DNA of 64,000 nt from Trypanosoma brucei (taxonomy: Eukaryota), in contig CP000070.1 in the NCBI GenBank assembly GCA_000002445.1, positions 768,001 through 832,000 on the forward strand. Direction: 5' to 3'. How positions within the stretch are numbered: the first letter of the stretch is position 1; every line of letters begins with the position of its first letter. Made by a program: the position numbers and the translations under genes. Below are positions 1 to 64,000 of the stretch, one piece after another. The notes under the pieces were generated by a model. It saw only the letters and a program-made list of their open reading frames with translations. It was not told the origin of the DNA and ran no database searches.

Positions 1-152
1 ATCGTTGACTGCTGCAGGCGCTCCGACAGCTGAAGTTGACCACGTAATTTTTTTCTTTATTGGATAGCGTTTGAGGTGTGATTATGAAGCAAGGAAAAGG
101 AAACAAAAAATAGTGCAGGTTGGGCGGGGGTAAGTGAGGAGTGTGAAGACAC

Positions 153-196
153 ATTTATATATATATATATATATTTATTTATTTATATTTATATAA
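153..196. repeat. AT-rich (TA)n / (TTTA)n microsatellite
   Basis: Direct reading shows tatatatatatatatatat followed by tttatttatttata. Confidence 0.9.
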
Positions 197-548
197 GAGA
201 TTAAAGACGAATAATAAATGAAAGCCAAGATGAAAAGTGGAGGCGAAAAGGTGAAAACAAACAGCAACGCGGGGGCACGTGAGAATAAAGAATTGGATAT
301 GCGCTACCCAATGGGCAAACTAGACAAGATGATGAAAGTAGTGAAAGAAAATGAATGCATGAATTCATGGGATGAGAAAAAAAAAATAAGGGCATACATA
401 CAGCACACCATTTTTTTTGTTCTTTTTTTTTTTTTTACTTATTGTTTTTGTTATCACTTCGTATAAAATCTTTTTTTTTTTTTTGAGGGACTCTCAAACG
501 CTTAGGTGAAGGTGATGGAGGTGAAGGTGTGAAGGAGGTTTGCGCGCG

Positions 549-551
<3 letters not shown>

Positions 552-629
<78 letters not shown>

Positions 630-630
630 G
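552..630. repeat. Compound (TA)~16 then (TG)~22 dinucleotide microsatellite
   Basis: Direct reading shows catatatata...tatgtgtgtg...tgtgcgtgtg. The track ORFs at 435-913 translate it as HTHTHT... and IYIYIY. Confidence 0.95.
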
Positions 631-867
631 AAGGCGGGGGAAACGAGAAACAAAAATAAGAAGAGAGACAGAATGAGGGGAATAAGGGGGAGGATAATGG
701 TATGAAGTGTGTGTTGGGCTTTCTGTGTCTCTGCAATCGTTTATTTTGTGAAGTTTGTTTCCTGCTGAGAAGAGAAAGGAAAAGGAAGGTTTGAAAAGGG
801 AATGGGGAAAATGAGACAAAATGCATCAGTGAGGTCAAACTTGAGTTGAGTGGGATATGGCAGTCAG

Positions 868-908
868 GCAAAGCAAAGCAAAGCAAAATGAAATGAAATG
901 AAATGAAC
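868..908. repeat. Tandem pentanucleotide repeats (CAAAG)x4 then (AAATG)x4
   Basis: Direct reading shows ggcaaagcaaagcaaagcaaaatgaaatgaaatgaaatgaacgg. Confidence 0.85.
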
Positions 909-1753
909 GGCAAATAATAAACTCCGTATCATAATATATCTTTGCTTAGAAGATATGTCTATTCTCCTATATCTCTCTCCCCTTTTTTCCTTTTTTCCTT
1001 TTCCTTGCTTTTCATTTTTTTTCTTTTTCTACCCCCTTGCGGTGTTTTTTCCATGGGGGTGGCGGGTAATGGGCAAGCGATTTTTATGTTTTTTTTTTTT
1101 AGAAAGTAATTTGAGTGGGTGCACGTGAAAGTAATAATGGGCACATACAGGAGAAGGTGAAACTAACGTGAAGCACGTTGTGGTAGCATAAAAAAAAATT
1201 ACATATTTATGTATCGAGCGGGTGTGAGTTGTGAAATCTCTGAGGAGTTTTTTTTTTCAAATTCTGTGGGACGATATGGCGGGTACTATTCTTATGGGAA
1301 AGGAGAGAATTGATGATGGGAGAAAGGTGAAACAAAGAGGGGAAAAAAGAGCAGGGCATGCCTTTCACACATGTTTTTGTGTGTTTGTTTTCTTTTTCTG
1401 TTTGTTTGTTTCGTTCGTCAAGTATTCCTCACTTTTTTCATTGTGTCCGCGTAAGGGATCCCTCTTTTTTTTTTCTTTTTTTTCTTTTTAGGATGGAAAG
1501 GGGAGCAAGAAGGTTGTCTGTCCCCTCAGTTTCCTTTACTAGTCATCACCTTTATCAAATGTGTCTCTTTTTCTTGTTCGTTTTTTTCCCCCCTTTGAAC
1601 AGCACACATACAGGGTTTATGAGGAATACGCCAAGTGCACTGAGACATTTGAGGAAGGAAGGAAGAATGAAAGGGGGGAAGGAAAAAAGAGGGATGAAAT
1701 AAATAAATGAATGAATAAAAGAACAAGAAGGAAAACAGAGGAAAACGTATTAG

Positions 1754-1815
1754 GTGGGTTTTGTCTTCTCCTCATTTACTTACGCGTTTTTACTTTTACT
1801 CCCGTTGTTTGGTAA
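1754..1815 (+). promoter_or_regulatory. Polypyrimidine tract, putative trans-splicing / polyadenylation signal upstream of the first CDS
   Basis: A long T/C-rich run (ttttgtcttctcctcatttacttacgcgtttttacttttactcccgttgtttgg) lies about 270 nt before the first in-frame ATG of the downstream gene. In trypanosomatids such tracts direct SL addition at a downstream AG. This is an inference; the actual splice site is not determinable from sequence alone. Confidence 0.4.
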
Positions 1816-2087
1816 TGAGAGCACTTCGCTTCGCTTCCGCATGATCAGGAGTACGTCACCTTTAAGCAATTACTCACAAAACATATATGTATGTTTTTAT
1901 ATACATACCTGCGCGCATACGTTTTCCCTCCTGCACTCAAAAAAAAAAAAACAGCAACTTTTGTTTCACTTTTGACAATACTTAGTATATCCCAGTGAAC
2001 AGACCGCGCCTCGCTGTGTTGGCCGATTTTCCGTCCTCGCCTGTTTTTGTCACTATCGTTATTAACTGTCGCGCCCCACCCGCGTGT

Positions 2088-5000
2088 ATGTTTCGGGTCC
2101 GAAGGCTTGCTGGGTTTATACAATGTTCCCCATGCGGAAAGATGGGCCCATTGAAGCAACAAACACGTCGCTACACCCCCATATGGAAGTCTGATCCGGC
2201 TGTCGATAACGTCGCTCCCCTTCGAGACGAGGATGAGCGACGCACCTTGTGGGCGGAGGTGGGCCCCATCTCAGATGTTGGTAGTGCCGTCACCGCGTGG
2301 ATACGCTTCGGAAATGATCCCGTCCTCCATACAGCGGTTCCCACCATGCTTGGCGGGAAGTTTCGAAATCAGCAGCGGGAGAAGGAGTCGCTTCTGCCCA
2401 ACTCGAGCTCTCCTTTTGCGTATGTGGAGGATTACATGGGTACTAACCTTGTTTTTGGCTCTCCAGTGCACGCTAAGGAAAGCGCGGCGGTGTGGGCGAC
2501 TTACTTCGAGCGACGGTATGCCAGTCGACTGCGGTTAAGCCGCCGCACCGTCGCGAATTATGTGGGGCTCATCAATTCACCGGAGGTGTTTGATGATGAA
2601 TCGGACCGACCGGAGACGCGATGGTCACAGGATACTTTTTTTCGGGAGTGCGCCTACTTGTCCGAGAAATTCCTGAAGGAAAAAGTGTCAAACATGCAGC
2701 AGTTTGAGGCGGCCTTGAAACGAGCTTCACCGGAGGCGTATCTCGCCTTCTTTGACGCCTTTCAGCAACAAACCCAAACGCAAATTCCTCTCCCCTCACC
2801 GAGTGTGTGGCATTATGAGGGAGAACGCCGGAAGCAATGGGCAGAGAAGTTTATTAGCATCTCCCACAAAGCGCAGGCCTTCTTCAAGGATGTTCTCTCT
2901 GAAGACGTGAAAAAGTACCAGGAGGTTCCTGGGAAATTGTTGCAGAAGGTTAAACCTGTCTTAGCGGATGTGGGGAAGATATTAGTGAAGCGACACGAAC
3001 GGTGGTTGAAGGGTCGCGTGTGGACCTCCCTTACCGAAGAGGAAAGGGAGGCGTACTGCATGAAGGAAGTAAAGCGCCAGCAGATGCAGGTGGAGGATGG
3101 CGAATTTGATCCCATGATGGAGGACGATGTCGACGATACAGAGTTGGAAGAATGGCAGCGTGAGCATGATGCCATCATGGAACTTATGAACTCACCCATT
3201 GATGGGCTCCATTTCACTACTCTGGAACTGTGGTTGCATGCGATGCGTTGCGAGGAGTTGGAAACGGAACACATCTATACTAGTGCTCGCGTGCGTGCCG
3301 TTCAAGTCGCGGCTAGGAAGAAACTGTATGACACAACCTCGTACGAGGAGGTGATACAAGCAGTGGTGGAATCTATTGCCCGCGGTACGTTAGATTTGGG
3401 AGCTGGGGTACTTCGCCCGCACTTTAACGAAGTGTGGTGCCAGCTGAACTACGCCAAGTTTGGGTCATCAACCATAACGCAACACACGACTACGTCCCGT
3501 CGACAGTTGCTCTTTTTCCACGCTGGGTCGTTGAAGGACATCGCTGCAACCGCCACACTTTATTATGCAACGAAACCCCTGAGCAACTCACTGGACTACG
3601 CATCTCCGTACAAATATCGTCGGTCGTTGATCACTCTCTGCTCTAACTACGGAGTGGAGACTGCGTACACAACTCAACGTCCCCTGCTGCGCAGTGCAGC
3701 CAACCTTGCACGAGCGGAGGATTTAATTCACGCTGTTGTCACAGCCGCTGCACAACCCTTTGGGGAACGACGTCGGGCAGCCACGCGCGATCTTCACATG
3801 GAATTTCAGCGTTTGGCTGTTCCGGTGGAGCGGGTTATTGTAGCTAACCCTGTTTCTGCACTTTTGGAATCTGGAGCTGATCCTGATGAGAAGCCAGTGG
3901 AAGGTGAGAAGGTGAATATGTGGCCACTTGGTGCAAAACGTGTCGTGTTGTATAAGTGGTCAGCACCTAACGTGGAAAAGCTCAAGGCAATGGAGAGCGA
4001 TGCAGCACCCGCTGTTAGCGGGTCATCGCTGACGGCTGAACGTCTGCGGGAAATTCAAGAGCTTAAGCGCCGTGGGTTTCTTGAGGTCTCGCTCTGGCGT
4101 CGCGTCACCGCACAGGAGAGGAAACAGAGGAATGAAATTGTAGAGGCGAAGAAAAAGCAAGTTGAAGAGGTCGTACGGACTGTTCCGTCTTTGGCGCACC
4201 TCCACCAATACGCGACTTCTCTCTACAGTCGCATTGAAGAGAGAGTGGCGTTTCCCACCGAAACCTCGACCGTCACTGACACCACCAATATGAAGGAGGA
4301 AACCAATAAGCCTCTAGAGGATTCAGAGTGGGAATTTGCGGTTTTGCTTGATGATCGAGTTCTACTTAACAAGGAGGAATCAGTTGAGTTGTATCTCCCA
4401 TACAGGGACGCGAATGGGGAGTTACTTGCCCAAGGCGAATACCGCGCGCTGGTGCGTGCATTTGATTTGGAGGCAAACCCCAATCTCCACCCGGCGTACT
4501 GCAGCGTGGGATATTCAGAGTCGTTTCACGTTTTCGACGCTCTACCACAACTTATAGCTCAATTCTTTCGTGTGAAAGATGCGACAGCTGAGGCAGCTGG
4601 TGTGACGCATATCCCCGCCGCCGACTTTACACCATTTTGTGCGTTTCTTCGCGATGCCGGTTTGGACGTTCCACTGCGCTGTGAGTTTGAGGCAGGACAG
4701 GCTGTAACAACGGATGGTGATGTGTACATGGATTATTTTCTGCAACTTCTGCGTGGGGAGGCTTTCCACCAGAGCCACGCGCAGGCGGGTCTTACTGAGG
4801 CACAGCGCGCTATTGAGCCCCTCTGTCGCGCGCACTGGGTTGTTCATCACCCGGGTGCTGACGAGTCGGAGTGGGCTACCGCCCGCCGTAGTGTATTGGA
4901 TCACGCAATGCAGCATGAACGTGAGTGGTGGTTCCCCAATGAAATGCTCGATGTGAAGGATGTTGTCACTGGAAGTACAAATGGACTGACACCACAGATG

Positions 5001-5585
5001 TATCCCGCTGCCGTGCGTTACGGCGTGGAGCTCTGCACGGTGCTAACAGCAGAGGGGAAGTTCGTGGACGAAAGGGGTTCGGGGCTCTCTGCAAGATGTG
5101 TTGTTAACGGGACGGGAGCCGCAGAGTCGGTTGTATTTGACACTGCAAACTGTAATGGCACCAACACTACATCGGTGGAGGATGCTTTGCGAGTGGCCCA
5201 TGGTGCACTGCGAAGCGCACAGGACAGACACAACACGCTTGCAGCTTTCCGCCTTGGACCCCTCTCAAAGCAGTCGCAGGTACTCTTGTTCTGCGGTGTG
5301 AATGCGTATGAGTTTGGTGGTAAGTACGCTCGTACGTATGCATATGCCTTTGAAAAAGCCAAAAAGGAGCTGGAGGTGACGGCAGCATCCGGGTTTATGG
5401 CTCCAAGCCTCAGTCATGAGGACATAGAGCGTCTCTCGGATCAACCAACCACTTCACCATCTGTCGACCGCTTTGCCTCCACCACTCATCCCGAGCAGCG
5501 CAAAGCACAGTTTGTTCCTCGTGTGGGTCCAGGCTCGACACCCCTGGAGGACCCAGCTGCCGATCAGAAATCAGAATGGAGTTGA
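2088..5585 (+). CDS. Large conserved hypothetical protein of about 1,166 aa with no domain I can recognise
   Basis: The open frame runs 1995-5585, but the track start at 1995 is GTG. The first in-frame ATG is at 2088 and a second at 2142 (MGPLKQQ...); either may be the true start. The frame is long and uninterrupted with typical trypanosomatid codon usage. It is mostly alpha-helical or acidic, and no recognisable catalytic motif is present. Confidence 0.7.
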   Translation: MFRVRRLAGFIQCSPCGKMGPLKQQTRRYTPIWKSDPAVDNVAPLRDEDERRTLWAEVGPISDVGSAVTAWIRFGNDPVLHTAVPTMLGGKFRNQQREKESLLPNSSSPFAYVEDYMGTNLVFGSPVHAKESAAVWATYFERRYASRLRLSRRTVANYVGLINSPEVFDDESDRPETRWSQDTFFRECAYLSEKFLKEKVSNMQQFEAALKRASPEAYLAFFDAFQQQTQTQIPLPSPSVWHYEGERRKQWAEKFISISHKAQAFFKDVLSEDVKKYQEVPGKLLQKVKPVLADVGKILVKRHERWLKGRVWTSLTEEEREAYCMKEVKRQQMQVEDGEFDPMMEDDVDDTELEEWQREHDAIMELMNSPIDGLHFTTLELWLHAMRCEELETEHIYTSARVRAVQVAARKKLYDTTSYEEVIQAVVESIARGTLDLGAGVLRPHFNEVWCQLNYAKFGSSTITQHTTTSRRQLLFFHAGSLKDIAATATLYYATKPLSNSLDYASPYKYRRSLITLCSNYGVETAYTTQRPLLRSAANLARAEDLIHAVVTAAAQPFGERRRAATRDLHMEFQRLAVPVERVIVANPVSALLESGADPDEKPVEGEKVNMWPLGAKRVVLYKWSAPNVEKLKAMESDAAPAVSGSSLTAERLREIQELKRRGFLEVSLWRRVTAQERKQRNEIVEAKKKQVEEVVRTVPSLAHLHQYATSLYSRIEERVAFPTETSTVTDTTNMKEETNKPLEDSEWEFAVLLDDRVLLNKEESVELYLPYRDANGELLAQGEYRALVRAFDLEANPNLHPAYCSVGYSESFHVFDALPQLIAQFFRVKDATAEAAGVTHIPAADFTPFCAFLRDAGLDVPLRCEFEAGQAVTTDGDVYMDYFLQLLRGEAFHQSHAQAGLTEAQRAIEPLCRAHWVVHHPGADESEWATARRSVLDHAMQHEREWWFPNEMLDVKDVVTGSTNGLTPQMYPAAVRYGVELCTVLTAEGKFVDERGSGLSARCVVNGTGAAESVVFDTANCNGTNTTSVEDALRVAHGALRSAQDRHNTLAAFRLGPLSKQSQVLLFCGVNAYEFGGKYARTYAYAFEKAKKELEVTAASGFMAPSLSHEDIERLSDQPTTSPSVDRFASTTHPEQRKAQFVPRVGPGSTPLEDPAADQKSEWS

Positions 5586-6729
5586 TGATATAACAAAGTA
5601 TCGCATACATGCAGGTGCTCAATCGCCTACGCAACTATTGAATAGTTGAAATTATCGATCGTGCTCCCTCCTTTCCCTCCCTCACTCATCACTACGATCC
5701 CTGAAGGGGAGAAATACTTCACTTGTATGCCCTCGCTCTAACAAGTGTCCGCACCGTCGCGTGACTTTCGGTACGTTAATCACTTTTGTTTTTTTTTTTA
5801 ATGGGATGCCATGCGTAAGTATTGTTAGCGTCCCACCGAAAGTGAGGGAATAAAAAGAGATTGCGGTGCCGCTAGGTGGACGGTGTGTCGTAATTTATGT
5901 TGTGCTGGGCGGGATACATATAATGGATGGGGAAGGGGGTGCTGTCCCGCAAGTTGTCAGGGGAGATGATGAAGCAATACGTCCCTGTTTGGAACATGCT
6001 TGAGTTACACTTAAAGTGAGTCATCATCACACACTTGGATGTTCCGTTTTCCCTTCCTTTACACTCTGAGGGGGGTATATAAAAAAGTTCCCCCCCCTCA
6101 ATTCAGGTGTTGACTACTCCCATTTTACGGTTAGTGTCACCATGCTCTCTTGTATGACTCTCTTGTTGTTATTTACTTATCGACTTCCTCCCCCTTTTTT
6201 TGTTCATCCTGCCGTCGCCACAACATCGGGCGACTTCGTTTATGCTTTGAAGCTCCCACTCTTGGGCACTGCGTCCGTATCGAGGCATTGTCGAGCAGTT
6301 GTCCTGGGGGTGACACCCTGGAGGTTCATTCCTCGGTTTAGGGGACTTTTGTTAGTAAGGGAGGACACCTACGTCAGTTTCACGCTGAGGAACTGGTTGT
6401 GCAAAGGCAGCTCGACTAGTGACGACGCTCGAGCAAGCGTGATACGCAGACCCGGTGTCTCGGCATCAAAAAAAAAAAAGTCAATACATTGAAGGGAAAT
6501 TGTGCCCAAAGTACATTTGTTTCTCTTTGATAATACCTACGGAGAAGGTCTTGTGCATTTACCCTGTTGGAAGAGAAGTGTGCTACACTTGTGCCAACTC
6601 CAATTGTACCGTAGAAGGGGCAGAGGACTGAGAGCAAAAGGAGGGAGCCCAGTCGAGCGGTTTTAAATTCTGTTCGGCGGGTGCATCTGACGCCTCACTT
6701 TCCCTATTATTGTTTTTTTTTTTAAAATA

Positions 6730-7893
6730 ATGTTTTGTTTCTTCCAAAACCGCTGGGAGTCGGGTCTTGGTGCCCATCTAACCGAGGAACTCATTAGTAG
6801 CGCATTCAGCGATTTTGCGCCTTACGCGGGGGCGGAGCAGCAACAGACACGTTTCGTCCGCCGCCAAAGCGATGGGACAACCACCAGAGTTGCTTATGGG
6901 GAAGATGGGGGGTGGTCGGTAAGCATGGGAAATCCTTACGCTGGCGGCATATCTTTTGCAACGACACCAGATTTACTCTGTGATATGCAACTGCGCATAC
7001 CACTGAAGTTGGCTAGGGATGTTGTGGAGCAGAATAGCGAAAGGGGGATCATTGGCAGTGCCGACAACTGTGAGGTGCTTCCAGTTTCCAGAATCTCCCT
7101 AACACCCATAACGACACCCTACGATAGTCGAAGTCCTTTTCAGTATTCTGTGCCCCCTCCACTTGGTCCCACGGGTTGCTTTGGCATGGTGGAACTTTTG
7201 TACTCCTACGTGACACATGTGTATGGCGCTGGTTTACGGGTTGGACCGTTGTCCCTTCGAGCGACGGCTTCCCCGGGAGGCATGCCCTCAATAGACAATT
7301 CGTATGTGAGTGCTTTGGGCCAAACTGCCTGTCTCGTTGACGGTTCGTGGTGCGCTCCGTTGAGTGCCTTTCCGTCGTGTAACCTTACAGTGGCGCTGCA
7401 GCACCCCTTTATGGCCGTTGAGGGTGATACGCTTGCAGCAATTTGTTTGGAGAGTTCGGCGCCAAAAACACCAGAGGGACAAGGGTGCAATAATTTTCGT
7501 CTTCTTGTTGTGCAGACGCTTGCAACAAGTAATAGGCAAAACAAGCAGAATCCCAGTGATTCTCACTCGCATAGCTTCAGTTCGGTTCTCAGGGGCGACA
7601 AAAACTGGCGTGAGCTAGGCACACTCGTTGCTGTACAGAAATCATTTCGCAACCAACGCTTTCGACTCAGTGCTGCTGCTATGATACACGACCGTGAATT
7701 AGACTATGAAACCGCAGCTTTGGCGGATGTAACAGCCATATTTTCTAGACCAACGGTACTGCGGTTGGGTTTCAACAGAGCCCGCCGTGTTGCCATGGGT
7801 ATAGCGACAGAAATACTTAATGGACTTACCCTTACATTGGGTGTCCATTACACAGCGGGGGACTTGCGGTTTGGACTTGAAGCCGCCCTTTAG
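6730..7893 (+). CDS. Hypothetical protein (387 aa) with a beta-strand-rich C-terminal half
   Basis: ATG-initiated ORF immediately after a T-run. The C-terminal half shows alternating hydrophobic/polar dyads and ends ...LTLTLGVHYTAGDLRFGLEAAL. There are no TM helices. A beta-barrel assignment is speculative. Confidence 0.55.
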   Translation: MFCFFQNRWESGLGAHLTEELISSAFSDFAPYAGAEQQQTRFVRRQSDGTTTRVAYGEDGGWSVSMGNPYAGGISFATTPDLLCDMQLRIPLKLARDVVEQNSERGIIGSADNCEVLPVSRISLTPITTPYDSRSPFQYSVPPPLGPTGCFGMVELLYSYVTHVYGAGLRVGPLSLRATASPGGMPSIDNSYVSALGQTACLVDGSWCAPLSAFPSCNLTVALQHPFMAVEGDTLAAICLESSAPKTPEGQGCNNFRLLVVQTLATSNRQNKQNPSDSHSHSFSSVLRGDKNWRELGTLVAVQKSFRNQRFRLSAAAMIHDRELDYETAALADVTAIFSRPTVLRLGFNRARRVAMGIATEILNGLTLTLGVHYTAGDLRFGLEAAL

Positions 7894-8416
7894 CGCCCGG
7901 GAGACTCTACTCCAGTCTGTTTTTTTGTCGTACCCTGCCTATCTTTTCCCTCTTCCCACACATGCATACGCATATAAACCTGCGCACGTGTCTGTTCATT
8001 GATACTCTTTGGCGTCGAGAAGAGTTCCTTTTTTTAAAAAAAAACCCGCTTCTTCTATTCTCTTCTCTTCTGCATTTCCGTCCCTCCCTCACCTTCACTA
8101 AATACATCCGTTTCGCATGTGTTTTCTGATCTCTCGGCACATCCTCTCCGAACTGTCGGTGTTCTTTCCTGTATGTGGCTATGCAGCAACCAATAGGAAC
8201 AGCGGGAAAAGGGGTGAAGGAGGATATCTTCAACCATTTCCCCTCTCTAAGTTATTGAAAAAGCAATCGTGGCACAACAAACTGACACGCGAACAAAAGT
8301 GAGATTAAAGGGAAGGAGAGAGTTAATAATAAAAGAGGGTTAACCGTTGATCATATACTTTCATATTCGTTGCGGGGCAAACCACACTTTGGGAAGCCGT
8401 ACTGTGAAGAGAGAAA

Positions 8417-9913
8417 ATGCTAAGGACAAATGGTAAGATTCTCAATGGCAAAACTCCCAGTAACGTGGTAGCAAAGTCCTCGGGGGTAAAGAAAAAGATT
8501 GTTAAGATAAAGTCGTCCTCTGCTCCGAAGCCTGTGGAATCTGCACTGACGGGGAACTACGGACGTGTCTTGTTTCAAATGGCGATATGTATCGCAGGCA
8601 TTTATGTATGTTTTGGTTTTTGGTCCATCAAGCAGGAGCGCATTATGACAAAACCGTACGACGCCGTTGTGGTTGTGGGAGGTAATACCACTGTGGTGTC
8701 GACGAAGTTGTCGACTGTGTTTGTCCTTGGGTTGGTGCAGGTGGTAATGGCAGTGGTGGTAAGTTGTGTACTTCTGCTGGCTGAGAGACTATATGCTGGG
8801 AAAAGTCAGAAGGCGGAAAAGGAAGAGACACAGAAGCCTAAACTGGAGAAGAAAAAAAAAGGAACCGTGAAACCAAAGAATGGAGAAATGGTGAACAGAA
8901 GGGAAGACAAGAAGGTGGTTGTCGGACGTACGGCGAGCAATAAACCAAAGAGGAAAACGGAGGAGGACAACACCGCTCTCTCGACAGGGGCAGATAAGGA
9001 GTTGGAAGCCAATAAAGCGTTTCGCAACGCGGTACTTATTGGGTTCACCAACGGCTTTGCGTCCATGTTGGGCTTCGCGGCGATGCGACGGTTGCCCTAC
9101 CCTGTGGTCCTCGCAACCAAAATGTCGAAAATGGTTCCAGTGATACTCGTTGGTTTCTTTTGGCACGGCACACGATACTCGCTGAGCAAGTGCCTTGCCT
9201 GTGCCCTCATAACAGGCGGCAGTTTTTGTTTTTACATGCTAGGAGAAGCTGGTGACGAGAGTCAAGCGCTAAAGAGTAAGACACGCAACAGAAGCGAAGT
9301 TGTGAGCTTGTTTGGCTTCGTGTTACTGTTTGTCAACCTGTTGGCTGATGGTTTCACAAACTCTACACAGGATAAACTGGTAAAGGTGCACGGCTGGACA
9401 AGTAATAAACTCATGTTTGTTACGAATCTTTCCACAGCTCTGTGGATTGGCGCCGTCCTGCTGCTCATGGAGTGCCTTCAGCCATTTGCCACCGCGTACC
9501 TCAGCATTAGTGAGCCCGTCACATTCTCCCCTTCTTTTGCGGCGTTTCACCCGTTGCTTCATCGGCTCGACGAATCGTTCAGATGGTTTCTGAGAGATGT
9601 AGCACCCTTCAATGACTTTTCGAAAACCATGGACTTCTTCAATCGGCACCCCGAGGCCTTGTACGATGTCACTGTAATGAGCGTACTGAACGCAGTGGGA
9701 CAGATGTTTATCTTCCGCACTATTTCATTGTTTGGGAGCCTCACCCTGACGGCGCTGACGCTGCTTCGTAAATCCTCAAGCGTTGTGCTGTCTATTATTG
9801 TCCACGGTCACAGTGTGACGCTGGAGCAGTGGTTTTCACTGGCTGTTGTGTTTGCTGGGGCCGTATGGGAAGGGCTTATTCACGCCCGCAAGGAGCCTGT
9901 AAGTAGTAAGTGA
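8417..9913 (+). CDS. Nucleotide-sugar (UAA/SLC35B-type) transporter-like membrane protein
   Basis: I count about 9-10 hydrophobic segments. The motif ...RRLPYPVVLATKMSKMVPVILVGFFWHG... matches the conserved SLC35B core (LxYPxQVLxKSCKxIPVM). A roughly 90-aa Lys/Glu-rich hydrophilic insert (KAEKEETQKPKLEKKKKGTVKPKNGE...) sits after the third hydrophobic segment. Confidence 0.6.
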   Translation: MLRTNGKILNGKTPSNVVAKSSGVKKKIVKIKSSSAPKPVESALTGNYGRVLFQMAICIAGIYVCFGFWSIKQERIMTKPYDAVVVVGGNTTVVSTKLSTVFVLGLVQVVMAVVVSCVLLLAERLYAGKSQKAEKEETQKPKLEKKKKGTVKPKNGEMVNRREDKKVVVGRTASNKPKRKTEEDNTALSTGADKELEANKAFRNAVLIGFTNGFASMLGFAAMRRLPYPVVLATKMSKMVPVILVGFFWHGTRYSLSKCLACALITGGSFCFYMLGEAGDESQALKSKTRNRSEVVSLFGFVLLFVNLLADGFTNSTQDKLVKVHGWTSNKLMFVTNLSTALWIGAVLLLMECLQPFATAYLSISEPVTFSPSFAAFHPLLHRLDESFRWFLRDVAPFNDFSKTMDFFNRHPEALYDVTVMSVLNAVGQMFIFRTISLFGSLTLTALTLLRKSSSVVLSIIVHGHSVTLEQWFSLAVVFAGAVWEGLIHARKEPVSSK

Positions 9914-10004
9914 GGTATTAATTCCAGAGTGAGTTGAAGGTACATCACTACACTTTGTACACAATCGGGTGGATGTATGTTTGCAGTTATTTGCGTCTGT
10001 GTCT

Positions 10005-10008
<4 letters not shown>

Positions 10009-10070
<62 letters not shown>
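10009..10070. repeat. (GT)~31 dinucleotide microsatellite, preceded by (TCTGTG)n
   Basis: Direct reading shows gtctgtgtctgtgtctgtgtgtgtgtgtg...gtgtgt. The track ORF 9934-10218 translates it as CVCVCV. Confidence 0.95.
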
Positions 10071-10071
<1 letters not shown>

Positions 10072-11166
10072 GTAGAGATGCTTGCGAAGCCGGCTGAAGG
10101 AAGATGTTTTATCTACACTAGTCTATACTCCTTCGATTTGCAGTTGCGGCGCATGGGGAGGGAGGGTGCGCAACTGAACCGACTGGTTTGCACGTGGCTG
10201 TACTCACCTGTGATGTGACTGTTGGTTTTTATTATTCTTCCTTTTTGTGGTGCAGTTTGTTTTTGGGTCGTTTGCTCCGTCGTGAGTGAAAAAGTAATTA
10301 ACCGCACCCAACGGGCAGGCGCAACCCTGGGGTTCCACAGAGGTGGGGCATTTTAAAAGGGGGGGTGCCACTCCGCGTGAGTGTGTAGACGCAAGGCGTT
10401 TGGCTGACTGTTCAATGTCATCATCGCGCTTGAAAGGTGAGGACGGGGTTGGAGGGGAAAAAAAAAGATTGGAGGTCGGGAGCCTCCTTGTGGAGTGCCC
10501 TCTTCTGATGTTTAAAGGTGTGTGTCGGCGTTACCGAGTGCATATTATGGTGCCCGGTGATTGTGTATGTTTGCATCTCATCCTACCAGCTTCAACTATC
10601 AACCACTGTGTTGCGCGCCTTGTAGTTGTTGACGTGGGGACAACTCATGTGCGCCATCGTGGTCGTGACGTTACCGCCGCATGTTTCTTTTCTTTTTTTC
10701 TTTTATCCTTTCCGGTGACGTACCCGCACGTGACCGATACGATGTTTGAGTGCGTATGCGCGAAGAATTCAACGTGGATACCAGCTGCGGCTCACCTCCA
10801 CGTGGAGTGAAAACGCAGGTAAATAACTTCTTTGTTTATGTGTGGCGGGCCTGGAGGGGGAAGTGGAACAGTGAAGCCACTGAGAAAGAAAAGTGATGTT
10901 TCAGTTGAAAAGAAGGAGGTTGACAAATTACTGGATTCGGAATCGTTCACATCCTCCAGGCACCGGGTTCGCCGCCGCGAATGGACACAAGCCGAAGGTG
11001 AACAGCCTTTCGGAAAGCTAAGTTTAAATCCAACTGTTTGTACGCTCTTTGATGTGAAGATGAAAGAACACTAGACATATACACATGTGTGTATCTTTTT
11101 TCTTGAACTTTTTGTCTCACTCTTTGACAACAAGGAAGAAGGGAAAAAGAAAATAAATCAAGAGTA

Positions 11167-12456
11167 ATGGCAGAGGGAGTACCGGCACCTTCTTCGTCAT
11201 TTGCACAGAAAATGCATCAATTGTTGCAAATCCGTGCGGAGCGACAGCCTCTCGCTGAGGGTTACATGCGCTGTCCACTAAACCCTACACATCAAGTCCC
11301 CATCGCCGCCATAGTAACGCACCTCTCAAAGGCACACCAGCAGGACTCGCTTGACATTGCACCCGATGCGATGTATGGCGTGAACACGCGCTCCAGGCGC
11401 AGTGAATTCCTTAAAGAACAACTTCAGAGGATGCAACCTGTGGATGAAAGTGATCTTAGCGAGAGCGGTTATTCTAATCACCGAAGGAAAAGGTACCGGC
11501 GCAGTTCGAGTCAGTCCTACAGTTCTGACATGGGCTCATCTTCCTCCTGCTGCTCAAATGGAAGGAGCAACGTGTCGCGACAGTCGAACTCCTCTCGAAG
11601 TAGCGGGAAGCATCGCCACTATGAAGAAAGGCCGTACAATAATAGAAGGAGGGAGGAGCAGCCTACGCAACGGTCCTTCCATGGGAATAACACAACAAAC
11701 TGGCACGATCCGTCTAACGTTTTCAAGAGACTCTTGGGTCGTTACCCCTTTGGGGCTTCTATCAACAAACAGCGTCTTACAGAGTTTTTAATCTGTTTTG
11801 GCCCTTTGCAGTCGTTTAATTTTTTGGCGAATGGCACTGAATTTGTGGTGGAATTCGAAAGTTCGGTGGCCGCCTCTAAGTGCTTACAAGCCGCCACGCC
11901 TAACCTTTTGATTGACGATGTTTGTGTGAGAATGTACCCGGTACCGTTACCAAGCCCCGGAGTTGCACCCGAATTTTCTTACGGGGGTGCTGAAATAATG
12001 CGGACCCCTCCACCATGGCCTGATGATGCGGCGCCTCCAACTGTTGTCTCGTCACTTCCAGCGGCGCAGCAGAACCAACCGTGGCCGCCTACTGACATAA
12101 CACCTTCCGTTGCAGTTGGGGTTGGAGCTGGGAGCAAATCAGTTGGTGTCCCTGTGCTGAGTAATGTGGACGACCTTGTAGATGCTTTCACATCAGTCAG
12201 CAGCGCACGGATAACGTCTAACACGGCAATACTTTCGTGTGCTGTGAGGACGACGTGTGGGAAGAATGTCACCACAGAGGACATATGGAAAGAATTGTGG
12301 CACTTTGGTGAGATGAGAAACATTTTATTGGTGGGGCCGCGTGTTGTAGTGGAATTCTCGGATGGCAGGGGTGTGAGGAGGGCAACCCAGGCAATGGAGT
12401 TGGAGCCGGGTAAATTCAAGTTCTGCAGTTTATTGGGCGAGGGTGAAGGCCGGTAG
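11167..12456 (+). CDS. RNA-binding-type protein with N-terminal CHHC-like zinc knuckle, Arg/Ser-rich (RS-like) region and RRM-like folds
   Basis: The N-terminus CPLNPTHQVPIAAIVTHLSKAH fits the U11-48K/TRM13/GTSF1 CHHC zinc-finger pattern (C-P-x-[DN]-x-x-H-x-V-P-x3-[LI]-x2-H-L-x2-C), except that His replaces the final Cys. An RS-like stretch follows (RRKRYRRSSSQSYSSDMGSSSS...SRQSNSSRSSGKHRHYEERPYNNRRRE). After that come two regions with RRM-like beta-alpha-beta character (FVVEFESSVAASKCLQAA; RVVVEFSDGRGVRRATQAME). Confidence 0.6.
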   Translation: MAEGVPAPSSSFAQKMHQLLQIRAERQPLAEGYMRCPLNPTHQVPIAAIVTHLSKAHQQDSLDIAPDAMYGVNTRSRRSEFLKEQLQRMQPVDESDLSESGYSNHRRKRYRRSSSQSYSSDMGSSSSCCSNGRSNVSRQSNSSRSSGKHRHYEERPYNNRRREEQPTQRSFHGNNTTNWHDPSNVFKRLLGRYPFGASINKQRLTEFLICFGPLQSFNFLANGTEFVVEFESSVAASKCLQAATPNLLIDDVCVRMYPVPLPSPGVAPEFSYGGAEIMRTPPPWPDDAAPPTVVSSLPAAQQNQPWPPTDITPSVAVGVGAGSKSVGVPVLSNVDDLVDAFTSVSSARITSNTAILSCAVRTTCGKNVTTEDIWKELWHFGEMRNILLVGPRVVVEFSDGRGVRRATQAMELEPGKFKFCSLLGEGEGR

Positions 12457-13087
12457 GTTTTGCAGGGGCGCGTGCGTTCCGCACTCATTCGGGCGATGCC
12501 CAGTGCGGCACTAATCCCTGTGACGGTGGTCCTCTCAGTAATCACGTTCGCCGAAGCAACGAAGCACGAAAGGCTTTTGTGTGTTGGAGGGCCAAGTTAA
12601 CCTAATGGAAATAATGCGCGTACATCTTATGGTCGACGACGTGTAACTTTTTCGCCAAACCTGCGGACGTGCGGAAGAAGTCGCACACTCCAGCTTAATA
12701 AATGGGGGCAAGGGGATGGGATGAAGATTTTTTTAAAAAAAGAAATGAGCACGGCACGTATACCGTTCCCTCTTTTTTCGTTATTGCCTTCTGTTTTCTC
12801 TTTTCTGCTACACGAAGAGGAGGGAAATGATCTAAGTCGGATGGCACATTAATCTCTTCTATTTATTTCAAGCTTTCTTTTATTTCGCTGCCCCTCTTAA
12901 CGTAACTGTAGGGTTTGGGAAGGCTCTTTCCCGTGGTAGTGGCGGGGGCGAAGTGAACAGCGAAAAAAAAAAGAGGGAAGTGTTACAAGTGAATCAAAGG
13001 GCCAGGTAAAGGGCCCCGCAGGTGACAAAATAGTCACTGTATTTAGGAAGTGCGTCTGCGTTTTTGTTCAAGGTATTCTAAAGCATA

Positions 13088-13106
13088 CATATATATATAT
13101 ATATAT
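13088..13106. repeat. (AT)n microsatellite
   Basis: Direct reading shows catatatatatatatatatat. Confidence 0.85.
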
Positions 13107-13167
13107 TACTAACTCTTTGATTCCTTTCCATTTTCCGGATAGCAATTGCCACATACGCTGAGTCTCG

Positions 13168-16100
13168 ATGTGGAATGAAGTTAGCGCTAGTGAAGTCGAA
13201 GCCCTTCTAGGCGAGTTGAGGGACATTGTCAGCGACCCCGTGGTTATGTCTGTCACAAAAAGTGGAGAGGACAAGCAGCTAATCTCAGAAGAAAAGACGA
13301 AACCCAAAGCCGTGGGGCGTGTGGGTTTCTCAACGTACGCCAGTGTTACGGAGAGTAGACGAACAGTTGTTCCTCTTTATGAGCGACTTCCACCCATCAC
13401 CCCGCCTGTTGTCTGCAGCATACGGGATGAATTAACCATGTCTGGCGCAGACACGTTGCGTAAAGGGTTTCTGCTACTGCCTAACCTCACTGGGGATGGT
13501 GAGGGCATGCCCCAACGGCCGATGTCGCCCAACGAAGTGCGAAGGCTTTTGTGTTGTGCGGAGAGTTCTGCACGAGGCGGTGCAGCGAATAATTCTGCAA
13601 CCTCACCGACTGCGGGGGAGGGGGGTGACGTTAAGGATAGTTACAGGGAACCCAACTTTTTGCCCATCATGTGTGCGAGACATATTTGTCCTGGAGGTAT
13701 TGTACCCCGGGCGCGTTGGGGCCATACTTTAACGGCTGTGCAAGGACACAAGCTCGTGCTATTTGGTGGAATGGACTTAAAGGAAGGTGATACGTCGGAC
13801 CTTTTTGAATATGACGCTCATCACGTCGTGTGGGACCCCGTGTTTGTTGCTGATGGTGTAGGTCCGGCACCCCGTACAAATCATGCTGCGTGTGCCGCTG
13901 AGGACCGCTGGCTGTACGTTAGTGGGGGGACAACTGCCCGTGGAACAATTATCCTCGGTGACATTTATCGCTTTGATACATGGACTCATGAGTGGAAATG
14001 CCTGTGGGAGTACAGAGGCATCGGCACCAGTGCCAGCAATAGCACAAGCAAGAATGAACCCACACCTCGTTTTGGACATTCAATGTTACATCGTGACGGC
14101 CGGTTGTACATTTTCGGTGGACGAGCACTCAAGCGCAATCAGAGTGGGTCACGGGGCGATGCCGTCACGTGCATGGCCTCCACTGATGTTTACGTTTTTT
14201 CGTTGACCAGTGGTAAATGGAAGAAACGCATTCAAGCTGGGAAGGAAAACACAGTGAGTGATGAGGCCAAAGCACCGGGGAGTGCGGGGCCATGTGCCTC
14301 AGAAAGGCAGGAAAGTGAGAATGCCGTTGAACTACCGCCTACGCGCCCCACTGTGCGGTTCCATCATGCGGCGTGTATTATGGATTCCACTATGTTTATT
14401 AACGGAGGTGTTGACGGTGACAGTGTTACATTAGCTGACACATGGGCACTCAATCTCAAGGAAGGGCGATGGATAAGATTGCACGATGGAAGTACAGCGG
14501 ATGCTCATCCACGAGAAAAGCATCATTTATTTGCCTGCGGCGGTTGCTTGCTTGCGGTTGGGGGTTGCAGCGCTAGCGACCGCCGTAGCTTAGTCTCTAG
14601 AAGATGCCGAAACTTTGTTGCGGTACTGGCTCTTGAAAGTGAAAACAAGTTGGGTTCTGTCTCATGGTTCCCACTGGCAATGGGGAACGCGGCGGCAGTG
14701 GTTCCAAACAGAAAATCGTTTGGTGCGGCCTTCAGTGGGGGGTTTGTGCACGTGTTTGGTGGCATCTGCGGATGCGAACCGCCCTCCAATACGATGGTAC
14801 GTTTTCTTGCGGCAGATGGTTACTTTGCGACAGACTCTACAATGGTTCCCTCTTCCTCTGCAGGCAACAAAGAAGGCGCTATTTCCATGATGCGTTCTGT
14901 GCGAGAGAGTGGCGACTTTGTCACGTATGACGCGTATATCCTTCCACGCAGCTGGGATGGTGATGTAGAAGTTGACACTGTGGCCAACAAGCCATTTGGC
15001 GTGCATCGTGCTTTGGTGCAGCAACGGGCTCCAAAGTTTTGGGAGGATGTTCTGCGCTGCCGGACAAGCGTTGCGAAGTCTATCATCTCCCCAATTGCAG
15101 ATGCGTCGTCCCAACTGGTTAATTTTGCATGCAACCCTGGGTTAGCGGAGAGCGGTAACGCCGATAATCCCACTGTGGGCTCTTGTAATCGCGCCGGTTG
15201 TGATGAGGAGCCCAATCAGGCGCATGTCACTGCGTATTACACGGAAGGGAATTCCCGTGTCCAGGGCCTATCAGTCTCTCTCACGGCAAACCAGTTGCAG
15301 TGTTTACTAGATTATATCTATTGGGGGGACATGCACCTCAGTATGCTCGCAGAACTGGATGACGATAACGTGTCTAATAGGGGGAGGGAGGACCTACAGA
15401 AAACCGCAGCTCAGGAAGAAGTCCGAACGGTACAGTCACTTATGCGCGCGGCGGAAGTCTATGAGTTACCCCTTCTCCATGCGCTCTGCAATGCACTCTC
15501 CTCGGGTAACATCAAGGAGCTAAGAGAAGCAAGGGAGAGATGCGGCGAGCAACTTCAGGAGGATCTGTTGCATTTGTTGGAAACCTCCCGTGGGGCTACT
15601 GCAACAGTTCTCTTTGTTGACCCACACACAAAACAGCAGGTATCGTGTTCTCTTCATCCGTTCATTCTGACTGCCTCCAACTCCTTCTTCAAGGACTTAC
15701 TTCGGCCTTTACTCACCGGTGAAAAGATGGCCTTCCAAATGGGATCCGTTTCCGCCAAACTGTGCGCGGCAGGACGGTACGCAGCCTCCAAGTCACGCCG
15801 TGGGATAGTTGTTGGGCCCGTGCCGATGCCATACTTGGCCGTGCAGCCAGTGCTCTGCTTCTTGTACACACGTCAATTGCAAATTCCGCGTGAGTCAGTC
15901 TTTGCCACGATGCTGGGATCTCGTCTTCTGGATGTGGCGCCCCTACAGGCATATTGCGAAACCATTCTTGCGCGGGAGGAGGTGAACTACGACACCGCAT
16001 TACACTTTTTCTCACTGGCGGGGAGGTATCAGGCTCCACTTTTGCAGGAGATCGCCCTACTGACGGCAGTGATGGGCTATGGGGTGATTCGACCCACCAT

Positions 16101-16254
16101 GAGAACGGTTGATTTGTCTGAGGAGGAGGTGAAGGAAATCGCTGCTGTTGCGGAGGAATTGGGAACCGACACGTGGGTACCTCCCCCACAGACATCTACT
16201 GTCGCGAAGACACGTGAGGAGTACCAAGCCCGGTGGGATGCGTCACTGCCGTAA
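13168..16254 (+). CDS. Kelch-repeat / tandem BTB-domain protein (LZTR1-like architecture)
   Basis: The N-terminal half has Kelch-propeller signatures (RARWGHTLTAVQGHKLVLFGGMD; PRTNHAACAAEDRWLYVSGG; PRFGHSMLHRDGRLYIFGG; RFHHAACIMDSTMFINGG; FGAAFSGGFVHVFGG). The C-terminal half has two BTB/POZ-like segments (FGVHRALVQQRAPKFWEDVL...; TVLFVDPHTKQQVSCSLHPFILTASNSFFKDLL...LAVQPVLCFLYTRQLQIP). Confidence 0.7.
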   Translation: MWNEVSASEVEALLGELRDIVSDPVVMSVTKSGEDKQLISEEKTKPKAVGRVGFSTYASVTESRRTVVPLYERLPPITPPVVCSIRDELTMSGADTLRKGFLLLPNLTGDGEGMPQRPMSPNEVRRLLCCAESSARGGAANNSATSPTAGEGGDVKDSYREPNFLPIMCARHICPGGIVPRARWGHTLTAVQGHKLVLFGGMDLKEGDTSDLFEYDAHHVVWDPVFVADGVGPAPRTNHAACAAEDRWLYVSGGTTARGTIILGDIYRFDTWTHEWKCLWEYRGIGTSASNSTSKNEPTPRFGHSMLHRDGRLYIFGGRALKRNQSGSRGDAVTCMASTDVYVFSLTSGKWKKRIQAGKENTVSDEAKAPGSAGPCASERQESENAVELPPTRPTVRFHHAACIMDSTMFINGGVDGDSVTLADTWALNLKEGRWIRLHDGSTADAHPREKHHLFACGGCLLAVGGCSASDRRSLVSRRCRNFVAVLALESENKLGSVSWFPLAMGNAAAVVPNRKSFGAAFSGGFVHVFGGICGCEPPSNTMVRFLAADGYFATDSTMVPSSSAGNKEGAISMMRSVRESGDFVTYDAYILPRSWDGDVEVDTVANKPFGVHRALVQQRAPKFWEDVLRCRTSVAKSIISPIADASSQLVNFACNPGLAESGNADNPTVGSCNRAGCDEEPNQAHVTAYYTEGNSRVQGLSVSLTANQLQCLLDYIYWGDMHLSMLAELDDDNVSNRGREDLQKTAAQEEVRTVQSLMRAAEVYELPLLHALCNALSSGNIKELREARERCGEQLQEDLLHLLETSRGATATVLFVDPHTKQQVSCSLHPFILTASNSFFKDLLRPLLTGEKMAFQMGSVSAKLCAAGRYAASKSRRGIVVGPVPMPYLAVQPVLCFLYTRQLQIPRESVFATMLGSRLLDVAPLQAYCETILAREEVNYDTALHFFSLAGRYQAPLLQEIALLTAVMGYGVIRPTMRTVDLSEEEVKEIAAVAEELGTDTWVPPPQTSTVAKTREEYQARWDASLP

Positions 16255-16844
16255 GGTGTGAGTTGTAATCCCCCCTTTTTTCGTTGTGCAACCATGGATG
16301 CAAGAAGTATTACCCGTTCCTCAGCACCTACAGTTCTACGTACTGTCCTTCACGCAATATTGTGTGATGCCTTCTTTTCTTGTGAAGGGATCGCACTTTA
16401 TTGGTTGGTCTCTCTGAGAGTTGAAATAAAGCAGTTGTTTTGTTGGAGGCTGAAGAGGGAATGCTGGGATTCATCTTTCCTCCCTTGTTACGCGTTGTTC
16501 CTTTATTGTTGTACACTTCTCTGGCGTCATCCTGTACATAATGCAGACAATGTATCTGTGAGTGACTTTCGGCCCTTCCTACCCTTTCTTATCCGTTGCT
16601 TTCAACGGTGTATCGCAGCGTGCGTTTTACATCTCTCTTTTATTCATCGGTTTTTTGTTTGTTTTCTTTTCCGGTCTTTCCACCCTTTTCATCCCCCTCC
16701 ATCGAGTTGTGAACGTGCCCAGATGCGGGGAAGTGTTTTCCGTAGCCAATGGAATGATGGAAACCGTGTCTGAGTACATGTCGCTTGTAGTGCAGTGGCT
16801 AAGGCGGAGCACCGTGTAAGTAATTCCTTGGCTCCCTCTTCGGG

Positions 16845-16846
<2 letters not shown>

Positions 16847-16877
<31 letters not shown>
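16847..16877. repeat. (TA)~15 microsatellite
   Basis: Direct reading shows cttatatatatatatatatatatatatatatatatg. Confidence 0.9.
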
Positions 16878-16880
<3 letters not shown>

Positions 16881-18189
16881 CACATGAATCATATCATATT
16901 TGCACAGTCTTACATGTTAATATATAGTACATGTCATTTCTTTGTGACGTGCACGCTTCAAATACGCTTGATGGACCTTGTGGGTAGTGGAGTTTTCTAA
17001 ATACACATCAAATGATTTTCAACGTTATTACATATTTTGTTGTTTCGGTTTGTTTTACTTTCCTTTTTTTAAAAAATCTCATACTTTAACCGGAACTTTA
17101 TTTACGAAGCAGTGGTTCTGGAACGCGCGGCAAAGTTAAGAGTGAGAAGTGAAGCGCTAGTATATGAATCGGAACGGAGAGAGACGACAGATACAGTTCA
17201 AAGTGAAGGAAATGTAAGTAGGGGGCAGGGAGAAAATTAAAGGAAGTGTGGTCTATTGATAACTGGGGACAAAAGGAAATCGAAAGAGCAAACGATGGGA
17301 AGCAGACAATAAGCGCGGGTACCTGCGTGCTATGAATGACTTGCTTCCCCCCAAAACGTACATATCCTGCTGTCATTTCACTGTCGGTGGGTACTTGGCG
17401 GCTTGACACCGAAAGATGTAAGTTTACCGAGTACGAGAGAAAGAAAGGTTGATTGGCGACAAGAGGATGTAAGAGGAATGGAGAGGAGGAGAAAAGTAGA
17501 GTAAGGGATAAGTGAGAGTGACGAAACCACGTTGAATGATGTCAATGAAGACAGATGTTATCCGCGCTTGTGTTATGAACACGACTGCCCGAAACCCTCG
17601 ATGTGTGTTTTATCCTTTTTTTCTTGTGCATGTATGCCTTGTTTCCCATTCATCCACTTAATAGGGTAAATTTGGCCGTTTATACTTAAAACTATCATTA
17701 AAGTCTGTCCATTTGTTCTCGATATGTTTGTCTATTCGTCACGTCTTTCGGTTACGGAGACCGTCATGTGGTTCTCCCTCAAGTTCCTGACCCCGTTCGC
17801 CACCACCGGCAATACCCCATTTCATACGTGTTGTCAAGACAAAATTCAGATGCTGAGAAATGAAAAAAAAATTCGTTACAGGCGTTTTAGTTTTGGACTC
17901 CTGCGGGTACAAATAGGAAAAAAAGTGAGGTTGAAAATGTCTTTCGGAGGAAAGGTCGTGTAACCGGCACTCCAGCGGCCAGTTTTTTCCCCCTCTTGTT
18001 CGTTTCCCCCCTCCATCCCCCAACATGTACCTGCCTTCATGTGGCATTGTTGTAGCCCTTTTCAATTTGTTCACTCCCCAGCGACGTTCTACATTTTTGT
18101 TTGAGGTCCTGCATCAACTACCCCTCATACATCTGTTCTCTTTTCTCATTGTGCGCATTTGTCTCCTCTGTTGAACTAAGTGCCCAGTT

Positions 18190-20016
18190 ATGACGGGGCC
18201 AACGCGTGCTCTGTTTCTGTCGAGCGGAATCAATTTGGGCCGACTCCGCCTGGCGGAGCAGTTCTCCTCCATGAATGGATGGCAGTCAAAAGAAGATCCC
18301 GCGTTTGACGCTTATGTCAAGGAGCGGAGGCGAAAGGAGAACTACGAGGCCTTTGACCAACGTGTCGAGCGGGGCTACGCCGCCGCCGCGAAGCTGCACA
18401 AAGCAGAGATTCAAAACGCCGTGAAGCGGCGACTGAAGTCGAGTGGAGCGAAGTTTACGGCAGAAACGCTACGTGAGATGAGTAGTGCCGTAACGGAGCG
18501 TCTGGCGTGGTTGCGTGACGTTTGGGCACAAATCGATTCTGATTATCGCAGTGGCGATTCAGCCCGTCAGGAGACGGCTGCACAGGAGATTTCTGCGGCG
18601 TTGCGCGGAGAACCAAACGATCACATGCGATGGGTGTACGAGACGAAGCGAGAATTGCGGTTTGCAGGACCCGTTGGTCGTCGTGCCATCCAAGAAGAAC
18701 TGCAGGCAGCTGAACTACCTGAAGTTTTGGACGAGGAGGTTAACCGCTACCACGATCTGAAACTCAACATGATGGAAATCGAACGTGAGGTGAAAGCCAA
18801 ATATGGTGTGGCTGGCCAGCAGCACTGGGCCGAACTGCAGGCAGCGAAGGATGAAGAGTACATACAGAAGCTAGATGAGGCCGCTGAGGTTTATAAGCAA
18901 CTTCTTGATCAAAGTGCTAGATTGGACGAGTCCCGCCGGTCGGAACTGCAACGGAGTTATGTAGAACGAGTTCACCAGGCACAAGTTCGTTTTAAGGCAG
19001 CCATGGAGCTTGAGGGTCAGCGTGAGCAACTCATTGAGGCTCACCAGGCAATGAAGGAAGAGAGAATGCGTACAGAGCGTGAAAAGAGACGGCAGCTGCT
19101 ACGTGAGGCAGCGGAACTTCGCGCACAAGGAAAGGAGAGCGCGGACGTTCTCACCGCACTGAAGGAACGACAACTCGATGCCAATGCAAAGCGGCAAGCT
19201 GAGTATGAACTGAAAGAATGTGAGGACATCCTCAAACGGAAGTCAGAGATGTTGGACATGATTGCTCACTTTAAGCATGATGTCGAGGAGCGGGAGGGAC
19301 GTGAAATGTTGCAGCGTCAGAAGAGTGATGAGGAGCGTCAGGTCAACGTTTTCGGCTTTTACGAGGAGGTGGGTGTCGAGGACGGACTTTCCATTAGCAG
19401 TGAAGGAACCACTTCCCAGGGTGTCTCCTCTGGCCTTGGCACTGTATCAACTTCTACCTCGTGTGCTAAGAGTGCTGATAGTAACAGCAGCGCACAACCA
19501 TCGCAAAAATTACGGAAGGAAGAACTGTGGAAGGCAATCAACGCCGACACGTACGAGGACCCGTTCCGCACTGTTCACCAGGCTCGTTTAGATGCCGTGA
19601 AAACTTATGATCCCGCGTATGCCCGAACCTTCCCGCTGAACCTTGTCCTCGGTCGCAAGTATTCTAGGCAGGGTGCTGGTGAAATGGCTGCGGGTAATGA
19701 GACAGACAAACAGATTCTGCAGAAAGGAAATAACATTCTCTACAGTTTCCAATGGGGTCTCAACAACGGCACTGTGCACGACCTCGATGCTGACGGAAGC
19801 ACGGATTACTTCATGGATGGCGCATTTCATGTGCGTGATAAAGAAACTGGCGATATTGACTGGCGCTACGAGAAGAAGAGGGGTGGTCCCGTGTTTAGAG
19901 GACCTAAATTTTATCGGCTTGGTGCACAGCGTGAGGCGGCAGACCCGGGTGAGCGGGCCATGGATCCCACTCCATACACTTCTACACCACGGGAACATAA
20001 GTGGCGTAGCAGCTAA
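18190..20016 (+). CDS. Coiled-coil protein (608 aa) with a globular C-terminal region; hypothetical
   Basis: ATG-initiated ORF. The central part, roughly residues 60-390, is charged heptad-like sequence rich in E/K/R/Q/L (e.g. ...EEYIQKLDEAAEVYKQLLDQSARLDESRRSELQRSYVERVHQAQVRFKAAMELEGQREQLIEAHQAMKEERMRTEREKRRQLLREAAELRAQ...). The C-terminal ~180 aa are non-repetitive. Confidence 0.7.
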   Translation: MTGPTRALFLSSGINLGRLRLAEQFSSMNGWQSKEDPAFDAYVKERRRKENYEAFDQRVERGYAAAAKLHKAEIQNAVKRRLKSSGAKFTAETLREMSSAVTERLAWLRDVWAQIDSDYRSGDSARQETAAQEISAALRGEPNDHMRWVYETKRELRFAGPVGRRAIQEELQAAELPEVLDEEVNRYHDLKLNMMEIEREVKAKYGVAGQQHWAELQAAKDEEYIQKLDEAAEVYKQLLDQSARLDESRRSELQRSYVERVHQAQVRFKAAMELEGQREQLIEAHQAMKEERMRTEREKRRQLLREAAELRAQGKESADVLTALKERQLDANAKRQAEYELKECEDILKRKSEMLDMIAHFKHDVEEREGREMLQRQKSDEERQVNVFGFYEEVGVEDGLSISSEGTTSQGVSSGLGTVSTSTSCAKSADSNSSAQPSQKLRKEELWKAINADTYEDPFRTVHQARLDAVKTYDPAYARTFPLNLVLGRKYSRQGAGEMAAGNETDKQILQKGNNILYSFQWGLNNGTVHDLDADGSTDYFMDGAFHVRDKETGDIDWRYEKKRGGPVFRGPKFYRLGAQREAADPGERAMDPTPYTSTPREHKWRSS

Positions 20017-20737
20017 ATGGAGGGGGAATACATGGATGCAACGAAGGAGGAAAACGACTGGCTACGGTGGTTAGGACGTTACGTTGGCACACTCTCTATG
20101 GTTGGCGGCCACAGAGGGAACACCTCCTGTTGTTGGTTTCTAGCTATCACTTTAGCGTAGTGACGGGGAATTGTTTTGCATGTGGTTTCACGTTGTTTAT
20201 GAGTGGAAGTAGTGGAGGGGGAGGGGCGCACTAGCAGGGTTGCCTCATCCTTCCTTCACAAACAAAGAATTCTTGCGTTGGTGCTGATTTTCATCAGGAG
20301 CAGCGTACTCCCCTCTGTATGTGTCCTCCCTTTCTCACAGAGCTCTCTTGTTTGCCTTTTCTGTTCGTTTTCCTACATCAGTAGAGTATTAGGGACGCCA
20401 CACCGCTTCGCCTCCGCTCTCACTGGTCGTACTAGAAGCAAAGCTCATCGTTTAATAACCTCATACAATTCTCCCCTGAAACCCGAGACAACTCCGGAAA
20501 CACAAAGGGGGAAGAGCAGCCCATACATTGTTCTCTACAATTTCAGACAACGTGGCTCGGAGTGGTGATAGCCTAGGTGGTGTCAGCCGCTGCGCCGCTG
20601 CCCCATAACAACGCGGGAGGAAAAGAAAAGCTAACGTGTATACAAAAAGCAAGTAACCGTCTGTGGGAAATTTTCCATATATACATTTGCTTTCAGCTAA
20701 GCATAGGAGCAGTTTCTTGCTGTTTCGCTGCGCCACA

Positions 20738-22342
20738 ATGGCGAAGCGCCGTGAAGTTGCCGATGATAGCGATGTATACGTGTTGGAGTTTCAAAAGAAC
20801 TACTCTGACACTACCCGACAATCCCTGATTGTTTCAGACGAAGTGCCTGACAGCACTTTACTATGGCGCAATATGGTGATGTTCACACTTCTCAAAATCA
20901 TTGGTTCGTACGATTCAGGGGCCTTCAGTGCTGCTGTTGGAGCTGAAAATGGCATTGCTGATGAATGGGGTCTCACGAATTTGGAGCAAGGAGCGCTTAG
21001 CGCAAGCGTATTTTTGGGATGTATGGTTGGCTGCCCGCTGGCGGGTCATCTCTTTTCTCAGTACAGCGCAAAAATCGTACTAATTCGAGTGCTCGTCCTT
21101 CACATATTTTTTACCTTCTGCTTCGCGACTGTTACGGTGTATGTCATCTCCATGGTGTCGCGGTTTCTCATAGGTGTAACGTTATCGTTCATTTTCGTAT
21201 ATGTTCCCGTATGGGTTGATGACTTCGCCCCGCGCGACCGGCAGTCCGTTTGGATGGCGTTGCACAATGCAGGAGTACCCGTGGGTGTTCTTGGCGGATA
21301 TCTGTGCGGTGCCATCCTTCCTTCATACACACGGATAAGCTGGGAGTGGGCTTTTTACTCCAAGTGCATCTTTACCGTTCCGGTGATTGTATATTTCTTA
21401 CGTGTCGATCACCGATCTGTTGACAGAAACAGCAGCAGGAAGAGTAACGTTCAAGGATCGCTAGGCATCGGGCACGGAGGGAACGGTTTGCCAACCAACG
21501 GTACAGAATCGGCAGTGAGACGGGGAAACGAAAATGTGTTTGACAGGTCAAGCGGGGCCAGAAATCTCGTTAGTTCGGCATGTGATGCCGTACTGCATAT
21601 ATGGAAGACCGCAGCTGTGCTCCTTGGTAACATTGAGTACACTTGCAGCGTACTTGCTATGTGCTCCCTCTACTTTGTTGTATCGGGTTTACAAAACTTC
21701 ATGACACAGTACCTTCACGCGGAGCCTTTCAATGCTTCCATGAAAACCATCATGGTTGGCTTCGGTACGGCGATTGTGGCATCTCCCATCGGCGGTGTGA
21801 TCACCGGCGGTGTGCTTCTCGATCGACTTGGGGGTTACCAACAAAACACGCGGCGGGTTATGATATTCACCACCGCATGGGGTGCCGGGGCCGCTTTTTT
21901 CAGTGTCTTATGTATTTTCGCTGGAAGCACCAGCGCACTTCTTGTGCTCATGTCGCTGATGCTTTTCTGCGGTGGGGCAGTTGTGCCATCTGGAAGCGGC
22001 CGAGTGATGGCTTCCCTTCCCGATACCCAACGACCCGCAGGTGCCGCGCTTGCACAGATGGTGTACAACTTAGTTGGGAACTTCAGCGGCCCACTGGTGT
22101 GTGGTTCCATCGCACAGTGGATGGGCGACCTGAAGTATGGCATCCGCGCCGTGTTCTGCTGCAGCGTCATAGGGCTCGTTCCCATGGTGATACTCCTATT
22201 CGCAGCTGACAGGCACCCCAGCGGTGTATGTGCTATGTCAAGTTGCGGCCCCGTTAGCACTGTGGTGGAGGAGCGGTTGGAGGTAAAAAGCAGTGGCGTT
22301 GTTGTAGAAAATGGGAATGATGACACTGTGGATGCCAAGTAG
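20738..22342 (+). CDS. Major-facilitator-superfamily (MFS) transporter-like membrane protein
   Basis: The track ORF starts at GTG 20663; the first ATG is at 20738 (MAKRREVADD...). I count about 12 hydrophobic segments in a 6+6 arrangement around a central hydrophilic loop. The loop after TM2 (GCPLAGHLFSQYSAKIVL) resembles the MFS G-x-L-aD-R-x-G-R-K motif. Confidence 0.6.
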   Translation: MAKRREVADDSDVYVLEFQKNYSDTTRQSLIVSDEVPDSTLLWRNMVMFTLLKIIGSYDSGAFSAAVGAENGIADEWGLTNLEQGALSASVFLGCMVGCPLAGHLFSQYSAKIVLIRVLVLHIFFTFCFATVTVYVISMVSRFLIGVTLSFIFVYVPVWVDDFAPRDRQSVWMALHNAGVPVGVLGGYLCGAILPSYTRISWEWAFYSKCIFTVPVIVYFLRVDHRSVDRNSSRKSNVQGSLGIGHGGNGLPTNGTESAVRRGNENVFDRSSGARNLVSSACDAVLHIWKTAAVLLGNIEYTCSVLAMCSLYFVVSGLQNFMTQYLHAEPFNASMKTIMVGFGTAIVASPIGGVITGGVLLDRLGGYQQNTRRVMIFTTAWGAGAAFFSVLCIFAGSTSALLVLMSLMLFCGGAVVPSGSGRVMASLPDTQRPAGAALAQMVYNLVGNFSGPLVCGSIAQWMGDLKYGIRAVFCCSVIGLVPMVILLFAADRHPSGVCAMSSCGPVSTVVEERLEVKSSGVVVENGNDDTVDAK

Positions 22343-24433
22343 GCAAGTGATTGTGAAAAGGAGTGATGAATCATCAGATGGCATCTTGGCTTTGCTGCTG
22401 TTTTGTGGACTTGTTCTCCAAATTGTGCAATAGAGGACAAGGTGAACACACATACATCCCGATACGTACATGTTTAGGGGTCTGTGCTCACTTGTGTATG
22501 TGCCTGTGTTTAGCGCTTTATATTTAAGCTTCCCCTCCTTTCTTTCTTTCTTTTTAAAATTTTGGGGTCGGTATACATCACTTATTTGTTTATTTATCTA
22601 AGCACCTCCCCATCCGAACACATACGTACACAAACACGCAGTTACTTCATTGACCTGAACGGAATACAGGTATGCAGTGATTGATCATCGCGCTGTGTGC
22701 GTGTGTGTAAGCGAAAGGCGTAAAAGTGCCACACGCTTCCCTCTGCCATCTCCCGCGCGAATGTGGTCGATGAATGGCGGAAGTCAAACGGGAATGGTAG
22801 ACAAGAAAGGAGGGAAGGGAATTGAACGATGGGTGTAATGCTGAGGATTGCAAAAAAAAAAGAAAAATAATGATAAAGAAAAACAGGTAGGACCGGGGAT
22901 GGAGAGAAATAACAGAACTAAGGGGGGTATAGTCCCGTTTCAATGTTGTGATACTGTTCTGACCATAGCTGTGGCAGAAATGAAGCAACGGTCGGAGCGG
23001 TGGGAATCGTTGGAAATGGGCTATGATAATTGACTGAGAATCAGGAGCGTGTAGGGGCGCCTTTTAATAAATTTATACGAATGATGAGATGAGAGGAGTG
23101 GGTGAGGGCTCCCTATGGTCGTACATCCGGTTTTAAGTTCACTCTGTTTTGGATTACACTTTGTTACACACGCACATGCGCGCAAATAATCGTTTGTGCA
23201 TTTTTTGGCAAACCCGCCCATGGGCGTGTGCGTACTTGTATATATATATATATGTACTAATAAGCACCAGTGTAGCGCATATTACACACGAGTACAGGCG
23301 GACGCGTGCGTTTTGCGGACTGGTTTAAAATAATACCTTCAGCGCCCTAGCTATGTCTTTGGCATGTTTCCAGAGGATGGAAAGAAGGCAAAAGAAAGAA
23401 AAAAATAAGAGTGAAGTGTCCGATTAAATATAAAGGGTTAATCATATTTTTGTGCGAAGCGTAAGGGTTGATGGAAGGCGCGGAACATGTGTTGCAATCC
23501 TCTTTCCTATTACCATTTCGCCCCTTTCTTCGAATAAGAAGGAAAGAATTGAAACTGTGGTGTGTGTGGAGAGGGGAGCGGTATTCTACGGAGGAGAAAA
23601 GGAAGGAACGACAACGACAACAAGTTGGTTTGTAGAAAATGCGCGAACGGACACTGGTCTTGTGCCTTTCGTTTCATTTTTTTTGTTGTAAAGGGGAAGG
23701 GGGGGGGATGTATTAACTAAACCTCATATATACAACGTGTGGTGTAGCGGCAAGGCGGCATGATCCACTTTTGGTATTGTTTGTATTGTTTTTTCTTTTG
23801 AGTGTTCGAACGTTTCCTTGTTCATGCATACTTCCCTTTGACATCGTAGCCGCTTCTTTCTCTACCTTTTTTGTGCTCTTTTCTAGTGCATGTGCATTGT
23901 GTATGTACGTATGCATGTGTGCGTGCGGTTTTGTGCTTGGCGTACACATTGTCTGTATATTATTTCACCTCTTATTGCGATTCGTCCTTTTGTTAATCCA
24001 GCTAATCATTGTTGTTCTTCATCCTCTTTTTTTTAAACCAACATTATCACACACCCCTTTTTCTTTGTGTACGGTGGTGACTCGCTTCACAACGGTTATC
24101 CACTTGTGCAAACAAACGGGAAACATTAAGGAACAACACCTAGGAAAGGGAAAGGAAGACGAATAATAATAATAATAAAGGCGCTGGTAATAAGCAAAGG
24201 CCGACCGGAGAAGGAATTTATCCAATCGGTTAGTTAGTGAGTGAGCGTCTTGTTGGCTGGCTTGAATTACCAAACAAGCATATTGGCACGCGGGAGGGTA
24301 CGTTGGTGGCGTATAATTACATCTATTTTAGTGAAAGGAGGGAGAAACGGGAGTCAGTTCGTGATCTTTCACTTGCTGTTTCTCTTCCCTTTATTTGGCG
24401 TGCTTGTACTTACTCTTTACTTGAATCAGTGCA

Positions 24434-24754
24434 ATGCCCGCGGCGGAGTCCTCGACGCTCATCGGCTTTCTTCAGCAGCTGCGTGGGACGCAAGTTGAGA
24501 TTGAGATGATGAACTCGACCATTGTCACCGGGGAAATAACATTCGTGGAAGCCAACATGAATACATACATGCGTCATGTGAAGATAACGGCAAAGGGGAA
24601 AAATCCCGAAATGGCTGAGACGTATATGGTTTGTGGCAGTAAAATCCGTTACGTAATTCTTCCAGAGGCAATGAATACGGACGATGTGCTTGTGAAAGCT
24701 GCGGCCGCGAAGGCGAGACCGGGAAGCAAAAGGACGGAGCGATCAAATGAGTGA
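24434..24754 (+). CDS. SmD1: Small nuclear ribonucleoprotein Sm D1
   Basis: The protein is 106 aa with a full Sm fold. Its Sm1 motif (GTQVEIEMMNSTIVTGEITFVEANMNTYMRHVKI) and Sm2 motif (ETYMVCGSKIRYVILPE) are closely colinear with metazoan SmD1 (…[34 protein letters not shown]…IRGNNIRYFILPD). The C-terminus is a short KAAAAKARPGSKRTERSNE and carries no RG-repeat tail. Confidence 0.85.
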   Translation: MPAAESSTLIGFLQQLRGTQVEIEMMNSTIVTGEITFVEANMNTYMRHVKITAKGKNPEMAETYMVCGSKIRYVILPEAMNTDDVLVKAAAAKARPGSKRTERSNE

Positions 24755-25613
24755 GTGTTCCTGCGGCCGAGGGACGGGACTCGTTTTTAAGGGAAAGAGC
24801 GGGAAAGTGAAGGCACACACGAAGGCGCAAAGAGAGGAAGGGAGCGAGAGAATTCCTCTTTCCAGAGATGCGCACTGCAAAGGAACCCCTCCATTTCCTG
24901 TTTCTCTCCTCGTCGCCGCTGCCGTCATGTTCTTTTTTTCGGTTTCTGGTACGTATCTATGACTCCGAGGGGAGCAGAAAAAAGAAAAACAAAACCGACC
25001 AACACTTTGGTGAGCTACTTTCTCATTACTTCGTTTGTGCCCCTGTGCTACTGTTTGGCTTCTCCCATCACAGACATACACACACACATATATATATATA
25101 AATAGCGGAGCTGTCGTTCACTACTATAACACACTTTTTCCACTTTTTTTTTCTTGACAACTCATACTACTCATTGCAACGTGTGTGCGATGGTTGAAAA
25201 AACTCAACACACCATCGCGAAAACAACAATGCAAACATTACAATGACATTTAGGGGCCAACCATAGTGTATCATTACAGGACCACTGTGAGGAATTATAG
25301 GAGCCTAGAGATACTCTAAACGAAGGGGAAATAGTGACACGTTGCTGTCGTTGGCACACGCCTCCCCTTTTCATTGTGTTATCACAGACACCCACGCGCG
25401 TACTTAACAAAAGAAGGGGGAGAGAAACGTACTTCAACCGTCTACTATTACATCTCGTAGGAGTGATAGACGGGTACATAGATTAAGTAGATCGATAGAC
25501 ATATATTACTCACCGTCTCGGCCTTTGGGGGCCTCCTCTTTAATTTTTTAAAAGTTCTTTCGTCGACTCTCTTAGTCGTGTGCACTCCGCTTAATTCACT
25601 TGCGGCGGGACAC

Positions 25614-28484
25614 ATGGACGTGGCAGCATTACGTCGATTGCAGCATCGCATGGAGGCGCGCGGTAGGGCCGCCCAAAGCTGCGTTGTGAATTGTGACTAC
25701 AGTAGACCACATTGCACCTGCGTGCCGCGCCATCAGCATGATGAGGGAGGAGGTAGGGATGACACCGAAGTGGCGACCGCTTCAAATCATATCAACAAGC
25801 AGGGCAACAACGGCAATAGCTCCATAGTCACTCTCAGTGGCGCCGCGCGGTCGTGGCTGGTGCAACGGCTGGAGGACATAGAAGTAGATATAACGGGAGG
25901 TGCTGCGCAGCACAGTCGGGCCGTCCCGTGCTGCTGCAGTTGCTGTCAAGGTTACCATCACAGCTACCATGAGCCAAAGGAAGGCTCCAATGTGTATGCG
26001 GGATGTTTAAATGGGAAAGGCAGCGAAAAGGGACAAGCGGCAACACCGTCAGTGAGTGAGGTACGTGCTGATTGTATTCAGCAACAGGCTGATGGCTCTC
26101 CCACCGTGGCGGATGGGCGCATCAATTCCTCTTCACCAGCTCCACGAACGTACGACGTGCCGACTCTTAGGGGAACTCAAAATGTGCTCAAACCTGCCAA
26201 ATCATCAAAGTTGCTACATGCTTTACTCCGGAACGCGCAGATGGTTGCAGTACCAGCAAAGGCACGAGAGTGGGAAAACGACCCCGAGAGTGAGCCTGAC
26301 ACTCCCTCGCGTAGCGCAGGTTCAACGTTGGAAAGTGCCAAAAGGGTATTCAGGGAACGGAAGCGAGCTGCTACCGTGCCAAAAACACATAGTGCTACCG
26401 AGTCTACCCGTACTTCTGCCATGCGGACTCGATCGTCGTCGCTTCTACCGACAGATAGGCAGCATCGGACCGCAACAGAGACAGCAACGGAGGGTTATTC
26501 CCAACCTCCGTCCGTTACTGTGTATCCCCACGTCAACCGTGAGGTGTCTCAGCGTCCTGTTGGGGTTAGTCCAAGGGATGCAGCAACCGACACATCGCCT
26601 TTAAAGTCCGTTGTAGAGCGCTCGGTGCAGTGCACACCGTTGGTAACATCGGCATCCACCCAGCGAGCGCTTGCCCTTTCGGTTGCTATACAAACAGAGG
26701 ACGTCGCCGACCCTTCGCGTTCGTTTCCAAAGGGATCTTCGGGGTCCCTTGCGGGGAAGCAGTTGCAGCAATCATCCTCGACTAGCACTAACGGCCCTGC
26801 TACTCTCTCAGCGGAGGTGACGTCTCCGACATCGCGGTCAGGAGCGTCGGAGTCTCACGAACAAGGTTCAGCAGGACGATATGTTTCTAACACAAAAGCA
26901 ACGACAGCAACGATGGAACCGTCACCAACTGAAGTTATTAACGCCCTGCGTGAGAAATTGCTGTTAGAGAAAGCGGATGCGTACGTACGTTTGCTGGAGC
27001 AGCAAGTGAGTGGAGAGCTTCATACAAAGGGCAGAGTAGAGGAGGAAGAGGCGCACGCTCGAAGTCACAACCAGGAGAGGATTCTTTCTTTACTTTCCCG
27101 CCTGCACCAGGAAGACCGAGAGATCATGGAGGCCTTGTATGACGCCGTGAATGAGAAAGAGACCCTAGAACAAGCCCGCAGTCTGGTAGCATCCTCTCTT
27201 CCTGTTTCATCTCCGTCTGTCTCCGCTTCCGCTTCCGTGCCTCCTCCAGGGCAGTCCTTCGGTGATGTTTCCCAGGAGTCGATGCAGACCTCAGCGCGGC
27301 CGGTGTACGGTAAAAACTCATTTCCAGAAGAGGTGTTGGCCGCGTATGAACAGTGTTCAGCGGAACCGTCACCGCATCCTAAACCGCCAGCAGGCATGAC
27401 GCCACTGACTACAGCGGGATCCCCACAGACAGAAGTTTCACAGGGGAGCATGAGGGCTTGGGTCGACAGATACTTCAGCGACTCTCTGGACCCGCAGCAC
27501 CGGGCACTCCTGCATCACGTTCTTCTTTCGAGGGAGGCGGAAGTTCGACGTGCTGAAGCTGCGGAGTCACAATGCAGGAAATTAAAAAGCAGGCTCTGCA
27601 CCGCGGATGCACCGTCGTTGATGTTAACAGAAGGATCAGGGAAACATGAAAGTCAGAAACTGAGCGTCCCAGCCGTTTCAGGTGGAAACGAGGAGGAATC
27701 AAAGGTACCCGACCTCCGACGCGATGGATCGGGGATCAAGTCTAGCGAGCTGAGTTGTTCAATGCCACCACCGGCCCCACCACGAACTGAAAACCTCCCC
27801 AGTCGCGGCAACGATCGTGCGGTGAACGCTTGTGGTGCTAACCCTTCCGCTACTTCCTCTTCTCCTTCGAGGGCGGTAAACGAGGAGGAACTGCAGCGCT
27901 GGAAAAGCCGCTGTGACGCTATTGAACAACAACACCGCGCCAGTGTTCATCGATTAGCGGAGCTACAAACTTATATTGAGCAGCTGCGGCGCGATGCTCA
28001 CCAAGCGGTCGTAAAAGTTGCGACTGCCGGCACCGTTACAGTGCCCACCGCTCCCAATCTCCCCACCACCACGCTGCCGCAGCCAAACGAATCGACTGTC
28101 CAAATGTCTTCCGTCCGTGACATGTGGTCTCCAGGGAGCGGCCCCACGAGAGGCGTGAGTGATACATTGTCTTTTACGCAGCCACCATCCAGCACGTGTC
28201 AACCCCACTCGACAGTAGCGCCTCTGTCTACTTTTGAGCGGCCTTCCAAACCAGCAACAGAAATGGGACCCCTTAGCGGCGTGACTCCTCCCACTTCCCT
28301 TTATCCCACTTCTGTTCCTACTACTACCACCGTACAGACGTCTACTGGAAACCGTGAGGCAGCATTGCAGATGCTTCGGGAGGAGTTGGATGCAGAATGC
28401 TCTCGGTTTGCTGATGAATCACGCCGCTGGCAACAGTTTGTGGAAACCCAGAGAATTTCTTTACAGAAGGGTAAGGGTGGCTGA
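25614..28484 (+). CDS. Ser/Thr/Pro-rich low-complexity hypothetical protein (~956 aa)
   Basis: The track ORF starts at GTG 25578; the first ATG is at 25614 (MDVAALRRL...). The long frame is compositionally biased (S, T, P, A, Q) with short coiled-coil-like segments (e.g. LREKLLLEKADAYVRLLEQQVSGELH; the C-terminal MLREELDAECSRFADESRRWQQFVETQRISLQKG). I found no recognisable domain. Confidence 0.6.
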   Translation: MDVAALRRLQHRMEARGRAAQSCVVNCDYSRPHCTCVPRHQHDEGGGRDDTEVATASNHINKQGNNGNSSIVTLSGAARSWLVQRLEDIEVDITGGAAQHSRAVPCCCSCCQGYHHSYHEPKEGSNVYAGCLNGKGSEKGQAATPSVSEVRADCIQQQADGSPTVADGRINSSSPAPRTYDVPTLRGTQNVLKPAKSSKLLHALLRNAQMVAVPAKAREWENDPESEPDTPSRSAGSTLESAKRVFRERKRAATVPKTHSATESTRTSAMRTRSSSLLPTDRQHRTATETATEGYSQPPSVTVYPHVNREVSQRPVGVSPRDAATDTSPLKSVVERSVQCTPLVTSASTQRALALSVAIQTEDVADPSRSFPKGSSGSLAGKQLQQSSSTSTNGPATLSAEVTSPTSRSGASESHEQGSAGRYVSNTKATTATMEPSPTEVINALREKLLLEKADAYVRLLEQQVSGELHTKGRVEEEEAHARSHNQERILSLLSRLHQEDREIMEALYDAVNEKETLEQARSLVASSLPVSSPSVSASASVPPPGQSFGDVSQESMQTSARPVYGKNSFPEEVLAAYEQCSAEPSPHPKPPAGMTPLTTAGSPQTEVSQGSMRAWVDRYFSDSLDPQHRALLHHVLLSREAEVRRAEAAESQCRKLKSRLCTADAPSLMLTEGSGKHESQKLSVPAVSGGNEEESKVPDLRRDGSGIKSSELSCSMPPPAPPRTENLPSRGNDRAVNACGANPSATSSSPSRAVNEEELQRWKSRCDAIEQQHRASVHRLAELQTYIEQLRRDAHQAVVKVATAGTVTVPTAPNLPTTTLPQPNESTVQMSSVRDMWSPGSGPTRGVSDTLSFTQPPSSTCQPHSTVAPLSTFERPSKPATEMGPLSGVTPPTSLYPTSVPTTTTVQTSTGNREAALQMLREELDAECSRFADESRRWQQFVETQRISLQKGKGG

Positions 28485-29425
28485 GTCTGGCACCCCTGCT
28501 GTTTTATACGTGTATCACTTTTGCTGTTCTGTGCCGCTGTCTCTATATTCTACCAGCATCGTCACTGTTGTTCCCAGTTGTTGCGGCAAATCTTCCCTAC
28601 CTCTTGTACAATGATAGGGGAAGGAGGGGAGAGTAGACACGTATAAACTAGGAATCAAAAGTGGTAGTTTCTTTTTTGCCAGCGGACAAAGGCTATCGAA
28701 ACATACGCCCCTTTATAATTAAGCGTAGAAAAGAAACAAAAAGGAGGTTGCTTGATTAAGTATCGGTCTCTTGTCTCTCTTTTATTTGTTGTACCGTGTG
28801 CGTCCCAGTGGGTGTAGTTGCTGTTGGCAGGCAGAACATTTGACTTTTCAGATTTTTCTTCCCTTCTTTCGTTCGTCCCTTCCCTTCCACTCTTCCATTA
28901 CACATTTGACTAACAAATTAACACGGCAAACGCTTCTCGGCATGCCTGGAAAAATATTTGTGTTAATTGGCCCTTCAATCGCGTGACCTGTTGATCTTCC
29001 CCCCTTTCTCTTCTCTACGTTTCGATTTCTATGATTAGACTTGAGGTGGTGCTCGTCGCATTGTGGACAAGGGGGTTGTAGCGGCTGAAAACCACACCGA
29101 GCCCGTTTGATTTTTTTTTATCGAAACAGTTTTTTCAAGAGCGCTGCCTCTTCGACCGCTCACGTGCTTGGGCTAACACCGGAAAGTTAACAAAGGCGAC
29201 TGTGGCCGTAGGAGCGGAACATTAACTTCATCTTCCTCATCGTCACCCGCCTATTAGGCGGTAAAGAAGTCTGAGGGGATCCAGTGAAGTGGCAACAGCA
29301 TTAATATTAGTGGTTTTTACCGATTCTTTCTGTTGTACTAATTTAGCATTGGTGGTTTACCCAATCGCATTCTTTCGTTTTTAGTTAACGACATCATAAT
29401 CGTGTGTGTGGTAGACATTCAGACG

Positions 29426-29986
29426 ATGAGCACTTTATCATCGTGGCTCACGGGAGGTAAGACAGGTGGAGGTAAGGAATCCGAGAAAGAAGACGCAGCA
29501 GCCATTGCTGCCAGGAATGAGTTGCTCAACGTCATAGAGGGGGCCCCACCATCGCTTGTCAGCCAACAGGCGGACCAGTTTGCTTTTTTACGCAGCAACG
29601 CAAGACACAAGATTGCAGATGTGGTGCTGGCACTGACAGCATATACCTTCAGTGGGTTCATTCATATGTACGGCCAAAGCACGGCGCTCACTACCCTCTC
29701 CATGTGGGCTGCAGGGACCACCTTCTTTCTTAACATGCAAGTACGAAAGGTTTTTGAGTTGGAGGATGAGACGAGACGGAAACAAGCCGTGATTGACATG
29801 GGTTTGCAGGAAAAGAATGTTTTCCAGCTAGAAGCTGTAGCCTCGTGGGTGTGGATGCTTTCCTCCCTGCAACAGTTTAAGATTCACAAGCGACTGAAGT
29901 ACTGCGGGTACAGCAGCTGGACAGCGCTTTGTTGCTGCACTTACTTCACCTTTCGTCACATGTACCAGATGCTTCTCGAAGCGTAA
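29426..29986 (+). CDS. Small hypothetical protein (186 aa) with two predicted hydrophobic helices
   Basis: The track ORF starts at GTG 29402; the first ATG is at 29426 (MSTLSSWLTGG...). There are two hydrophobic stretches (VVLALTAYTFSGFIHMY; TTLSMWAAGTTFFLNM) and a basic C-terminus. Confidence 0.45.
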   Translation: MSTLSSWLTGGKTGGGKESEKEDAAAIAARNELLNVIEGAPPSLVSQQADQFAFLRSNARHKIADVVLALTAYTFSGFIHMYGQSTALTTLSMWAAGTTFFLNMQVRKVFELEDETRRKQAVIDMGLQEKNVFQLEAVASWVWMLSSLQQFKIHKRLKYCGYSSWTALCCCTYFTFRHMYQMLLEA

Positions 29987-30591
29987 CCCCTCCTTCCCTC
30001 CTTCCACCCACCCGCTCATCCCTCAAAAAAAAAAAATGGTGATTTTTTTTTTTTGAGCAGGGGGCGAATCTGTGGGAACGGAAAAAAAAAGGTAAGAAGA
30101 GTATTCATTTTGTGGAAAAGAAATGGGCTGCCACGATACTCGGGCCATTGTTCCCCTCTCAGACACGCGACCACAGCTTTTTTTTCACCTCTGTTCACTA
30201 TCATCAGTTTGTTATTTTGTCGAACGACAAGCGTTGTTTGTCACACATGCGCGACTATGGTTACTACTTTCCGACCTAGAAGTTACTCTTTGCACCATGA
30301 TCGGATACCGCTGGTTACCTTTTTCAGGTGTTTTGTCTGTAATCATGAAGTTTTCCCTCCTTTGTTGTTATTATTACTCTCTTGTTTTGTTTCGAGGTGC
30401 CACAGCGCAGTCATAAACGTAGGTAAAGGCTTACTTGAAGGCAAAACATCGGGTGTAGAACCCTCACGCACTACGTAAACCCGCACAGGTAGGTTGAACA
30501 TACGGACTTTTAAGCACTGCATATTGACACGTATATAATACACGGTTAATTTAATATATTTTCTTCGTGGTTTACCAAAACCATAGGTGGG

Positions 30592-32280
30592 ATGGTGAAA
30601 ACGGTGTCGTCGTTGAATTCGGTGGATAAACTCTCACATGGAACGGTTAGTGAATCCTCATCCCGCGCGCAAGGTCAGTGCCCGCAACGTGTGTTGCGAG
30701 AGTTGAGGGACTACTTGAGCATAACACCCCACAATGAGGCAGACGGCTTAACAGAAGCATATCTCCTGCGCTGCTTAGAGGCCACCGAACATTCCATTCC
30801 GAAAACGGTACAACTTCTAAGGCAGCGGCGTGTATTTGAGCAAACTTTCCCCACCATTCGGCTGACACCCCAGGTTCTAACGGCTTTACGTAGTGGTGCA
30901 ATTTCCACCATTGGCCGGGACCTGCAAGGCCGACTTGTACTGTATATCCACCCAAAGTGCTTTAAGCAGGACCCGCTAGACGAACAGGAAACTCAGCGCC
31001 TATTTGTTATCGTTATGGAGTACGCCCTGGGGTGTTGCACAGCGAACCAAGCACCTCAGCAGGTGTTAACGACAGAGTCTCCACGTGTTGTACACACAGA
31101 TAGAAGGACTTCTGCTAGTGAAGTGCAGAAGCAACAAATTGTCGTCCTAGTAAACGAAGAAGGCTCCTCGTGGCATTCTAGTAATATGGCTCTATCTAGG
31201 GCAAAATCACTGCTTGCGCTGTTGACAAAATACTACCCTAGGTTGGTTGTGCAAATACTTCTTTATCAACCATCGTGTGATGTTAAGCTGTTGGTGAAGC
31301 ATGTCCTTCCGAGCGGCCCGGCAGCGTCAGGTGCACTGACTGCAGTAGAAGTGGTGACACCGAATCATATTCAAAAGTATATTAGTCCCACAACACTTCC
31401 TGAGGAACTCGGCGGTACAAGCAATTTTGTGAGCTCCTCCTCTTCTTCCGCATTTGCCGATGCCGTGCTCCGCCACTGGTTTCTGGAAACGAGTTACCTT
31501 CTGACGGAAGATGCCTCGTCACGACCCATCTGGAAGTTGCCACCGTGCACAGTTGCAGCAGCTGGATGGTCGAACCTTCTTGCTCGTGCCTCGGCTGCGG
31601 CTGTAGCAAAATGTGGGACAACAAATTACGTTGCAATAACTGACGGTAATGAGGGAGCGGATTACCATGTAGATCCGCTCAGCGGCGAGGTGAACAGGGA
31701 GCAACTCCACGCGCGTGTGGATAACTGGGTGCAGGAGTCCCACGTGATGTACTCTCGATGTCGCGGTCAGATCCGGTGTTCTAGCGCTGAAGCGGAAAAT
31801 GATGACGGCGGCGGCTCGATCCTCTCCGATGTGCATTTTTTGTCCTGCCGTGAAGCGGAGTTATCGACCTCGGATGTATGGTTGGGTGTGGATGGGTTTA
31901 ACAGCGCAGCAGAGAGGGAAGCGTTGCTCAGGGAGCTGCAGAATGAGCGCAATCGCCGCTTTGCGATGGAAAAACAACTTTTGAACAGCCGAACGAGCCT
32001 TGGCACTACCACCCAGTTGGATGCGCAGGTGACCGAAAAGATAGAGGAAGCTCTGAAGACAGCACGTGTGTCGCTGAATATGTTAGTTATGAACGTTGTT
32101 GCGTGTGCGCAAGAGTCTGAAGCCTGTGGGAACCCTCCTACACTCAGGCAACTATTAGATCTCACCCTCACAACTATTGAGGGTGGAACGAGTGAAGTGC
32201 AGAAAGTTTCAAACATGAAGTCACCTAAGTTGGTGAAGAAAAAGAAAGAGGACAAATCCTCCTGTTGTACGGTAATGTGA
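30592..32280 (+). CDS. Sec14-like / CRAL-TRIO lipid-binding domain protein
   Basis: The N-terminal CRAL_TRIO_N-like helix pair is EAYLLRCLEATEHSIPKTVQLLRQRRVFEQ. The CRAL-TRIO core follows (GRDLQGRLVLYIHPKCF...QRLFVIVMEYAL...QQIVVLVNEEGSSWHSSN...LLTKYYPRLVVQILLYQPSCDVKLLVKHVLP). There is a ~280-aa C-terminal extension with a coiled-coil. Confidence 0.7.
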   Translation: MVKTVSSLNSVDKLSHGTVSESSSRAQGQCPQRVLRELRDYLSITPHNEADGLTEAYLLRCLEATEHSIPKTVQLLRQRRVFEQTFPTIRLTPQVLTALRSGAISTIGRDLQGRLVLYIHPKCFKQDPLDEQETQRLFVIVMEYALGCCTANQAPQQVLTTESPRVVHTDRRTSASEVQKQQIVVLVNEEGSSWHSSNMALSRAKSLLALLTKYYPRLVVQILLYQPSCDVKLLVKHVLPSGPAASGALTAVEVVTPNHIQKYISPTTLPEELGGTSNFVSSSSSSAFADAVLRHWFLETSYLLTEDASSRPIWKLPPCTVAAAGWSNLLARASAAAVAKCGTTNYVAITDGNEGADYHVDPLSGEVNREQLHARVDNWVQESHVMYSRCRGQIRCSSAEAENDDGGGSILSDVHFLSCREAELSTSDVWLGVDGFNSAAEREALLRELQNERNRRFAMEKQLLNSRTSLGTTTQLDAQVTEKIEEALKTARVSLNMLVMNVVACAQESEACGNPPTLRQLLDLTLTTIEGGTSEVQKVSNMKSPKLVKKKKEDKSSCCTVM

Positions 32281-32311
32281 AATTAACATTAGACTCTTCA
32301 CTCTTTGAACA

Positions 32312-32331
32312 ATTATTATTATTATTATTAT
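32312..32331. repeat. (ATT)6 trinucleotide repeat
   Basis: Direct reading shows aattattattattattattatt. Confidence 0.8.
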
Positions 32332-33640
32332 TTCAAATTAATCGGTGCTGTTATCAGTGTCAGAAGTCGTTTTTTTTTTGCAGTTTTTTCTTCTTGGTTT
32401 TCCAGCGAGCGCGATAGGGCAGTAGAGGTTTGCGTGCGTACGTTCTATCTTTCGTTTCAACATTGTGCAAAGTTTGGTGTGTTTTTTGCGGTGGGCACAA
32501 CTAATATTATTCACGTTGCCGAGAGAAATTAAAGGAAATGGTTCCTGTAATCGGTAATTCTCAGCGCGGAGCGAAGTTGTGCTGCTGTCCAACTTTTACT
32601 TTTTCCTTCTCCGTGTGTGGGTCTGGGTGAGTATGTTACGCAAGGTAGTGGGAATATCGATTGTGGTAAGTTGTTTTATTCTTCAATCGTTCACTTCCCA
32701 CCACTATTTCGCACTCACCCGCTTACTGTCGTAGCGATGTCTTATAAAGCAGCGATCGTGTTTTTTTTTTTTTCGTACCACACTGTGACGCGAAAAATGT
32801 CCTCTTTGCCGTTGTTTTTCCTTTTTTTTTTTTCAGAGTCTGCGGGAAGTCGTGGGGCGCAGTGGTGGGTTGCCTTTGAAATTTTAGAATATGAAACCGT
32901 GAATCCGCGGCTTCGTTATTTTCGTACGTATACGTGTACATACGTGTACATGTCTACATATGAGAAACATCGAGTAACGTTGAATTATTCACATGTTTCT
33001 CTTGTCTCATTGGGTGTGAGAATAACGGCGCCGCGCCACAGAGTTGTCACACCTGTTATTTGTTCCGTGATGCTGCCATTTTTGGTGTGCATCCCCTCTC
33101 CCCTCCTTTCCCTCCCTTTTGTTTGTTTGTTTCATTGACTTTCGATTCGTCGTCACGCGTTTCTTTCCTTTCATCCCGTTACCTCTTCTTGCCAACATTT
33201 ACGGAAAATATCGTTGGCGTTTCGTTTCGATCGCCTTAATTTTCTTTACTTCTCGTTCCTTTTCTTTCCCTTGAATCGTGATAAGCGGTGAGCGTCACTA
33301 CAGTTTAGTTGGTGATGAAAGGAATATCATTTGACCACATTCCGCCAACTGATGTTGTGTGTTGTTTTCTTTCTTCTTTTCCTGCCGCCGCCATACTTGT
33401 GTGTAGCGGTGGGTGTTTATTTGTCTTTTCTTCGTTTTGTTTTGTTGCCGTTGTTTACATGATTTCAAACAGGTGTTGGTCGAAATGTCGTCGCCATGCA
33501 CGGAAGGGTAGGACGAGGAAAAAGGTTGTTTTGGTGGTGGAGTGGAATATTTAGTTGGACATGGGTTGGCAACTTATTTCGGTTTCTGGTAAGCTGCTAA
33601 AGAAACCAACTTCTCGTGTCGCTGCTTGCCTTTATTAGCT

Positions 33641-33707
33641 CTTGCCCTCTGTCACTCACCTTTTCCTGTCGTTGTGCTCTATCATTCCTATCTCTACTGT
33701 TGCTGTT
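33641..33707 (+). promoter_or_regulatory. Polypyrimidine tract(s) upstream of the dynein heavy-chain CDS, putative trans-splicing signal
   Basis: A C/T-rich run (ctcttgccctctgtcactcaccttttcctgtcgttgtgctctatcattcctatctctactgttgctgttag) is followed by AG dinucleotides. A second tract lies at about 33803-33866. The assignment is inferred from kinetoplastid mRNA-processing rules. Confidence 0.4.
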
Positions 33708-33916
33708 AGTTTTTATTTATTCGGCTATCATCTGTTGGTAATCCGCGACGCATAGTTAAATTTTGATGTTGTTGTTTTGTGCAGTAATTTGTGTACATTT
33801 AGCGCTTGGGCTATGCTTGGACTGCTCTTTCTTTCTTTTTTTCCTCGCTTCGTATCAACATTTAAGACTTTCTGCTCGCTCTCATCATATATTATCTCGC
33901 CTAGTTTGTTTTGCAG

Positions 33917-36900
33917 ATGATGCGGCAGGAAAAGGATAAACAGTTATGTTTGACTGCCGATGAACTTCTTGCAAGTGATGTCGTTGATTGTATTTCCTCC
34001 ATGATGCGTTCCGCAACAAAACCGCAAGTGCGTGAAGCCCTACAAGGTGTTGAACACGAAAAAAATGGTACAGCATTGCACTTGGTGGTTTGTGAGTACA
34101 CACCAACACAAAACCTGAATAATGAAGAAGCGGCGACTACGACGTGTGTTGTAGCGGCCGAAGATCTTACAACTGTTTTCTTTCGTCTGATGGCTACCGT
34201 GTCGCGTGGCGTTACCTCACCAAAATATATGGGGACTGGGCCGATGACTGAAGGTTCTAAAAATGTGGATGGTGGTTCGAGTATGGAAACAGAAGGAGCG
34301 GCCGCACTCCCTAGGGTAACTCGCTGTGTATTTATTACCTCTGCCAGTGGTGGTAACAGCGCGGAAGATATACGGAACGCACCGTCTTCACCGCGCCCCG
34401 CCCCACTGACTCTGTCTCAGTTAAACGTCCATGCGATGGAAATGGATCAACCACTTGGTGATCTGCAGTCACTGCTTCAGCGTGTGTATGAACCCGTGCT
34501 ACGCCAGAGGCGTGAAGATGCGTTGCGTTACAACCTACAGGAATTTGTGAATTCTATGCAGTGTCGTTACCATTTCCTCACGCGGGTGAATCTTATGCAG
34601 TTTGTACATCCCAAGTTGTTGACTGTATGTAGCGTCAATCCTACAGCAGACCTTCATGAACTCGTCGGACTGCTCCACGAAGAAGGTGACGATGTCGATC
34701 TGGATGACGTGTTTGCTATTTGGAGCCCGTGTCGTAATTTGTTGAATGTAGCGTTCGAAGCCGATACCGCTGACGATGGAAATGCCGCAAGGCCCCAAGT
34801 CATAAATCTTAGTGAGGTTGTGGGTGGGGCTCCCCATCATGGAAGTTGTATCGGTGACAACACCAGCCGAAATCATGGCAACAATAATAATGGGGGTGTT
34901 CTCGAGGAGGTTTCGTACTGGCAGGAAGTTCGTCAGTGGATTAACCATATTCGGCGCCAGTTACGCAGTCGCGAGTGGCGCCTCGCGCATTATTTGCTCC
35001 GCCACCGTGTGCCGACGAGCTATGAAAGAGAGTACGAACTCCATAGCAAGCTTGCACATTCGTATGAACAACACGCAAAGGGAGTGCTGCAGTTGCTTCC
35101 ACATATAAATGATGTTAACGATATCACAACTTTCTTAGTAAACGCCTTGCGAATCATCGAGGCGGCTGCACGACCCGGCGCCTATCCGCGAAAGCGCTGC
35201 ACACACTTCGTGAATTGTGTTGTTCACAACATCATGGAACAATTTGTAGCGCTAGCTGATGGTTTGGACGTGTTACACATTCAGCCAGCAGAGAAGCAGT
35301 TGCAGAAGATTGGCGAAATGATGAAGGCCATTGTGGAGTTGCAGCGTTGCCTTGTGGACGGTGTGTTGTCCGCACGCATCGATCAACGGGATGTAGAGGG
35401 GACGACCGTCACTGAAACAAGAAACAGTAGTGTGGCAGGTCAGTGGTGCACGGAGGTGAAGAATCTTTCGGGCTTCGGGCGGTGTTCGTTGCTCCTCGAA
35501 CGAATGAAGCAATTGAAGGATTTTTTGAATGAGCACTTTCACTACTATCGGACGCTGGCGCAAACCTTCGCAGAGGGAGGTGGGAGTGGAAGCACCACCA
35601 CTTCTTTCTGTAGGCATCTGGCGGAAGCCTACAGCCGCTTTACAGCGGACGTTGTTGAGCGCGGTTGTTTGTGGGATGTTTCCCCTACTGGTGCGGGAAA
35701 ATACCAGCGGATTCGTGATTCATACAGTAGCCGGGTTTCCCGTATTGACGACCGACTTGCATTGCATGTAGGAATATCGCTTTCAAACGAGCAAGAAAGA
35801 GACACTTACAACGTCACCACTTCCACTGTGAAGGCAAACACGAGTACGGAGGCGAAAACCTCAGACCCAAGAAGACCAGCAAGGGGACGAGTCGACGCGC
35901 CCACAGCAGGGGGCTCCCCGCTGTATCGCGCCTACTCATGCTTCTGCGTTTTCAGGCGTGAGAAGGTATTGGCTGTCTTGGCGAGTTTTCGCACAGCTCT
36001 TCGTGAGCAGATTGACCGAGAGATTAACGACATTTGCGAGGAGTACTTTGGCAAAGAGAGTTGTCCCCACATCGTCCGTGCAACCGTAGCTCGACTTGGC
36101 GTAACGGAGGACGTTGGGCGTATGTTGTGGGAAAGATCTCTTCAACGACAGTTGGAAACTCACATGGAGCGCCGTGAGGAGATTTCGGAGCATGGCTGGC
36201 GTCAGCTACTGCTTCTCCGCACTCTTGAGCATCGCTGGTGCCTTAACGAGTCATTAGCACGTTTTTTTGGGGCCCGATTGCAAGACCTTGTTGTAGAAGG
36301 TTTTGCTGCAGGGTCAGAGGTGCACGGTACGGCATATGCACTTGCTTTCCTTAGTTTGGTGCACTCAAAGAATGAACTAAGGTGGTCGCGTGATCCTCAT
36401 ATTCAGAGCGCGCGGCAATATCTGGATGAAAATAGCCCACAATCTTTGGAGAAGGCCAGACTGCGCTTGGTTCTCCTTCGCAAGGGTTCTTCGTGGGGTA
36501 GCAAACAATCGGAGCCGTGGGACGTGCTTAACTTCCGCGATAGTATCGCGCAAAAGTTGAACGAACATGTCGAACGGTGGTGTAATATCGTGCAGAGTAA
36601 GTTTTTGCATGTGGACATGGTGGAGGAAACAATGGCAATGAAGGGACCTTTCTTAAGGTTATCATATGTAGAAAGAGGCGTTGGTACGGCCGGTGGTAAC
36701 AGTGATAAAAATAATAATTTCCATAGAAATAACGAAGGTAATATTGATGGTGTTTCCCGGGGAGAACAAGTGCTTGTGCCGAATATCCCACAGGAAATGT
36801 ATGCCTTTCTGCGTGACTTTTATACATTGGAAAGCGTACAGTTGCAGGAGAAGCACAAACAACTGTTCGGCAATATCCGCTGCTTCTTTCTGAAAAATGA

Positions 36901-39900
36901 AGCGCGTTTCCGCATAGCCAACTCCTTCAGGGATCTAACTCGCGTTTTTGAAGAGGCAGTTGGAGATGAGGAGGAACTCATGGCACATCTCATAACAGAC
37001 GAGTACGCGCAGGTGTATGGGTGTCTTGTTGACGGTGCCAAACTCACGTGGTTGGAAGAAGATAAATTGCTGGAGTTTATACAGCGTCTCTCGTGCCGCG
37101 TTTATAATTTTTGCTCGGCCGCGTCGAGTGTGCGAACGGCAGTGGATGATGTAGAGCGCATACTGCAGCAATTGCATAGCCAAACATTCGCTGCGCAAAG
37201 CATCGTGGAGAAGGTAGAAAAGTTGTGCGGAATCGTGAAGCAGTTAGGTTCCGAAGGCAGCAGCAGAGAATGGTACGTGCAACGCATTCAACCACGCCTG
37301 GATGCTGCACTGTTGCTGCAACTGCAGGCCCATCTACACCGATGGACTGTGGAATTTCTGTCAATGGGGCGTGACCCACGCTTCCTTGACCCCGCTTCCT
37401 GTACCGAAGAGTATAAGTTGCGGCCGTTGCGTATTCGCATGCGCGTACTATTTAAGGGAATTACGCTCGCCACACCAGAAGCCGCTTGCCGGTATCATTG
37501 GTTGAATATCCTCAACAATTCCTTCGCGTGGCTTCATGCGATTCCAGCTCTTCACAGCAGCTTCCGCAGATCCAACCACCAGCACCCCACCGCAACGCCT
37601 TTATTTGGTGGCGGCTCCGTCGTGGAGGTGACAGCGGAAACAGTTTATGGGAGGTTGGTGGATTGTCTGAGTTCTGAGGTGCTCGCAGAGCCCATGACCG
37701 CTATTGACAAAAGCATCCAAGAGGCCTTTGATGTGGAAAAACAGTGGAGGCGGGGTCAACAACTGTTGAACCTGGAGGTTGGAGTTCTTCAGCAAAAGCT
37801 CGGTGACGATTTAGTGAAGTGGGAAGAAGCGCTGCGCCATATTCGTGAGTTTGCAGATACATTGATGAACCATACACAACCCAGTACACTTCTTGGTGGC
37901 ATTCTCATCGTCGCCAGTGACGCACAGAAAGAGCTCGGCCGAAAATTAGACAACATGACGCAATATATTAATTCGCGCTACCGAGAGGTGGTGAGTAAGC
38001 ATCTAGAGTTGTGCCATCGTCGTATCACCGAAGAACGAACGGATGTTGAGAAATGTGACGTTATCAACAGTATCGATGACGCCTGCATGTTTATCTGTGA
38101 GCTTCCCACAATTTACACCAAATTAGAGGAAACAGGCAGGAGAATCGCTCCACTTGTTGCCGCCGAGGAGTATTTGAAGAACCAGGGCCTCTCACTACCT
38201 GACTCCGGTGTTTGTGTGAAAAAAGTGAAAGAGGAGCATCAAGCCTACAAGGATCTTATAGCACGGAAAGTGAAGGCGGTTGAACTGCGTCGACCATTCC
38301 TACGTGAAAACGCCAAACAAAAGGGGAAGGGTCTTCAGGACGATGTGGCCGAATTGGAAAAATCACTGGCAGAACTTGACAAGCAAATTCAACTGAGAGA
38401 GCGGCAAGATAAACAGCATCTGGAAGAGCTAGCGGATTCTATGCAAGAACGCTTCTACGACATACAAAAGCAAATTTTGGTGCTAGAAAAACAACATGAT
38501 AGGTTGACACTGCTGTGCAAAGTGTTGGGGATACAACCCGTAGATGAAGTAAGGTTGCAGAGTGTTGCTTCGCGCACGGAAAATCTCAGGTGGGTATTCG
38601 GCCACTTACTAGAGGTGTGCAGAAAACTAAATAGGCTGAGTCAGACTCCCTTTTCTGAGGTGGATCCGCAGCGGTTACATGAGGATATCATATCGCTGCA
38701 GGCTGAGGTGCAGGAATTTCCTCCCGGCGTTCGTGGCCACCCAGCTCATAACGAACTTGTCCAGCTTATTGAAGAGCGCCTGGCGGCTCGCTGGATTATC
38801 CACGAGTTAAGCTCAAGGGCGATGATGCCCGTTGTGCGGGCGGAGCGTCACTGGTCTCTACTTCGATCGAAGCTTGGTACGCAGTGGAAGTTGGAAGAAC
38901 TCACTGTTGGGGATATTTGGCGTAGTGATCCGATGACGCGAGCAAAGATTTACTACGAAGTGTTGGACGTGGCACGAGGTGAGCATCGCTTAGAGACGAA
39001 ACTGGAACAAATAACAGCGTTCTGGAACAATTTTGAGTTTAATACAACAATATACAAAAAGAAACACGTACTGATTCGTGGGTGGGACGCGGTGTTCGCT
39101 CAACTCTCCGATGACATCGACACTTTACAGGGCTTTCATCTTAGTCCCTTTTATAGCGCATCTCACATCGCCGCCAGTGTGACTGAATGGGAGAGTCGCC
39201 TTAATTTGCTTCTGAAAGTACTGGAGGTGCTTATGGGCGTGCAGCGAAGGTGGGTACATCTTGATGGGTTATTTAGCAGTAACGAAGATATCTATCAGCA
39301 GCTATCTAGTGAGGGAATGCAATTTGATAGAGTAACTTGGGAGTTATGGAATCTGATGCCGTATAGATCCTCACCCTTTGGTTCGACCGAGACGGCAGCT
39401 GATTTGGAGAATGTTGTGGTGAGGACGCAGGACTTTCTCGAGGAGAAGCGCCTTCTTTCATCGTTGGAACGGGTAGATGGGCAGTTAACGCGAGTACAAC
39501 GGGCCCTAAACAGATATTTAGATAGGCAGCGCCGCTTGTTTCCACGCTTCTTCTACGTCGGCGATGACGATCTGCTGGAAACGCTTGGCAACAGCAACAA
39601 CGCCACGTTGATTGCAAAGCATCTCCCGAAGATGTTCACCGCCCTCGCACGGCTTATTGTAAAGGATATGGGTGCCAACGGTCAAGGTTCCGCCGGCTCA
39701 GCTGCTGCTGATTTGCATATCGTTGGATTTGCTTGTGAGGAGGGGGAAGAAGTTGCAACGAATCGATCCATACGGTTGGAGGGCCGAGCACTCCACTTGA
39801 CACTCAATGAGGTGGAAATTGTCATGACTCAAACGTTGAGGCAGCTGACGGTATCTGCTGCAGCTTCGTTAGCTGATGCGGGATGTGTAACAACCGAGTG

Positions 39901-42900
39901 GATTGAGGCCTTCCCGCTACAAGTTGTGTGTTTGGCATTTCAGGTTTGGTGGGCGCAGCTGCAAGAACAAGCCTTAGCCACATGGAAGGCGCAGCAGAAG
40001 CGGGAACCTTCCCTTGCAGTGTCGCGGATGGTTTCACTGCTGGACCAACTCGCACTGGAAGTGACCGCCGTGGGTGTTACGCCCTCGGTACGCCGTGCTA
40101 GCGAAGAACTTATCACACTTGCTGTGTACCAGCGAGATGTGTCCCGATTGATCGAGTTGAAGAACGTTACAGCCGCGGAAGATTTTGAGTGGATGCGCAT
40201 CCTTCGCTTGTACGTCGTTGCCCCCGACACCTATTCGAAGAAAGGCGATGCAGCAACTGATGTCGGTCGTCCCAGAAAAAGCGGCGTGGTCTTGGCCAAT
40301 GAGGTCGATTATCCAGAGGTTCACTGCCGTATGGCGGACGCCTCGTTGATACACGGTTTTGAGTACATCGGATGGTATCGGAGGTTGGTGCAGACTCCTC
40401 TGACAGATCGGTGCTACCTGGCCATGACGCAGGCGCTTCACACACGCCTTGGTGGCTCTCCCGTTGGGCCAGCTGGAACGGGAAAGACGGAGACAGTTAA
40501 GTCATTGGGTGCTCAGCTTGGCCGTCATGTGGTTGTATTCAACTGCACGGACACGTTCGACTTCAGCGCCATTGGCAGAATCCTCATGGGACTCTGCCAA
40601 GTCGGTGCATGGGGTTGCTTCGATGAGTTCAACCGTCTTGAAGAATGTGTGCTTTCCGCAGTAGCACAGCAGATACGGTCGATACAAGAAGCCCTCCGAG
40701 GTGATCTGCACAGTGTCAATCTATCGCGGCAGCAGGTACCGCTGAAAACGAATGTAGCACTGTTCATAACCATGAACCCGGACTTTGCAGACCGCTCTCA
40801 GCTACCGGGAAATCTCAAGCAACTATTCCGAACTGTAACGATGGTGGCGCCAGACCGTGAAGCAATCGCTGAAGTAATGTTGTTTGCTCAGGGATTTCGA
40901 ACAGCGGAGTCGTTGTCGCGGAAGGTTGTTCCGTTATTTGACCTTTGCAGGGAGCAACTTTCACGGCAGTCACACTATGACTTTGGTCTTCGAGCGTTGA
41001 AGTCGGTCCTGGTAATTGCAGGCGAAGCGAAACACGCAGACTGTAAGAGGAACGCCGTGCACGTCCCGGAGACTGCCTCCTCCGCAACTGCGGTTGAAGA
41101 CGACAGTAATGTGAACAGCAGGGAATGTGAATTAATGTTAGGTAGTCTCATCAATAACATCGTCCCTCGCCTCATAAGTGAGGACGTAATCTTATTTTAC
41201 CCGTTGCTCCGCGATTTCTTCCCCGGTCGACCTGTTCCTGATGTATTTGAAAGTTTGTTGCGTTCAACCATTGAAGAGGTGTGCCAAGATACCCACTACA
41301 CACCCACCCCAGCCTGGGTGGAAAAAATTTACCAGCTGTACCGCACGAGGAAAACGCGGCACGGTCTCATGCTTGTCGGACCAAGTGGCACAGGTAAAAC
41401 GTCCTGCTGGAAGACGTTACTCCGTGTAATGGCCCGCCTGAGCACTCAGGAGGGTCACAACGACTTTGATGAGGGTGACCTTGCCAGCCCCTCAAGGAGA
41501 AGTCGAGGGAGGCCCCTTGAAGCGCATGCATATGTGATTGATCCCAAAGCCATGACAAAAGCAGAGCTATTTGGTGTGTTTGAGGCAACCACACGCGAAT
41601 GGAAGGACGGTATCTTCACTGACATTTTACGACGTATTGTGAATAATTCACTTGATACTAACAGTACACAGCAGCAACATTGGATTATATTTGACGGCGA
41701 TGTAGACCCGCTATGGGTGGAGAATCTCAACTCTCTTCTTGACGATTCCAAGATATATACGTTACCCAATGGTGAGCGCTTGAGTCTTCCGCCGTCCGTT
41801 CGCATTGTGTTTGAAGTGCAGGATTTGAGGTATGCAACGCCAGCGACCGTTTCGCGATGTGGAATGGTGTGGTTTAGTCATGGTACGGTACCGGTGTCAT
41901 GCTTGCTGAATCGTCATCTCACTACCTTCCTTCGTGCCCCGATGATTGACAAACGGGGTGGAAAGCGCATCGTTGAGGTGTGTGACGATCACGAGGAAAT
42001 GCAATCGCGGTTATGTGGAGGACACTTCACTCTGCACCGTGCCGCAGCCTCTTCTGGAACAACGACGTTAGCATCGACCCAAAGGGAGCTCACCACCTCC
42101 GATGGAGATGTACGCACTTCGAGAGAAAACAATAAGGCGCACGACTCGTTGACAGAAGATGCATTGAACCGTTCTGCACGGAATAGCGAAAACGTTCCCG
42201 AATCCCCGCCCCCACGGACCCCACATTCCTTCGTCAGTGCGGAGCGAGATATACTGGAGTTGCAGGTGTTTATGGTAGGTGTGTGGACCACAGCGTTTGC
42301 GAAAGGGGGACTGCTGGAGCGTGCTTTCGAGATTATTCACACTGAACGTTACCGGGGGCAAGGTATTATGGAGCACAATGACCTTCAAATACTACGTAGC
42401 GTTCAATCCCTACTGTTGGATGGAATATGGAGTATGTGGCAGGTGCGTGAGAAGTGGGGAGCGCTACCTACAGAGCGCGTCGTGAGGAGCTACGCGGAAA
42501 AGCTTCTTAACTACGCGGTATTTTGGGGTTTTGGTGCAGCACTTAACAACGAATTGCGAAGGCAGCTGCTGGATGATATCGGTTTTCAGCTTTTAGGTCA
42601 ACCCAGGGACCTCACCTTGATGGATGTCGAGCCGGATCCCGTCCACGGCACGTGGCGCACTACTCGGGAGCGGGTGCAGCCCGTTGATGTGGACCCAGAG
42701 GATGTTGGCTTCAGTGATGTGATTATTCCAACGGTGGATGCATGCCGCAACAGAACCTTGCTAGAGGCGTGGATTACTGGGGGTGACGCGGTTATTCTCT
42801 GCGGACCGCCGGGATCAGGGAAAACGATTCTGGTTACCTCATTACTACGTGACTCATTCACACACGAGTCGGTGTTTCTGAATTTTTCCAGCGGTACACG

Positions 42901-45900
42901 GCCTGAAAACATCATACGCGCTCTGGAGCAGTATTGCAGTGTCCACAACCATGCTGTGCACGGGCCGATAATGACACCAACAAGTGGCAAAAGGTTGCTA
43001 CTGTTCTGCGACGAGGTAAACCTACCCGCGCTAGATCAATACGGCACACAGCCTGTGGTGCAGTTCCTTCGACAGCTTGTTGAGCGCAAGGGATACTATC
43101 GCAGTCGTGACAATGTATGGGTAACAGTTGAAGGTGTCCAGGTTATTGGTGCATGTAACCCTCCGACGGACAAGGGTCGAGTTTCTTTGTCTCATAGGTT
43201 TCTTCGCTGGGCGCCGGTGCTGTTTGTAGATTTCCCAACTGAGGAAAGCCTACATGTTATCTACAGTTCGTACTGCCGGGCTATGCTTTCTTTCAGTAGT
43301 CGTCTCCAGCGGTACCACCCCAAATGTTTGGCAGCGGCCATGGTTGATGTTTACACCGCCTCACAAAGCCGCTTTAATACGTGGCAGCAGCCACATTATG
43401 TTTACTCGCCCCGTGAGCTAACCCGATGGATACGTGCACTGCGAGGAGCCATACTAAGCTGGAGTGACCAGCAGAGATGTGAGCTCACAGTGGAAGAACT
43501 TGTGCAACTTGCCATACATGAGGGGCTGCGCATCTTTCAAGATCGACTTGTGCAAAATGAAGAGCGAGAGTGGGCACACCGCAAGGTTGTGGAGTGCTTC
43601 GCAAGGCACTTTACAGATGTCACCAGCAGTCCCGCCCAGCCGCCACTGTTGTTTTCTTCAATTGTTAATGGTGTCTACATGAAACAAACAAAGAGTGAAC
43701 TTGTTCAGTACGTTGAGGAGAAAGTGCGCACCTTTTGCGAAGGGGAAGGGGATACCGAACTTGTCGTGTTAGACACCATGGTTGACCATGTGGTGCGTAT
43801 TGACCGTGTGCTTCGTCAACCGTCGGGTCATATGGTGCTTGTGGGGGCTTCTGGTGTGGGCAAAACAATTATTACACGCTTAGTTGCATGGATGAATGGG
43901 ATGTCGGTGTTTCGCATCGACGTGAACCGTGGTTACCAACTGGCGGACTACGAGCGTGACCTCCGCGAGGTACTCCGTCGCGCCGGTTGCGGACTGGAGC
44001 GTATCTGCTTTATATTCGATGATAGCAACGCAATGGAAACAGGCTTTCTCGAGTATATTAATGCACTTCTGCCTTCCGGTGAGATTCCTGGTTTGTTTGA
44101 TGGCGATAAGTGGGCAAAACTCATGGACGATATTCGTGCGAGTGTTGAGGAGCAACAGTCGCTCAAAGCTACTAGCGGGACCACCCAACACCTGCCCCGC
44201 GTTTTGCAGCACCACCAACACGAGCGAGAAGGAAACGAACTTCACAATTCTGCGCGTACGTCACTCTTCGACAGGAGCTCAACTATGAACCGAAGGGATT
44301 TTGGCGCACCCATGACCGGTGGAGGATATGACTTCGACCGTCATCCACTCCTGTTAAATGAAACAGCAGGTCCTATGCTGACTAGCGACTACATCGACAT
44401 TACATCAGAGCAGGTGCTTTACCGCTGGTTTGTTAACAACGTTCGGCGGAATTTACACGTTGTGTTCGTTACTGACCCGTCGACAAAAGAGTTTGCCGAC
44501 CGTGTCGTGACAAGCCCTGCTCTCTTCAACCGGTGCACCATTAACTGGTTGGGGGAGTGGGACCGGACGACTCGGGCGCAGTTGGCGCAGAAGCTCACAC
44601 AAAACATGGATGTAATGTTTTCTTGTCGTGAATCATTCTCAGGTTCAGAGGACACGTCACGGAAGGCGCTTACGGAAGCACTCAGTGCCATTCATGAGGC
44701 TACAGAGGAAGTGAACTCCACTGCTCGGCAACGGAACGCAAACTCAGGCACCTTCATAACTCCACGTCACTTTAGCGACCTTCTACAGCAGCTGAAGTTA
44801 CTCTACGAAGAAAAGAAAGGGCGTTCCATGGAGCAACTTACCCACCTGCGAAGTGGTCTTGCCAAGTTGGCCACTACATCAGAAGAGGTCGGGCAGCAGC
44901 AAACTCAGCTGCGTGAACACGAAGTTTTGTTAGATGAAAGAAGTGCGAAGGCTCAAGCAATGCTGGAGCGCATCGTGAGCGAAACGGAAAGAACGAAACA
45001 AGAAAAGCAAGAGGCTGAGCAGCTGCGACAGCAACTGAAGGAAGAAGAGGACCTCATCCTCGCCGACAGGGCGCGTGTGGAGCAGCAGCTATCGGAGGCG
45101 GCACCTGCACTACGCGAAGCCGAGGAGGGATTGAACAGCATCAAACAAGAGTATCTACGTGAAATGCGTGCATACACAACGCCACCAACCATGGTTAAAC
45201 GCGTGTTGGAGACGGTACTTGTTGTAATGGGCGAAAGGCGCGCGGGTGAATGGGACGTCATAAAACACTACGTTCGTCGTGATGATTTCATTGCCAGCGT
45301 GAAGGCGTTCCAGGCACGTGATGTCACCGAAGAAGCCGTCCAAACCGTACGTGGAATGCTGCAGGAAGATGGCTTCACATACGAGGCAGCGATGCGAGCA
45401 TCAAAGGCCGCCGGACCGTTGCTCCAGTGGGTAACTGCACAAATTAATTACGCCATCGTGTATGCTGCCGTGCAACCGCTGCGGAGTCGCATCGATCAAA
45501 TTACTATTACGCAAGGCGCGAAGCAAGCGCAGTTGGAGCGGACGGAAACGGAGATTAGCACCCTTGAAATGTCCTTGCAGCAACTCAAGGAGGATTACCA
45601 GTCGATGGCGGAGGAGATCGCCACTTGCAAGAGCACGATGGGTGTAATCGCTTCACGCTGTGACCGAGCGACCAAGCTTTTGCAACAACTTTTGGAAGAG
45701 CGGGACCGCTGGGGTGCGGAGTCGCTTGGCTTCGACTCCGAAGTTAGTGTTCTCTTAGGCAATTGCATTCTTGCAGCCGCGTCTTTGACGTACTTTGGCT
45801 ACTTTGACGAATACACACGACAGTCACTGCTACTTCCTGTCTGGGTACAGCAGTTAAAGAATTTTAAAATTCGCTGTACGGAAGAGCATTCCAGTGGCTT

Positions 45901-48900
45901 TGTGGATTACCTTGTGACACCGAGTCAGAGACTTGAATGGGAGCAGCAGGGTCTTCCAAAAGACAATCTCTGTGCGGAAAACGCAATGATTCTTCACCGT
46001 AGTCGACGATACCCCCTACTCATTGACCCCAGCGGGGTTGCCACCGCATTTCTGCAGAAGAAACACAAAGATGGAACGATGCGTACCACAAGTTTCACGA
46101 AGAGCGATTATCTCAAGCAATTGGACATGGCCATCCGGTTCGGTTACGCACTTATCATAGAAGACGCGGAGTTCATGGACCCCATTATTGGACCACTTCT
46201 AAAGAACGAGATGCGACGTGTGGGAGGGCGCACGATGACGCGACTTGGTGGCCGTGAGGTGGAAACTACTTCTTCCTTTAGTTTGATTCTCATCACGCGT
46301 GATTCGCACTATCAACCACCTCCCGGAATAGCAGGAAGGGTCTGCCTTGTTAATTTTGCCGTGACACTGTCTTCGCTTGAGTCACAGTGCCGTCATCGGT
46401 TGCTGCTTCACGAACGGGCGGATGTCGATGAGCAGCGCGCCCGCGTCCTGAAGGTTCGGGAGGAGTATTCTGTTCGTGTGCGGGTGTTAGAACAGGAACT
46501 GCTCAAGCTGATTGCGGGAAGTGAAGGAAGTATTCTTGAGAATAATACACTGACTGTTGCACTGGAGCGGCTGAAGGGGGAGACAAAGGCGTTGAAGGAG
46601 GGGATTGTAGAGAGTGATGAATTGATGCGATCCATTACCGCTGTTGAAGAACATTACAAGCCACTTGCAACAGCAGTGTCAAAAGTTTACTTTGTTCTAC
46701 GCTGCTTCTCCCAGTTGCATGGATTGTATCAGTACAGTGTGAAGTTCATCTTCCGCGTATTGAATGACGCCCTTGACCAGCTACCCCCGCCTAGCAATTC
46801 CAACGGCGCGCAGCAGGAAGAAGCGCCCGCGGAAAAAAAAGAGGAGGATGCAGCGCGACTGCAAGTACTCACGAGACATGTGTTTTATCTTCTATATCAC
46901 CGCGCGCGGCGGGGCATGTTCGCGCAGGATCATCTTGTTCTTGCCACCGCCCTGGGTAAGGCGCGTAGTGGCATCGCCGATCCCATCGGGCAACAACTAA
47001 CTATTGAAGAGTGGAATCTCTTCGAAAGTGCGTTAGGCGGGCCGGTGGCAAGCACAGGCGTGTCAATACCAGCTGAAAGTATAAAAGGTGCTGACAGGCT
47101 TGACCAACTCCCCAAGATACTGTCTGGGTGCCGTGTGTGCTCGCCGTCTTCAGCCGCGGTTCTCGCGGAGCTGCTGAAGCTACCACTGTTTGAGCAAGTG
47201 CGGGTTTCACTGAATAACCCGGAGCATGGGGAGGCATGGAGAGCATACTTTGCAGCGGTGGAGCCCTACGCCGAGACGATACCTCCCTTTTCCCGAAAAG
47301 TCAAGAATTTCAGTGCCGATGACGCCAATTGCAGCAGTGTAGGTGGAAGCCATGCTGTGGGGCCCACACGCCGTGCGTTTATAACGGCTTTGCTACTTCT
47401 GCACACCCGCCGTGACGCTTTTGTGCCCGCTGCCTCAGAGTTCCTACGACTCTTTTTTGATGGTGCAGACGTGGCAGTGGGAGACGGGCGTGGCAACTGT
47501 GGGGAAAGCGGTTATCGTGCTATCGCTGGCCATGACGGTGCTAAAGGTGGCATGGGCGACTTTGATTCCTTCTTTTCGGCGGAAGTTCTTGATCTTGTTG
47601 CAATTCAGAAGGAGTTGACTAACACAACCCCACTCATATTAGTGGCGAATGCGGGGAGTGACCCAACGGTGTCGCTGGAGGCAGTGGCGAGTGCAATGAA
47701 TGTTCAACTACATACTGCCGTTATGGGCTCTGCAGACAGTACCGAAGCAGCTGAACGGTTCCTCACGACAGCAACGGTGGATGGTGCATGGGTACTACTA
47801 AAGAATATTCACATTGACCGCGCCTTCGCCGACGTTGTTGTGAGGCACTTGCATCGCGTTTTTGCCGGGGATCAGGTACATGAGGGCTTCCGCCTCATTT
47901 TATCCATGGAGGCGAAGGCACAGCATGTGGTTGGCAACCTTGGGGAGAGAGGTTGTGGTGGAGACGTAATAAATGCACGGTCCCCGCTCGACCTTCCTGT
48001 CAGTTTGGTGGAGTCATCAATCGTTGTGGTGTACGAACCACCTCCAGGTATGAAGGCTTCTCTTCTTCAAACTATTGGATCTCTGAGGGCCCCAACCCAA
48101 CAAGCTCCTTATTCTGCCGACATGGTGCGCATTTATCTTACTGCTGCTTGGTTTCACGCAGTGGTTATGGAACGGCTCCTATATGTTCCACTGGGTTGGA
48201 GCACGCGCTATGAAATCAACGACACGGAATTCTGGCACACATTGCAAGCCGTCAACCGTTGGGTGATGACGACGGAGAGCACCTCTGGAGGAAACACTGT
48301 TGGTGATATTGAGGGAAATCAAGTCTGTAGCGCTAACCGCGAGCATTTCCCATGGTTAGCCCTTCAAACCATAATCGGCACGGCTCTCTACGGCGGTAAA
48401 TTGAGCAACGACTTTGACCAATTTCTTCTAAATTCGTTCTGCACGCAGCTGTTTAGCCCCATTATTTTTGAGGACGACAAGTTTTTCGCATTGCTGGAGG
48501 GCCTATGCGTAAATCAGAAGCTTCGACTCCCTTCCATGGACACATTGAATGACGTTTTGGCGTGGGTAAAGTCCCTGCCGGACCCGCAGCCGCTTCGTTG
48601 GGCACGGTTGCCGGCAAGCGCCTCGCGGTTAATGTTAGAAAAGCAGGCGGTTGCTATGTTGGAACGGCTTGCGATTCTGCGATTTGTTGGTGAGAAAGAA
48701 CATAGTGGCCGCAGCATTGTTGACGGTTGCGCCGCCTACTCGGAGGAGTCAACCATACCGCGCTGTCTAACCGAAATGCAGTGGGCGCAGAAGGTTCGGC
48801 TGTTTTGTTCCTCATGGCGCTCCTCGCTAGAACGACTTGTTCCCGCAGGACAGGTCGTGTCGGCACAATCAGCAGAAACGCCGTCAGGGGGGAGGAGCAG

Positions 48901-49789
48901 CGGAGCAGAACGGTGTAAAGAGGAGCCTGTTTCGGTAATGGTCGACAGGGAATATGCCTTTGCAATGGAACGCCTTCATGAGGTTCTTGATGACCTACAG
49001 GTGGTAGAAAACATTTGCTGCGGAACAGGTAAACCAACGGCAGATCAGCGTGCTCTCATCGACTGGCTGTTAAAGGACCAAATCCCGCCGATGTGGGCAC
49101 GGTCCTATTCTTCTCACACAGCAGTGGCAGAACAGTGGATGATAGATTTTGCGCGTCGGGTTTCTCATGCTTTATATCTACGCGGGGCCATACAGAGGGA
49201 GTCGGGTGGCGCTGTATGCCTCAACCTCGGTCTTCTTTTCTGGCCTGAGGCCTTCGTTACTACAACGAAGCAGCAGACAGCCCGCAGACAGAGTCAGCCA
49301 TTGGAGCAACTGCAAATTCAACTTGACCTCATGCCGGAGGAAGATGTGCGAGCACGAGCTGCTAAAGTTGTAAAGGAGGATGATGTCTGGCATATTGTGG
49401 GTCTGACGCTATTTTCAGCCTCCCTCAAGAAGTGTGACACGGCTAGTGGTGGTGCCGGCTATACGTGTGTATTACTGCCTGACTCATCCACGGCACCTTC
49501 AACGCCTGTTGGGGCGGTGATGAGGTGGAGGCCGGTTGTGTTGTCGAGAACCACCACCGCACCAGACGCTGGTTGCTGTATGGCCCCTGCAGCAAAATCA
49601 TCGGTTCTGACACGGCTAGCCTCGCGTGATAAGAATTCTAATTGCCTCATTGTACCACTATACGCGAGCGATCTACGCAGAGCACTGCTGCAAGTTGTGG
49701 AACTGAGGGTGGACATTAAAAACACGCCAATGCACGCATGGTATGAACGGGGGACATGCCTTGTAGCCTGGTCGATGGAAGCCTACTAG
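33917..49789 (+). CDS. DHC1: Dynein heavy chain, cytoplasmic dynein-1 type (~5,290 aa)
   Basis: The track ORF starts at TTG 33911; the first ATG is at 33917. Four AAA+ P-loops are present in order: [10 protein letters not shown] (AAA1), [10 protein letters not shown] (AAA2), GPPGSGKT (AAA3), GASGVGKT (AAA4). The AAA1 block ...[47 protein letters not shown] matches the cytoplasmic dynein-1 signature ([18 protein letters not shown]...). Axonemal heavy chains have LAQSGAWACFDEFNRI there instead. A coiled-coil stalk and the C-terminal domain are both present. Confidence 0.9.
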   Translation: [5290 protein letters not shown]

Positions 49790-50367
49790 CAGAAAAGGAA
49801 TGCTCTTTCTGTATATCTTTTGGGAGAGTGAGATGGTGGGCGTGCCGTAGGTGAGAGTGACTTTCGTGGAGTACCTCGGATACGAATTTAACTCGATCAA
49901 TGATTTATGTTTCCGAACCAGAAGTCGTGAGGGGGATATGAACGGGGGGTGGGAATAATTGGTACCGTCCTTTCGATCTAGATCTAACAATGGCCCGCAT
50001 ATGTAAAGTCTGAGAAACTATCATCCATTGTCACGGTGGCATGCGTTTGCGGGGATGAATAGGGCTTTTTCTTCCGTTTTTTTAAAAGTGGCAAGCGGAC
50101 GTGAGCAACCGAATAATAGAAGAAAAAGGGTTTCGCGGACGTGATTTCACATGGCTGCCTCAAATGTGGGTTAATCAAACTACAGTTGTTTAAAAACCGT
50201 AGAAGGAAGGATAGAAGTGTTGTTCTGAGCAACTCTATAATCCTTTCAACGTATCTTTTCTGCCTCTTTTCTACCCTCTTGTGTTCTCCCCCAAACGGGG
50301 GGTGTGTTGTTGAATTTAGGTATTCATAAGATCTTCGCAGACACGACCGCGGACACTAAGGAAACAA

Positions 50368-51543
50368 ATGATGAGCAGCGGGAACCAACACGAAAAGGTT
50401 CAATTGCAGCAGGGAGGCAATACCCGTGGTCGCTTCTGTTCGGTAACGATAGTGGGATCGGGTGTGTCCACGGGTGTCCCCGTCATTGGTCATCTGTCTT
50501 CTGATTGCGCCTGCGCTGAGGCCTTCCGCGATCCACAGGGTCCTGACAGAAGGAACAATGTCAGCCTCCTCATAACAGTAAGGGACGCCGAATGCACTGG
50601 TAGTGATAGTGAAGATGACAGGAACGCGAAGCACGTACTTATCGACTGCGGCAAAACATTTCGTGATGCCTACTTTCGTGTTCTTGCCAAACACAAGGTA
50701 CGCTATCTTGACGGGTTGCTACTGACGCATGACCATGCGGACGCAGCTGGCGGGGTGGATGACCTTCGTGACCTGCAGCGTGTGACCGTGGACGATGTAA
50801 GTAAGTGCTGCACGATTGAACAGTACATATCAACTTACGCTTCCGAAAAAACCATCGAGTCGCTTCGCCAACAATTTGGATATATTGTGCGAAACAGCTG
50901 GTTGATGGGACCAGCACCGAGCACTGCCGAGGAGCATGAGCTAGTTGTGAAGCGCATGAGGGAGGATCGTGAGCGGGAAGGGCAGACAGACAACATAGGT
51001 TATCGACGGAGTGCTGCACTACACCTTTACACACTGCCTGACACGTACCCATCATCCTTTTACATCCCCGGGTTCGGTGAGAATTTTCCCATGTATGCCT
51101 TACCGGTGGAGCACGGAAAAGGATACATGTCACTTGGTTTTGTATTTGGTCGTGGTGTTGCGCTTCGTAGCACCGGTGCCAGCAGTTGCAACGGATACTC
51201 CTGTGTTGTGTATCTTTCGGATGTAAGCGAAATACCACCAAATGCCATGTCCTTTCTCCGCGATCTAGTGAAAATCGATGTCCTTTTTGTCGATATGTTA
51301 TATGGCCCAGAAGTGAGTCACCCTTCGCACTACTGTATGGACGATACACTGCAACTGGTTTGCGAACTGCAGCCTGCACGCACTTACGCCATCGGCATGT
51401 ATTGTGATATAAAACACGCAGCGGGCAACCGCTTGCTAAAGGAGAGGTTGGAAGAACTACGGGGGGCGGGTAAATGCGGTGATGGCGTAATAACTGTGGA
51501 GTTGGGCTACGATGGAATGACTATGGCACTTCCTCTGTCGTGA
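50368..51543 (+). CDS. Metallo-beta-lactamase-fold hydrolase, PhnP-like
   Basis: The N-terminal TIVGSGVSTGVPVIGHLSSDCACAEAF resembles the PhnP-family opening (tGTGgs.GvP...C.C..C). The H-x-H-x-D-H region reads LLLTHDHADAAGG, i.e. H-D-H-A-D-A, so the last His of the canonical motif is apparently Ala. Later conserved Asp/His positions are present (…YLSDVSEIPP…DMLYGPEVSHPSHYCMDD…). Confidence 0.55.
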   Translation: MMSSGNQHEKVQLQQGGNTRGRFCSVTIVGSGVSTGVPVIGHLSSDCACAEAFRDPQGPDRRNNVSLLITVRDAECTGSDSEDDRNAKHVLIDCGKTFRDAYFRVLAKHKVRYLDGLLLTHDHADAAGGVDDLRDLQRVTVDDVSKCCTIEQYISTYASEKTIESLRQQFGYIVRNSWLMGPAPSTAEEHELVVKRMREDREREGQTDNIGYRRSAALHLYTLPDTYPSSFYIPGFGENFPMYALPVEHGKGYMSLGFVFGRGVALRSTGASSCNGYSCVVYLSDVSEIPPNAMSFLRDLVKIDVLFVDMLYGPEVSHPSHYCMDDTLQLVCELQPARTYAIGMYCDIKHAAGNRLLKERLEELRGAGKCGDGVITVELGYDGMTMALPLS

Positions 51544-52173
51544 GTGACGTTTGCAGAAGTTACATTTCTGTTGAATTTTTTCTACGACAGCGTGCCGTAA
51601 TGCTCTCCCTGCTGCTGCACCACTGGGGGAAGGTCCTTCGGCGTTCGAACATCTTCACTCGTTGCGACCGCGGGTTGCGTTTTTTTATTGCCGATGTTGA
51701 TCCCACCACTGATTTGCAATGTTGGGTCTCTTTTCGATTTGCATTTTATGCAGAATCCCAGACAGGTACCAACGCATTGCTTTCTCACCTCTTTAACGTT
51801 TGCCGCCCCGTTTTGACGACCTGTGTTTTTTTTTATTTGTATGTGTTTGTGTGTGGTGAGAAGCTGCGACTAAGATGGGGAGAATTAATGGAATGTTGGA
51901 GGCCATGGTAGTCCCCAATTGAAGGGAGAGGTGAGTCTTTCGTGTGTCTAATTTATTGCTGTTCCTTCCTCACTTCTCCAGCCTACCGTTAGCGTCAGGA
52001 AAACAAATGAAGAAAATGTGCTTCAAAATATGCACCTGCGGCTATTAAGACCAAGAACAAAGGTATGTGTGCGCGCCTGCCTGCGCTCCGCTGAGTGCAT
52101 GTTTTGTTCTTCTTCACCGTAGTTTCACCCTCTTTCCCCCCTGTAACATCTTCGCCTCCTAGATCCAAGCTAC

Positions 52174-53472
52174 ATGGCTTCCGTGTTCTATATTCTTGAC
52201 AGCAAAGGGTCTCCACTCATATGCCGCTCCTACAGGGGAGATGTCACCCATAACCCTCCGTCTGTCTTTCAGCGCCGAGTGCTTGACGAGGAGGAGTTCC
52301 GCATAACCCCTATTTTTGAGGAACAGGGGTATATCTATTGCTACATACGGGTGAACAACGTGTTCTTCCTGATGGTGAGCAAGTTAAACATTCTCCCACT
52401 GCAGCAATTCGCCTTCATGCGGCAATGTGTCACCGTTTTCGAAAGCTACTTCAAGCACGTGCTAGAGGAAACGATAATGGACAATTTTGTCATTGTATAT
52501 GAGCTACTGGACGAGATGTGTGATTTTGGCTTCCCGCAATACACCGAAGAGAAGTCACTCAAAAAATATATCACACAAGAGAGCCTTATTTCGTACCTGC
52601 TCCCTGAAGATAAGCTCCACGTGAAAGAGCTACCGGCAGAGGCGTCGGGTCGCGGTGGCCTCACGCCGTGGCGTCAGCCTGGTAAGTATAAGTACCGTAA
52701 AAACGAAGTCTTCCTTGATGTTATTGAGAGTGTGAACATCCTTCTCTCACCTGGCGGAGAAACGCTTTCAAGCGAAATATGTGGTCAGATTAAAATGCGT
52801 GTGCGTCTCTCCGGGATGCCGGTCCTGAAACTTGGTCTGAATGACAAGGCTACGTTTGAGATGTTGGCCTCCCGCGGGCGTGCTGTTGAGATGGAGGGCG
52901 TCAAACTGCATCAGTGCGTTAAGCTTAGTCAGTTCGAGAGTCACCGTGTTATTTCTTTCGTACCACCTGATGGGGAATTCGAGCTGATGTCTTACCGCAC
53001 GAGTAAGAAGGTGGCTCCGATGGTTACCGTGGAGTGCACCACCGTTAGTAAAAGCGCGACTCAGGTGGAGATGGCCCTAGTGGCACGCACCACGTTTCGA
53101 CGCACTCTCACCGCATCTTTCTTGGATATTCTTGTGCCGGTCCCGAGCGATGCATTCAAACCGGAGGGGCGGTGCTCGGCGGGAAAGGTTCGTCATGCAC
53201 CGGAGTCCAACTTACTTATGTGGAGTCTGCGCGAGGTAAGTGGTGGTAAGCAATTCACCTGTTCATTCAAATTCAGCCTCCCTTCCGTGCGAAGCAGTGA
53301 TCCATCCGTGTTTGCTAAGGCACCAGTACAAGTGAAATTTGAGGTCCCATACCTTACGGCATCCGGTATTCAAGTGCGGTATTTGAAGGTGGAGGAAGAG
53401 CCGAACTATCAGGCGCTGTCGTGGGTACGGTACGTCACGCAGAGCGGCGACTACCAGATTCGGACGGCGTAA
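52174..53472 (+). CDS. Clathrin adaptor-complex medium (mu) subunit, most similar to AP-1 mu1
   Basis: The N-terminal longin-like domain MASVFYILDSKGSPLICRSYRGDV... and ...DNFVIVYELLDEMCDFGFPQYTEEKSLKKYITQES are near-colinear with mu1/mu2 adaptins (ASAVYVLDLKGKVLICRNYRGDV; DNFVIIYELLDELMDFGYPQTTDSKILQEYITQE). The C-terminal mu-homology domain is ...IKMRVRLSGMPVLKLGLNDKATFE...EFELMSYR...IQVRYLKVEEEPNYQALSWVRYVTQSGDYQIRTA. The mu family is certain; the AP-1 versus other AP assignment is less so. Confidence 0.85.
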   Translation: MASVFYILDSKGSPLICRSYRGDVTHNPPSVFQRRVLDEEEFRITPIFEEQGYIYCYIRVNNVFFLMVSKLNILPLQQFAFMRQCVTVFESYFKHVLEETIMDNFVIVYELLDEMCDFGFPQYTEEKSLKKYITQESLISYLLPEDKLHVKELPAEASGRGGLTPWRQPGKYKYRKNEVFLDVIESVNILLSPGGETLSSEICGQIKMRVRLSGMPVLKLGLNDKATFEMLASRGRAVEMEGVKLHQCVKLSQFESHRVISFVPPDGEFELMSYRTSKKVAPMVTVECTTVSKSATQVEMALVARTTFRRTLTASFLDILVPVPSDAFKPEGRCSAGKVRHAPESNLLMWSLREVSGGKQFTCSFKFSLPSVRSSDPSVFAKAPVQVKFEVPYLTASGIQVRYLKVEEEPNYQALSWVRYVTQSGDYQIRTA

Positions 53473-53793
53473 AAAAAGTAAAGGAGCCAAAGGAAAGCAA
53501 ACAGAAAGAAGTGCGAAGGAAAGCAAAGGGATGGATAGATGCGAATTAAGGGAAAGGAAAGGGAAGTTATTATTTATTGAAATAGGAGGGTTGGCTAACG
53601 AGGAAAAGAAGTGGAATCCAGGAGGAGGCGATAGTGAAAACGCGTCTCCCCTACTCTTTCAGGATGGATGAAGTGGAGAAAAGAAAGGAAGTGCGGTGGA
53701 GACGTGTGCCTCCCAGTGTTCTCATTCGCCGAGGATTGGCCGTCGCCCTTGGCGTGATTTGTGCTGCTCGTTGCTATTGCTACTACATTTTCT

Positions 53794-53818
53794 CCCCCCC
53801 CCCCACACACACACACAT
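53794..53818. repeat. C11 homopolymer then (CA)7
   Basis: Direct reading shows tctccccccccccacacacacacacatt. Confidence 0.85.
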
Positions 53819-54078
53819 TCTATTTCAACGCTTGCTCCATTTGCTACACTTGTGGTTTTTAATGATAAAAAGAGTGCAGGGGGTGGGGGGCGCGTGTGAT
53901 TGGAGGGAGGGGGGCACTGTATTGACACATAACGGGGTGTCCTGCCTTTACCTGTGCTACGGCCTTGTAGCTGCATCGCTGGGGCAACTGTTAACACTCT
54001 GCGTTTCTACTTTGCCCTCTGCTTTACCTTTTGTTCATTTCTTCTCTTAACTTTTTAATTGTTCTCGTCACTGTAGGG

Positions 54079-54097
54079 ACACACACACACACACACA
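54079..54097. repeat. (AC)~9 microsatellite
   Basis: Direct reading shows gggacacacacacacacacacagac. Confidence 0.85.
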
Positions 54098-54236
54098 GAC
54101 AAAGAAAAAAAGAACTACGACTTAAGTTACTTCGTTGGCGGTGAGTTTTCCCACCATCACCACCCGACGCGCGTACTCACTGCAACGAGTGAAAGTGGAA
54201 GTTCACGTGTTGAACGCCCCGTTCTGCACTTCTTCG

Positions 54237-56003
54237 ATGCAGTGGAAAGAGGTATTAGATAGCGAAGATTCCATCGACAGCCCTGAGGCACCATTGCTTA
54301 GTGTCACCAGCGCCCTACTCGCATTTTCCACTGGTGAATTGCAGAGAGGTGAGGAAAGAACGCGCCACCTCGACGCTAGTGATGACTCCAACGGGGGGAC
54401 ACCGCGCTTCGACCATGAGGTGGCTGAAGGCGTCTGTTTTCTATTCACAAAAGAGGCAGGTGAAGATAACAAATTGACCTGCGGTGGGGGTGACCGCGTG
54501 GGTTGCTTCCACGATATGGAAAACCAACGCCTTCTAACAGACTTATGTCCCGGAAACGATGCAGTGGCAAGTGAATGCCAGATGGTCTGGAATGCGGGAA
54601 ATTGGGTTTCACCTTCTGGCGAGGTTGTGGATCAATCAGAGCGGTACCGTGCACTTCTGCCTCTTCAGTGGGGTGTGTGCAAGGACTCTTTCATCACATT
54701 ATCGCGGGACACAGTAACGGATAGTTTGGTGGTGATACATCGCCATCGCTACCCTCGCAGTGGACATGGATCAAATGGTGAGGAGTCACTGGGGCAGCTC
54801 CACATTCCCTTCTCTCAGCCCTGGAGAAGACGTGTGCGGAGTTTGCTAAGTCTCTCCCACACTAATTTGATGCCCGTGACCGATATCATAATGAACGAAG
54901 CAAAGCAGGAACTACTGCTTGTGCATCCGTATATGGATGGTGTGCAGCCCATTGCATCTGCGCTGCGATCGTATCCTCACCTAATATACCGCCCAATCAC
55001 GTCTCCAATGATGTGTAGCATTGTGCGTGGTTTAGTGGACGCGCTACTGTTTCTACACAAGCATGGCATAGTTCATGGTGCGCTTTCTCCGTGGACAGTG
55101 TTACTGACTACTGACAATCGCGCGCTAGTAGCGGGCCCTTCCCTTCAGAACACAACATGGCCCCTGGCCGATCTGGAATCGGTTGGTGGCAACTCGCTTC
55201 ACCCGTCCTTTCACGCACCTCTGGAAGAAAAAGATTCAATGGGGGGACATTGTTTGCCCACGGAGGCTGATGACACCTTCGCACTTGGGGTTCTCATGTT
55301 AGCCATGACTTGGGAGATGTGTGACCCTCTCTGTGTCGAATTGCACGAAAGGGCAGTGAAGTTGACGCACCGTTGCGTGGCGCATAGAATGACACTAATG
55401 GAGTTGAAGGCGAGTCTTGGGCCACTCGTTGACCCCCGAAACCAGCAAGAGAGGAAAGACCGGCAAGAGGAAGAGGGAGAGAAGTGTTCAAAAAGTTGTG
55501 GAGAGCACAACCCATTAAGTACTGTGGAGCTGGTGCCGAAACCGCAACCTCCCGTTGTCACGGGGATCCTACGTCGTACTGATTCCCCCGTTCTTTACAG
55601 AACGACGGGGCTGGATAAGTGGATGACGTCAAGGGCATCCAACATACAAAGAGTGCAGCGAGATGTCGTGGTTACGCTAAAGCCATATAACGAGGATAAG
55701 TTCGATGCTTTGTTGCGGTGGCGGGTTGTGTCCATCACCGTTTTATTTATTGTTTCGATCCGTCGTTCACTTCAGCGGGGCTGCGTGCCACTCAAGAAAA
55801 TATTTTATCACAGTAAAGAGACACCTCCGAGACCGGTGCCACGCCGCCTGCAGCAACACCGCATGACCGTCAGGCGTAGCCCCGTCTCTACCAGCCATGC
55901 GGACAGAACTCATTTACTGCTTCCAGCGCGGGTGCCGCTCACGCAAAATCCGCCACGTGGCGGTGCGCGGGAACGAGACGGAAACTCTTTGGAAGATGAT
56001 TGA
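54237..56003 (+). CDS. Protein-kinase-like domain protein with degenerate catalytic motifs (probable pseudokinase)
   Basis: The track ORF starts at TTG 54135; the first ATG is at 54237 (MQWKEV...). The C-terminal half aligns to kinase subdomains IV-IX: ...HTNLMPVTDIIMNEAKQELLLVHPYMDGVQPIASAL... and then LHKHGIVHGALSPWTVLL. The canonical catalytic loop H-R-D-L-K-P-E-N reads H-G-A-L-S-P-W-T here, so the catalytic Asp and Lys are absent. I see no glycine-rich loop. Confidence 0.5.
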   Translation: MQWKEVLDSEDSIDSPEAPLLSVTSALLAFSTGELQRGEERTRHLDASDDSNGGTPRFDHEVAEGVCFLFTKEAGEDNKLTCGGGDRVGCFHDMENQRLLTDLCPGNDAVASECQMVWNAGNWVSPSGEVVDQSERYRALLPLQWGVCKDSFITLSRDTVTDSLVVIHRHRYPRSGHGSNGEESLGQLHIPFSQPWRRRVRSLLSLSHTNLMPVTDIIMNEAKQELLLVHPYMDGVQPIASALRSYPHLIYRPITSPMMCSIVRGLVDALLFLHKHGIVHGALSPWTVLLTTDNRALVAGPSLQNTTWPLADLESVGGNSLHPSFHAPLEEKDSMGGHCLPTEADDTFALGVLMLAMTWEMCDPLCVELHERAVKLTHRCVAHRMTLMELKASLGPLVDPRNQQERKDRQEEEGEKCSKSCGEHNPLSTVELVPKPQPPVVTGILRRTDSPVLYRTTGLDKWMTSRASNIQRVQRDVVVTLKPYNEDKFDALLRWRVVSITVLFIVSIRRSLQRGCVPLKKIFYHSKETPPRPVPRRLQQHRMTVRRSPVSTSHADRTHLLLPARVPLTQNPPRGGARERDGNSLEDD

Positions 56004-56976
56004 TAGTCACAACGATGTTTCCCTCGAAGTGGGAAGGGGACACCAGGTGAGTGTCGCATCCCCAGTTGTGGATCGATACGTCGTCCCTTCTTTCCACACA
56101 AAATCAAGTGATAGCATTTCTGAATATAACTGCACCAAGCAAAGAGTTTTTTTATAAAAAATACACTCCCATGCACTTGTTATTGATGTAAGTTCGAAGA
56201 GCAATTACTGGCATTATTGTTATTATTTATTTATTCTTTTTTACTTCATACGTTGCTTGCTTTCACGTTTTTAATTTTTGTAGTGTGAGACTGCTACTTG
56301 GTTTGTTTGCGTGGGGGGGGAGCAGTTTGGTCTTCACATTCCGCACCAGTTAACTATGATGCGCCGTCTCTTCGGTAAGACAGTGCACTTCTAAGACAGG
56401 GTTTGGGAAATAAGTTCGCATTTACTCGTTTACTCGCCGCCCTCCTTTGATGCAGAAACGTGTGCATGAAAAAAAAAATACGGAGGTGTTTGGTTATCTT
56501 AATTGTCTTATTTCTTTGTGTTTCATCTGGCGATGCTGTGTGAAACAAATGGAAAGGCAATGAGTTGTTACCATTTCTCAACGTGGTTTTCATTTATTTT
56601 TTCTCATCTGGTTTTCTGTTGTTTTACACCTCTTCATTAAAAATGCTTTGGTGTTTTTCTTTCCATGGCTCCTCTATCCATATAGCACATATGTGGTGTC
56701 ATTTTGCTTATCGTTTCGAAGACGGCTGTGCTTTCTCTCCCGTTGTCGACGTGGAGAAGGGGGTACGACTTCATTACGTACATTTGCTATGTTTTACCTA
56801 AAGAGACTCTCCTAACCTTATTTTATTTGGATATATGTTTTTTCCATACTCTTCTCATCACACACTTATCCAGCGTGCGCCACAAGTGCACGTGGTTCTT
56901 TGTCTTTACGGTCCTCACACAGGGGTCTGTGATCACATTAGGCGGTTCTAGGAGCGAGAAAGCAAAAGGGGGAGAA

Positions 56977-58041
56977 ATGAAAAGCACGGTAACGATGGCA
57001 GCCTCTGTGCGATGCACGCACCGAATCCGTGCCCCGTTGGACCATCTCATCATGCGCCCTTCAGATATGGATCAGGTGGTGACATCTATCGGCACTACAG
57101 ACGCCGCTATCGTTACATGGTACATGCCACTGGCCAATCTTCAGCATATTCTTCATAGACGCTATGAGGCGGAGCAGTTTGGAGAAATTATCATTCCTCC
57201 CGTCACCACCCAAGATCCCACCACATCCGCCGATGAACAGAACAACAACCCTCTTGGCTTTGTTACGCTTGTTGCTGGGAGGAATTATCCGCAAAAGCAA
57301 ACGTGGCTTGAGCGCGTATTTGACCCCGCACCGCATTCGACACTGAGTCTCCGTGTGGCAGTGATGGACCGTGTCCACTGGCAGCGAACATCGTGGATGG
57401 CAAACTCGATCTGCCGCAGCATATGCTGGGGGCGCCTACCGCAAAAGATGTTCTCTATTAATTTAGACTGGAAAAATGCAGTCCATATCGACGCTGACTT
57501 CGATGTGGACGCGGACAGGTACAATGCACCATACAGTGTGCATGTACCGGGTTTGGGTTTCCAACTTACATTGCGCGATACCGGCCGCACTGTGCTCGAC
57601 CGCGAGACCCCTACGGTTGACGGGTTTTTAGATAATGAAAGTGCCCTACACCGTCTAGCACTCGCACGGGAGGTGAACATGCAGGGGTTAGGCGGTTGCG
57701 TGTACCGCCAAACGCTGTGGAGTGCACCGTCACTTCCCAACACAGCAAAGGTGATGCAATTTCAGCCGGGAGAATTGTTCAAGCGGTGTTTTGGAGTTGA
57801 TCCGCCGGCACACGTGGAGCCAGTGGCTGCGTGGCTTGTGCATGAGGTGGAGCAAACACTTGTGTACAAAATGGAAGGCGAGGTGGAGGATGAGAACGAG
57901 CCAAATAGTGCGACAACGTACGGTGACCGTTCTCTCACTGAGCGTGTGCAGAAAAAAGCAATGAACCGATACAATGGGTTCCGTGACGAGGTACGTGGCA
58001 AGGTGTATAGTGAACTGGATGGAAAGGAATTGCCGCGCTAG
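56977..58041 (+). CDS. Hypothetical protein (354 aa), no recognisable domain
   Basis: The track ORF starts at TTG 56704 and runs through T-rich low-complexity sequence. The first ATG is at 56977 (MKSTVTMAAS...), after a long poly-T/pyrimidine region (56560-56700). Confidence 0.55.
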   Translation: MKSTVTMAASVRCTHRIRAPLDHLIMRPSDMDQVVTSIGTTDAAIVTWYMPLANLQHILHRRYEAEQFGEIIIPPVTTQDPTTSADEQNNNPLGFVTLVAGRNYPQKQTWLERVFDPAPHSTLSLRVAVMDRVHWQRTSWMANSICRSICWGRLPQKMFSINLDWKNAVHIDADFDVDADRYNAPYSVHVPGLGFQLTLRDTGRTVLDRETPTVDGFLDNESALHRLALAREVNMQGLGGCVYRQTLWSAPSLPNTAKVMQFQPGELFKRCFGVDPPAHVEPVAAWLVHEVEQTLVYKMEGEVEDENEPNSATTYGDRSLTERVQKKAMNRYNGFRDEVRGKVYSELDGKELPR

Positions 58042-58344
58042 AAGCGCATATACGTCCATGAAATCCCCTCGCGCAGTACTGTCAAAAAAAAAAGTGGGTG
58101 GACAGATGACATCCACTTCACTTACATACTTAACCACGGTTGAACGTGATAAACATACCGCAACAATTCGTGGGTTACACTTGTTTTACGTAATAACACA
58201 TATCTGGTAATAGCTGGGTTTTGTATCGCCAACTTCCTTTCTTCCCTTTTTCTTCGTGATGAGGGATAGCTTCCTGGATGATGCCCAAATACGTGTGATT
58301 CTGCGCACCTTCAGTCCTTTTCGTTGCCGTTTATCCACGGTTGT

Positions 58345-58389
58345 TTTCCTTTTCTTTTCCTCTTTTTCCTTCTATGTTACTTCATTACA
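58345..58389 (+). promoter_or_regulatory. Polypyrimidine tract plus AG (ttacag) immediately upstream of the kinase-like CDS, putative SL trans-splice acceptor region
   Basis: The sequence ttttccttttcttttcctctttttccttctatgttacttcattacag is followed 12 nt later by ATG 58401. Confidence 0.45.
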
Positions 58390-58400
58390 GGACGCTGGCG

Positions 58401-60248
58401 ATGGCGACCTCTCGCAAGCAGGTAGTTGGCAAATACGAACTGGGGAAGGTTTTGGCGTCAGGATACTTCGATTGCCGCACTCGTATCTGCACGCACATAG
58501 TGACAGGAGCGCAATACGTCGTACGGATATACAGTAAAAGTACTCTGGCGGAGGCGCAGTGGATGTGGGATCGCACTCGCGATGCCATCCACGTCATGCG
58601 TACGCTGCCAAAGCACGAAAATATTATTGAGATTTCAGAGCTATTTGAAACAGAATCCTCACTCTACATTCTTATGCAGCTGTTCGCACCGATGCATCTG
58701 ACGAAGATGTATACAACTGTAGGTGAATCGGGGCAACGTGAGAGAGTGCCCATACAAAGGACAAAGGCACTTTTCCTGCAAGTTGTGCGGGGTTTAAGAC
58801 ACATGCACGACTGTAGTGTGGTGCACTTGGGACTGGCACCAGACCACGTCATGGTGAATGACAGGGACCATGTGAAAATTGGCAATCTCGTCTCTTGTAA
58901 ATATGTCCCAAAAGGAACGAAGTTGTGCCGTGACATTCGTGGCACAATGCACACCGTAGCGCCGGAGGTATTACGCAACGGGGAGTATGATCCTTATCTT
59001 GCGGACTCGTGGTCCATGGGCGTATTACTCTACTTCATGTTACACAATGGACGCTACCCGCACGATGGGGCAAATACAACGAAAAATATTTTATACAATA
59101 GGATCCGCCCACCTGATCCAAAGCTACCAGCAGAGGCGCTGAACCTATTGCAGCAGCTGCTGAGCCACAATCCCGGTTCTCGAATGCGTGTGGAACAAAT
59201 TGCGGATCACCCATTCTTTGCGACAGAACATAAAGATGTCGATACAGGTAGAACGGAGCAACAAGCAGCCAGATATACTGGCGTGGTGCCGAATTTATGG
59301 GCTAGCAGGACTGCGCATATCCCAGTAGTGCTAAGGGCGCCACTTAAGGAGCGAGTTCAGTACAGTGGTAACCGAGAGGACGCAGCCGCTTACCTGATAC
59401 AAATGTGTTATAAGGCATTCAGAGGCCGCAAACGGCGCTTTAGTGACCGCTTTTTGAGCACTCAACCACGTGGATCTATAAACCGCAGCCGCAGTCAAGT
59501 GGTTGAAGTGGTATGCCCCTCTTCACGATCGCGCCGAAGGAAGAATTACCAAACTCCGCACGGTGATACAGAGGCAGCCTTCGGACAGGAGCGAACGCAC
59601 CTCAGCTCGCAACACTATCAGCAACGATGGAGCGCAGTAACAAACACAGAAATGCAGCAAGGGGAACTGGGAAGCCGGACAAGCTCAATCAACAGTGGGT
59701 TCGCAAAATGTGGAGAAGGGCCTGCAGACCCGGCCGAAGGGAGCTCTTTTTTTGGGTTTAGCGGAAGCGAGTCAGAAGGTAGTCCAATGAACGCCACACA
59801 GGGATCCCATTTCAATTTTTCTTTGAAGTCGGGAAATTTGCCTCTGACCTTGCCACCACTCAGACGACAAGGAGGTCCCTGCAAGCTCGGCTGTGACCCT
59901 ACACTCGATGCTCCTGTTGGCACCCCTCCCAACAGTACTTTCGACGGACCCGATAACGCTTCCCCCACAACCGCATCCGTTTGCAACGAAGTGGTCCGTG
60001 CCGCATCATTCCGATTGCGAGTTCCCTCGATGCTTCACTTGAAGGCTGCTGAGGCATTTTCTCGGGACCTCGATCTTAGGGGCCCCGGTTTCACTCATTT
60101 CAACACGCGAGTTGACCCCGGGAGGCGTTGCCCGGTGTGCGACAGGCCCCCCGCGCAACGAATGAATCGTAAACAACCGTACCTGAACACACCATATGAG
60201 TACAAGGAGGGGAAATTTACCATTAAAACTGTTGCGGACTCTGATTAA
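58401..60248 (+). CDS. CAMK/AMPK-related-like protein-kinase domain protein with substituted catalytic residues (probable pseudokinase)
   Basis: The track ORF starts at TTG 58341. ATGs lie at 58374 and 58401; I chose 58401 (MATSRKQVVGKYELGKVL...) because it follows the pyrimidine tract and AG. The kinase fold is recognisable: YELGKVLASGYFDCRTRIC (G-loop region), HENIIEISELFETESSLYILMQLF (subdomain IV-V), ALFLQVVRGLRHMHDCSVVHLGLAPDHVMV (HRDLKPEN becomes HLGLAPDH), KIGNLVSC (DFG becomes GNL), TVAPEVL and DSWSMGVLLYFML. A ~330-aa low-complexity C-terminal tail follows. Confidence 0.6.
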   Translation: MATSRKQVVGKYELGKVLASGYFDCRTRICTHIVTGAQYVVRIYSKSTLAEAQWMWDRTRDAIHVMRTLPKHENIIEISELFETESSLYILMQLFAPMHLTKMYTTVGESGQRERVPIQRTKALFLQVVRGLRHMHDCSVVHLGLAPDHVMVNDRDHVKIGNLVSCKYVPKGTKLCRDIRGTMHTVAPEVLRNGEYDPYLADSWSMGVLLYFMLHNGRYPHDGANTTKNILYNRIRPPDPKLPAEALNLLQQLLSHNPGSRMRVEQIADHPFFATEHKDVDTGRTEQQAARYTGVVPNLWASRTAHIPVVLRAPLKERVQYSGNREDAAAYLIQMCYKAFRGRKRRFSDRFLSTQPRGSINRSRSQVVEVVCPSSRSRRRKNYQTPHGDTEAAFGQERTHLSSQHYQQRWSAVTNTEMQQGELGSRTSSINSGFAKCGEGPADPAEGSSFFGFSGSESEGSPMNATQGSHFNFSLKSGNLPLTLPPLRRQGGPCKLGCDPTLDAPVGTPPNSTFDGPDNASPTTASVCNEVVRAASFRLRVPSMLHLKAAEAFSRDLDLRGPGFTHFNTRVDPGRRCPVCDRPPAQRMNRKQPYLNTPYEYKEGKFTIKTVADSD

Positions 60249-60976
60249 AATAGGAGTTGCAGACGGTGCACGTTTATTTGTGAATGTAAGACGCATGACG
60301 GTGCAATGCACGTCAATCTAACCAATAGCGAGTGGCGGATGCCGAGAAGAATGAAGGAGAACATGTTGTTGATGAGGGAATGCGTGTTTGCACACTCGCG
60401 TGCATGTGCCCTTTTCCCTTCCCCTGTCTTTCACACTTCATTTCTACTCTTTTCTCAAAAAAAAAAGGGGGGGTGATGGGGAGTGGAGGAAAATGTTGTG
60501 AATCATACTTTTGTACATTTAGATGTAGACGACGAGTTTTACCTTCACGCCGGCCACACTCATTGAGGGCGCGCGGTGGTTCGTCTGCCGGGTGTTTGGG
60601 GGCTAGTTCCGCCCTGTGCCTATTTTCATCCACATTCGAGATCCTTCCCTGCCCCCTCATTTCGAGTCTTGACTGTACTTACCGTCTTTCACTATGGTCA
60701 GTGAATTCCTCCCATTATGCGTATTTTTACCTCCAACATGTATTTAGATTTGTCCCCCTCCTTCTTTTTTTTTCTTTTTCTCCCCCTCTCGTTCGCTCAC
60801 GAGTGAAGGAAGGGACAAGTAAACCCCGTGGGCACAGGGTAGATACCTGCGCGCTAGCGCACTGAACTGTAAGGTAGAAAACAAGCGGCACTGTCGCTCA
60901 CTCACCCCTTCGCCCCGCTGTGGTCAGATAGAGTTGGACACATAGGCCAATAAACGCAAAGCAAGGCACGCAACCA

Positions 60977-61501
60977 ATGGCGTTTAATCGCTCTCTTATC
61001 GTCACCCTTTTCTTCACACTCTGCGACCTTATTCTGCTTTGCATCCTACCAATCTACAGTCACGGTCTTTCCGGTCACATCCTTGTAGCACTTCATGTGG
61101 GCACTTTGGTCGTTCTTGCCTCCATGATGAGCCTGTTCACCCTTCGAACCTCCTTCCTTGTCGAAGGGCGGTCCAGTAAAGCCTTGTTCCCACAGCGCGT
61201 GACCGGTCCTCTGTGGTTGCTTCATGTTGTGCTTACTCCGGCACCACTAGTGTATAAAGAATTCATAATGCCGTGGGTATACACATCGGTGGAAAGTGCA
61301 CCCCGGGCGTGGGCGGACTCCGCTTACATCACGCTTTCCGTGCTCAACATAACCACGTACGTGGCTTTCAGTGTGTCGCTGCTTTACTTTATTTTCTTCA
61401 TAGCGGAAAGACGGCTTTACAAATTTCATTGCCACATCAGCCGCACCGGAACGGCAACTGACAATGCGACGGTGGCGCTCAATTGCAATCCACTGGAATG
61501 A
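60977..61501 (+). CDS. Small hypothetical membrane protein (174 aa, ~4 hydrophobic segments)
   Basis: ATG-initiated ORF. Hydrophobic helices are IVTLFFTLCDLILLCILPIY, ILVALHVGTLVVLASMMSLF, LWLLHVVLTPAPLV and ITLSVLNITTYVAFSVSLLYFIFFI. Confidence 0.45.
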   Translation: MAFNRSLIVTLFFTLCDLILLCILPIYSHGLSGHILVALHVGTLVVLASMMSLFTLRTSFLVEGRSSKALFPQRVTGPLWLLHVVLTPAPLVYKEFIMPWVYTSVESAPRAWADSAYITLSVLNITTYVAFSVSLLYFIFFIAERRLYKFHCHISRTGTATDNATVALNCNPLE

Positions 61502-62240
61502 CTCAGTGGAAAAAGGGGGGGAGGTCTTTTGGCCATGGGGAGTCTGAAACGGGGCAGGGCGTCGGCTTCATTTCTCAACACCGAGTTACGGGGGCCCTTG
61601 TCAAAGCACAACGGCATCAGTTGGGTGCGACCTCGCTGTTACGAAGCTTGTAACGGGGGAAAGGGGCGACCCAAGGGCAAATTTCGCGATGGGAGGTATT
61701 GCATGATTTAGGGGGAGGAAGGTTCGCTCGCAATGGGGTGCTATTTCACCCTGTTCGGCCCGATGTGAAGGAACAAACAAACCCCTTTTCTTGCACATGA
61801 GGTGCGGTAACTCAGAGGAAAACAAAGCGAGATTAATTTCTGGTGCGTTGTTGCACCCATTTCCGTCTACGCAAAAGCAGGCGGCCCTCGAGGTGAGGGG
61901 GGGGGGCAACACATCCCACTTTGCTACCGCGCCATTTGGTGTACAAATATGCCCTTCTGTAACGTTCCTGTTCCTAGCGGTGGTTCGCAATGTTTTTCCC
62001 CACCGAGTTCTAACGGTTCAGTGCCTTCAACTGTCCTGGCTCCTCACCTACCTTCCACCTTTGACACCGCGGAAACCTGTCTCGTGAAGTCCCGCTTGTC
62101 GGCACCATAACCCCTGCAATACCGAGTTCCCGTGTACCAAGGATGCTTTGTTTTTCTTTTTCTAAAAAAAAAAAGTAAAGGAAAATAACACGAGCGTGTT
62201 TGGTACCCGTTCGCGTCTCTAAGCGGGGACGGGGGCGGAA

Positions 62241-62861
62241 ATGCGAGCTGAAAAGGTGACAGTATCGCCCGCTGGTGAAGGTGCCGCGCCCCTATTTGTG
62301 TTCGGTTACGGCTCCATACTGTGGAAGCAGCAGTTCGAGTACCTCCGCGCGTTGCCATGCTGCGTTCATGGCTACAAGAGGGTTTTCTATCAGGGCAGTA
62401 CGGACCACCGTGGCGTCCCCGCCAGGCCAGGCCGCGTTGTAACACTTCTCACGTGTGGCGACCCGGAGGCATGGGTGGGTGGGGTCGCGTTTGAGCTCCC
62501 GGTAGAGGAGGAGAAGCGGGAGAAAATCCTTGCCCAACTTGACGACCGCGAGAGTGGGGGCTATGAGCGGGAGGAGGTGACACTCTATGACATCAAAACG
62601 CACGAAAGGCTTCATTTGCCGCCCGGTGCCGTATGTTTATGTTATAGAGCAACTGAAGACAATCCTGAATACCTGGGGGAGGCAAAAGATGAAGCTATCG
62701 CCGAACAGATTTTGAGCTGTGAAGGATTGAGTGGACCGAACTCGGAATATTTGTTTAAGCTTGCTGAGGCACTTCGTAAACTGGAGAGTGCTGACCAACA
62801 TGTATTTGCAGTCGAGACCGCGGCTCTCCACATCATGAAGGCGCAAAATGTTCCCGAGTGA
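62241..62861 (+). CDS. ChaC-like gamma-glutamylcyclotransferase (glutathione-specific GGCT family)
   Basis: The N-terminal [16 protein letters not shown] matches the ChaC signature (vFGYGSLiW). It is followed by ...[22 protein letters not shown]...VGGVAFELP...[10 protein letters not shown], colinear with ChaC1/ChaC2 ([22 protein letters not shown]...GVAYRLP...EKGGY). Confidence 0.8.
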   Translation: [206 protein letters not shown]

Positions 62862-63324
62862 AGCAAAGCGTGGAACGGGGGACGAGCAAAACCAAGGTAC
62901 GCAAACGCCACCGTCGAATGCCTCTGTTAACACCAATTAGACTTCTTCATGAACCCCTGCGCAAGGGTGCGCGCATCTGCCTCGCCGAAGACGCGCCTGC
63001 AACAGTTTTATCAATGAATCGATTCCTTCTTTCCTTCTATTAATTTACTTGTCTACTTTATCATACGCATGTTGTAACGATCATTTCTTTACTCCCCCAG
63101 CAGGCATCTGCTTAACCTTTCACATTCCAATAATTCCCCCCTTTCGTTTAATGGAGACTCGCAACTCTCACCCGTGGGGTAACACGTAACGGCATTCAGG
63201 GGGATGCAAAGAGGAAAACTTGTTCCGTATTAACGATGGTGTGCAATATTCTCCCCCATTATTTCAACTGAATAAAAAAAAGGAAAGGAGAGGCCCCGCA
63301 CTTCTCGGTGCCGTGTCACACCAC

Positions 63325-64000
63325 GATGGATGGACAGCGTGCAACAAAGGGAGTGGGACATGCCAGTGATTGGGCAGAACTTCGCCGCGCCCTCTTTAAT
63401 GTTCACCTGTTGCTAGCACTTCAAGAGGGCAGTGTGACACAACCACCGGGGGAAGAGAAGGTCGTAGCGAGTAGGGAGGCATCGCAACCGTTGTTGGAGC
63501 GTGGCTGTGGCATGAATCGGGTTCAGAGCGTCTCGCTCATGACGCTGGAGTTGGAAGATAGTACGGATGCGCTTCATTCCCAATGCTTAGAGAAACATGA
63601 GGAAAAGAGGGGCGTATGTCGTGCCCTTCCGCTTCCGCCGCTTCGATGGGCTGTTCCATCGCATCAGCAGCGTCTCGCGGCCTTGGAAAAGGAAAGGCGG
63701 CGGCGACAAAGGAAAAATGCCGCGGCAGAAGGGAAACTAAACATGTTGGGAAACACTCTTGGGAGTGGTGATACGCGGCAGCCGTCCTCCATTACTGGAA
63801 GTAGCGCAACTGCAAAGGTAATGGAATTGGATAAAAACGTAATGAAAGAGGATCTTCAGGATGGAACTGCGTCGCCCGCTCATTCAACTCGATCGTCCCT
63901 GACGAGAACCGGTGACCACAGCGAATGTGAGAGCTCGCAGGATACATACACAGCTGCTTTCGCGTCCGTGGACGATCACTGTCCTCGAGAGATGCCTTCG
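63325..64000 (+). CDS. Partial CDS (N-terminal 225 codons; continues beyond the window), hypothetical
   Basis: An ATG at 63325 opens a frame with no stop through the window end (MDGQRATKGVGHASDWAELRRALFNVHLLLALQEG...). It is same-strand as all other genes and has a charged/coiled segment (LAALEKERRRRQRKNAAAEGK). Confidence 0.45.

What the first reader, a model, noticed from the sequence alone, without database searches (positions are those of the whole stretch)
13168..16254. Kelch-propeller followed by two BTB domains: an LZTR1-like architecture in a trypanosomatid
Most BTB-Kelch proteins are BTB-BACK-Kelch (N to C). Here five or more Kelch blades come first, followed by two BTB/POZ-like segments (FGVHRALVQQRAPKFWEDVL…LQCLLDYIYWGDMHL; then TVLFVDPH…FILTASNSFFKDLL…LCFLYTRQLQIP). 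This reversed Kelch-BTB-BTB order is the hallmark of LZTR1, a CUL3 substrate adaptor that targets RAS-family GTPases. Outside opisthokonts a conserved LZTR1-like CUL3 adaptor would be of interest, as would its substrate in a parasite lacking canonical Ras signalling.
Basis: partly seen in the sequence, partly recalled or inferred. Interest (0 to 1): 0.55.

Follow-up and report, generated by a model that had tools for sequence, protein, structure and literature searches.

The report
Trypanosome Kelch plus double-BTB protein
This Trypanosoma brucei gene encodes a protein with the same domain layout as the human RAS-degrading adaptor LZTR1 (a six-bladed Kelch propeller followed by two BTB domains), conserved across trypanosomes and their free-living relatives, although these organisms have no recognised version of LZTR1's usual partner, cullin-3.

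Summary
Window 13168-16254 (+) is a 1028-aa ORF identical to T. b. brucei TREU927 XP_845932.1 / Q57YB9 ("hypothetical protein, conserved").

Architecture:
- Six Kelch blades (aa ~180-552), then two BTB units, each followed by helical BACK-like hairpins.
- BTB2 passes Pfam's threshold directly.
- BTB1 is invisible to Pfam in T. brucei, but the orthologous segment passes in 7 of 10 relatives scanned.

The family spans Euglenozoa (trypanosomatids, Bodo, a prokinetoplastid, diplonemids) and has conserved N- and C-terminal motifs that LZTR1 lacks.

The LZTR1 interpretation is only partly supported:
- The architecture and BTB2-BACK2 match LZTR1.
- An unidentified LZTR1-type protein (P0064) bridges BTB1 to BTB1 and BTB2 to BTB2.
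- The propeller does not rank LZTR1 first.
- BTB1 does not match LZTR1 BTB1 directly.
- The CUL3-contact phi-x-E motif is not conserved.
- Published work finds no CUL3-clade cullin and no BTB adaptor in T. brucei cullin pull-downs.
- A RAS-type substrate is untested.

Most likely it is a substrate receptor for a divergent kinetoplastid cullin. Interest is moderate.

The parts
13168..16254 (+). Complete ORF, 1028 aa plus stop codon; identical to T. b. brucei TREU927 XP_845932.1 / Q57YB9
13180..13233 (+). Family-specific N-terminal helix motif (aa 5-22, 'EVSASEVEALLGELRDIV'; consensus D.D..IE.LL.EL), conserved out to diplonemids and absent from LZTR1
   Evidence: helix 7-20 in the model (low confidence)
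13315..13401 (+). Family-specific 'FSTY' and 'L..RL.PL' motifs (aa 50-78), followed by a variable, predicted-disordered linker (aa ~79-160)
13654..14823 (+). Six-bladed Kelch beta-propeller (aa 163-552). It includes the conserved 'NFLPIMCAR' strand before blade 1 and a low-confidence insert at aa ~358-390 between blades 3 and 4
   Evidence: Pfam PF24681 2.3e-40 and PF24981 6.9e-24; strand pattern; hhalign against LZTR1 Kelch 99.7-99.9%
14857..15342 (+). BTB1 (aa 564-725): leading helix 564-580, strands 589-595 and 610-612, helices 614-620 and 622-630, strand 632-636, insert, strand 687-693, helix 707-719. It contains the family motifs 'G.HR.ILQQRAPKF...CR' and 'GNSRVKGL'
15064..15225 (+). Variable, predicted-disordered insert inside BTB1 (aa 633-686); absent from compact relatives such as P0028 and P0035
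15388..15585 (+). Helical hairpin region after BTB1 (aa 741-806; helices 741-764, 768-779, 782-806): a reduced BACK/3-box-like linker
   Evidence: pLDDT 87-97
15589..15978 (+). BTB2 (aa 808-937): strands 812-817 and 824-829, helices 831-837 and 839-849, hairpin 855-865, loop 870-877, strand 880-886, helices 889-901, 908-920 and 924-937; family motif 'ATVTVLFVDPHT'
   Evidence: Pfam PF00651; hhalign against LZTR1 BTB2-BACK2 97-98%
15997..16161 (+). BACK2-like helical bundle (aa 944-998; four helices)
16174..16251 (+). Family-specific C-terminal tail (aa 1003-1028; 'W.PP...K....Y..RW.AS', terminal helix 1016-1026), conserved out to diplonemids and absent from LZTR1

Best explanation
The gene encodes a Euglenozoa-wide, LZTR1-like multidomain protein that most likely acts as the substrate-recognition subunit of a cullin-RING ubiquitin ligase. 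Shown here: an N-terminal six-bladed Kelch propeller (the usual substrate-binding module) is followed by two BTB units, each with helical BACK-like hairpins. In a confident model the two BTB domains pack against each other like the two halves of a canonical BTB dimer, but within one chain. Inferred: this BTB1-BTB2 pseudo-dimer, with the adjoining 3-box-like hairpins, is the docking platform for a cullin N-terminal domain, and BACK2 and the conserved tails may mediate self-association or regulation. Substrates bound on the propeller would then be ubiquitylated. Kinetoplastids have no recognisable CUL3 and the canonical phi-x-E contact motif is not conserved, so the partner would be one of the divergent kinetoplastid cullins. 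TbCul-B and TbCul-C are the two with no known adaptors. The substrate is unknown.
Against: No cullin of T. brucei falls in the CUL3 (Cul-gamma) clade, and no BTB protein was recovered with the tagged cullins (PMC12816148). The lists of significant interactors contain only two chromosome-7 genes, neither of them this one. The phi-x-E motif is not conserved: BTB1 has 'CR.x' and BTB2 has 'L-x-x-G-(E/R/Q/F)' where LZTR1 BTB2 has 'FMPED'. Many BTB proteins do not bind cullins. No interaction, localisation or phenotype data were found for this gene. The pseudo-dimer is a prediction from a single AlphaFold run whose coordinates I could not inspect.
Confidence: 0.5

Rival explanations
1. It is a cullin-independent scaffold. 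The BTB1-BTB2 pseudo-dimer and BACK helices serve only for folding or oligomerisation, and the propeller tethers partners (for example cytoskeletal or flagellar components) without ubiquitylation.
For: No CUL3-clade cullin and no BTB adaptors in the cullin pull-downs. The phi-x-E motif is degenerate. An intramolecular pseudo-dimer satisfies the BTB dimer interface without a partner. The nearest solved propellers by the family profile are the N-terminal Kelch domains of axonemal dynein heavy chains and a flagellar-associated protein. Another T. brucei BTB protein is annotated at the hook complex in that paper's supplement.
Against: The closest structural relatives of the BTB-BACK units are all CUL3 adaptors, including their 3-box/BACK parts. 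The BACK-like hairpins are conserved. TbCul-B was never tagged and TbCul-C gave no adaptors, so absence from the pull-downs is weak evidence.
Confidence: 0.3
2. It is a true functional LZTR1 orthologue. The propeller binds a Ras-superfamily GTPase of the parasite and delivers it to a CUL3-equivalent ligase.
For: The architecture is the same as LZTR1's. BTB2-BACK2 is closest to the BTB2 of LZTR1-type proteins. P0064 links the two families. T. brucei has divergent Ras-like GTPases of unknown regulation, such as TbFRP and TbRHP (PMC3593210 and PMC3214021).
Against: The propeller shows no preferential similarity to LZTR1's. RIT1, the preferred LZTR1 substrate, was not traceable beyond flies in a survey of model organisms (PMC9068208). 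Conservation of the substrate-contact residues could not be assessed. The family's conserved N- and C-terminal motifs have no counterpart in LZTR1.
Confidence: 0.12
3. The resemblance is convergent. An ancestral Kelch plus single-BTB protein duplicated its BTB-BACK independently in Euglenozoa and in the animal LZTR1 lineage, so the resemblance to LZTR1 lies in architecture only.
For: PMC10146909 reports a single BTB-BACK in unicellular LZTR1 relatives and duplication in multicellular ones. About 500-aa Kelch plus single-BTB proteins occur in stramenopiles. Each BTB1 resembles BTB2-type units more than it resembles the other lineage's BTB1: Euglenozoan BTB1 against its own BTB2 gives 1e-8, but against LZTR1 BTB1 gives 0.03.
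Against: P0064, which is collinear with LZTR1 over both units, has a BTB1 whose best match is the Euglenozoan BTB1 (94.6%, 7e-8, in register, sharing the 'EG(N/K).R' motif). Its BTB2 best matches the Euglenozoan BTB2 at 4e-19. This argues for one older duplication. P0064 is, however, a single sequence of unknown taxon.
Confidence: 0.3

Closest known systems
LZTR1 (human Q8N653 and vertebrate orthologues; CUL3 substrate adaptor for RIT1, MRAS and KRAS)
   Same: N-terminal six-bladed Kelch propeller of the KLHDC/LZTR1 class, then BTB-BACK, then BTB-BACK. BTB2-BACK2 is recognisably homologous (hhalign 97-98%). BTB1 carries a disordered insert after the second helix in both. The two BTBs are predicted to act as one BTB1-BTB2 unit.
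   Different: About 24% identity in the propeller only, and BLASTP finds no significant C-terminal alignment. BTB1 does not match LZTR1 BTB1 directly. The phi-x-E motif (FMPED in LZTR1 BTB2) is not conserved. BACK1 is reduced. There is a 160-aa N-terminal extension with conserved helix and FSTY motifs, and a conserved C-terminal 'K....Y..RW' tail. The long propeller insert lies between blades 3 and 4, not V and VI. The organism has no recognised CUL3.
Unicellular LZTR1 relatives with a Kelch propeller plus a single BTB-BACK (about 500-aa stramenopile proteins, e.g. Vaucheria, Peronospora; PMC10146909)
   Same: Kelch-first order. The propeller is closely related (hhalign Euglenozoan against these 99.9%, E 5e-35). 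Their BTB matches Euglenozoan BTB2 at E 1.6e-14.
   Different: They have only one BTB-BACK unit, and no Euglenozoan N- or C-terminal motifs.
P0064 (834 aa) and P0068 (855 aa): Kelch-BTB-BTB proteins from unidentified eukaryotes in public read assemblies
   Same: Same three-module layout. P0064 BTB1 and BTB2 each match the corresponding Euglenozoan unit best. P0064 shares the 'EG(N/K).R' BTB1 motif.
   Different: They lack the N-terminal helix/FSTY motifs and the C-terminal tail. Their taxonomy is unknown. P0068 BTB1 is too diverged to place.
KLHL/KBTBD BTB-BACK-Kelch CUL3 adaptors and SPOP
   Different: Their domain order is the opposite, with a single BTB that homodimerises between chains. 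Their propellers are of the KLHL type, and those are absent from the profile hits apart from two marginal matches (KLHL7 Kelch domain, E 5.6e-4; a KLHL22 hit that falls in its BTB region).
T. brucei Kelch-only receptors of TbCul-E (Tb927.8.6140, Tb927.11.11450, Tb927.5.1980, Tb927.1.820; PMC12816148)
   Same: Kelch propeller proteins of the same organism that are tied to cullin ligases.
   Different: They are reported to lack BTB and F-box domains and to bind through a Skp1 paralogue. The present protein carries its own double BTB and was not among their interactors.

Membership tests
LZTR1 family | N-terminal six-bladed Kelch beta-propeller | tested here: met
   Six repeat signatures. Pfam PF24681 2.3e-40 and PF24981 (ATRN/LZTR1 propeller) 6.9e-24. 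hhalign against LZTR1 Kelch 99.7-99.9%, 307-319 columns.
LZTR1 family | Kelch placed N-terminal to the BTB domains (the reverse of KLHL order) | tested here: met
   Kelch at aa 163-552, BTB1 at 564-725, BTB2 at 808-937.
LZTR1 family | Two tandem BTB-BACK units | tested here: met
LZTR1 family | Unit-by-unit correspondence with LZTR1 (BTB1 to BTB1, BTB2 to BTB2), meaning a shared duplication | tested here: inconclusive
   BTB2 to LZTR1 BTB2 is best (4e-13 against 5e-8 for LZTR1 BTB1). BTB1 to LZTR1 BTB1 is not significant (0.03-0.04). It is supported indirectly through P0064.
LZTR1 family | Orthology by reciprocal best hit or phylogeny | tested here: inconclusive
   Forward direction: the family profile ranks the LZTR1 propeller fifth among solved Kelch domains (2.6e-22, against 1e-29 for a dynein heavy chain). 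No vertebrate LZTR1 was recognised among the 77 proteins with E<=0.001 in the exhaustive search with the C-terminal profile; only some of them were identified. The reverse search against the T. brucei proteome was not possible with these tools.
LZTR1 family | Long disordered loop between Kelch blades V and VI (aa ~325-385 in human; PMC8154269) | tested here: not met
   In T. brucei the long low-confidence insert is at aa 358-390, between blades 3 and 4. Only the long (1373-1417 aa) orthologues P0009 and P0010 carry an insert within blade 5.
CUL3 substrate adaptors (BTB type) | phi-x-E motif after helix alpha3 of the BTB (KLHL3 M83-S84-E85; PMC3616122) | tested here: not met
   Aligned positions: BTB1 'L-R-C-R-T-S' (family consensus C-R-x-x). 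BTB2 'L-L-T-G-E-K', where the acidic residue is shifted by one and replaced by R, Q or F in other members. LZTR1 BTB2 has F-M-P-E-D. The alignment in this loop is approximate.
CUL3 substrate adaptors (BTB type) | 3-box/BACK helical hairpin following the BTB | tested here: met
CUL3 substrate adaptors (BTB type) | Physical binding to CUL3, or presence of a CUL3 orthologue in the organism | not testable with these tools
   Literature only: no T. brucei cullin falls in the Cul-gamma (CUL3) clade, and no BTB proteins were found in the cullin immunoisolations. TbCul-B was untagged and TbCul-C gave no adaptors (PMC12816148).
LZTR1 family | Binding of RAS-family GTPases on the top face of the propeller | not tested
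   The primary structural paper for PDB 9mey was not in the library. The blade register between the two propellers is ambiguous (shifts by one blade).
BTB/POZ superfamily (Pfam PF00651) | Significant match to the BTB profile, or a BTB fold | tested here: met
   BTB2: 23.5-28.7 bits against a cut-off of 20.5, and hit in all 10 orthologues. BTB1: no hit in T. brucei itself, but 24-40 bits in 7 relatives, plus the fold.
KLHL / KBTBD (BTB-BACK-Kelch) | N-terminal BTB-BACK followed by a C-terminal KLHL-type Kelch propeller | tested here: not met
   The order is reversed and the propeller is of the KLHDC/LZTR1 class. KLHL propellers are essentially absent from the profile hits.

The most novel reading that the evidence does not exclude
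Double-BTB, Kelch-first adaptors of the LZTR1 type are ancient (older than the split between Euglenozoa and opisthokonts), not a metazoan or 'multicellular' innovation. In kinetoplastids this adaptor would dock, through a rewired interface lacking phi-x-E, onto one of the supposedly lineage-specific cullins (TbCul-B or TbCul-C). That cullin would then be a cryptic, highly diverged CUL3 equivalent. The protein would be a handle for assigning the orphan kinetoplastid cullins and for finding the ancestral substrate class of LZTR1.
Probability: 0.25. Interest if true: 0.6.

Novelty: new member of a known kind. Interest (0 to 1): 0.4.

Why it matters
Three things would follow if the protein is a cullin adaptor.

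1. It would be a BTB-type receptor conserved across Euglenozoa, in a lineage where cullin phylogeny recognises no CUL3 and where proteomics found no BTB adaptor. That gives a concrete bait for identifying the partner of the uncharacterised cullins TbCul-B and TbCul-C.
2. It would push the origin of the LZTR1-type layout, including the duplicated BTB, well outside animals. This contradicts a published statement that unicellular relatives have a single BTB-BACK.
3. The predicted intramolecular BTB1-BTB2 pseudo-dimer is a simple structural rationale for why this architecture carries two BTBs.

If the protein is cullin-independent, it is an ordinary conserved hypothetical protein with a tidy domain annotation.

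Tried and rejected
- **Full-length AlphaFold model** with 10 orthologues: mean pLDDT 46. I used it only for the strand pattern of blades 1-5.
- **AFDB50 fold search**, which would have shown whether LZTR1 models are the best full-length match: the library was not available.
- **BLASTP against mammalian LZTR1:** only repeat-level Kelch HSPs (E ~4e-9) and nothing significant in the C-terminal half.
- **C-terminal profile against PDB sequences:** only weak KLHL22/BTB hits. No solved LZTR1 BTB chain was found (only Kelch-domain entries were hit), so there was nothing to rank against.
- **First search with the human LZTR1 Kelch fragment:** returned only proteins of 512 aa or less. The tool appears to limit hits to about 0.55-1.75 times the query length. 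I solved this by re-querying with a 505-aa fragment.
- **First hhalign 2x2 test:** accidentally run in global mode. Repeating it in local mode gave the same conclusions.
- **Finding the TriTrypDB gene ID and interaction data** in the supplements of PMC12816148: the stored tables are truncated, and the two 1028-aa entries found are other genes.
- **Literature searches** by accession, and for LZTR1 plus Trypanosoma: nothing relevant.
- **The look-up of encoding contigs** for the window protein: not on record.
- **Checking RAS-contact residues:** abandoned, because the source paper was not found and the blade register is ambiguous.
- **Rejected idea:** I considered that the BTB1 insert sitting at the same position as LZTR1's BTB1 insert shows shared ancestry. 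BTB2 of the same protein has a loop at the equivalent place, so this is simply a permissive site.
Full report
**What is there.** Window 13168-16254 on the + strand is an uninterrupted ATG-initiated ORF of 1028 codons.
- Its product is identical to T. brucei brucei TREU927 XP_845932.1 / UniProt Q57YB9. GenBank annotates it as "hypothetical protein, conserved" and UniRef names it "BTB domain-containing protein".
- It is 98% identical to the T. b. gambiense protein. [quoted passage not shown]
- All 15 large ORFs of the window lie on the + strand, as expected for a trypanosome polycistronic unit.
- The gene is therefore real and already in the databases, but it has no functional name. I found no paper that mentions it by accession, and none that links LZTR1 to trypanosomes.

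**Checking the observation: the propeller.**
- Pfam gives strong Kelch matches: PF24681 at 2.3e-40 and the Attractin/LZTR1 beta-propeller model PF24981 at 6.9e-24.
- The sequence shows six copies of the blade signature "P.(R/K)..H...(F/V/I).GG" at aa 180-201, 233-254, 298-318, 394-414, 446-466 and 513-532.
- The first, low-confidence model nevertheless shows four-strand groups for blades 1-5.
- Profile-profile comparison with ten vertebrate LZTR1 sequences aligns the whole propeller, down to the closing "MVRFL"/"MYRFQ" strand (98.6-99.9%, E 1e-15 to 6e-32).

**Checking the observation: the two BTBs.**
- The first one does not register in T. brucei at all, so I tested it three ways.
  1. BTB1-only segments cut from relatives pass the BTB gathering threshold in 7 of 10. 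Bodo saltans scores 32.5 bits. The compact member P0028 scores 40.3 bits across profile positions 2-104 of 110.
  2. The BTB1 region matches the family's own BTB2-BACK2 region by hhalign at 93-95% (E 1e-8 to 3e-7).
  3. An AlphaFold model of aa 545-1028, built on a 22-sequence alignment of this family only and without templates, is confident (mean pLDDT 80.5, pTM 0.78). It shows the same beta-beta-alpha-alpha-beta...beta-alpha-alpha-alpha core twice, each followed by helical hairpins.
- Foldseek's best solved matches are BTB-BACK modules of CUL3 adaptors: KBTBD4, KEAP1, SPOP, KBTBD2, vaccinia A55 and KLHL3/11/22.
- One rigid superposition thus covers both BTBs. The model therefore predicts not only two BTB folds, but that BTB1 and BTB2 pack as an intramolecular pseudo-dimer.

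**The family.**
- An exhaustive profile search with the C-terminal half found 21 proteins below 1e-30, then a sharp drop to 1e-12.
- Members come from Trypanosoma, Phytomonas, two long (1373-1417 aa) forms of unnamed source, and Bodo saltans.
- More distant members come from the prokinetoplastid Papus and the diplonemids Lacrimia and Artemidia.
- They share features that vertebrate LZTR1 does not have:
  - an N-terminal helix "D.D..IE.LL.EL";
  - a "FSTY" motif;
  - "NFLPxM.AR" before blade 1;
  - "GNSRVKGL" inside BTB1;
  - "VDPHT" at the start of BTB2;
  - a C-terminal tail "K....Y..RW".
- Trypanosomatid BTB1 carries a variable disordered insert (aa 633-686 in T. brucei) that compact relatives lack. 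This insert is why Pfam misses it.

**Is it LZTR1? Evidence in favour.**
- The layout is LZTR1's (PMC8154269).
- BTB2-BACK2 matches LZTR1 BTB2-BACK2 (97-98%, E 8e-11 to 4e-13) better than it matches LZTR1 BTB1-BACK1 (E 1e-6 to 5e-8).
- P0064, an 834-aa protein from an unidentified eukaryote, aligns with mammalian LZTR1 in one collinear 778-column BLASTP alignment (E 4e-38). It also matches the Euglenozoan family unit by unit.
  - Its BTB1's best partner is Euglenozoan BTB1: 94.6%, E 7e-8, in register, with a shared "EG(N/K).R" motif.
  - Its BTB2's best partner is Euglenozoan BTB2, at E 4e-19.

**Is it LZTR1? Evidence against or lacking.**
- BTB1 does not match LZTR1 BTB1 directly (E 0.03-0.04).
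- BLASTP against LZTR1 finds only Kelch repeats.
- With the family profile, the LZTR1 propeller (2.6e-22) ranks behind a dynein heavy-chain N-terminal propeller (1e-29), KLHDC3, a flagellar-associated protein and a second dynein heavy chain.
- The long propeller insert is between blades 3 and 4, not V and VI.
- PMC10146909 states that unicellular LZTR1 relatives have a single BTB-BACK and that the duplication is a feature of multicellular organisms. About 500-aa single-BTB relatives do exist in stramenopiles.
- The Euglenozoan double BTB, and P0064, either contradict that generalisation or reflect independent duplication. The P0064 bridge favours one older duplication, but it rests on a single sequence of unknown taxon.
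- I therefore file the protein as LZTR1-like in architecture and a probable distant relative, not as a demonstrated orthologue.

**How it probably works.**
- Shown: a propeller (the usual substrate-binding module) sits upstream of two BTB-BACK-like units, and these are predicted to form one pseudo-dimeric platform.
- Inferred: the platform docks a cullin N-terminal domain, as in BTB-type CRL3 receptors. AlphaFold-Multimer modelling of LZTR1 likewise placed CUL3 on "the BTB1-BTB2 domain", with dimerisation through BACK2 (bioRxiv 10.1101/2023.01.10.523203).
- There is a complication. A 2025 study of T. brucei cullins placed only TbCul-A in a pan-eukaryotic clade, found none in the CUL3 clade, and recovered no BTB protein with the tagged cullins. 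TbCul-B could not be tagged and TbCul-C yielded no adaptors (PMC12816148).
- Only two chromosome-7 genes appear in that study's lists of significant interactors, and neither is this gene. The chromosome-7 assignment rests on the 2,205,233-bp record length and on my memory of the chromosome sizes.
- My best explanation (confidence 0.5) is a substrate receptor for a divergent kinetoplastid cullin, reached through a rewired interface.
- The main rival (0.3) is a cullin-independent scaffold.
- The RAS-substrate idea (0.12) remains untested. RIT1, LZTR1's preferred substrate, was not traceable beyond flies in a survey of model organisms (PMC9068208), and the substrate-contact residues could not be mapped reliably.

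**Novelty and verdict.**
- The gene is annotated but uncharacterised. Its LZTR1-type layout, its conservation across Euglenozoa, the family-specific motifs and the predicted BTB1-BTB2 pseudo-dimer are, as far as the searchable literature shows, undescribed.
- It is a new member of a known kind (Kelch/BTB adaptor-type proteins with LZTR1's domain order), not a new kind of system.
- Interest is moderate (0.4). It offers a practical bait for the orphan kinetoplastid cullins and a data point on the age of the LZTR1 architecture.

Noticed in passing
window 11167-12456 (+) and 8417-9913 (+); protein P0014: P0014 (1846 aa, from a read assembly) is a run-on gene model. It fuses a UAA-family transporter, a homologue of the 429-aa ORF at 11167-12456 (shared 'Y.RCPLN..H..P.AAIV.H' motif; no Pfam domain) and the Kelch-BTB-BTB protein. 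The gene order UAA transporter, unknown ORF, this gene is therefore conserved in another kinetoplastid.
   Followed up: partly
protein P0034 (Artemidia motanka, 926 aa): A diplonemid relative keeps the last propeller blade, both BTB units and the C-terminal 'Y..R' tail. In place of most of the propeller, its N-terminal half has three CCCH-type zinc-finger-like motifs (e.g. 'CMLFQDNRCKGYQRCNNIH'), and Pfam detects only a BTB. This may be a swap of the recognition module on the same double-BTB chassis, or a chimeric transcript assembly.
   Followed up: no
window 33911-49789 (+): The 5292-codon ORF is a dynein heavy chain (DHC_N1, DHC_N2, AAA modules, microtubule-binding stalk, Dynein_C). By coincidence, the nearest solved propellers to the finding's Kelch domain are the N-terminal Kelch domains of algal and ciliate axonemal dynein heavy chains. 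No Kelch family was among the Pfam matches to this ORF at E<=1e-4.
   Followed up: partly
window 1-2000: AT-rich stretch (GC 0.38, against about 0.50 elsewhere) with strong GC skew (+0.27) and simple repeats: (TA)n at 156-195, (AT)16 at 552-583, (TG)24 at 583-630. This is typical of a trypanosome intergenic or UTR region upstream of the first large ORF.
   Followed up: partly
window 1995-5585, 6730-7893, 18190-20016, 25578-28484, 56704-58041 (+): Five sizeable ORFs (387-1196 aa) have no Pfam match at E<=1e-4. Other neighbours are an MFS transporter (20663-22342), a CRAL/TRIO protein (30592-32280), a metallo-beta-lactamase-fold protein (50368-51543), an AP-complex mu subunit (52174-53472) and two protein kinases (54135-56003 and 58341-60248).
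   Followed up: no
alignment A1, proteins P0009 and P0010 (1373-1417 aa): The long orthologues carry large low-complexity inserts inside the propeller (after blade 1, in blade 4 and in blade 5) and inside both BTBs, always at loops that are short in T. brucei. The insert in blade 5 lies where LZTR1 has its V-VI loop in the hhalign alignment.
   Followed up: no
tool behaviour: the search for homologous proteins returned only proteins of about 0.55-1.75 times the query length: 162-512 aa for a 293-aa query, and up to 875 aa for a 505-aa query. Domain-sized queries therefore miss full-length multidomain homologues.
   Followed up: yes
proteins P0156, P0170, P0176, P0183 and others (~500 aa): This is a large set of stramenopile (Vaucheria, Peronospora, MMETSP transcriptomes) proteins with a Kelch propeller plus a single BTB(-BACK), 29-32% identical to the human LZTR1 propeller. 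Their BTB is the best-scoring partner of both LZTR1 BTB units in hhalign (E 4e-16 and 5e-21), which is consistent with a single-BTB ancestral form.
   Followed up: partly

What the first reader, a model, noticed from the sequence alone, without database searches (positions are those of the whole stretch)
33917..49789. Over-long (~5,290 aa) cytoplasmic dynein-1 heavy chain with a divergent tail and lineage-specific loop expansions
The motor domain is unmistakably dynein-1 type (LCQVGAWGCFDEFNRLEE, four ordered P-loops), but the protein is about 600 aa longer than metazoan DYNC1H1. The N-terminal ~1,500 aa (dimerisation and intermediate-chain-binding tail) show almost no recognisable identity. 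Two inter-module loops appear expanded by low-complexity inserts. One is at about nt 42030-42250 (…STQRELTTSDGDVRTSRENNKAHDSLTEDALNRSARNSENVPESPPPRTPHSF…). The other lies after the AAA4 P-loop at about nt 44160-44410 (…SLKATSGTTQHLPRVLQHHQHEREGNELHNSARTSLFDRSSTMNRRDFGAPMTGGGYDFDRHPLLLNE…), where the human protein has only about 30 residues. A divergent tail predicts non-canonical accessory-chain interactions.
Basis: partly seen in the sequence, partly recalled or inferred. Interest (0 to 1): 0.5.

Follow-up and report, generated by a model that had tools for sequence, protein, structure and literature searches.

The report
Trypanosome cytoplasmic dynein-1 heavy chain gene
This is the already annotated cytoplasmic dynein-1 motor gene of Trypanosoma brucei, and its roughly 640 extra residues are real but come mostly from many floppy, fast-evolving surface loops plus one conserved extra tail module, so it is an ordinary gene with a few interesting lineage quirks.

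Summary
The ORF is real: ATG 33917 to stop 49789, 5,290 aa. It is 100% identical to T. b. brucei TREU927 XP_845939.1, "dynein heavy chain, cytosolic, putative" (very probably Tb927.7.3160). It carries the full dynein domain set. It scores about twice as high against human DYNC1H1 as against any axonemal or dynein-2 chain.

The extra 644 aa relative to human are not an artefact. The start is conserved in T. vivax, an in-frame stop lies 15 nt upstream, and three other T. brucei-group assemblies show no indels.

Both flagged inserts exist where stated, each about +78 aa versus human. AlphaFold2 predicts both as disordered. They occupy the same two loops in all trypanosomatid orthologues (5,120-5,791 aa), but sequence and length are not conserved.

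Together they explain only about a quarter of the excess. At least 20 sites contribute, including a conserved ~113-aa helical tail module shared with a heterolobosean and a diplonemid and absent from human.

The tail is very divergent (14-19% identity) but still recognisable: a Pfam DHC_N1 hit, phmmer E = 1e-24, and a predicted fold that best matches human dynein-1 tails.

Altered partner binding was not tested here. It fits published reports that Euglenozoa lack dynactin. The gene is known; interest is low to moderate.

The parts
33917..49789 (+). Complete CDS of the cytoplasmic dynein-1 heavy chain (5,290 aa plus stop). Identical to T. b. brucei TREU927 XP_845939.1.
33917..38536 (+). Tail, aa 1-1540. 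It is 14-19% identical to non-kinetoplastid dynein-1 tails. The predicted helical-bundle fold best matches human dynein-1 tails.
34883..35770 (+). Pfam DHC_N1 match, aa 323-618 (61 bits, E = 1e-16).
36203..36541 (+). Conserved helical tail module of about 113 aa, aa 763-875. Motifs: GWxxLLxLR...WxLNxxLAxFxG and HGTAxALAxL. Shared with kinetoplastids, Percolomonas and the diplonemid Sulcionema. Absent from human.
38558..39853 (+). Linker (Pfam DHC_N2), aa 1548-1979.
40466..40489 (+). AAA1 Walker A, GPAGTGKT. The Walker B motif CFDEFNR follows at aa 2234.
41378..41401 (+). AAA2 Walker A, GPSGTGKT.
41936..42253 (+). Insert 1, aa 2674-2779, in the loop between the first two helices of the AAA2 small domain. 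The flanks are conserved among trypanosomatids. The core, aa 2707-2764, is hypervariable and predicted disordered. Net +78 aa versus human.
42803..42826 (+). AAA3 Walker A, GPPGSGKT. The Walker B motif LFCDEVN is at aa 3029.
43844..43867 (+). AAA4 Walker A, GASGVGKT.
44009..44029 (+). AAA4 Walker B, FIFDDSN. The catalytic Glu is replaced by Asp. T. vivax has Cys here; other kinetoplastids keep Glu.
44156..44398 (+). Insert 2, aa 3414-3494, in the AAA4 large domain between the helix after Walker B and the helix before strand beta-4. Predicted disordered over aa 3424-3490. Net +78 aa versus human.
44846..45847 (+). Stalk and microtubule-binding domain (Pfam MT), aa 3644-3977. Colinear with human and of canonical length.
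47462..47563 (+). Loop expansion in the AAA5/AAA6 region, aa 4516-4549. One of several that add +183 aa after aa 4355.
47918..47986 (+). Loop expansion in AAA6, aa 4668-4690.
49538..49618 (+). Loop expansion in the C-terminal domain, aa 5208-5234.

Best explanation
The region encodes the single cytoplasmic dynein-1 heavy chain of Trypanosoma brucei (annotated XP_845939.1, very probably Tb927.7.3160). It is a minus-end-directed microtubule motor.

Shown here:
- The architecture is canonical: tail, linker, six AAA+ modules, a stalk and microtubule-binding domain of normal length, and a C-terminal domain.
- Walker A is intact in AAA1-4 and Walker B is intact in AAA1 and AAA3.
- The 644 extra residues relative to human come from at least 20 separate sites.
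- Most of these sites are loops predicted to be disordered, with no repeat or domain signature. They sit at the same positions in all trypanosomatid orthologues, but their length and sequence change freely. The two flagged loops, in the AAA2 small domain and the AAA4 large domain, are of this kind.
- One site is a conserved, confidently predicted helical module of about 113 aa in the tail. It is shared with heterolobosean and diplonemid dynein-1.

Inferred:
- The loop expansions are tolerated expansion segments at structurally permissive sites. They accumulated in a lineage where dynein-1 evolves fast and under weaker constraint. That lineage has no dynactin, knockdown gives no cell-cycle defect, and the AAA4 Walker B Glu is lost in African trypanosomes. 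The expansions are not conserved functional motifs.
- The tail keeps the canonical fold but probably presents altered partner-binding surfaces.
For: - Identity and class.
- Correct start and no fusion: an in-frame stop 15 nt upstream; the N-terminus is conserved with T. vivax from about residue 10; the T. b. brucei and T. b. gambiense annotations both give 5,290 aa.
- Not an assembly artefact: three other T. brucei-group assemblies show no indels and only 1-13 substitutions over the last 2,536 codons. T. b. gambiense differs at 21 residues with no indels over the full length.
- Distribution of the excess, from offsets to human: tail +228, linker to AAA2 +61, insert 1 +78, insert 2 +78, stalk/AAA5 +10, AAA5s to the C-terminus +183. 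The alignment shows 20 segments of at least 12 aa, totalling 517 aa.
- Orthologue lengths: T. vivax 5,270, Phytomonas 5,392, Leishmania 5,601-5,616, two unnamed relatives 5,120 and 5,791, and an unnamed sister-branch sequence 4,751. Non-kinetoplastid sequences are 4,520-4,665.
- The inserts share positions but not sequence. Insert 2 is 82, 78, 25, 61, 11 and 7 residues in six relatives. Identity between T. brucei and T. vivax is 27-33% inside the inserts and 55-65% in the flanks.
- AlphaFold2 gives pLDDT below 50 only at the chunk's own first 11 residues and at aa 2707-2764 and 3424-3490, in an otherwise good model (mean 79.3, pTM 0.78). The model best matches human dynein-1 motors.
- Dictyostelium has its own low-complexity insert in the same AAA2 loop.
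- The inserts have no Pfam or PDB sequence match and no tandem repeats.
- T. brucei and Leishmania axonemal heavy chains are of normal length, 4,112-4,755 aa.
- Purifying selection still acts: pN/pS is 0.19-0.31.
- Euglenozoa lack dynactin apart from p25/p27 (PMC3583065).
Against: - Lack of conservation does not exclude a function for disordered loops, such as phosphorylation or species-specific partners. The flanks of insert 1 are conserved across trypanosomatids, which suggests that part of that insert is structured or functional.
- The identities of three unnamed relatives are unknown, so the timing of the expansions rests on a neighbour-joining tree only.
- The tail model has moderate confidence (pLDDT 70.7, pTM 0.50, 11 sequences).
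- Equating this gene with Tb927.7.3160 rests on chromosome, product name and approximate position, not on a sequence look-up.
- No experiment here shows motor activity or partners.
Confidence: 0.8

Rival explanations
1. The expanded loops are lineage-specific functional modules rather than neutral expansions. They could be regulatory phospho-loops or docking sites for trypanosomatid-specific partners that substitute for dynactin and activating adaptors.
For: - The insertion sites are retained in all trypanosomatid orthologues.
- Insert 1 has conserved flanking motifs: P-x-[VI]-D-x-R-G, G-K-x-F and H-P-x-x-[ED]-R.
- The inserts carry no substitutions among T. brucei-group assemblies, except H2707Y in T. 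b. gambiense.
- Dynactin is missing from Euglenozoa, so other partners must exist.
Against: - The cores of both inserts differ almost completely in sequence and severalfold in length, even between T. brucei and T. vivax.
- They are predicted to be disordered.
- They match no domain family.
- Insert 2 shrinks to 7-25 residues in some relatives.
Confidence: 0.2
2. The over-length is an annotation or assembly artefact, such as a mis-called start, fusion with an upstream ORF, or mis-assembled insertions.
For: None was found. The only a priori reason is that the ORF is unusually long.
Against: - An in-frame stop lies 15 nt upstream of the ATG.
- The N-terminus is conserved in T. vivax.
- TREU927 and DAL972 give identical lengths of 5,290 aa.
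- Three other assemblies show no indels.
- Orthologues in other trypanosomatid genera are equally long or longer.
- The excess is spread over at least 20 sites.
Confidence: 0.01
3. The gene is drifting under strongly relaxed constraint because dynein-1 has become nearly dispensable in trypanosomes. On this view the expansions, the tail divergence and the AAA4 Walker B loss are early decay.
For: - Knockdown gives no cell-cycle phenotype in bloodstream forms.
- T. brucei and T. vivax are only 48% identical overall.
- The AAA4 Walker B Glu is lost in both African trypanosomes.
- Axonemal heavy chains are not expanded.
Against: - A 15.9-kb ORF is kept intact in every species examined.
- pN/pS is 0.19-0.31.
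- The AAA1 and AAA3 catalytic motifs, the stalk length and the microtubule-binding region are conserved.
- The motor core is 40-50% identical to distant eukaryotes.
Confidence: 0.12

Closest known systems
Human cytoplasmic dynein-1 heavy chain DYNC1H1 (for example PDB 5NUG, 7Z8F, 9BLY)
   Same: - Same domain order.
- It is the best-scoring solved relative, at 2,090 bits for the motor.
- The stalk and AAA5 are colinear (855 versus 845 residues).
- The AAA1-4 P-loops are present.
- The predicted AAA2-AAA4 region and the predicted tail both hit it first.
   Different: - The trypanosome protein is 644 aa longer, spread over at least 20 sites.
- The tail is only about 12-19% identical.
- It has an extra tail module of about 113 aa after the position of human residue 675.
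- The AAA4 Walker B Glu is replaced by Asp.
- According to the literature, the organism lacks dynactin.
Dictyostelium discoideum cytoplasmic dynein heavy chain (PDB 3VKG/3VKH)
   Same: - A dynein-1 motor.
- It carries its own low-complexity insertion, rich in Gln, Ser and Thr, in the same AAA2 small-domain loop as insert 1.
   Different: It has no expansion at the AAA4 loop: 8 residues where T. brucei has 86.
Other kinetoplastid dynein-1 heavy chains (T. vivax KAG8348981.1, Phytomonas CCW66307.1, Leishmania enriettii XP_067693173.1)
   Same: - They are orthologues and are all over-long, at 5,270-5,616 aa.
- They have insertions at the same sites and the same tail module.
   Different: - Insert sequences and lengths are not conserved.
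- Leishmania and Phytomonas keep the AAA4 Walker B Glu.
Trypanosomatid axonemal dynein heavy chains (PDB 9E5C from T. brucei, 9Y6S from Leishmania tarentolae)
   Same: Same superfamily and the same organisms.
   Different: - They score about half as high, at most 1,028 bits.
- They have ordinary lengths of 4,112-4,755 aa, so the expansion is specific to dynein-1.

Membership tests
Cytoplasmic dynein-1 heavy chain (DYNC1H1/DHC1 family) | Dynein heavy-chain architecture: tail (DHC_N1), linker (DHC_N2), six AAA+ modules with the stalk and microtubule-binding domain between AAA4 and AAA5, and a C-terminal domain. | tested here: met
   All Pfam models match in order above their curated cut-offs.
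Cytoplasmic dynein-1 heavy chain (DYNC1H1/DHC1 family) | Closer to dynein-1 heavy chains than to dynein-2 or axonemal heavy chains. | tested here: met
   - 2,090 bits to human DYNC1H1 and 2,032 to the Dictyostelium chain, against at most 1,118 for axonemal and 1,051 for dynein-2 chains.
- Sources name it 'dynein heavy chain, cytosolic'.
- The published phylogeny (PMC2239267) treats T. brucei as retaining DYNC1.
- I did not build a full class-level phylogeny.
Cytoplasmic dynein-1 heavy chain (DYNC1H1/DHC1 family) | Walker A in AAA1-AAA4, and a catalytic Walker B in AAA1, AAA3 and AAA4. | tested here: inconclusive
   - Walker A is intact in AAA1-4.
- Walker B (DE) is intact in AAA1 and AAA3.
- AAA4 reads FDDSN, with Glu replaced by Asp. 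T. vivax has FDCRN.
- AAA1, the main hydrolytic site, is canonical.
Cytoplasmic dynein-1 heavy chain (DYNC1H1/DHC1 family) | Dynein-1-type tail: an N-terminal dimerisation domain followed by helical bundles. | tested here: met
   - DHC_N1 match.
- phmmer E = 1e-24 to human tail residues 784-1366.
- The AlphaFold2 tail model hits human dynein-1 tails first, at E = 1.7e-17 versus 2e-10 or weaker for axonemal tails.
- The model is of moderate confidence.
Cytoplasmic dynein-1 heavy chain (DYNC1H1/DHC1 family) | Assembly with the IC, LIC and light chains, and activation by dynactin plus an adaptor. | not testable with these tools
   Only the literature bears on this. No good DYNC1I homologue was found in T. 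brucei or L. major (PMC2239267). Euglenozoa have only dynactin p25/p27 but are said to have intermediate chains (PMC3583065).
Cytoplasmic dynein-1 heavy chain (DYNC1H1/DHC1 family) | Minus-end-directed microtubule motor activity. | not testable with these tools
   This is inferred from conservation of the AAA1 motifs, the linker, the stalk length and the microtubule-binding region.

The most novel reading that the evidence does not exclude
The conserved helical module of about 113 aa, inserted in the tail after the position of human residue 675, may be a lineage-specific docking platform. That position lies roughly where the intermediate and light-intermediate chains bind in human dynein (placement from my memory of older mapping work). 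The module is shared by kinetoplastids, a diplonemid and a heterolobosean. On this reading it lets dynein-1 work with non-canonical accessory chains or cargo adaptors in organisms that lack dynactin, giving a distinct way of assembling and activating cytoplasmic dynein. The hypervariable motor loops would then be secondary.
Probability: 0.2. Interest if true: 0.55.

Novelty: already known. Interest (0 to 1): 0.25.

Why it matters
Dynein-1 activation is understood almost entirely from opisthokonts, where dynactin and coiled-coil adaptors are obligatory. Trypanosomatids keep an intact dynein-1 heavy chain under purifying selection, yet they reportedly lack dynactin. Their tail is very divergent and carries an extra conserved module. 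If followed up experimentally, this gene could show how a dynein-1 works without dynactin. The loop expansions themselves mainly mark permissive sites in the motor. Such sites are useful for tagging and for interpreting alignments, but they are unlikely to be mechanistically important.

Tried and rejected
1. The search for homologous proteins with the tail (aa 1-1600) returned nothing. With aa 2601-3600 it returned only fragments of 1,723 aa or less and 49% identity or less. That database seems to hold no full-length dyneins, so it gave no kinetoplastid orthologues.
2. I tried to reach orthologues through synteny, using a concatenated query of both neighbouring genes. Only CRAL/TRIO homologues came back. 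In Leishmania martiniquensis and Novymonas these are followed by a zinc-finger protein of 2,162-2,281 aa, not by dynein. This route was abandoned. The representatives search then supplied full-length orthologues.
3. Mis-called start or ORF fusion: rejected.
4. Assembly artefact: rejected.
5. Tandem-repeat origin of the inserts: none found.
6. Domain or solved-structure matches for insert 1, insert 2 and the tail module: none.
7. I looked for a spliced leader at the 5' end of the unnamed 4,751-aa relative's contig, to identify its taxon. None was recognisable.
8. Literature searches found no dedicated functional study of trypanosome dynein-1. Only genome-wide screens mention it.
Full report
**What is there**

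The window carries one very long ORF on the + strand, 33911..49789. Its first ATG is at 33917 and an in-frame TAG sits at 33902. All ORFs of at least 200 aa in the window lie on the + strand, apart from two that overlap longer + strand ORFs. This fits a kinetoplastid polycistronic unit.

The downstream neighbours occur on T. equiperdum, T. b. gambiense and another T. brucei-group assembly. The protein is 100% identical over its full length to T. b. brucei TREU927 XP_845939.1 / AAZ12380.1 / Q57YC6, named "dynein heavy chain, cytosolic, putative", 5,290 aa. It differs from the T. b. gambiense protein at 21 residues, with no indels. The gene is thus already annotated with the same boundaries. It is very probably Tb927.7.3160, which a genome-wide RNAi study calls "a cytoplasmic dynein heavy chain" (PMC9464253).

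**Class**

Pfam finds the complete dynein heavy-chain set in order: DHC_N1, DHC_N2, AAA_6, AAA_5, AAA_7, DYN_lid, AAA_8, MT, AAA_9, Dynein_heavy, AAA_lid_11 and Dynein_C. Against all PDB sequences, the motor scores as follows:

| Target | Bits |
|---|---|
| Human DYNC1H1 | 2,090 |
| Dictyostelium cytoplasmic dynein | 2,032 |
| Best axonemal chain | at most 1,118 |
| Dynein-2 | 1,051 |

Walker B is canonical in AAA1 and AAA3. The dynein-1 assignment is sound. It agrees with the published comparative study, which treats T. brucei as retaining cytoplasmic dynein 1 (PMC2239267).

**Is the extra length real?**

Yes, on five grounds:
- An in-frame stop lies 15 nt upstream of the start.
- The N-terminus is conserved with T. 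vivax from about residue 10.
- Two independent annotations give 5,290 aa.
- The last 2,536 codons in three other T. brucei-group assemblies have 1-13 substitutions and no indels.
- Orthologues found by an exhaustive HMMER search with the tail are also over-long.

| Sequence | Length (aa) |
|---|---|
| T. vivax | 5,270 |
| Phytomonas | 5,392 |
| Leishmania spp. | 5,601-5,616 |
| Two unnamed relatives | 5,120 and 5,791 |
| Unnamed sister-branch sequence | 4,751 |
| Non-kinetoplastid dynein-1 chains in the same search | 4,520-4,665 |

The 4,751-aa sequence branches as sister to these in a neighbour-joining tree.

**Where the 644 extra residues lie**

Anchoring on phmmer alignments to human DYNC1H1 gives cumulative offsets:

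| Position reached | Cumulative offset (aa) |
|---|---|
| End of the tail | +228 |
| End of the AAA2 large domain | +289 |
| After insert 1 | +367 |
| After insert 2 | +451 |
| aa 4355 | +461 |
| C-terminus | +644 |

An 11-sequence full-length alignment shows 20 separate segments of at least 12 aa, totalling 517 aa, that are absent from at least three of four canonical-length references. They contribute about 78 aa each, roughly a quarter of the excess. The stalk and AAA5 are colinear with human (855 versus 845 residues), so the stalk length is preserved.

**The two inserts**

*Insert 1* (aa 2674-2779) lies between the first two helices of the AAA2 small domain. *Insert 2* (aa 3414-3494) lies in the AAA4 large domain, between the helix after Walker B and the helix preceding strand beta-4. 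In that interval human has about 12 residues and Dictyostelium 8.

An AlphaFold2 model of aa 2601-3600 has mean pLDDT 79.3 and pTM 0.78. It is confident everywhere except the chunk's own first 11 residues, aa 2707-2764 and aa 3424-3490, where pLDDT falls below 50. Its best structural matches are human dynein-1 motors.

All trypanosomatid orthologues have insertions at both sites, but the cores share neither sequence nor length. Insert 2 is 82 aa in T. vivax, 78 in Leishmania, 25 in Phytomonas, and 61, 11 and 7 in the unnamed relatives. Identity between T. brucei and T. vivax is 27-33% inside the inserts and 55-65% in the flanking motor.

Dictyostelium independently carries a low-complexity insertion, rich in Gln, Ser and Thr, in the same AAA2 loop. 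No Pfam family, solved structure or tandem repeat matches the inserts.

I read these as tolerated expansions of disordered surface loops at permissive sites. One caveat applies. The flanks of insert 1 are conserved among trypanosomatids (P-x-V/I-D-x-R-G, G-K-x-F, H-P-x-x-E/D-R), so part of that insert may be structured.

**The tail**

It is strongly divergent. It is 14-19% identical to non-kinetoplastid dynein-1 tails, whereas those tails are about 25% identical to one another. Even T. brucei and T. vivax share only 38%. In 1.84 billion representative proteins, only 20 match aa 1-1200 at E < 1e-3.

It is nevertheless recognisable:
- DHC_N1 matches aa 323-618 (E = 1e-16).
- aa 1007-1594 align to human 784-1366 (E = 1e-24), with weaker colinear matches further upstream.
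- An AlphaFold2 model of aa 1-1200 (pLDDT 70.7, pTM 0.50) consists of helical bundles. Its best structural matches are human dynein-1 tails, at E = 1.7e-17 and 12-14% identity, ahead of axonemal tails.

Part of the extra tail length is disordered loops: low pLDDT at aa 93-130, 281-325, 491-513, 634-665 and 920-948.

About 113 aa (aa 763-875) form a confidently predicted helical module with conserved motifs. It is present in every kinetoplastid orthologue, in Percolomonas (Heterolobosea), in the diplonemid Sulcionema specki and in four unnamed environmental proteins. It is absent from human and from two canonical-length references, and it has no Pfam or PDB sequence match. It is inserted right after the conserved GW motif, which corresponds to human residue 675. 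In human dynein the intermediate chain contacts helical bundles 4-5 and the light-intermediate chain contacts bundles 6-7 (PMC5473941). Placing residue 675 in that general region rests on my memory of older mapping work and was not tested here.

**Context from the literature**

Wickstead and Gull found no good DYNC1I1/2 homologue in T. brucei, L. major or Giardia (PMC2239267). Hammesfahr and Kollmar found only dynactin p25 (plus p27 in T. cruzi) in Euglenozoa, but state that Euglenozoa do have heavy and intermediate chains (PMC3583065).

Knockdown of Tb927.7.3160 did not perturb the cell-cycle distribution in bloodstream forms (PMC9464253). I found no dedicated functional study.

Loss of dynactin, whose filament and p150 subunit contact the tail and the intermediate chain in opisthokonts, would plausibly relax constraint on the tail. 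This is an inference.

**Constraint**

The gene is not decaying:
- pN/pS is 0.19-0.31 over the motor half among T. brucei-group genomes.
- The AAA1 and AAA3 catalytic motifs are conserved.
- The 15.9-kb ORF is intact in all species examined.

It does evolve fast. T. brucei and T. vivax are 48% identical overall. The AAA4 Walker B glutamate is Asp in T. brucei and Cys in T. vivax, while other kinetoplastids keep Glu. Trypanosomatid axonemal heavy chains in PDB 9E5C and 9Y6S have ordinary lengths of 4,112-4,755 aa, so the expansion is specific to dynein-1.

**Verdict**

The gene and its class are already known, and the loop expansions are real, lineage-wide and most likely of little mechanistic weight. 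The most interesting residue of the analysis is the conserved tail module, combined with the reported absence of dynactin.

Noticed in passing
window 36203-36541 (aa 763-875 of the dynein): A conserved, confidently predicted helical module of about 113 aa is inserted in the tail after the GW motif. It is shared with all kinetoplastid orthologues, Percolomonas (Heterolobosea), the diplonemid Sulcionema specki and four unnamed environmental proteins. It is absent from human DYNC1H1 and has no Pfam or PDB sequence match.
   Followed up: partly
window 44009-44029 (aa 3365-3371): The AAA4 Walker B motif reads FIFDDSN, so the catalytic Glu is Asp in T. brucei. It is Cys in T. vivax (FLFDCRN). Leishmania, Phytomonas and all other sequences compared keep FDESN or FDEAN, which retain the Glu. 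This suggests AAA4 hydrolysis was lost or weakened in African trypanosomes.
   Followed up: partly
window 41936-42035 and 42212-42253 (flanks of insert 1): The edges of insert 1 carry motifs conserved among trypanosomatids: P-x-V/I-D-x-R-G, G-K-x-F and H-P-x-x-E/D-R. They surround a hypervariable core, so part of this insert may be a small structured element.
   Followed up: partly
L002 and L003 (Leishmania martiniquensis, Novymonas esmeraldas) compared with window 30592-33916: The upstream CRAL/TRIO-domain gene has homologues in Leishmania and Novymonas. There they are followed by a 2,162-2,281-aa protein (the Leishmania one has a zf-C3HC4_3 RING-finger hit), not by the dynein gene. Either synteny is broken here or those are paralogues.
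   Followed up: no
window 1-2000: This stretch is AT-rich (GC 0.376 against about 0.5 elsewhere) with strong positive GC skew (+0.27). It contains (AT)n and (TG)n microsatellites at 552-630. Another (TG)36 lies at 9998-10070.
   Followed up: no
window, whole: All ORFs of at least 200 aa are on the + strand, apart from two that overlap longer + strand ORFs, and no tRNA genes were found. This is typical of a single kinetoplastid polycistronic transcription unit. Neighbours include a Lactamase_B_2 protein, an AP-complex mu subunit and two protein kinases.
   Followed up: partly
window 25578-28484 and 56704-58041: Two long ORFs, of 968 aa and 445 aa, have no Pfam match at E <= 0.001.
   Followed up: no
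P0126 compared with P0146 (T. vivax orthologues): The T. vivax Y486 database entry (5,025 aa, labelled 'fragment') lacks stretches that are present in a newer T. vivax entry (5,270 aa), including the AAA1 P-loop region. It should not be used for length comparisons.
   Followed up: partly

What the first reader, a model, noticed from the sequence alone, without database searches (positions are those of the whole stretch)
54237..60248. Two neighbouring kinase-fold genes that both lack catalytic-loop residues (likely pseudokinases), flanking an unrelated ORF
The gene at 54237-56003 has HKHGIVHGALSPWTVLL where HRDLKPEN is expected and has no Gly-rich loop. The gene at 58401-60248 keeps an AMPK/CAMK-like scaffold, including APE and the DxWSxG motif. 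It has HLGLAPDH for HRDLKPEN, GNL for DFG, and VVRIY at the expected VAIK position, where no lysine is apparent. Having two degenerate kinases about 2.4 kb apart in one transcription unit is unusual and suggests regulatory or scaffolding pseudokinases.
Basis: partly seen in the sequence, partly recalled or inferred. Interest (0 to 1): 0.5.

Follow-up and report, generated by a model that had tools for sequence, protein, structure and literature searches.

The report
Two catalogued trypanosome pseudokinases, neighbours
The two genes are Trypanosoma brucei Tb927.7.3190 and Tb927.7.3210, which really are kinase-fold proteins without the catalytic residues, but both have been listed as pseudokinases since 2005 and already screened by RNAi and knockout, so the finding is correct and not new.

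Summary
The window is T. brucei TREU927. Published RNAi primers map uniquely into the two genes, identifying 54237-56003 as Tb927.7.3190 and 58401-60248 as Tb927.7.3210. Both are listed as 'Pseudo-Orphan' among the 12 predicted T. brucei pseudokinases.

The substitutions are shared by all orthologues examined (about 30 kinetoplastid sequences for Tb927.7.3210, about 10 Trypanosoma sequences for Tb927.7.3190), so they are not sequencing errors.

Tb927.7.3210 is a well-folded CAMKL-like domain lacking the beta3 Lys, HRD Asp, catalytic Asn, DFG Asp and most of the Gly loop. It also carries a conserved IQ-like helix and a conserved C-terminal CxxC...PY...G.F motif. Tb927.7.3190 is a much more degenerate, fast-evolving kinase-derived domain that I found only in trypanosomatids.

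The two are not detectable paralogues. Sharing 'one transcription unit' means little, because every large ORF in the 64-kb window lies on the + strand (polycistronic).

Published data show slow growth after Tb927.7.3210 RNAi. Both Leishmania mexicana orthologues are dispensable, one localising to the basal body/flagellum and the other to the cytoplasm.

Novelty: already known. Interest: low.

The parts
54237..56003 (+). Gene A = Tb927.7.3190, 588 aa, orphan pseudokinase
   Evidence: The Jones 2014 RNAi primers for Tb927.7.3190 match uniquely at 54892-54911 (+) and 55325-55344 (-). It is 98% identical to T. b. equiperdum P0121, and the T. cruzi orthologue is named 'putative Pseudokinase'.
54642..55412 (+). 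Gene A degenerate kinase-like domain (residues 136-392)
   Evidence: hhalign against canonical CAMKL kinases gives probability 98.8%, E 7.6e-17, over residues 196-392, which span helix C to subdomain XI. Pfam PK_Tyr_Ser-Thr scores 28.4 bits. The AlphaFold model has the kinase order of secondary-structure elements but a mean pLDDT of only 34.8. All top 50 Foldseek hits are kinases, with poor TM scores.
55074..55097 (+). Gene A catalytic-loop remnant HGALSPWT (for HRDLKPEN): the Asp, Lys and Asn are all replaced
   Evidence: Alignment to LKB1 and hhalign fix the register. H, G, L, S, P, W and T are invariant in 7 Trypanosoma sequences and present in P0128-P0131.
55134..55142 (+). Gene A DFG-equivalent GPS (GFA, GFG, GYA or GLL in other Trypanosoma)
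   Evidence: The Asp is Gly in all orthologues.
55719..55760 (+). Gene A C-terminal hydrophobic helix WRVVSITVLFIVSI, a possible membrane anchor (inferred)
   Evidence: This is the highest Kyte-Doolittle window in the protein (1.61 over 19 aa). AlphaFold predicts a helix at 487-513. The W-R start is invariant in Trypanosoma. A similar hydrophobic stretch lies at the C-terminus of the L. major positional orthologue.
56977..58041 (+). Intervening conserved gene of unknown function (presumably Tb927.7.3200); not a kinase
   Evidence: It has no Pfam hit and no PDB hit. It is 61-67% identical to the syntenic L. major gene. The start at 56977 was chosen from the orthologue alignment.
58401..60248 (+). 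Gene C = Tb927.7.3210, 615 aa, CAMKL-like pseudokinase
   Evidence: The Jones 2014 RNAi primers for Tb927.7.3210 match uniquely at 58485-58504 (+) and 58905-58924 (-). It is 100% identical to T. brucei TREU927 P0001.
58422..59228 (+). Gene C kinase-fold domain (residues 8-276)
   Evidence: Pfam Pkinase scores 120.9 bits. The best PDB sequence hits are CIPK24, MARK1-4, MELK, SIK3 and Snf1. AlphaFold pLDDT is about 90 over residues 1-280. Foldseek finds SIK3, MARK and AMPK at E about 1e-22.
58452..58481 (+). Gene C remodelled Gly-rich loop LASGYFDCRT, with Asp at the position of the third Gly
   Evidence: F, D, C and R are invariant or nearly so in 30 orthologues. It is among the six most conserved 8-residue windows of the domain.
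58518..58532 (+). Gene C beta3 VVRIY: the catalytic Lys is Arg
   Evidence: It is Arg in 25 of 28 orthologues; Lys is retained only in the divergent environmental sequences P0021, P0027 and P0032.
58824..58847 (+). Gene C catalytic-loop remnant HLGLAPDH (Asp to Gly, Lys to Ala, Asn to His)
   Evidence: H, A, P, D and H are invariant across 30 orthologues and the Gly is nearly invariant. Window conservation is 0.90 against a domain mean of 0.68.
58881..58889 (+). Gene C DFG-equivalent GNL
   Evidence: The Asp position is Gly or Ser in all 28 orthologues.
59385..59435 (+). Gene C IQ-like motif AAYLIQMCYKAFRGRKR on a predicted long helix
   Evidence: It matches the relaxed pattern [FILV]Qxxx[RK]xxxx[RK]. 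A329 and Q334 are invariant across 30 orthologues. AlphaFold predicts a helix at 325-352. The Pfam IQ model passes its cut-off only for the Phytomonas orthologue segment; the T. brucei segment gives no hit.
60129..60224 (+). Gene C conserved C-terminal motif CPxCxRxPxxR...PY..T.Y.Y..G.F
   Evidence: C577, C580, R587, P593, Y594 and G604 are at least 90% conserved; the alignment is shown. AlphaFold predicts a beta-hairpin at 599-608 with pLDDT 60-83. There is no Pfam match.

Best explanation
The two genes are Tb927.7.3190 (gene A) and Tb927.7.3210 (gene C). They are two independent, intact and conserved pseudokinases of Trypanosoma brucei. They sit near each other because of inherited gene order, not because they form a unit.

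Shown for gene C:
- It is a well-folded CAMKL-type kinase domain.
- Every element needed for canonical phosphotransfer is replaced: the Gly-loop glycines, beta3 Lys, helix-C Glu, HRD Asp, catalytic-loop Lys and Asn, and DFG Asp.
- The replacements are fixed across kinetoplastids.
- The substrate-side scaffold (APE, DxWSxG, subdomain XI Arg) is kept.

Inferred for gene C:
- It cannot bind Mg-ATP productively and works as a scaffold or allosteric partner.
- Its conserved IQ-like helix recruits an EF-hand protein (calmodulin, a centrin or a light chain).
- Its conserved C-terminal CxxC/PY motif provides a second docking site, at the basal body and flagellum, where the Leishmania orthologue localises.
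- Its loss slows bloodstream-form growth.

Gene A is a much more eroded, rapidly evolving kinase-derived domain. It is flanked by disordered regions and a C-terminal hydrophobic helix, and I found it only in trypanosomatids. It most likely acts as a dispensable protein-interaction module.
For: - **Identity:** published RNAi primers map uniquely into each gene. Both genes are listed as 'Pseudo-Orphan' pseudokinases.
- **Missing residues in gene C:**. The same substitutions occur in 28 orthologues from Trypanosoma, Leishmania, Leptomonas, Phytomonas, Angomonas and environmental kinetoplastid-like sequences.
- **Missing residues in gene A:**
- **Fold:** Pfam. The AlphaFold kinase domain of gene C has pLDDT about 90 and gives SIK3, MARK and AMPK Foldseek hits. 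hhalign for gene A gives 98.8%.
- **Selection:** the degenerate Gly loop and catalytic loop of gene C are among the most conserved windows of the domain. Parsons 2005 reports Ka/Ks 0.11 for predicted-inactive TriTryp kinases.
- **IQ and C-terminal motifs:** conserved across orthologues.
- **Published function:** Tb927.7.3210 RNAi gives slow growth with an unclassified cell-cycle defect. LmxM.22.1170 localises to basal body, flagellum and cytoplasm and is dispensable. LmxM.22.1150 is cytoplasmic and dispensable. Orthology of both was verified by mapping the paper's primers onto the syntenic L. major locus.
- **Independence:** BLASTP of A against C gives E 0.27. hhalign of A against C scores 116, lower than A against canonical CAMKL at 134. 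Gene A is absent between AP-mu and the gene C orthologue in two environmental kinetoplastid-like contigs.
Against: - No biochemical test of ATP binding or activity exists for either protein, as far as I could find.
- The T. brucei IQ segment does not hit the Pfam IQ model on its own. EF-hand binding is therefore inferred from family-level conservation only.
- Localisation data are from Leishmania, not T. brucei. I found no TrypTag entry for either gene in the supplementary files held for that paper.
- The gene A model is of low confidence (pLDDT 34.8), and one kinome study dropped this gene as lacking a kinase domain (Nett 2009).
- The hydrophobic core of the gene A helix is only about 12-14 residues. 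The N-terminally tagged Leishmania orthologue looked cytoplasmic, which argues against a membrane anchor.
- The very strong conservation of the remodelled pocket in gene C could instead mean a retained ligand or an unusual activity.
Confidence: 0.8

Rival explanations
1. One or both proteins keep a non-canonical enzymatic activity. This could be phosphotransfer with relocated residues, as in WNK or CASK, or a different chemistry such as AMPylation, as in SelO. The remodelled pocket of gene C (FDCR loop, Arg at beta3, HxGxAPDH) would then be an active site rather than a dead one.
For: - The degenerate Gly loop and catalytic loop of gene C are among the six most conserved windows of the domain (0.90 against a mean of 0.68).
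- D148 and H149 are invariant in 30 orthologues.
- Three divergent orthologues still carry the beta3 Lys.
- The L. major orthologue of gene A keeps the catalytic-loop Lys and Asn (HGNLKPNN) and an Asp-containing 'DHL' in place of DFG.
Against: - In T. brucei, every one of the Lys, Asp, Asn and Asp residues is replaced and most Gly-loop glycines are replaced in both proteins.
- An acidic residue replaces the third Gly-loop glycine in gene C, which should repel the phosphates (inference).
- No relocated Lys or Asp is apparent in the alignments.
- Conservation of a pseudo-active site is also typical of pseudokinases that use the pocket for conformational control (established knowledge of the field).
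Confidence: 0.08
2. The two genes form a functional pair. They would be ancient tandem duplicates, or a co-selected module with the gene between them, for example pseudokinases that heterodimerise. Their adjacency would then be meaningful.
For: - The chance of two of 12 pseudokinases lying within two gene positions is about 0.03.
- The order A - conserved gene - C is retained in L. major.
Against: - There is no specific sequence relationship between A and C.
- Gene order is broadly conserved between Trypanosoma and Leishmania anyway (established knowledge), and flanking unrelated genes (Lactamase_B_2, AP-mu, ChaC) are retained as well.
- Environmental kinetoplastid-like contigs keep AP-mu ... 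gene C ... ChaC, but have neither gene A nor the middle gene.
- The Leishmania orthologues localise differently, one cytoplasmic and one at the basal body.
- Polycistronic transcription makes co-transcription uninformative.
Confidence: 0.07
3. The degenerate motifs are artefacts, arising from sequencing or assembly errors or from decaying pseudogenes.
For: Gene A is weakly conserved (37% identity to T. cruzi; E only 5e-4 to the L. major positional orthologue). One kinome study excluded it.
Against: - Both ORFs are long and uninterrupted.
- The same substitutions recur in independent genomes.
- Gene C is 100% identical to the database protein.
- RNAi of Tb927.7.3210 has a phenotype.
Confidence: 0.02

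Closest known systems
Tb927.7.3210 and Tb927.7.3190 as catalogued in the T. brucei kinome (Parsons et al. 2005, PMC1266030; Jones et al. 2014, PMC3894213), with the L. mexicana orthologues LmxM.22.1170 and LmxM.22.1150 (Baker et al. 2021, PMC7902614)
   Same: These are the very same genes, as shown by the primer matches. They are already classed as predicted inactive kinases or pseudokinases, already knocked down in T. brucei, and already deleted and localised in L. mexicana.
   Different: - The T. brucei literature files Tb927.7.3210 as 'Pseudo-Orphan'. Sequence and predicted structure here place it with CAMKL kinases, in agreement with the L. mexicana label 'CAMK/CAMKL'.
- I did not find the IQ-like helix, the C-terminal CxxC/PY motif or the strong conservation of the remodelled pocket mentioned in the papers read.
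CAMKL kinases (MARK/Par-1, SIK, AMPK/Snf1, plant CIPK)
   Same: They are the best sequence and fold matches to gene C (E 5e-28 to 1e-19; Foldseek E about 1e-22). The APE, DxWSxG and subdomain XI Arg are shared.
   Different: Gene C lacks all catalytic residues. No UBA, KA1 or NAF domain was detected. It carries an IQ-like helix and a kinetoplastid-specific C-terminal motif instead.
CAMK-group pseudokinases or atypical kinases that bind calmodulin (CASK CaM-kinase domain, CaMKv). This resemblance is recalled from established knowledge; CASK also appears among the Foldseek hits (3c0g)
   Same: Each has a CAMK-type fold with a degenerate metal-binding DFG motif, followed by a helical calmodulin-binding segment, and is used as a scaffold.
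   Different: CASK keeps the beta3 Lys and HRD Asp and has Mg-independent activity, whereas gene C has neither residue. Calmodulin binding by gene C is untested.
LKB1/STK11 and the STRAD-type pseudokinase scaffolds
   Same: LKB1 is the best PDB sequence match to gene A (E 2.6e-7, residues 197-328). STRAD is the textbook example of a kinase-fold scaffold without catalysis (established knowledge).
   Different: The match covers only helix C to the activation segment at low identity. No orthology is implied, and gene A has no detectable relatives outside trypanosomatids beyond generic kinase similarity.
AAK1-like pseudokinase Tb927.9.6560 of T. brucei (PMC10952953)
   Same: It is another of the 12 T. 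brucei pseudokinases. Its RNAi, like that of Tb927.7.3210, gave a growth phenotype in the same screen.
   Different: It belongs to a different kinase group (Other/NAK) and is an unrelated gene.

Membership tests
Eukaryotic protein kinase fold (Pfam Pkinase PF00069 / PK_Tyr_Ser-Thr PF07714) | Gene C: significant match to the kinase-domain profile over its full length | tested here: met
   Pkinase scores 120.9 bits against a cut-off of 31.7, covering profile positions 15-263 of 263. The AlphaFold domain has pLDDT about 90, and Foldseek finds kinases at E about 1e-22.
Eukaryotic protein kinase fold (Pfam Pkinase PF00069 / PK_Tyr_Ser-Thr PF07714) | Gene A: significant match to the kinase-domain profile | tested here: inconclusive
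   Pkinase scores 21.2 bits, below its 31.7 cut-off, while PK_Tyr_Ser-Thr scores 28.4, above its 23.1 cut-off; both matches are partial. hhalign of the family profile against CAMKL kinases gives 98.8%, E 7.6e-17, but only from helix C onward. The N-lobe strands are predicted only in a model of pLDDT 34.8. The L. major positional orthologue passes the Pkinase cut-off (49.9 bits). Overall the domain is kinase-derived, but a complete fold is not proven.
Catalytically competent protein kinase | Beta3 Lys (VAIK), HRD Asp and DFG Asp are present | tested here: not met
   Gene C has Arg, Gly and Gly at these positions. Gene A has His, Ala and Gly. The catalytic Asn is also lost in both (His in gene C, Thr in gene A).
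Pseudokinase (kinase fold lacking one or more of the Lys/Asp/Asp residues, conserved as such) | The loss of catalytic residues is shared by orthologues and the ORF is maintained | tested here: met
   28 orthologues of gene C and about 10 Trypanosoma orthologues of gene A carry the same losses. Both ORFs are intact.
Pseudokinase | Experimentally shown lack of phosphotransfer or nucleotide binding | not testable with these tools
   This needs recombinant protein assays. None were found in the papers searched.
CAMK group / CAMKL family | Gene C: closest relatives by sequence and structure are CAMKL kinases | tested here: met
   The top PDB sequence hits are CIPK24, MARK1-4, SNRK, MELK, SIK3, BRSK2 and Snf1. 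The top Foldseek hits are SIK3, MARK and AMPK. The L. mexicana orthologue is labelled CAMK/CAMKL. No formal phylogeny was run.
CAMK group / CAMKL family | Family-typical accessory domains (UBA, KA1 or NAF) follow the kinase domain | tested here: not met
   No Pfam domain other than the kinase domain was found in the 615-aa protein.
IQ calmodulin-binding motif (Pfam PF00612; consensus [FILV]Qxxx[RK]Gxxx[RK]) | Match of the gene C segment 329-345 to the IQ consensus or profile | tested here: inconclusive
   The T. brucei segment fits only the relaxed pattern, with Ala in place of the Gly, and gives no Pfam IQ hit. The Phytomonas orthologue segment passes the IQ cut-off (21.6 against 20.3) and the IQ_SCN5A_C cut-off (28.5 against 27.7). 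The 'AA..IQ...[RK]' core is conserved in about 30 orthologues. Binding itself was not tested.
Tandem paralogue pair | Genes A and C are more similar to each other than to other kinases | tested here: not met
   BLASTP gives E 0.27. hhalign of A against C scores 116 over 128 columns, compared with 134 over 181 columns for A against canonical CAMKL kinases.

The most novel reading that the evidence does not exclude
The Tb927.7.3210 family would not be a passive dead kinase. It would be a kinetoplastid-wide, EF-hand-protein-regulated basal-body/flagellar switch. Its remodelled pocket is invariant (Gly-loop FDCR, beta3 Arg, HxGxAPDH). That pocket would bind a non-ATP ligand or metal, or carry out a non-canonical reaction. 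The IQ helix and the C-terminal CxxC/PY motif would act as its input and output docking sites.
Probability: 0.1. Interest if true: 0.55.

Novelty: already known. Interest (0 to 1): 0.15.

Why it matters
As found, it matters little. The two genes are already in every trypanosomatid kinome list as predicted inactive kinases, and both have been through RNAi or knockout screens.

The modest added value lies in four points:
- Tb927.7.3210, filed as an 'orphan' pseudokinase in T. brucei, is clearly CAMKL-derived. It carries a conserved IQ-like helix and a conserved C-terminal motif. Together with the basal-body/flagellum localisation of its Leishmania orthologue, this gives a concrete, testable hypothesis for how it works (docking of an EF-hand protein).
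- Its dead active site is among the most conserved parts of the protein, so the pocket is worth mutating.
- The disputed status of Tb927.7.3190 (included in 2005, dropped in 2009, re-included in 2014) is resolved in favour of a kinase-derived domain.
- The proximity of the two genes should not be read as functional linkage.

Tried and rejected
- **Wider relatives of gene A by word-indexed search.** A single-sequence search and a profile search returned only six Trypanosoma sequences. The exhaustive HMM search added four more Trypanosoma-type sequences, and after those only generic kinases.
- **AlphaFold model of gene A from the 7-sequence alignment.** The mean pLDDT was 34.8, too poor for structural conclusions. 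The Foldseek hits are all kinases, but with TM scores of 0.25-0.41 normalised by target length, so I use them only as weak support.
- **Tandem-duplication idea.** Rejected.
- **Identifying the intervening gene.** It has no Pfam hit and no PDB hit, so its function remains unknown.
- **Testing whether the gene between AP-mu and the gene C orthologue in environmental contigs is a diverged gene A or middle gene.** No similarity was found.
- **TrypTag localisation for the three T. brucei genes.** Nothing was found in the supplementary files held. A transition-fibre proteome paper also has no mention.
- **Pfam match for the C-terminal CxxC motif.** Only a meaningless Rad50 zinc-hook hit appeared, at E 0.94.
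- **Sequencing-error or pseudogene reading.** Rejected on the orthologue alignments.

Full report
**1. What is there**

The region holds three + strand ORFs. Gene A is at 54237-56003 (588 aa). A middle ORF has its conserved part starting at 56977 and ends at 58041. Gene C is at 58401-60248 (615 aa).

Gene C is 100% identical to a 'protein kinase, putative' of Trypanosoma brucei brucei TREU927, on a 2.2-Mb contig. Gene A is 98% identical to a T. b. equiperdum protein, and its T. cruzi orthologue is named 'putative Pseudokinase'.

**2. Exact identity**

The supplementary primer table of the kinome-wide RNAi screen of Jones et al. 2014 (PMC3894213) gives gene-specific primers.
- The Tb927.7.3190 pair matches the window uniquely at 54892-54911 (+) and 55325-55344 (-), inside gene A.
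- The Tb927.7.3210 pair matches uniquely at 58485-58504 (+) and 58905-58924 (-), inside gene C.

In that paper's Table S1, both genes are listed under 'Pseudokinases' as 'Pseudo-Orphan'. Parsons et al. 2005 (PMC1266030) had already predicted 13 T. brucei ePKs to be inactive because they lack the subdomain II Lys or the subdomain VI/VII Asp. That study found them to be under purifying selection (Ka/Ks 0.11) and proposed protein-protein regulatory roles. The finding is therefore a correct rediscovery of catalogued genes.

**3. Check of the observation**

Gene C:
- It matches Pfam Pkinase at 120.9 bits over nearly the whole profile.
- It aligns to CIPK24 and MARK2 so that VAIK reads VVRI, HRDLKPEN reads HLGLAPDH and DFG reads GNL, with APE and DxWSxG retained.
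- A MAFFT alignment with PKA, six canonical CAMKL kinases and 28 orthologues confirms the register.
- That alignment also shows the Gly loop is ASGYFD (the third Gly is Asp) and the helix-C Glu is Ala.

Gene A:
- It matches PK_Tyr_Ser-Thr at 28.4 bits (above the cut-off) and Pkinase at 21.2 bits (below it), over residues 199-362 only.
- LKB1 is its best PDB relative, with HKDIKPGN aligned to HGALSPWT.
- The DFG position reads GPS, the beta3 position reads VVIH, the helix-C Glu is Arg, and the Gly-loop region keeps one Gly.

All motif coordinates were re-translated.

**4. Not errors: conservation of the substitutions**

For gene C, all 28 orthologues carry H-x-G/S for HRD, Ala for the catalytic-loop Lys, His for the Asn, and Gly/Ser for the DFG Asp. 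These come from Trypanosoma spp., Leishmania, Leptomonas, Phytomonas, Angomonas and many environmental sequences. The beta3 Lys is Arg in all but three divergent environmental sequences, which keep Lys.

For gene A, the seven aligned Trypanosoma sequences have H-G-x-L-S-P-W-T invariant. Four further representatives found by the exhaustive HMM search carry the same motif.

**5. Is gene A really kinase-derived?**

Nett et al. 2009 (PMC2716717) removed Tb927.7.3190 from their kinome because it did 'not seem to possess' a catalytic domain. Four results bear on this:
- A profile-profile comparison of the gene A family with canonical CAMKL kinases gives 98.8% probability and E 7.6e-17. It aligns residues 196-392 from helix C to subdomain XI.
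- The AlphaFold model is poor (pLDDT 34.8 from 7 sequences). Its secondary-structure order is nonetheless that of a kinase: three strands, helix C, two strands, helices D and E, two short strands, then helices F to I.
- All 50 best Foldseek hits are kinase domains, although TM scores are low.
- The L. major positional orthologue passes the Pkinase cut-off (49.9 bits). It is less eroded, with HGNLKPNN, 'DHL', APE and DIYALG.

I conclude that gene A is a degenerate kinase-derived domain. The integrity of its N-lobe is not proven.

**6. Structure and extra features of gene C**

With 30 sequences, AlphaFold gives pLDDT about 90 for residues 1-280. It predicts a long helix at 325-352 and a short C-terminal hairpin at 599-608, with the rest disordered. 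Foldseek places the domain with SIK3, MARK and AMPK (E about 1e-22). CASK and phosphorylase kinase gamma also appear among the hits.

The helix carries an IQ-like motif (AAYLIQMCYKAFRGRKR). Its 'AA..IQ...[RK]' core is conserved in essentially all orthologues. The Pfam IQ model passes its cut-off for the Phytomonas segment but not for the T. brucei one.

The last ~40 residues hold a motif, CPxCxRxPxxR...PY..T.Y.Y..G.F, that is conserved across the family. The CxxC part is lost in Phytomonas.

Within the kinase domain, the remodelled Gly loop (GYFDCRTR) and catalytic loop (HLGLAPDH) are among the six most conserved 8-residue windows. Their mean top-residue frequency is 0.90, against 0.68 for the whole domain.

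**7. Context and the 'one transcription unit' argument**

All ORFs of at least 250 aa in positions 1-50000 are on the + strand, as are the plausible genes in positions 50000-64000. The window includes a dynein heavy chain, a kelch/BTB protein, a metallo-beta-lactamase-fold protein, an adaptor-complex mu subunit and a ChaC protein. This is an ordinary trypanosomatid polycistronic array, so co-transcription says nothing about shared function (established knowledge).

The L. major chromosome 22 locus has the same order: Lactamase_B_2, AP-mu, a 1056-aa weak-Pkinase gene, a 453-aa conserved gene, a 938-aa pseudokinase, one further gene, then two ChaC genes.

Primers from Baker et al. 2021 (PMC7902614) map onto this locus:
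- LmxM.22.1150 is the gene A orthologue (Other/unique; cytoplasm; dispensable).
- LmxM.22.1170 is the gene C orthologue (CAMK/CAMKL; basal body, flagellum, cytoplasm; dispensable).

Two environmental kinetoplastid-like contigs keep the order AP-mu, one small unrelated gene, the gene C orthologue, a GDSL lipase, then ChaC or PIP5K. They have no recognisable gene A or middle gene. Gene C is therefore the older resident of this position, and gene A is trypanosomatid-specific or diverged beyond recognition.

**8. Are the two genes related or a pair?**

BLASTP of A against C gives E 0.27. The gene A profile scores lower against the gene C family (116 over 128 columns) than against canonical CAMKL kinases (134 over 181 columns). 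There is no evidence for a tandem duplication.

By simulation, two of 12 pseudokinases fall within two gene positions among about 9000 genes with p about 0.03. That is suggestive at most, and it is a post hoc test.

The evolutionary rates differ sharply. [quoted passage not shown] Gene A is 37% identical to its T. cruzi orthologue and barely alignable to the Leishmania one (E 5e-4). The unrelated middle gene is 61-67% identical to its Leishmania orthologue.

**9. How it most likely works**

*Shown:* neither protein has the residues for canonical Mg-ATP binding and phosphotransfer. Both ORFs are maintained, with the substitutions fixed. Depletion of Tb927.7.3210 slows bloodstream-form growth with an unclassified cell-cycle defect. 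Tb927.7.3190 had no phenotype in the individual RNAi line (Alamar blue ratio about 1.0), although the earlier RITseq screen scored it at day 3. Both Leishmania orthologues can be deleted in promastigotes.

*Inferred for gene C:* it is a CAMKL-derived scaffold. Its intact C-lobe surface, IQ-like helix and C-terminal motif would dock partners. An EF-hand protein on the IQ helix is the obvious candidate. The site of action would be the basal body and flagellum. The invariant pocket would serve conformational control or ligand binding rather than catalysis.

*Inferred for gene A:* it is a fast-evolving interaction module. Its C-terminal hydrophobic helix might anchor it to a membrane, but the helix is short and the Leishmania orthologue appeared cytoplasmic.

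**10. Verdict**

The finding is already known, and interest is low. The residual novelty is the IQ/C-terminal-motif architecture and the unusually constrained dead pocket of Tb927.7.3210, both of which are cheap to test.

Noticed in passing
window 58374-58403: The database protein for gene C (P0001, 624 aa) starts at an upstream ATG (58374, MLLHYRTLA-MATS...). The first AG after the long polypyrimidine tract lies at 58389-58390, between the two ATGs. Orthologues begin at the position of the 58401 ATG.
   Followed up: partly
window 56977-58041 (ORF opens at 56704): The gene between the two pseudokinases is strongly conserved (61-67% identity to the syntenic L. major gene; the C-terminal 50 residues are nearly identical). 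It has no Pfam family and no relative in the PDB, so it is a conserved trypanosomatid protein of unknown function.
   Followed up: partly
L003 7194-13345; L005 6908-14947: Environmental kinetoplastid-like contigs keep the order AP-mu, one small unrelated gene, the gene C orthologue, a GDSL lipase, then ChaC or PIP5K. They lack any recognisable gene A or middle gene. This suggests both were inserted, or diverged beyond recognition, on the trypanosomatid branch.
   Followed up: partly
P0021, P0027, P0032 (orthologues of gene C; L003 10001-11476 encodes P0021): Three divergent environmental orthologues keep the beta3 Lys (AVKI) while already lacking the HRD Asp, the catalytic Asn and the DFG Asp. 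The Lys-to-Arg change therefore seems to be the last step of the degeneration.
   Followed up: no
L001 3425-6595 (L. major orthologue of gene A): The Leishmania protein is almost twice as long (1056 aa). It has a large insertion splitting the kinase-like domain and keeps more kinase features (HGNLKPNN, an Asp-containing 'DHL', APE). It ends in a hydrophobic stretch followed by basic residues, like a tail anchor.
   Followed up: partly
window 59055-59078 (gene C residues 219-226): YPHDGANT is the second most conserved 8-residue window of the gene C kinase domain across about 30 orthologues (0.95). It is a family-specific signature with no counterpart in canonical CAMKL kinases, and its role is unknown.
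   Followed up: no
window 54237-56003 compared with P0121: Gene A differs from its T. b. equiperdum counterpart at about 2% of residues, and the T. b. equiperdum counterpart has one extra C-terminal residue (Trp after the final EDD). That looks high for subspecies of T. brucei and fits the fast evolution of this gene.
   Followed up: no
window 33911-49789, 13168-16254 and 1-2000: The window also holds a dynein heavy chain of about 5290 aa and a kelch/BTB protein, all on the + strand. The first 2 kb of the window has a much lower G+C content (0.376) than the rest (about 0.5).
   Followed up: no
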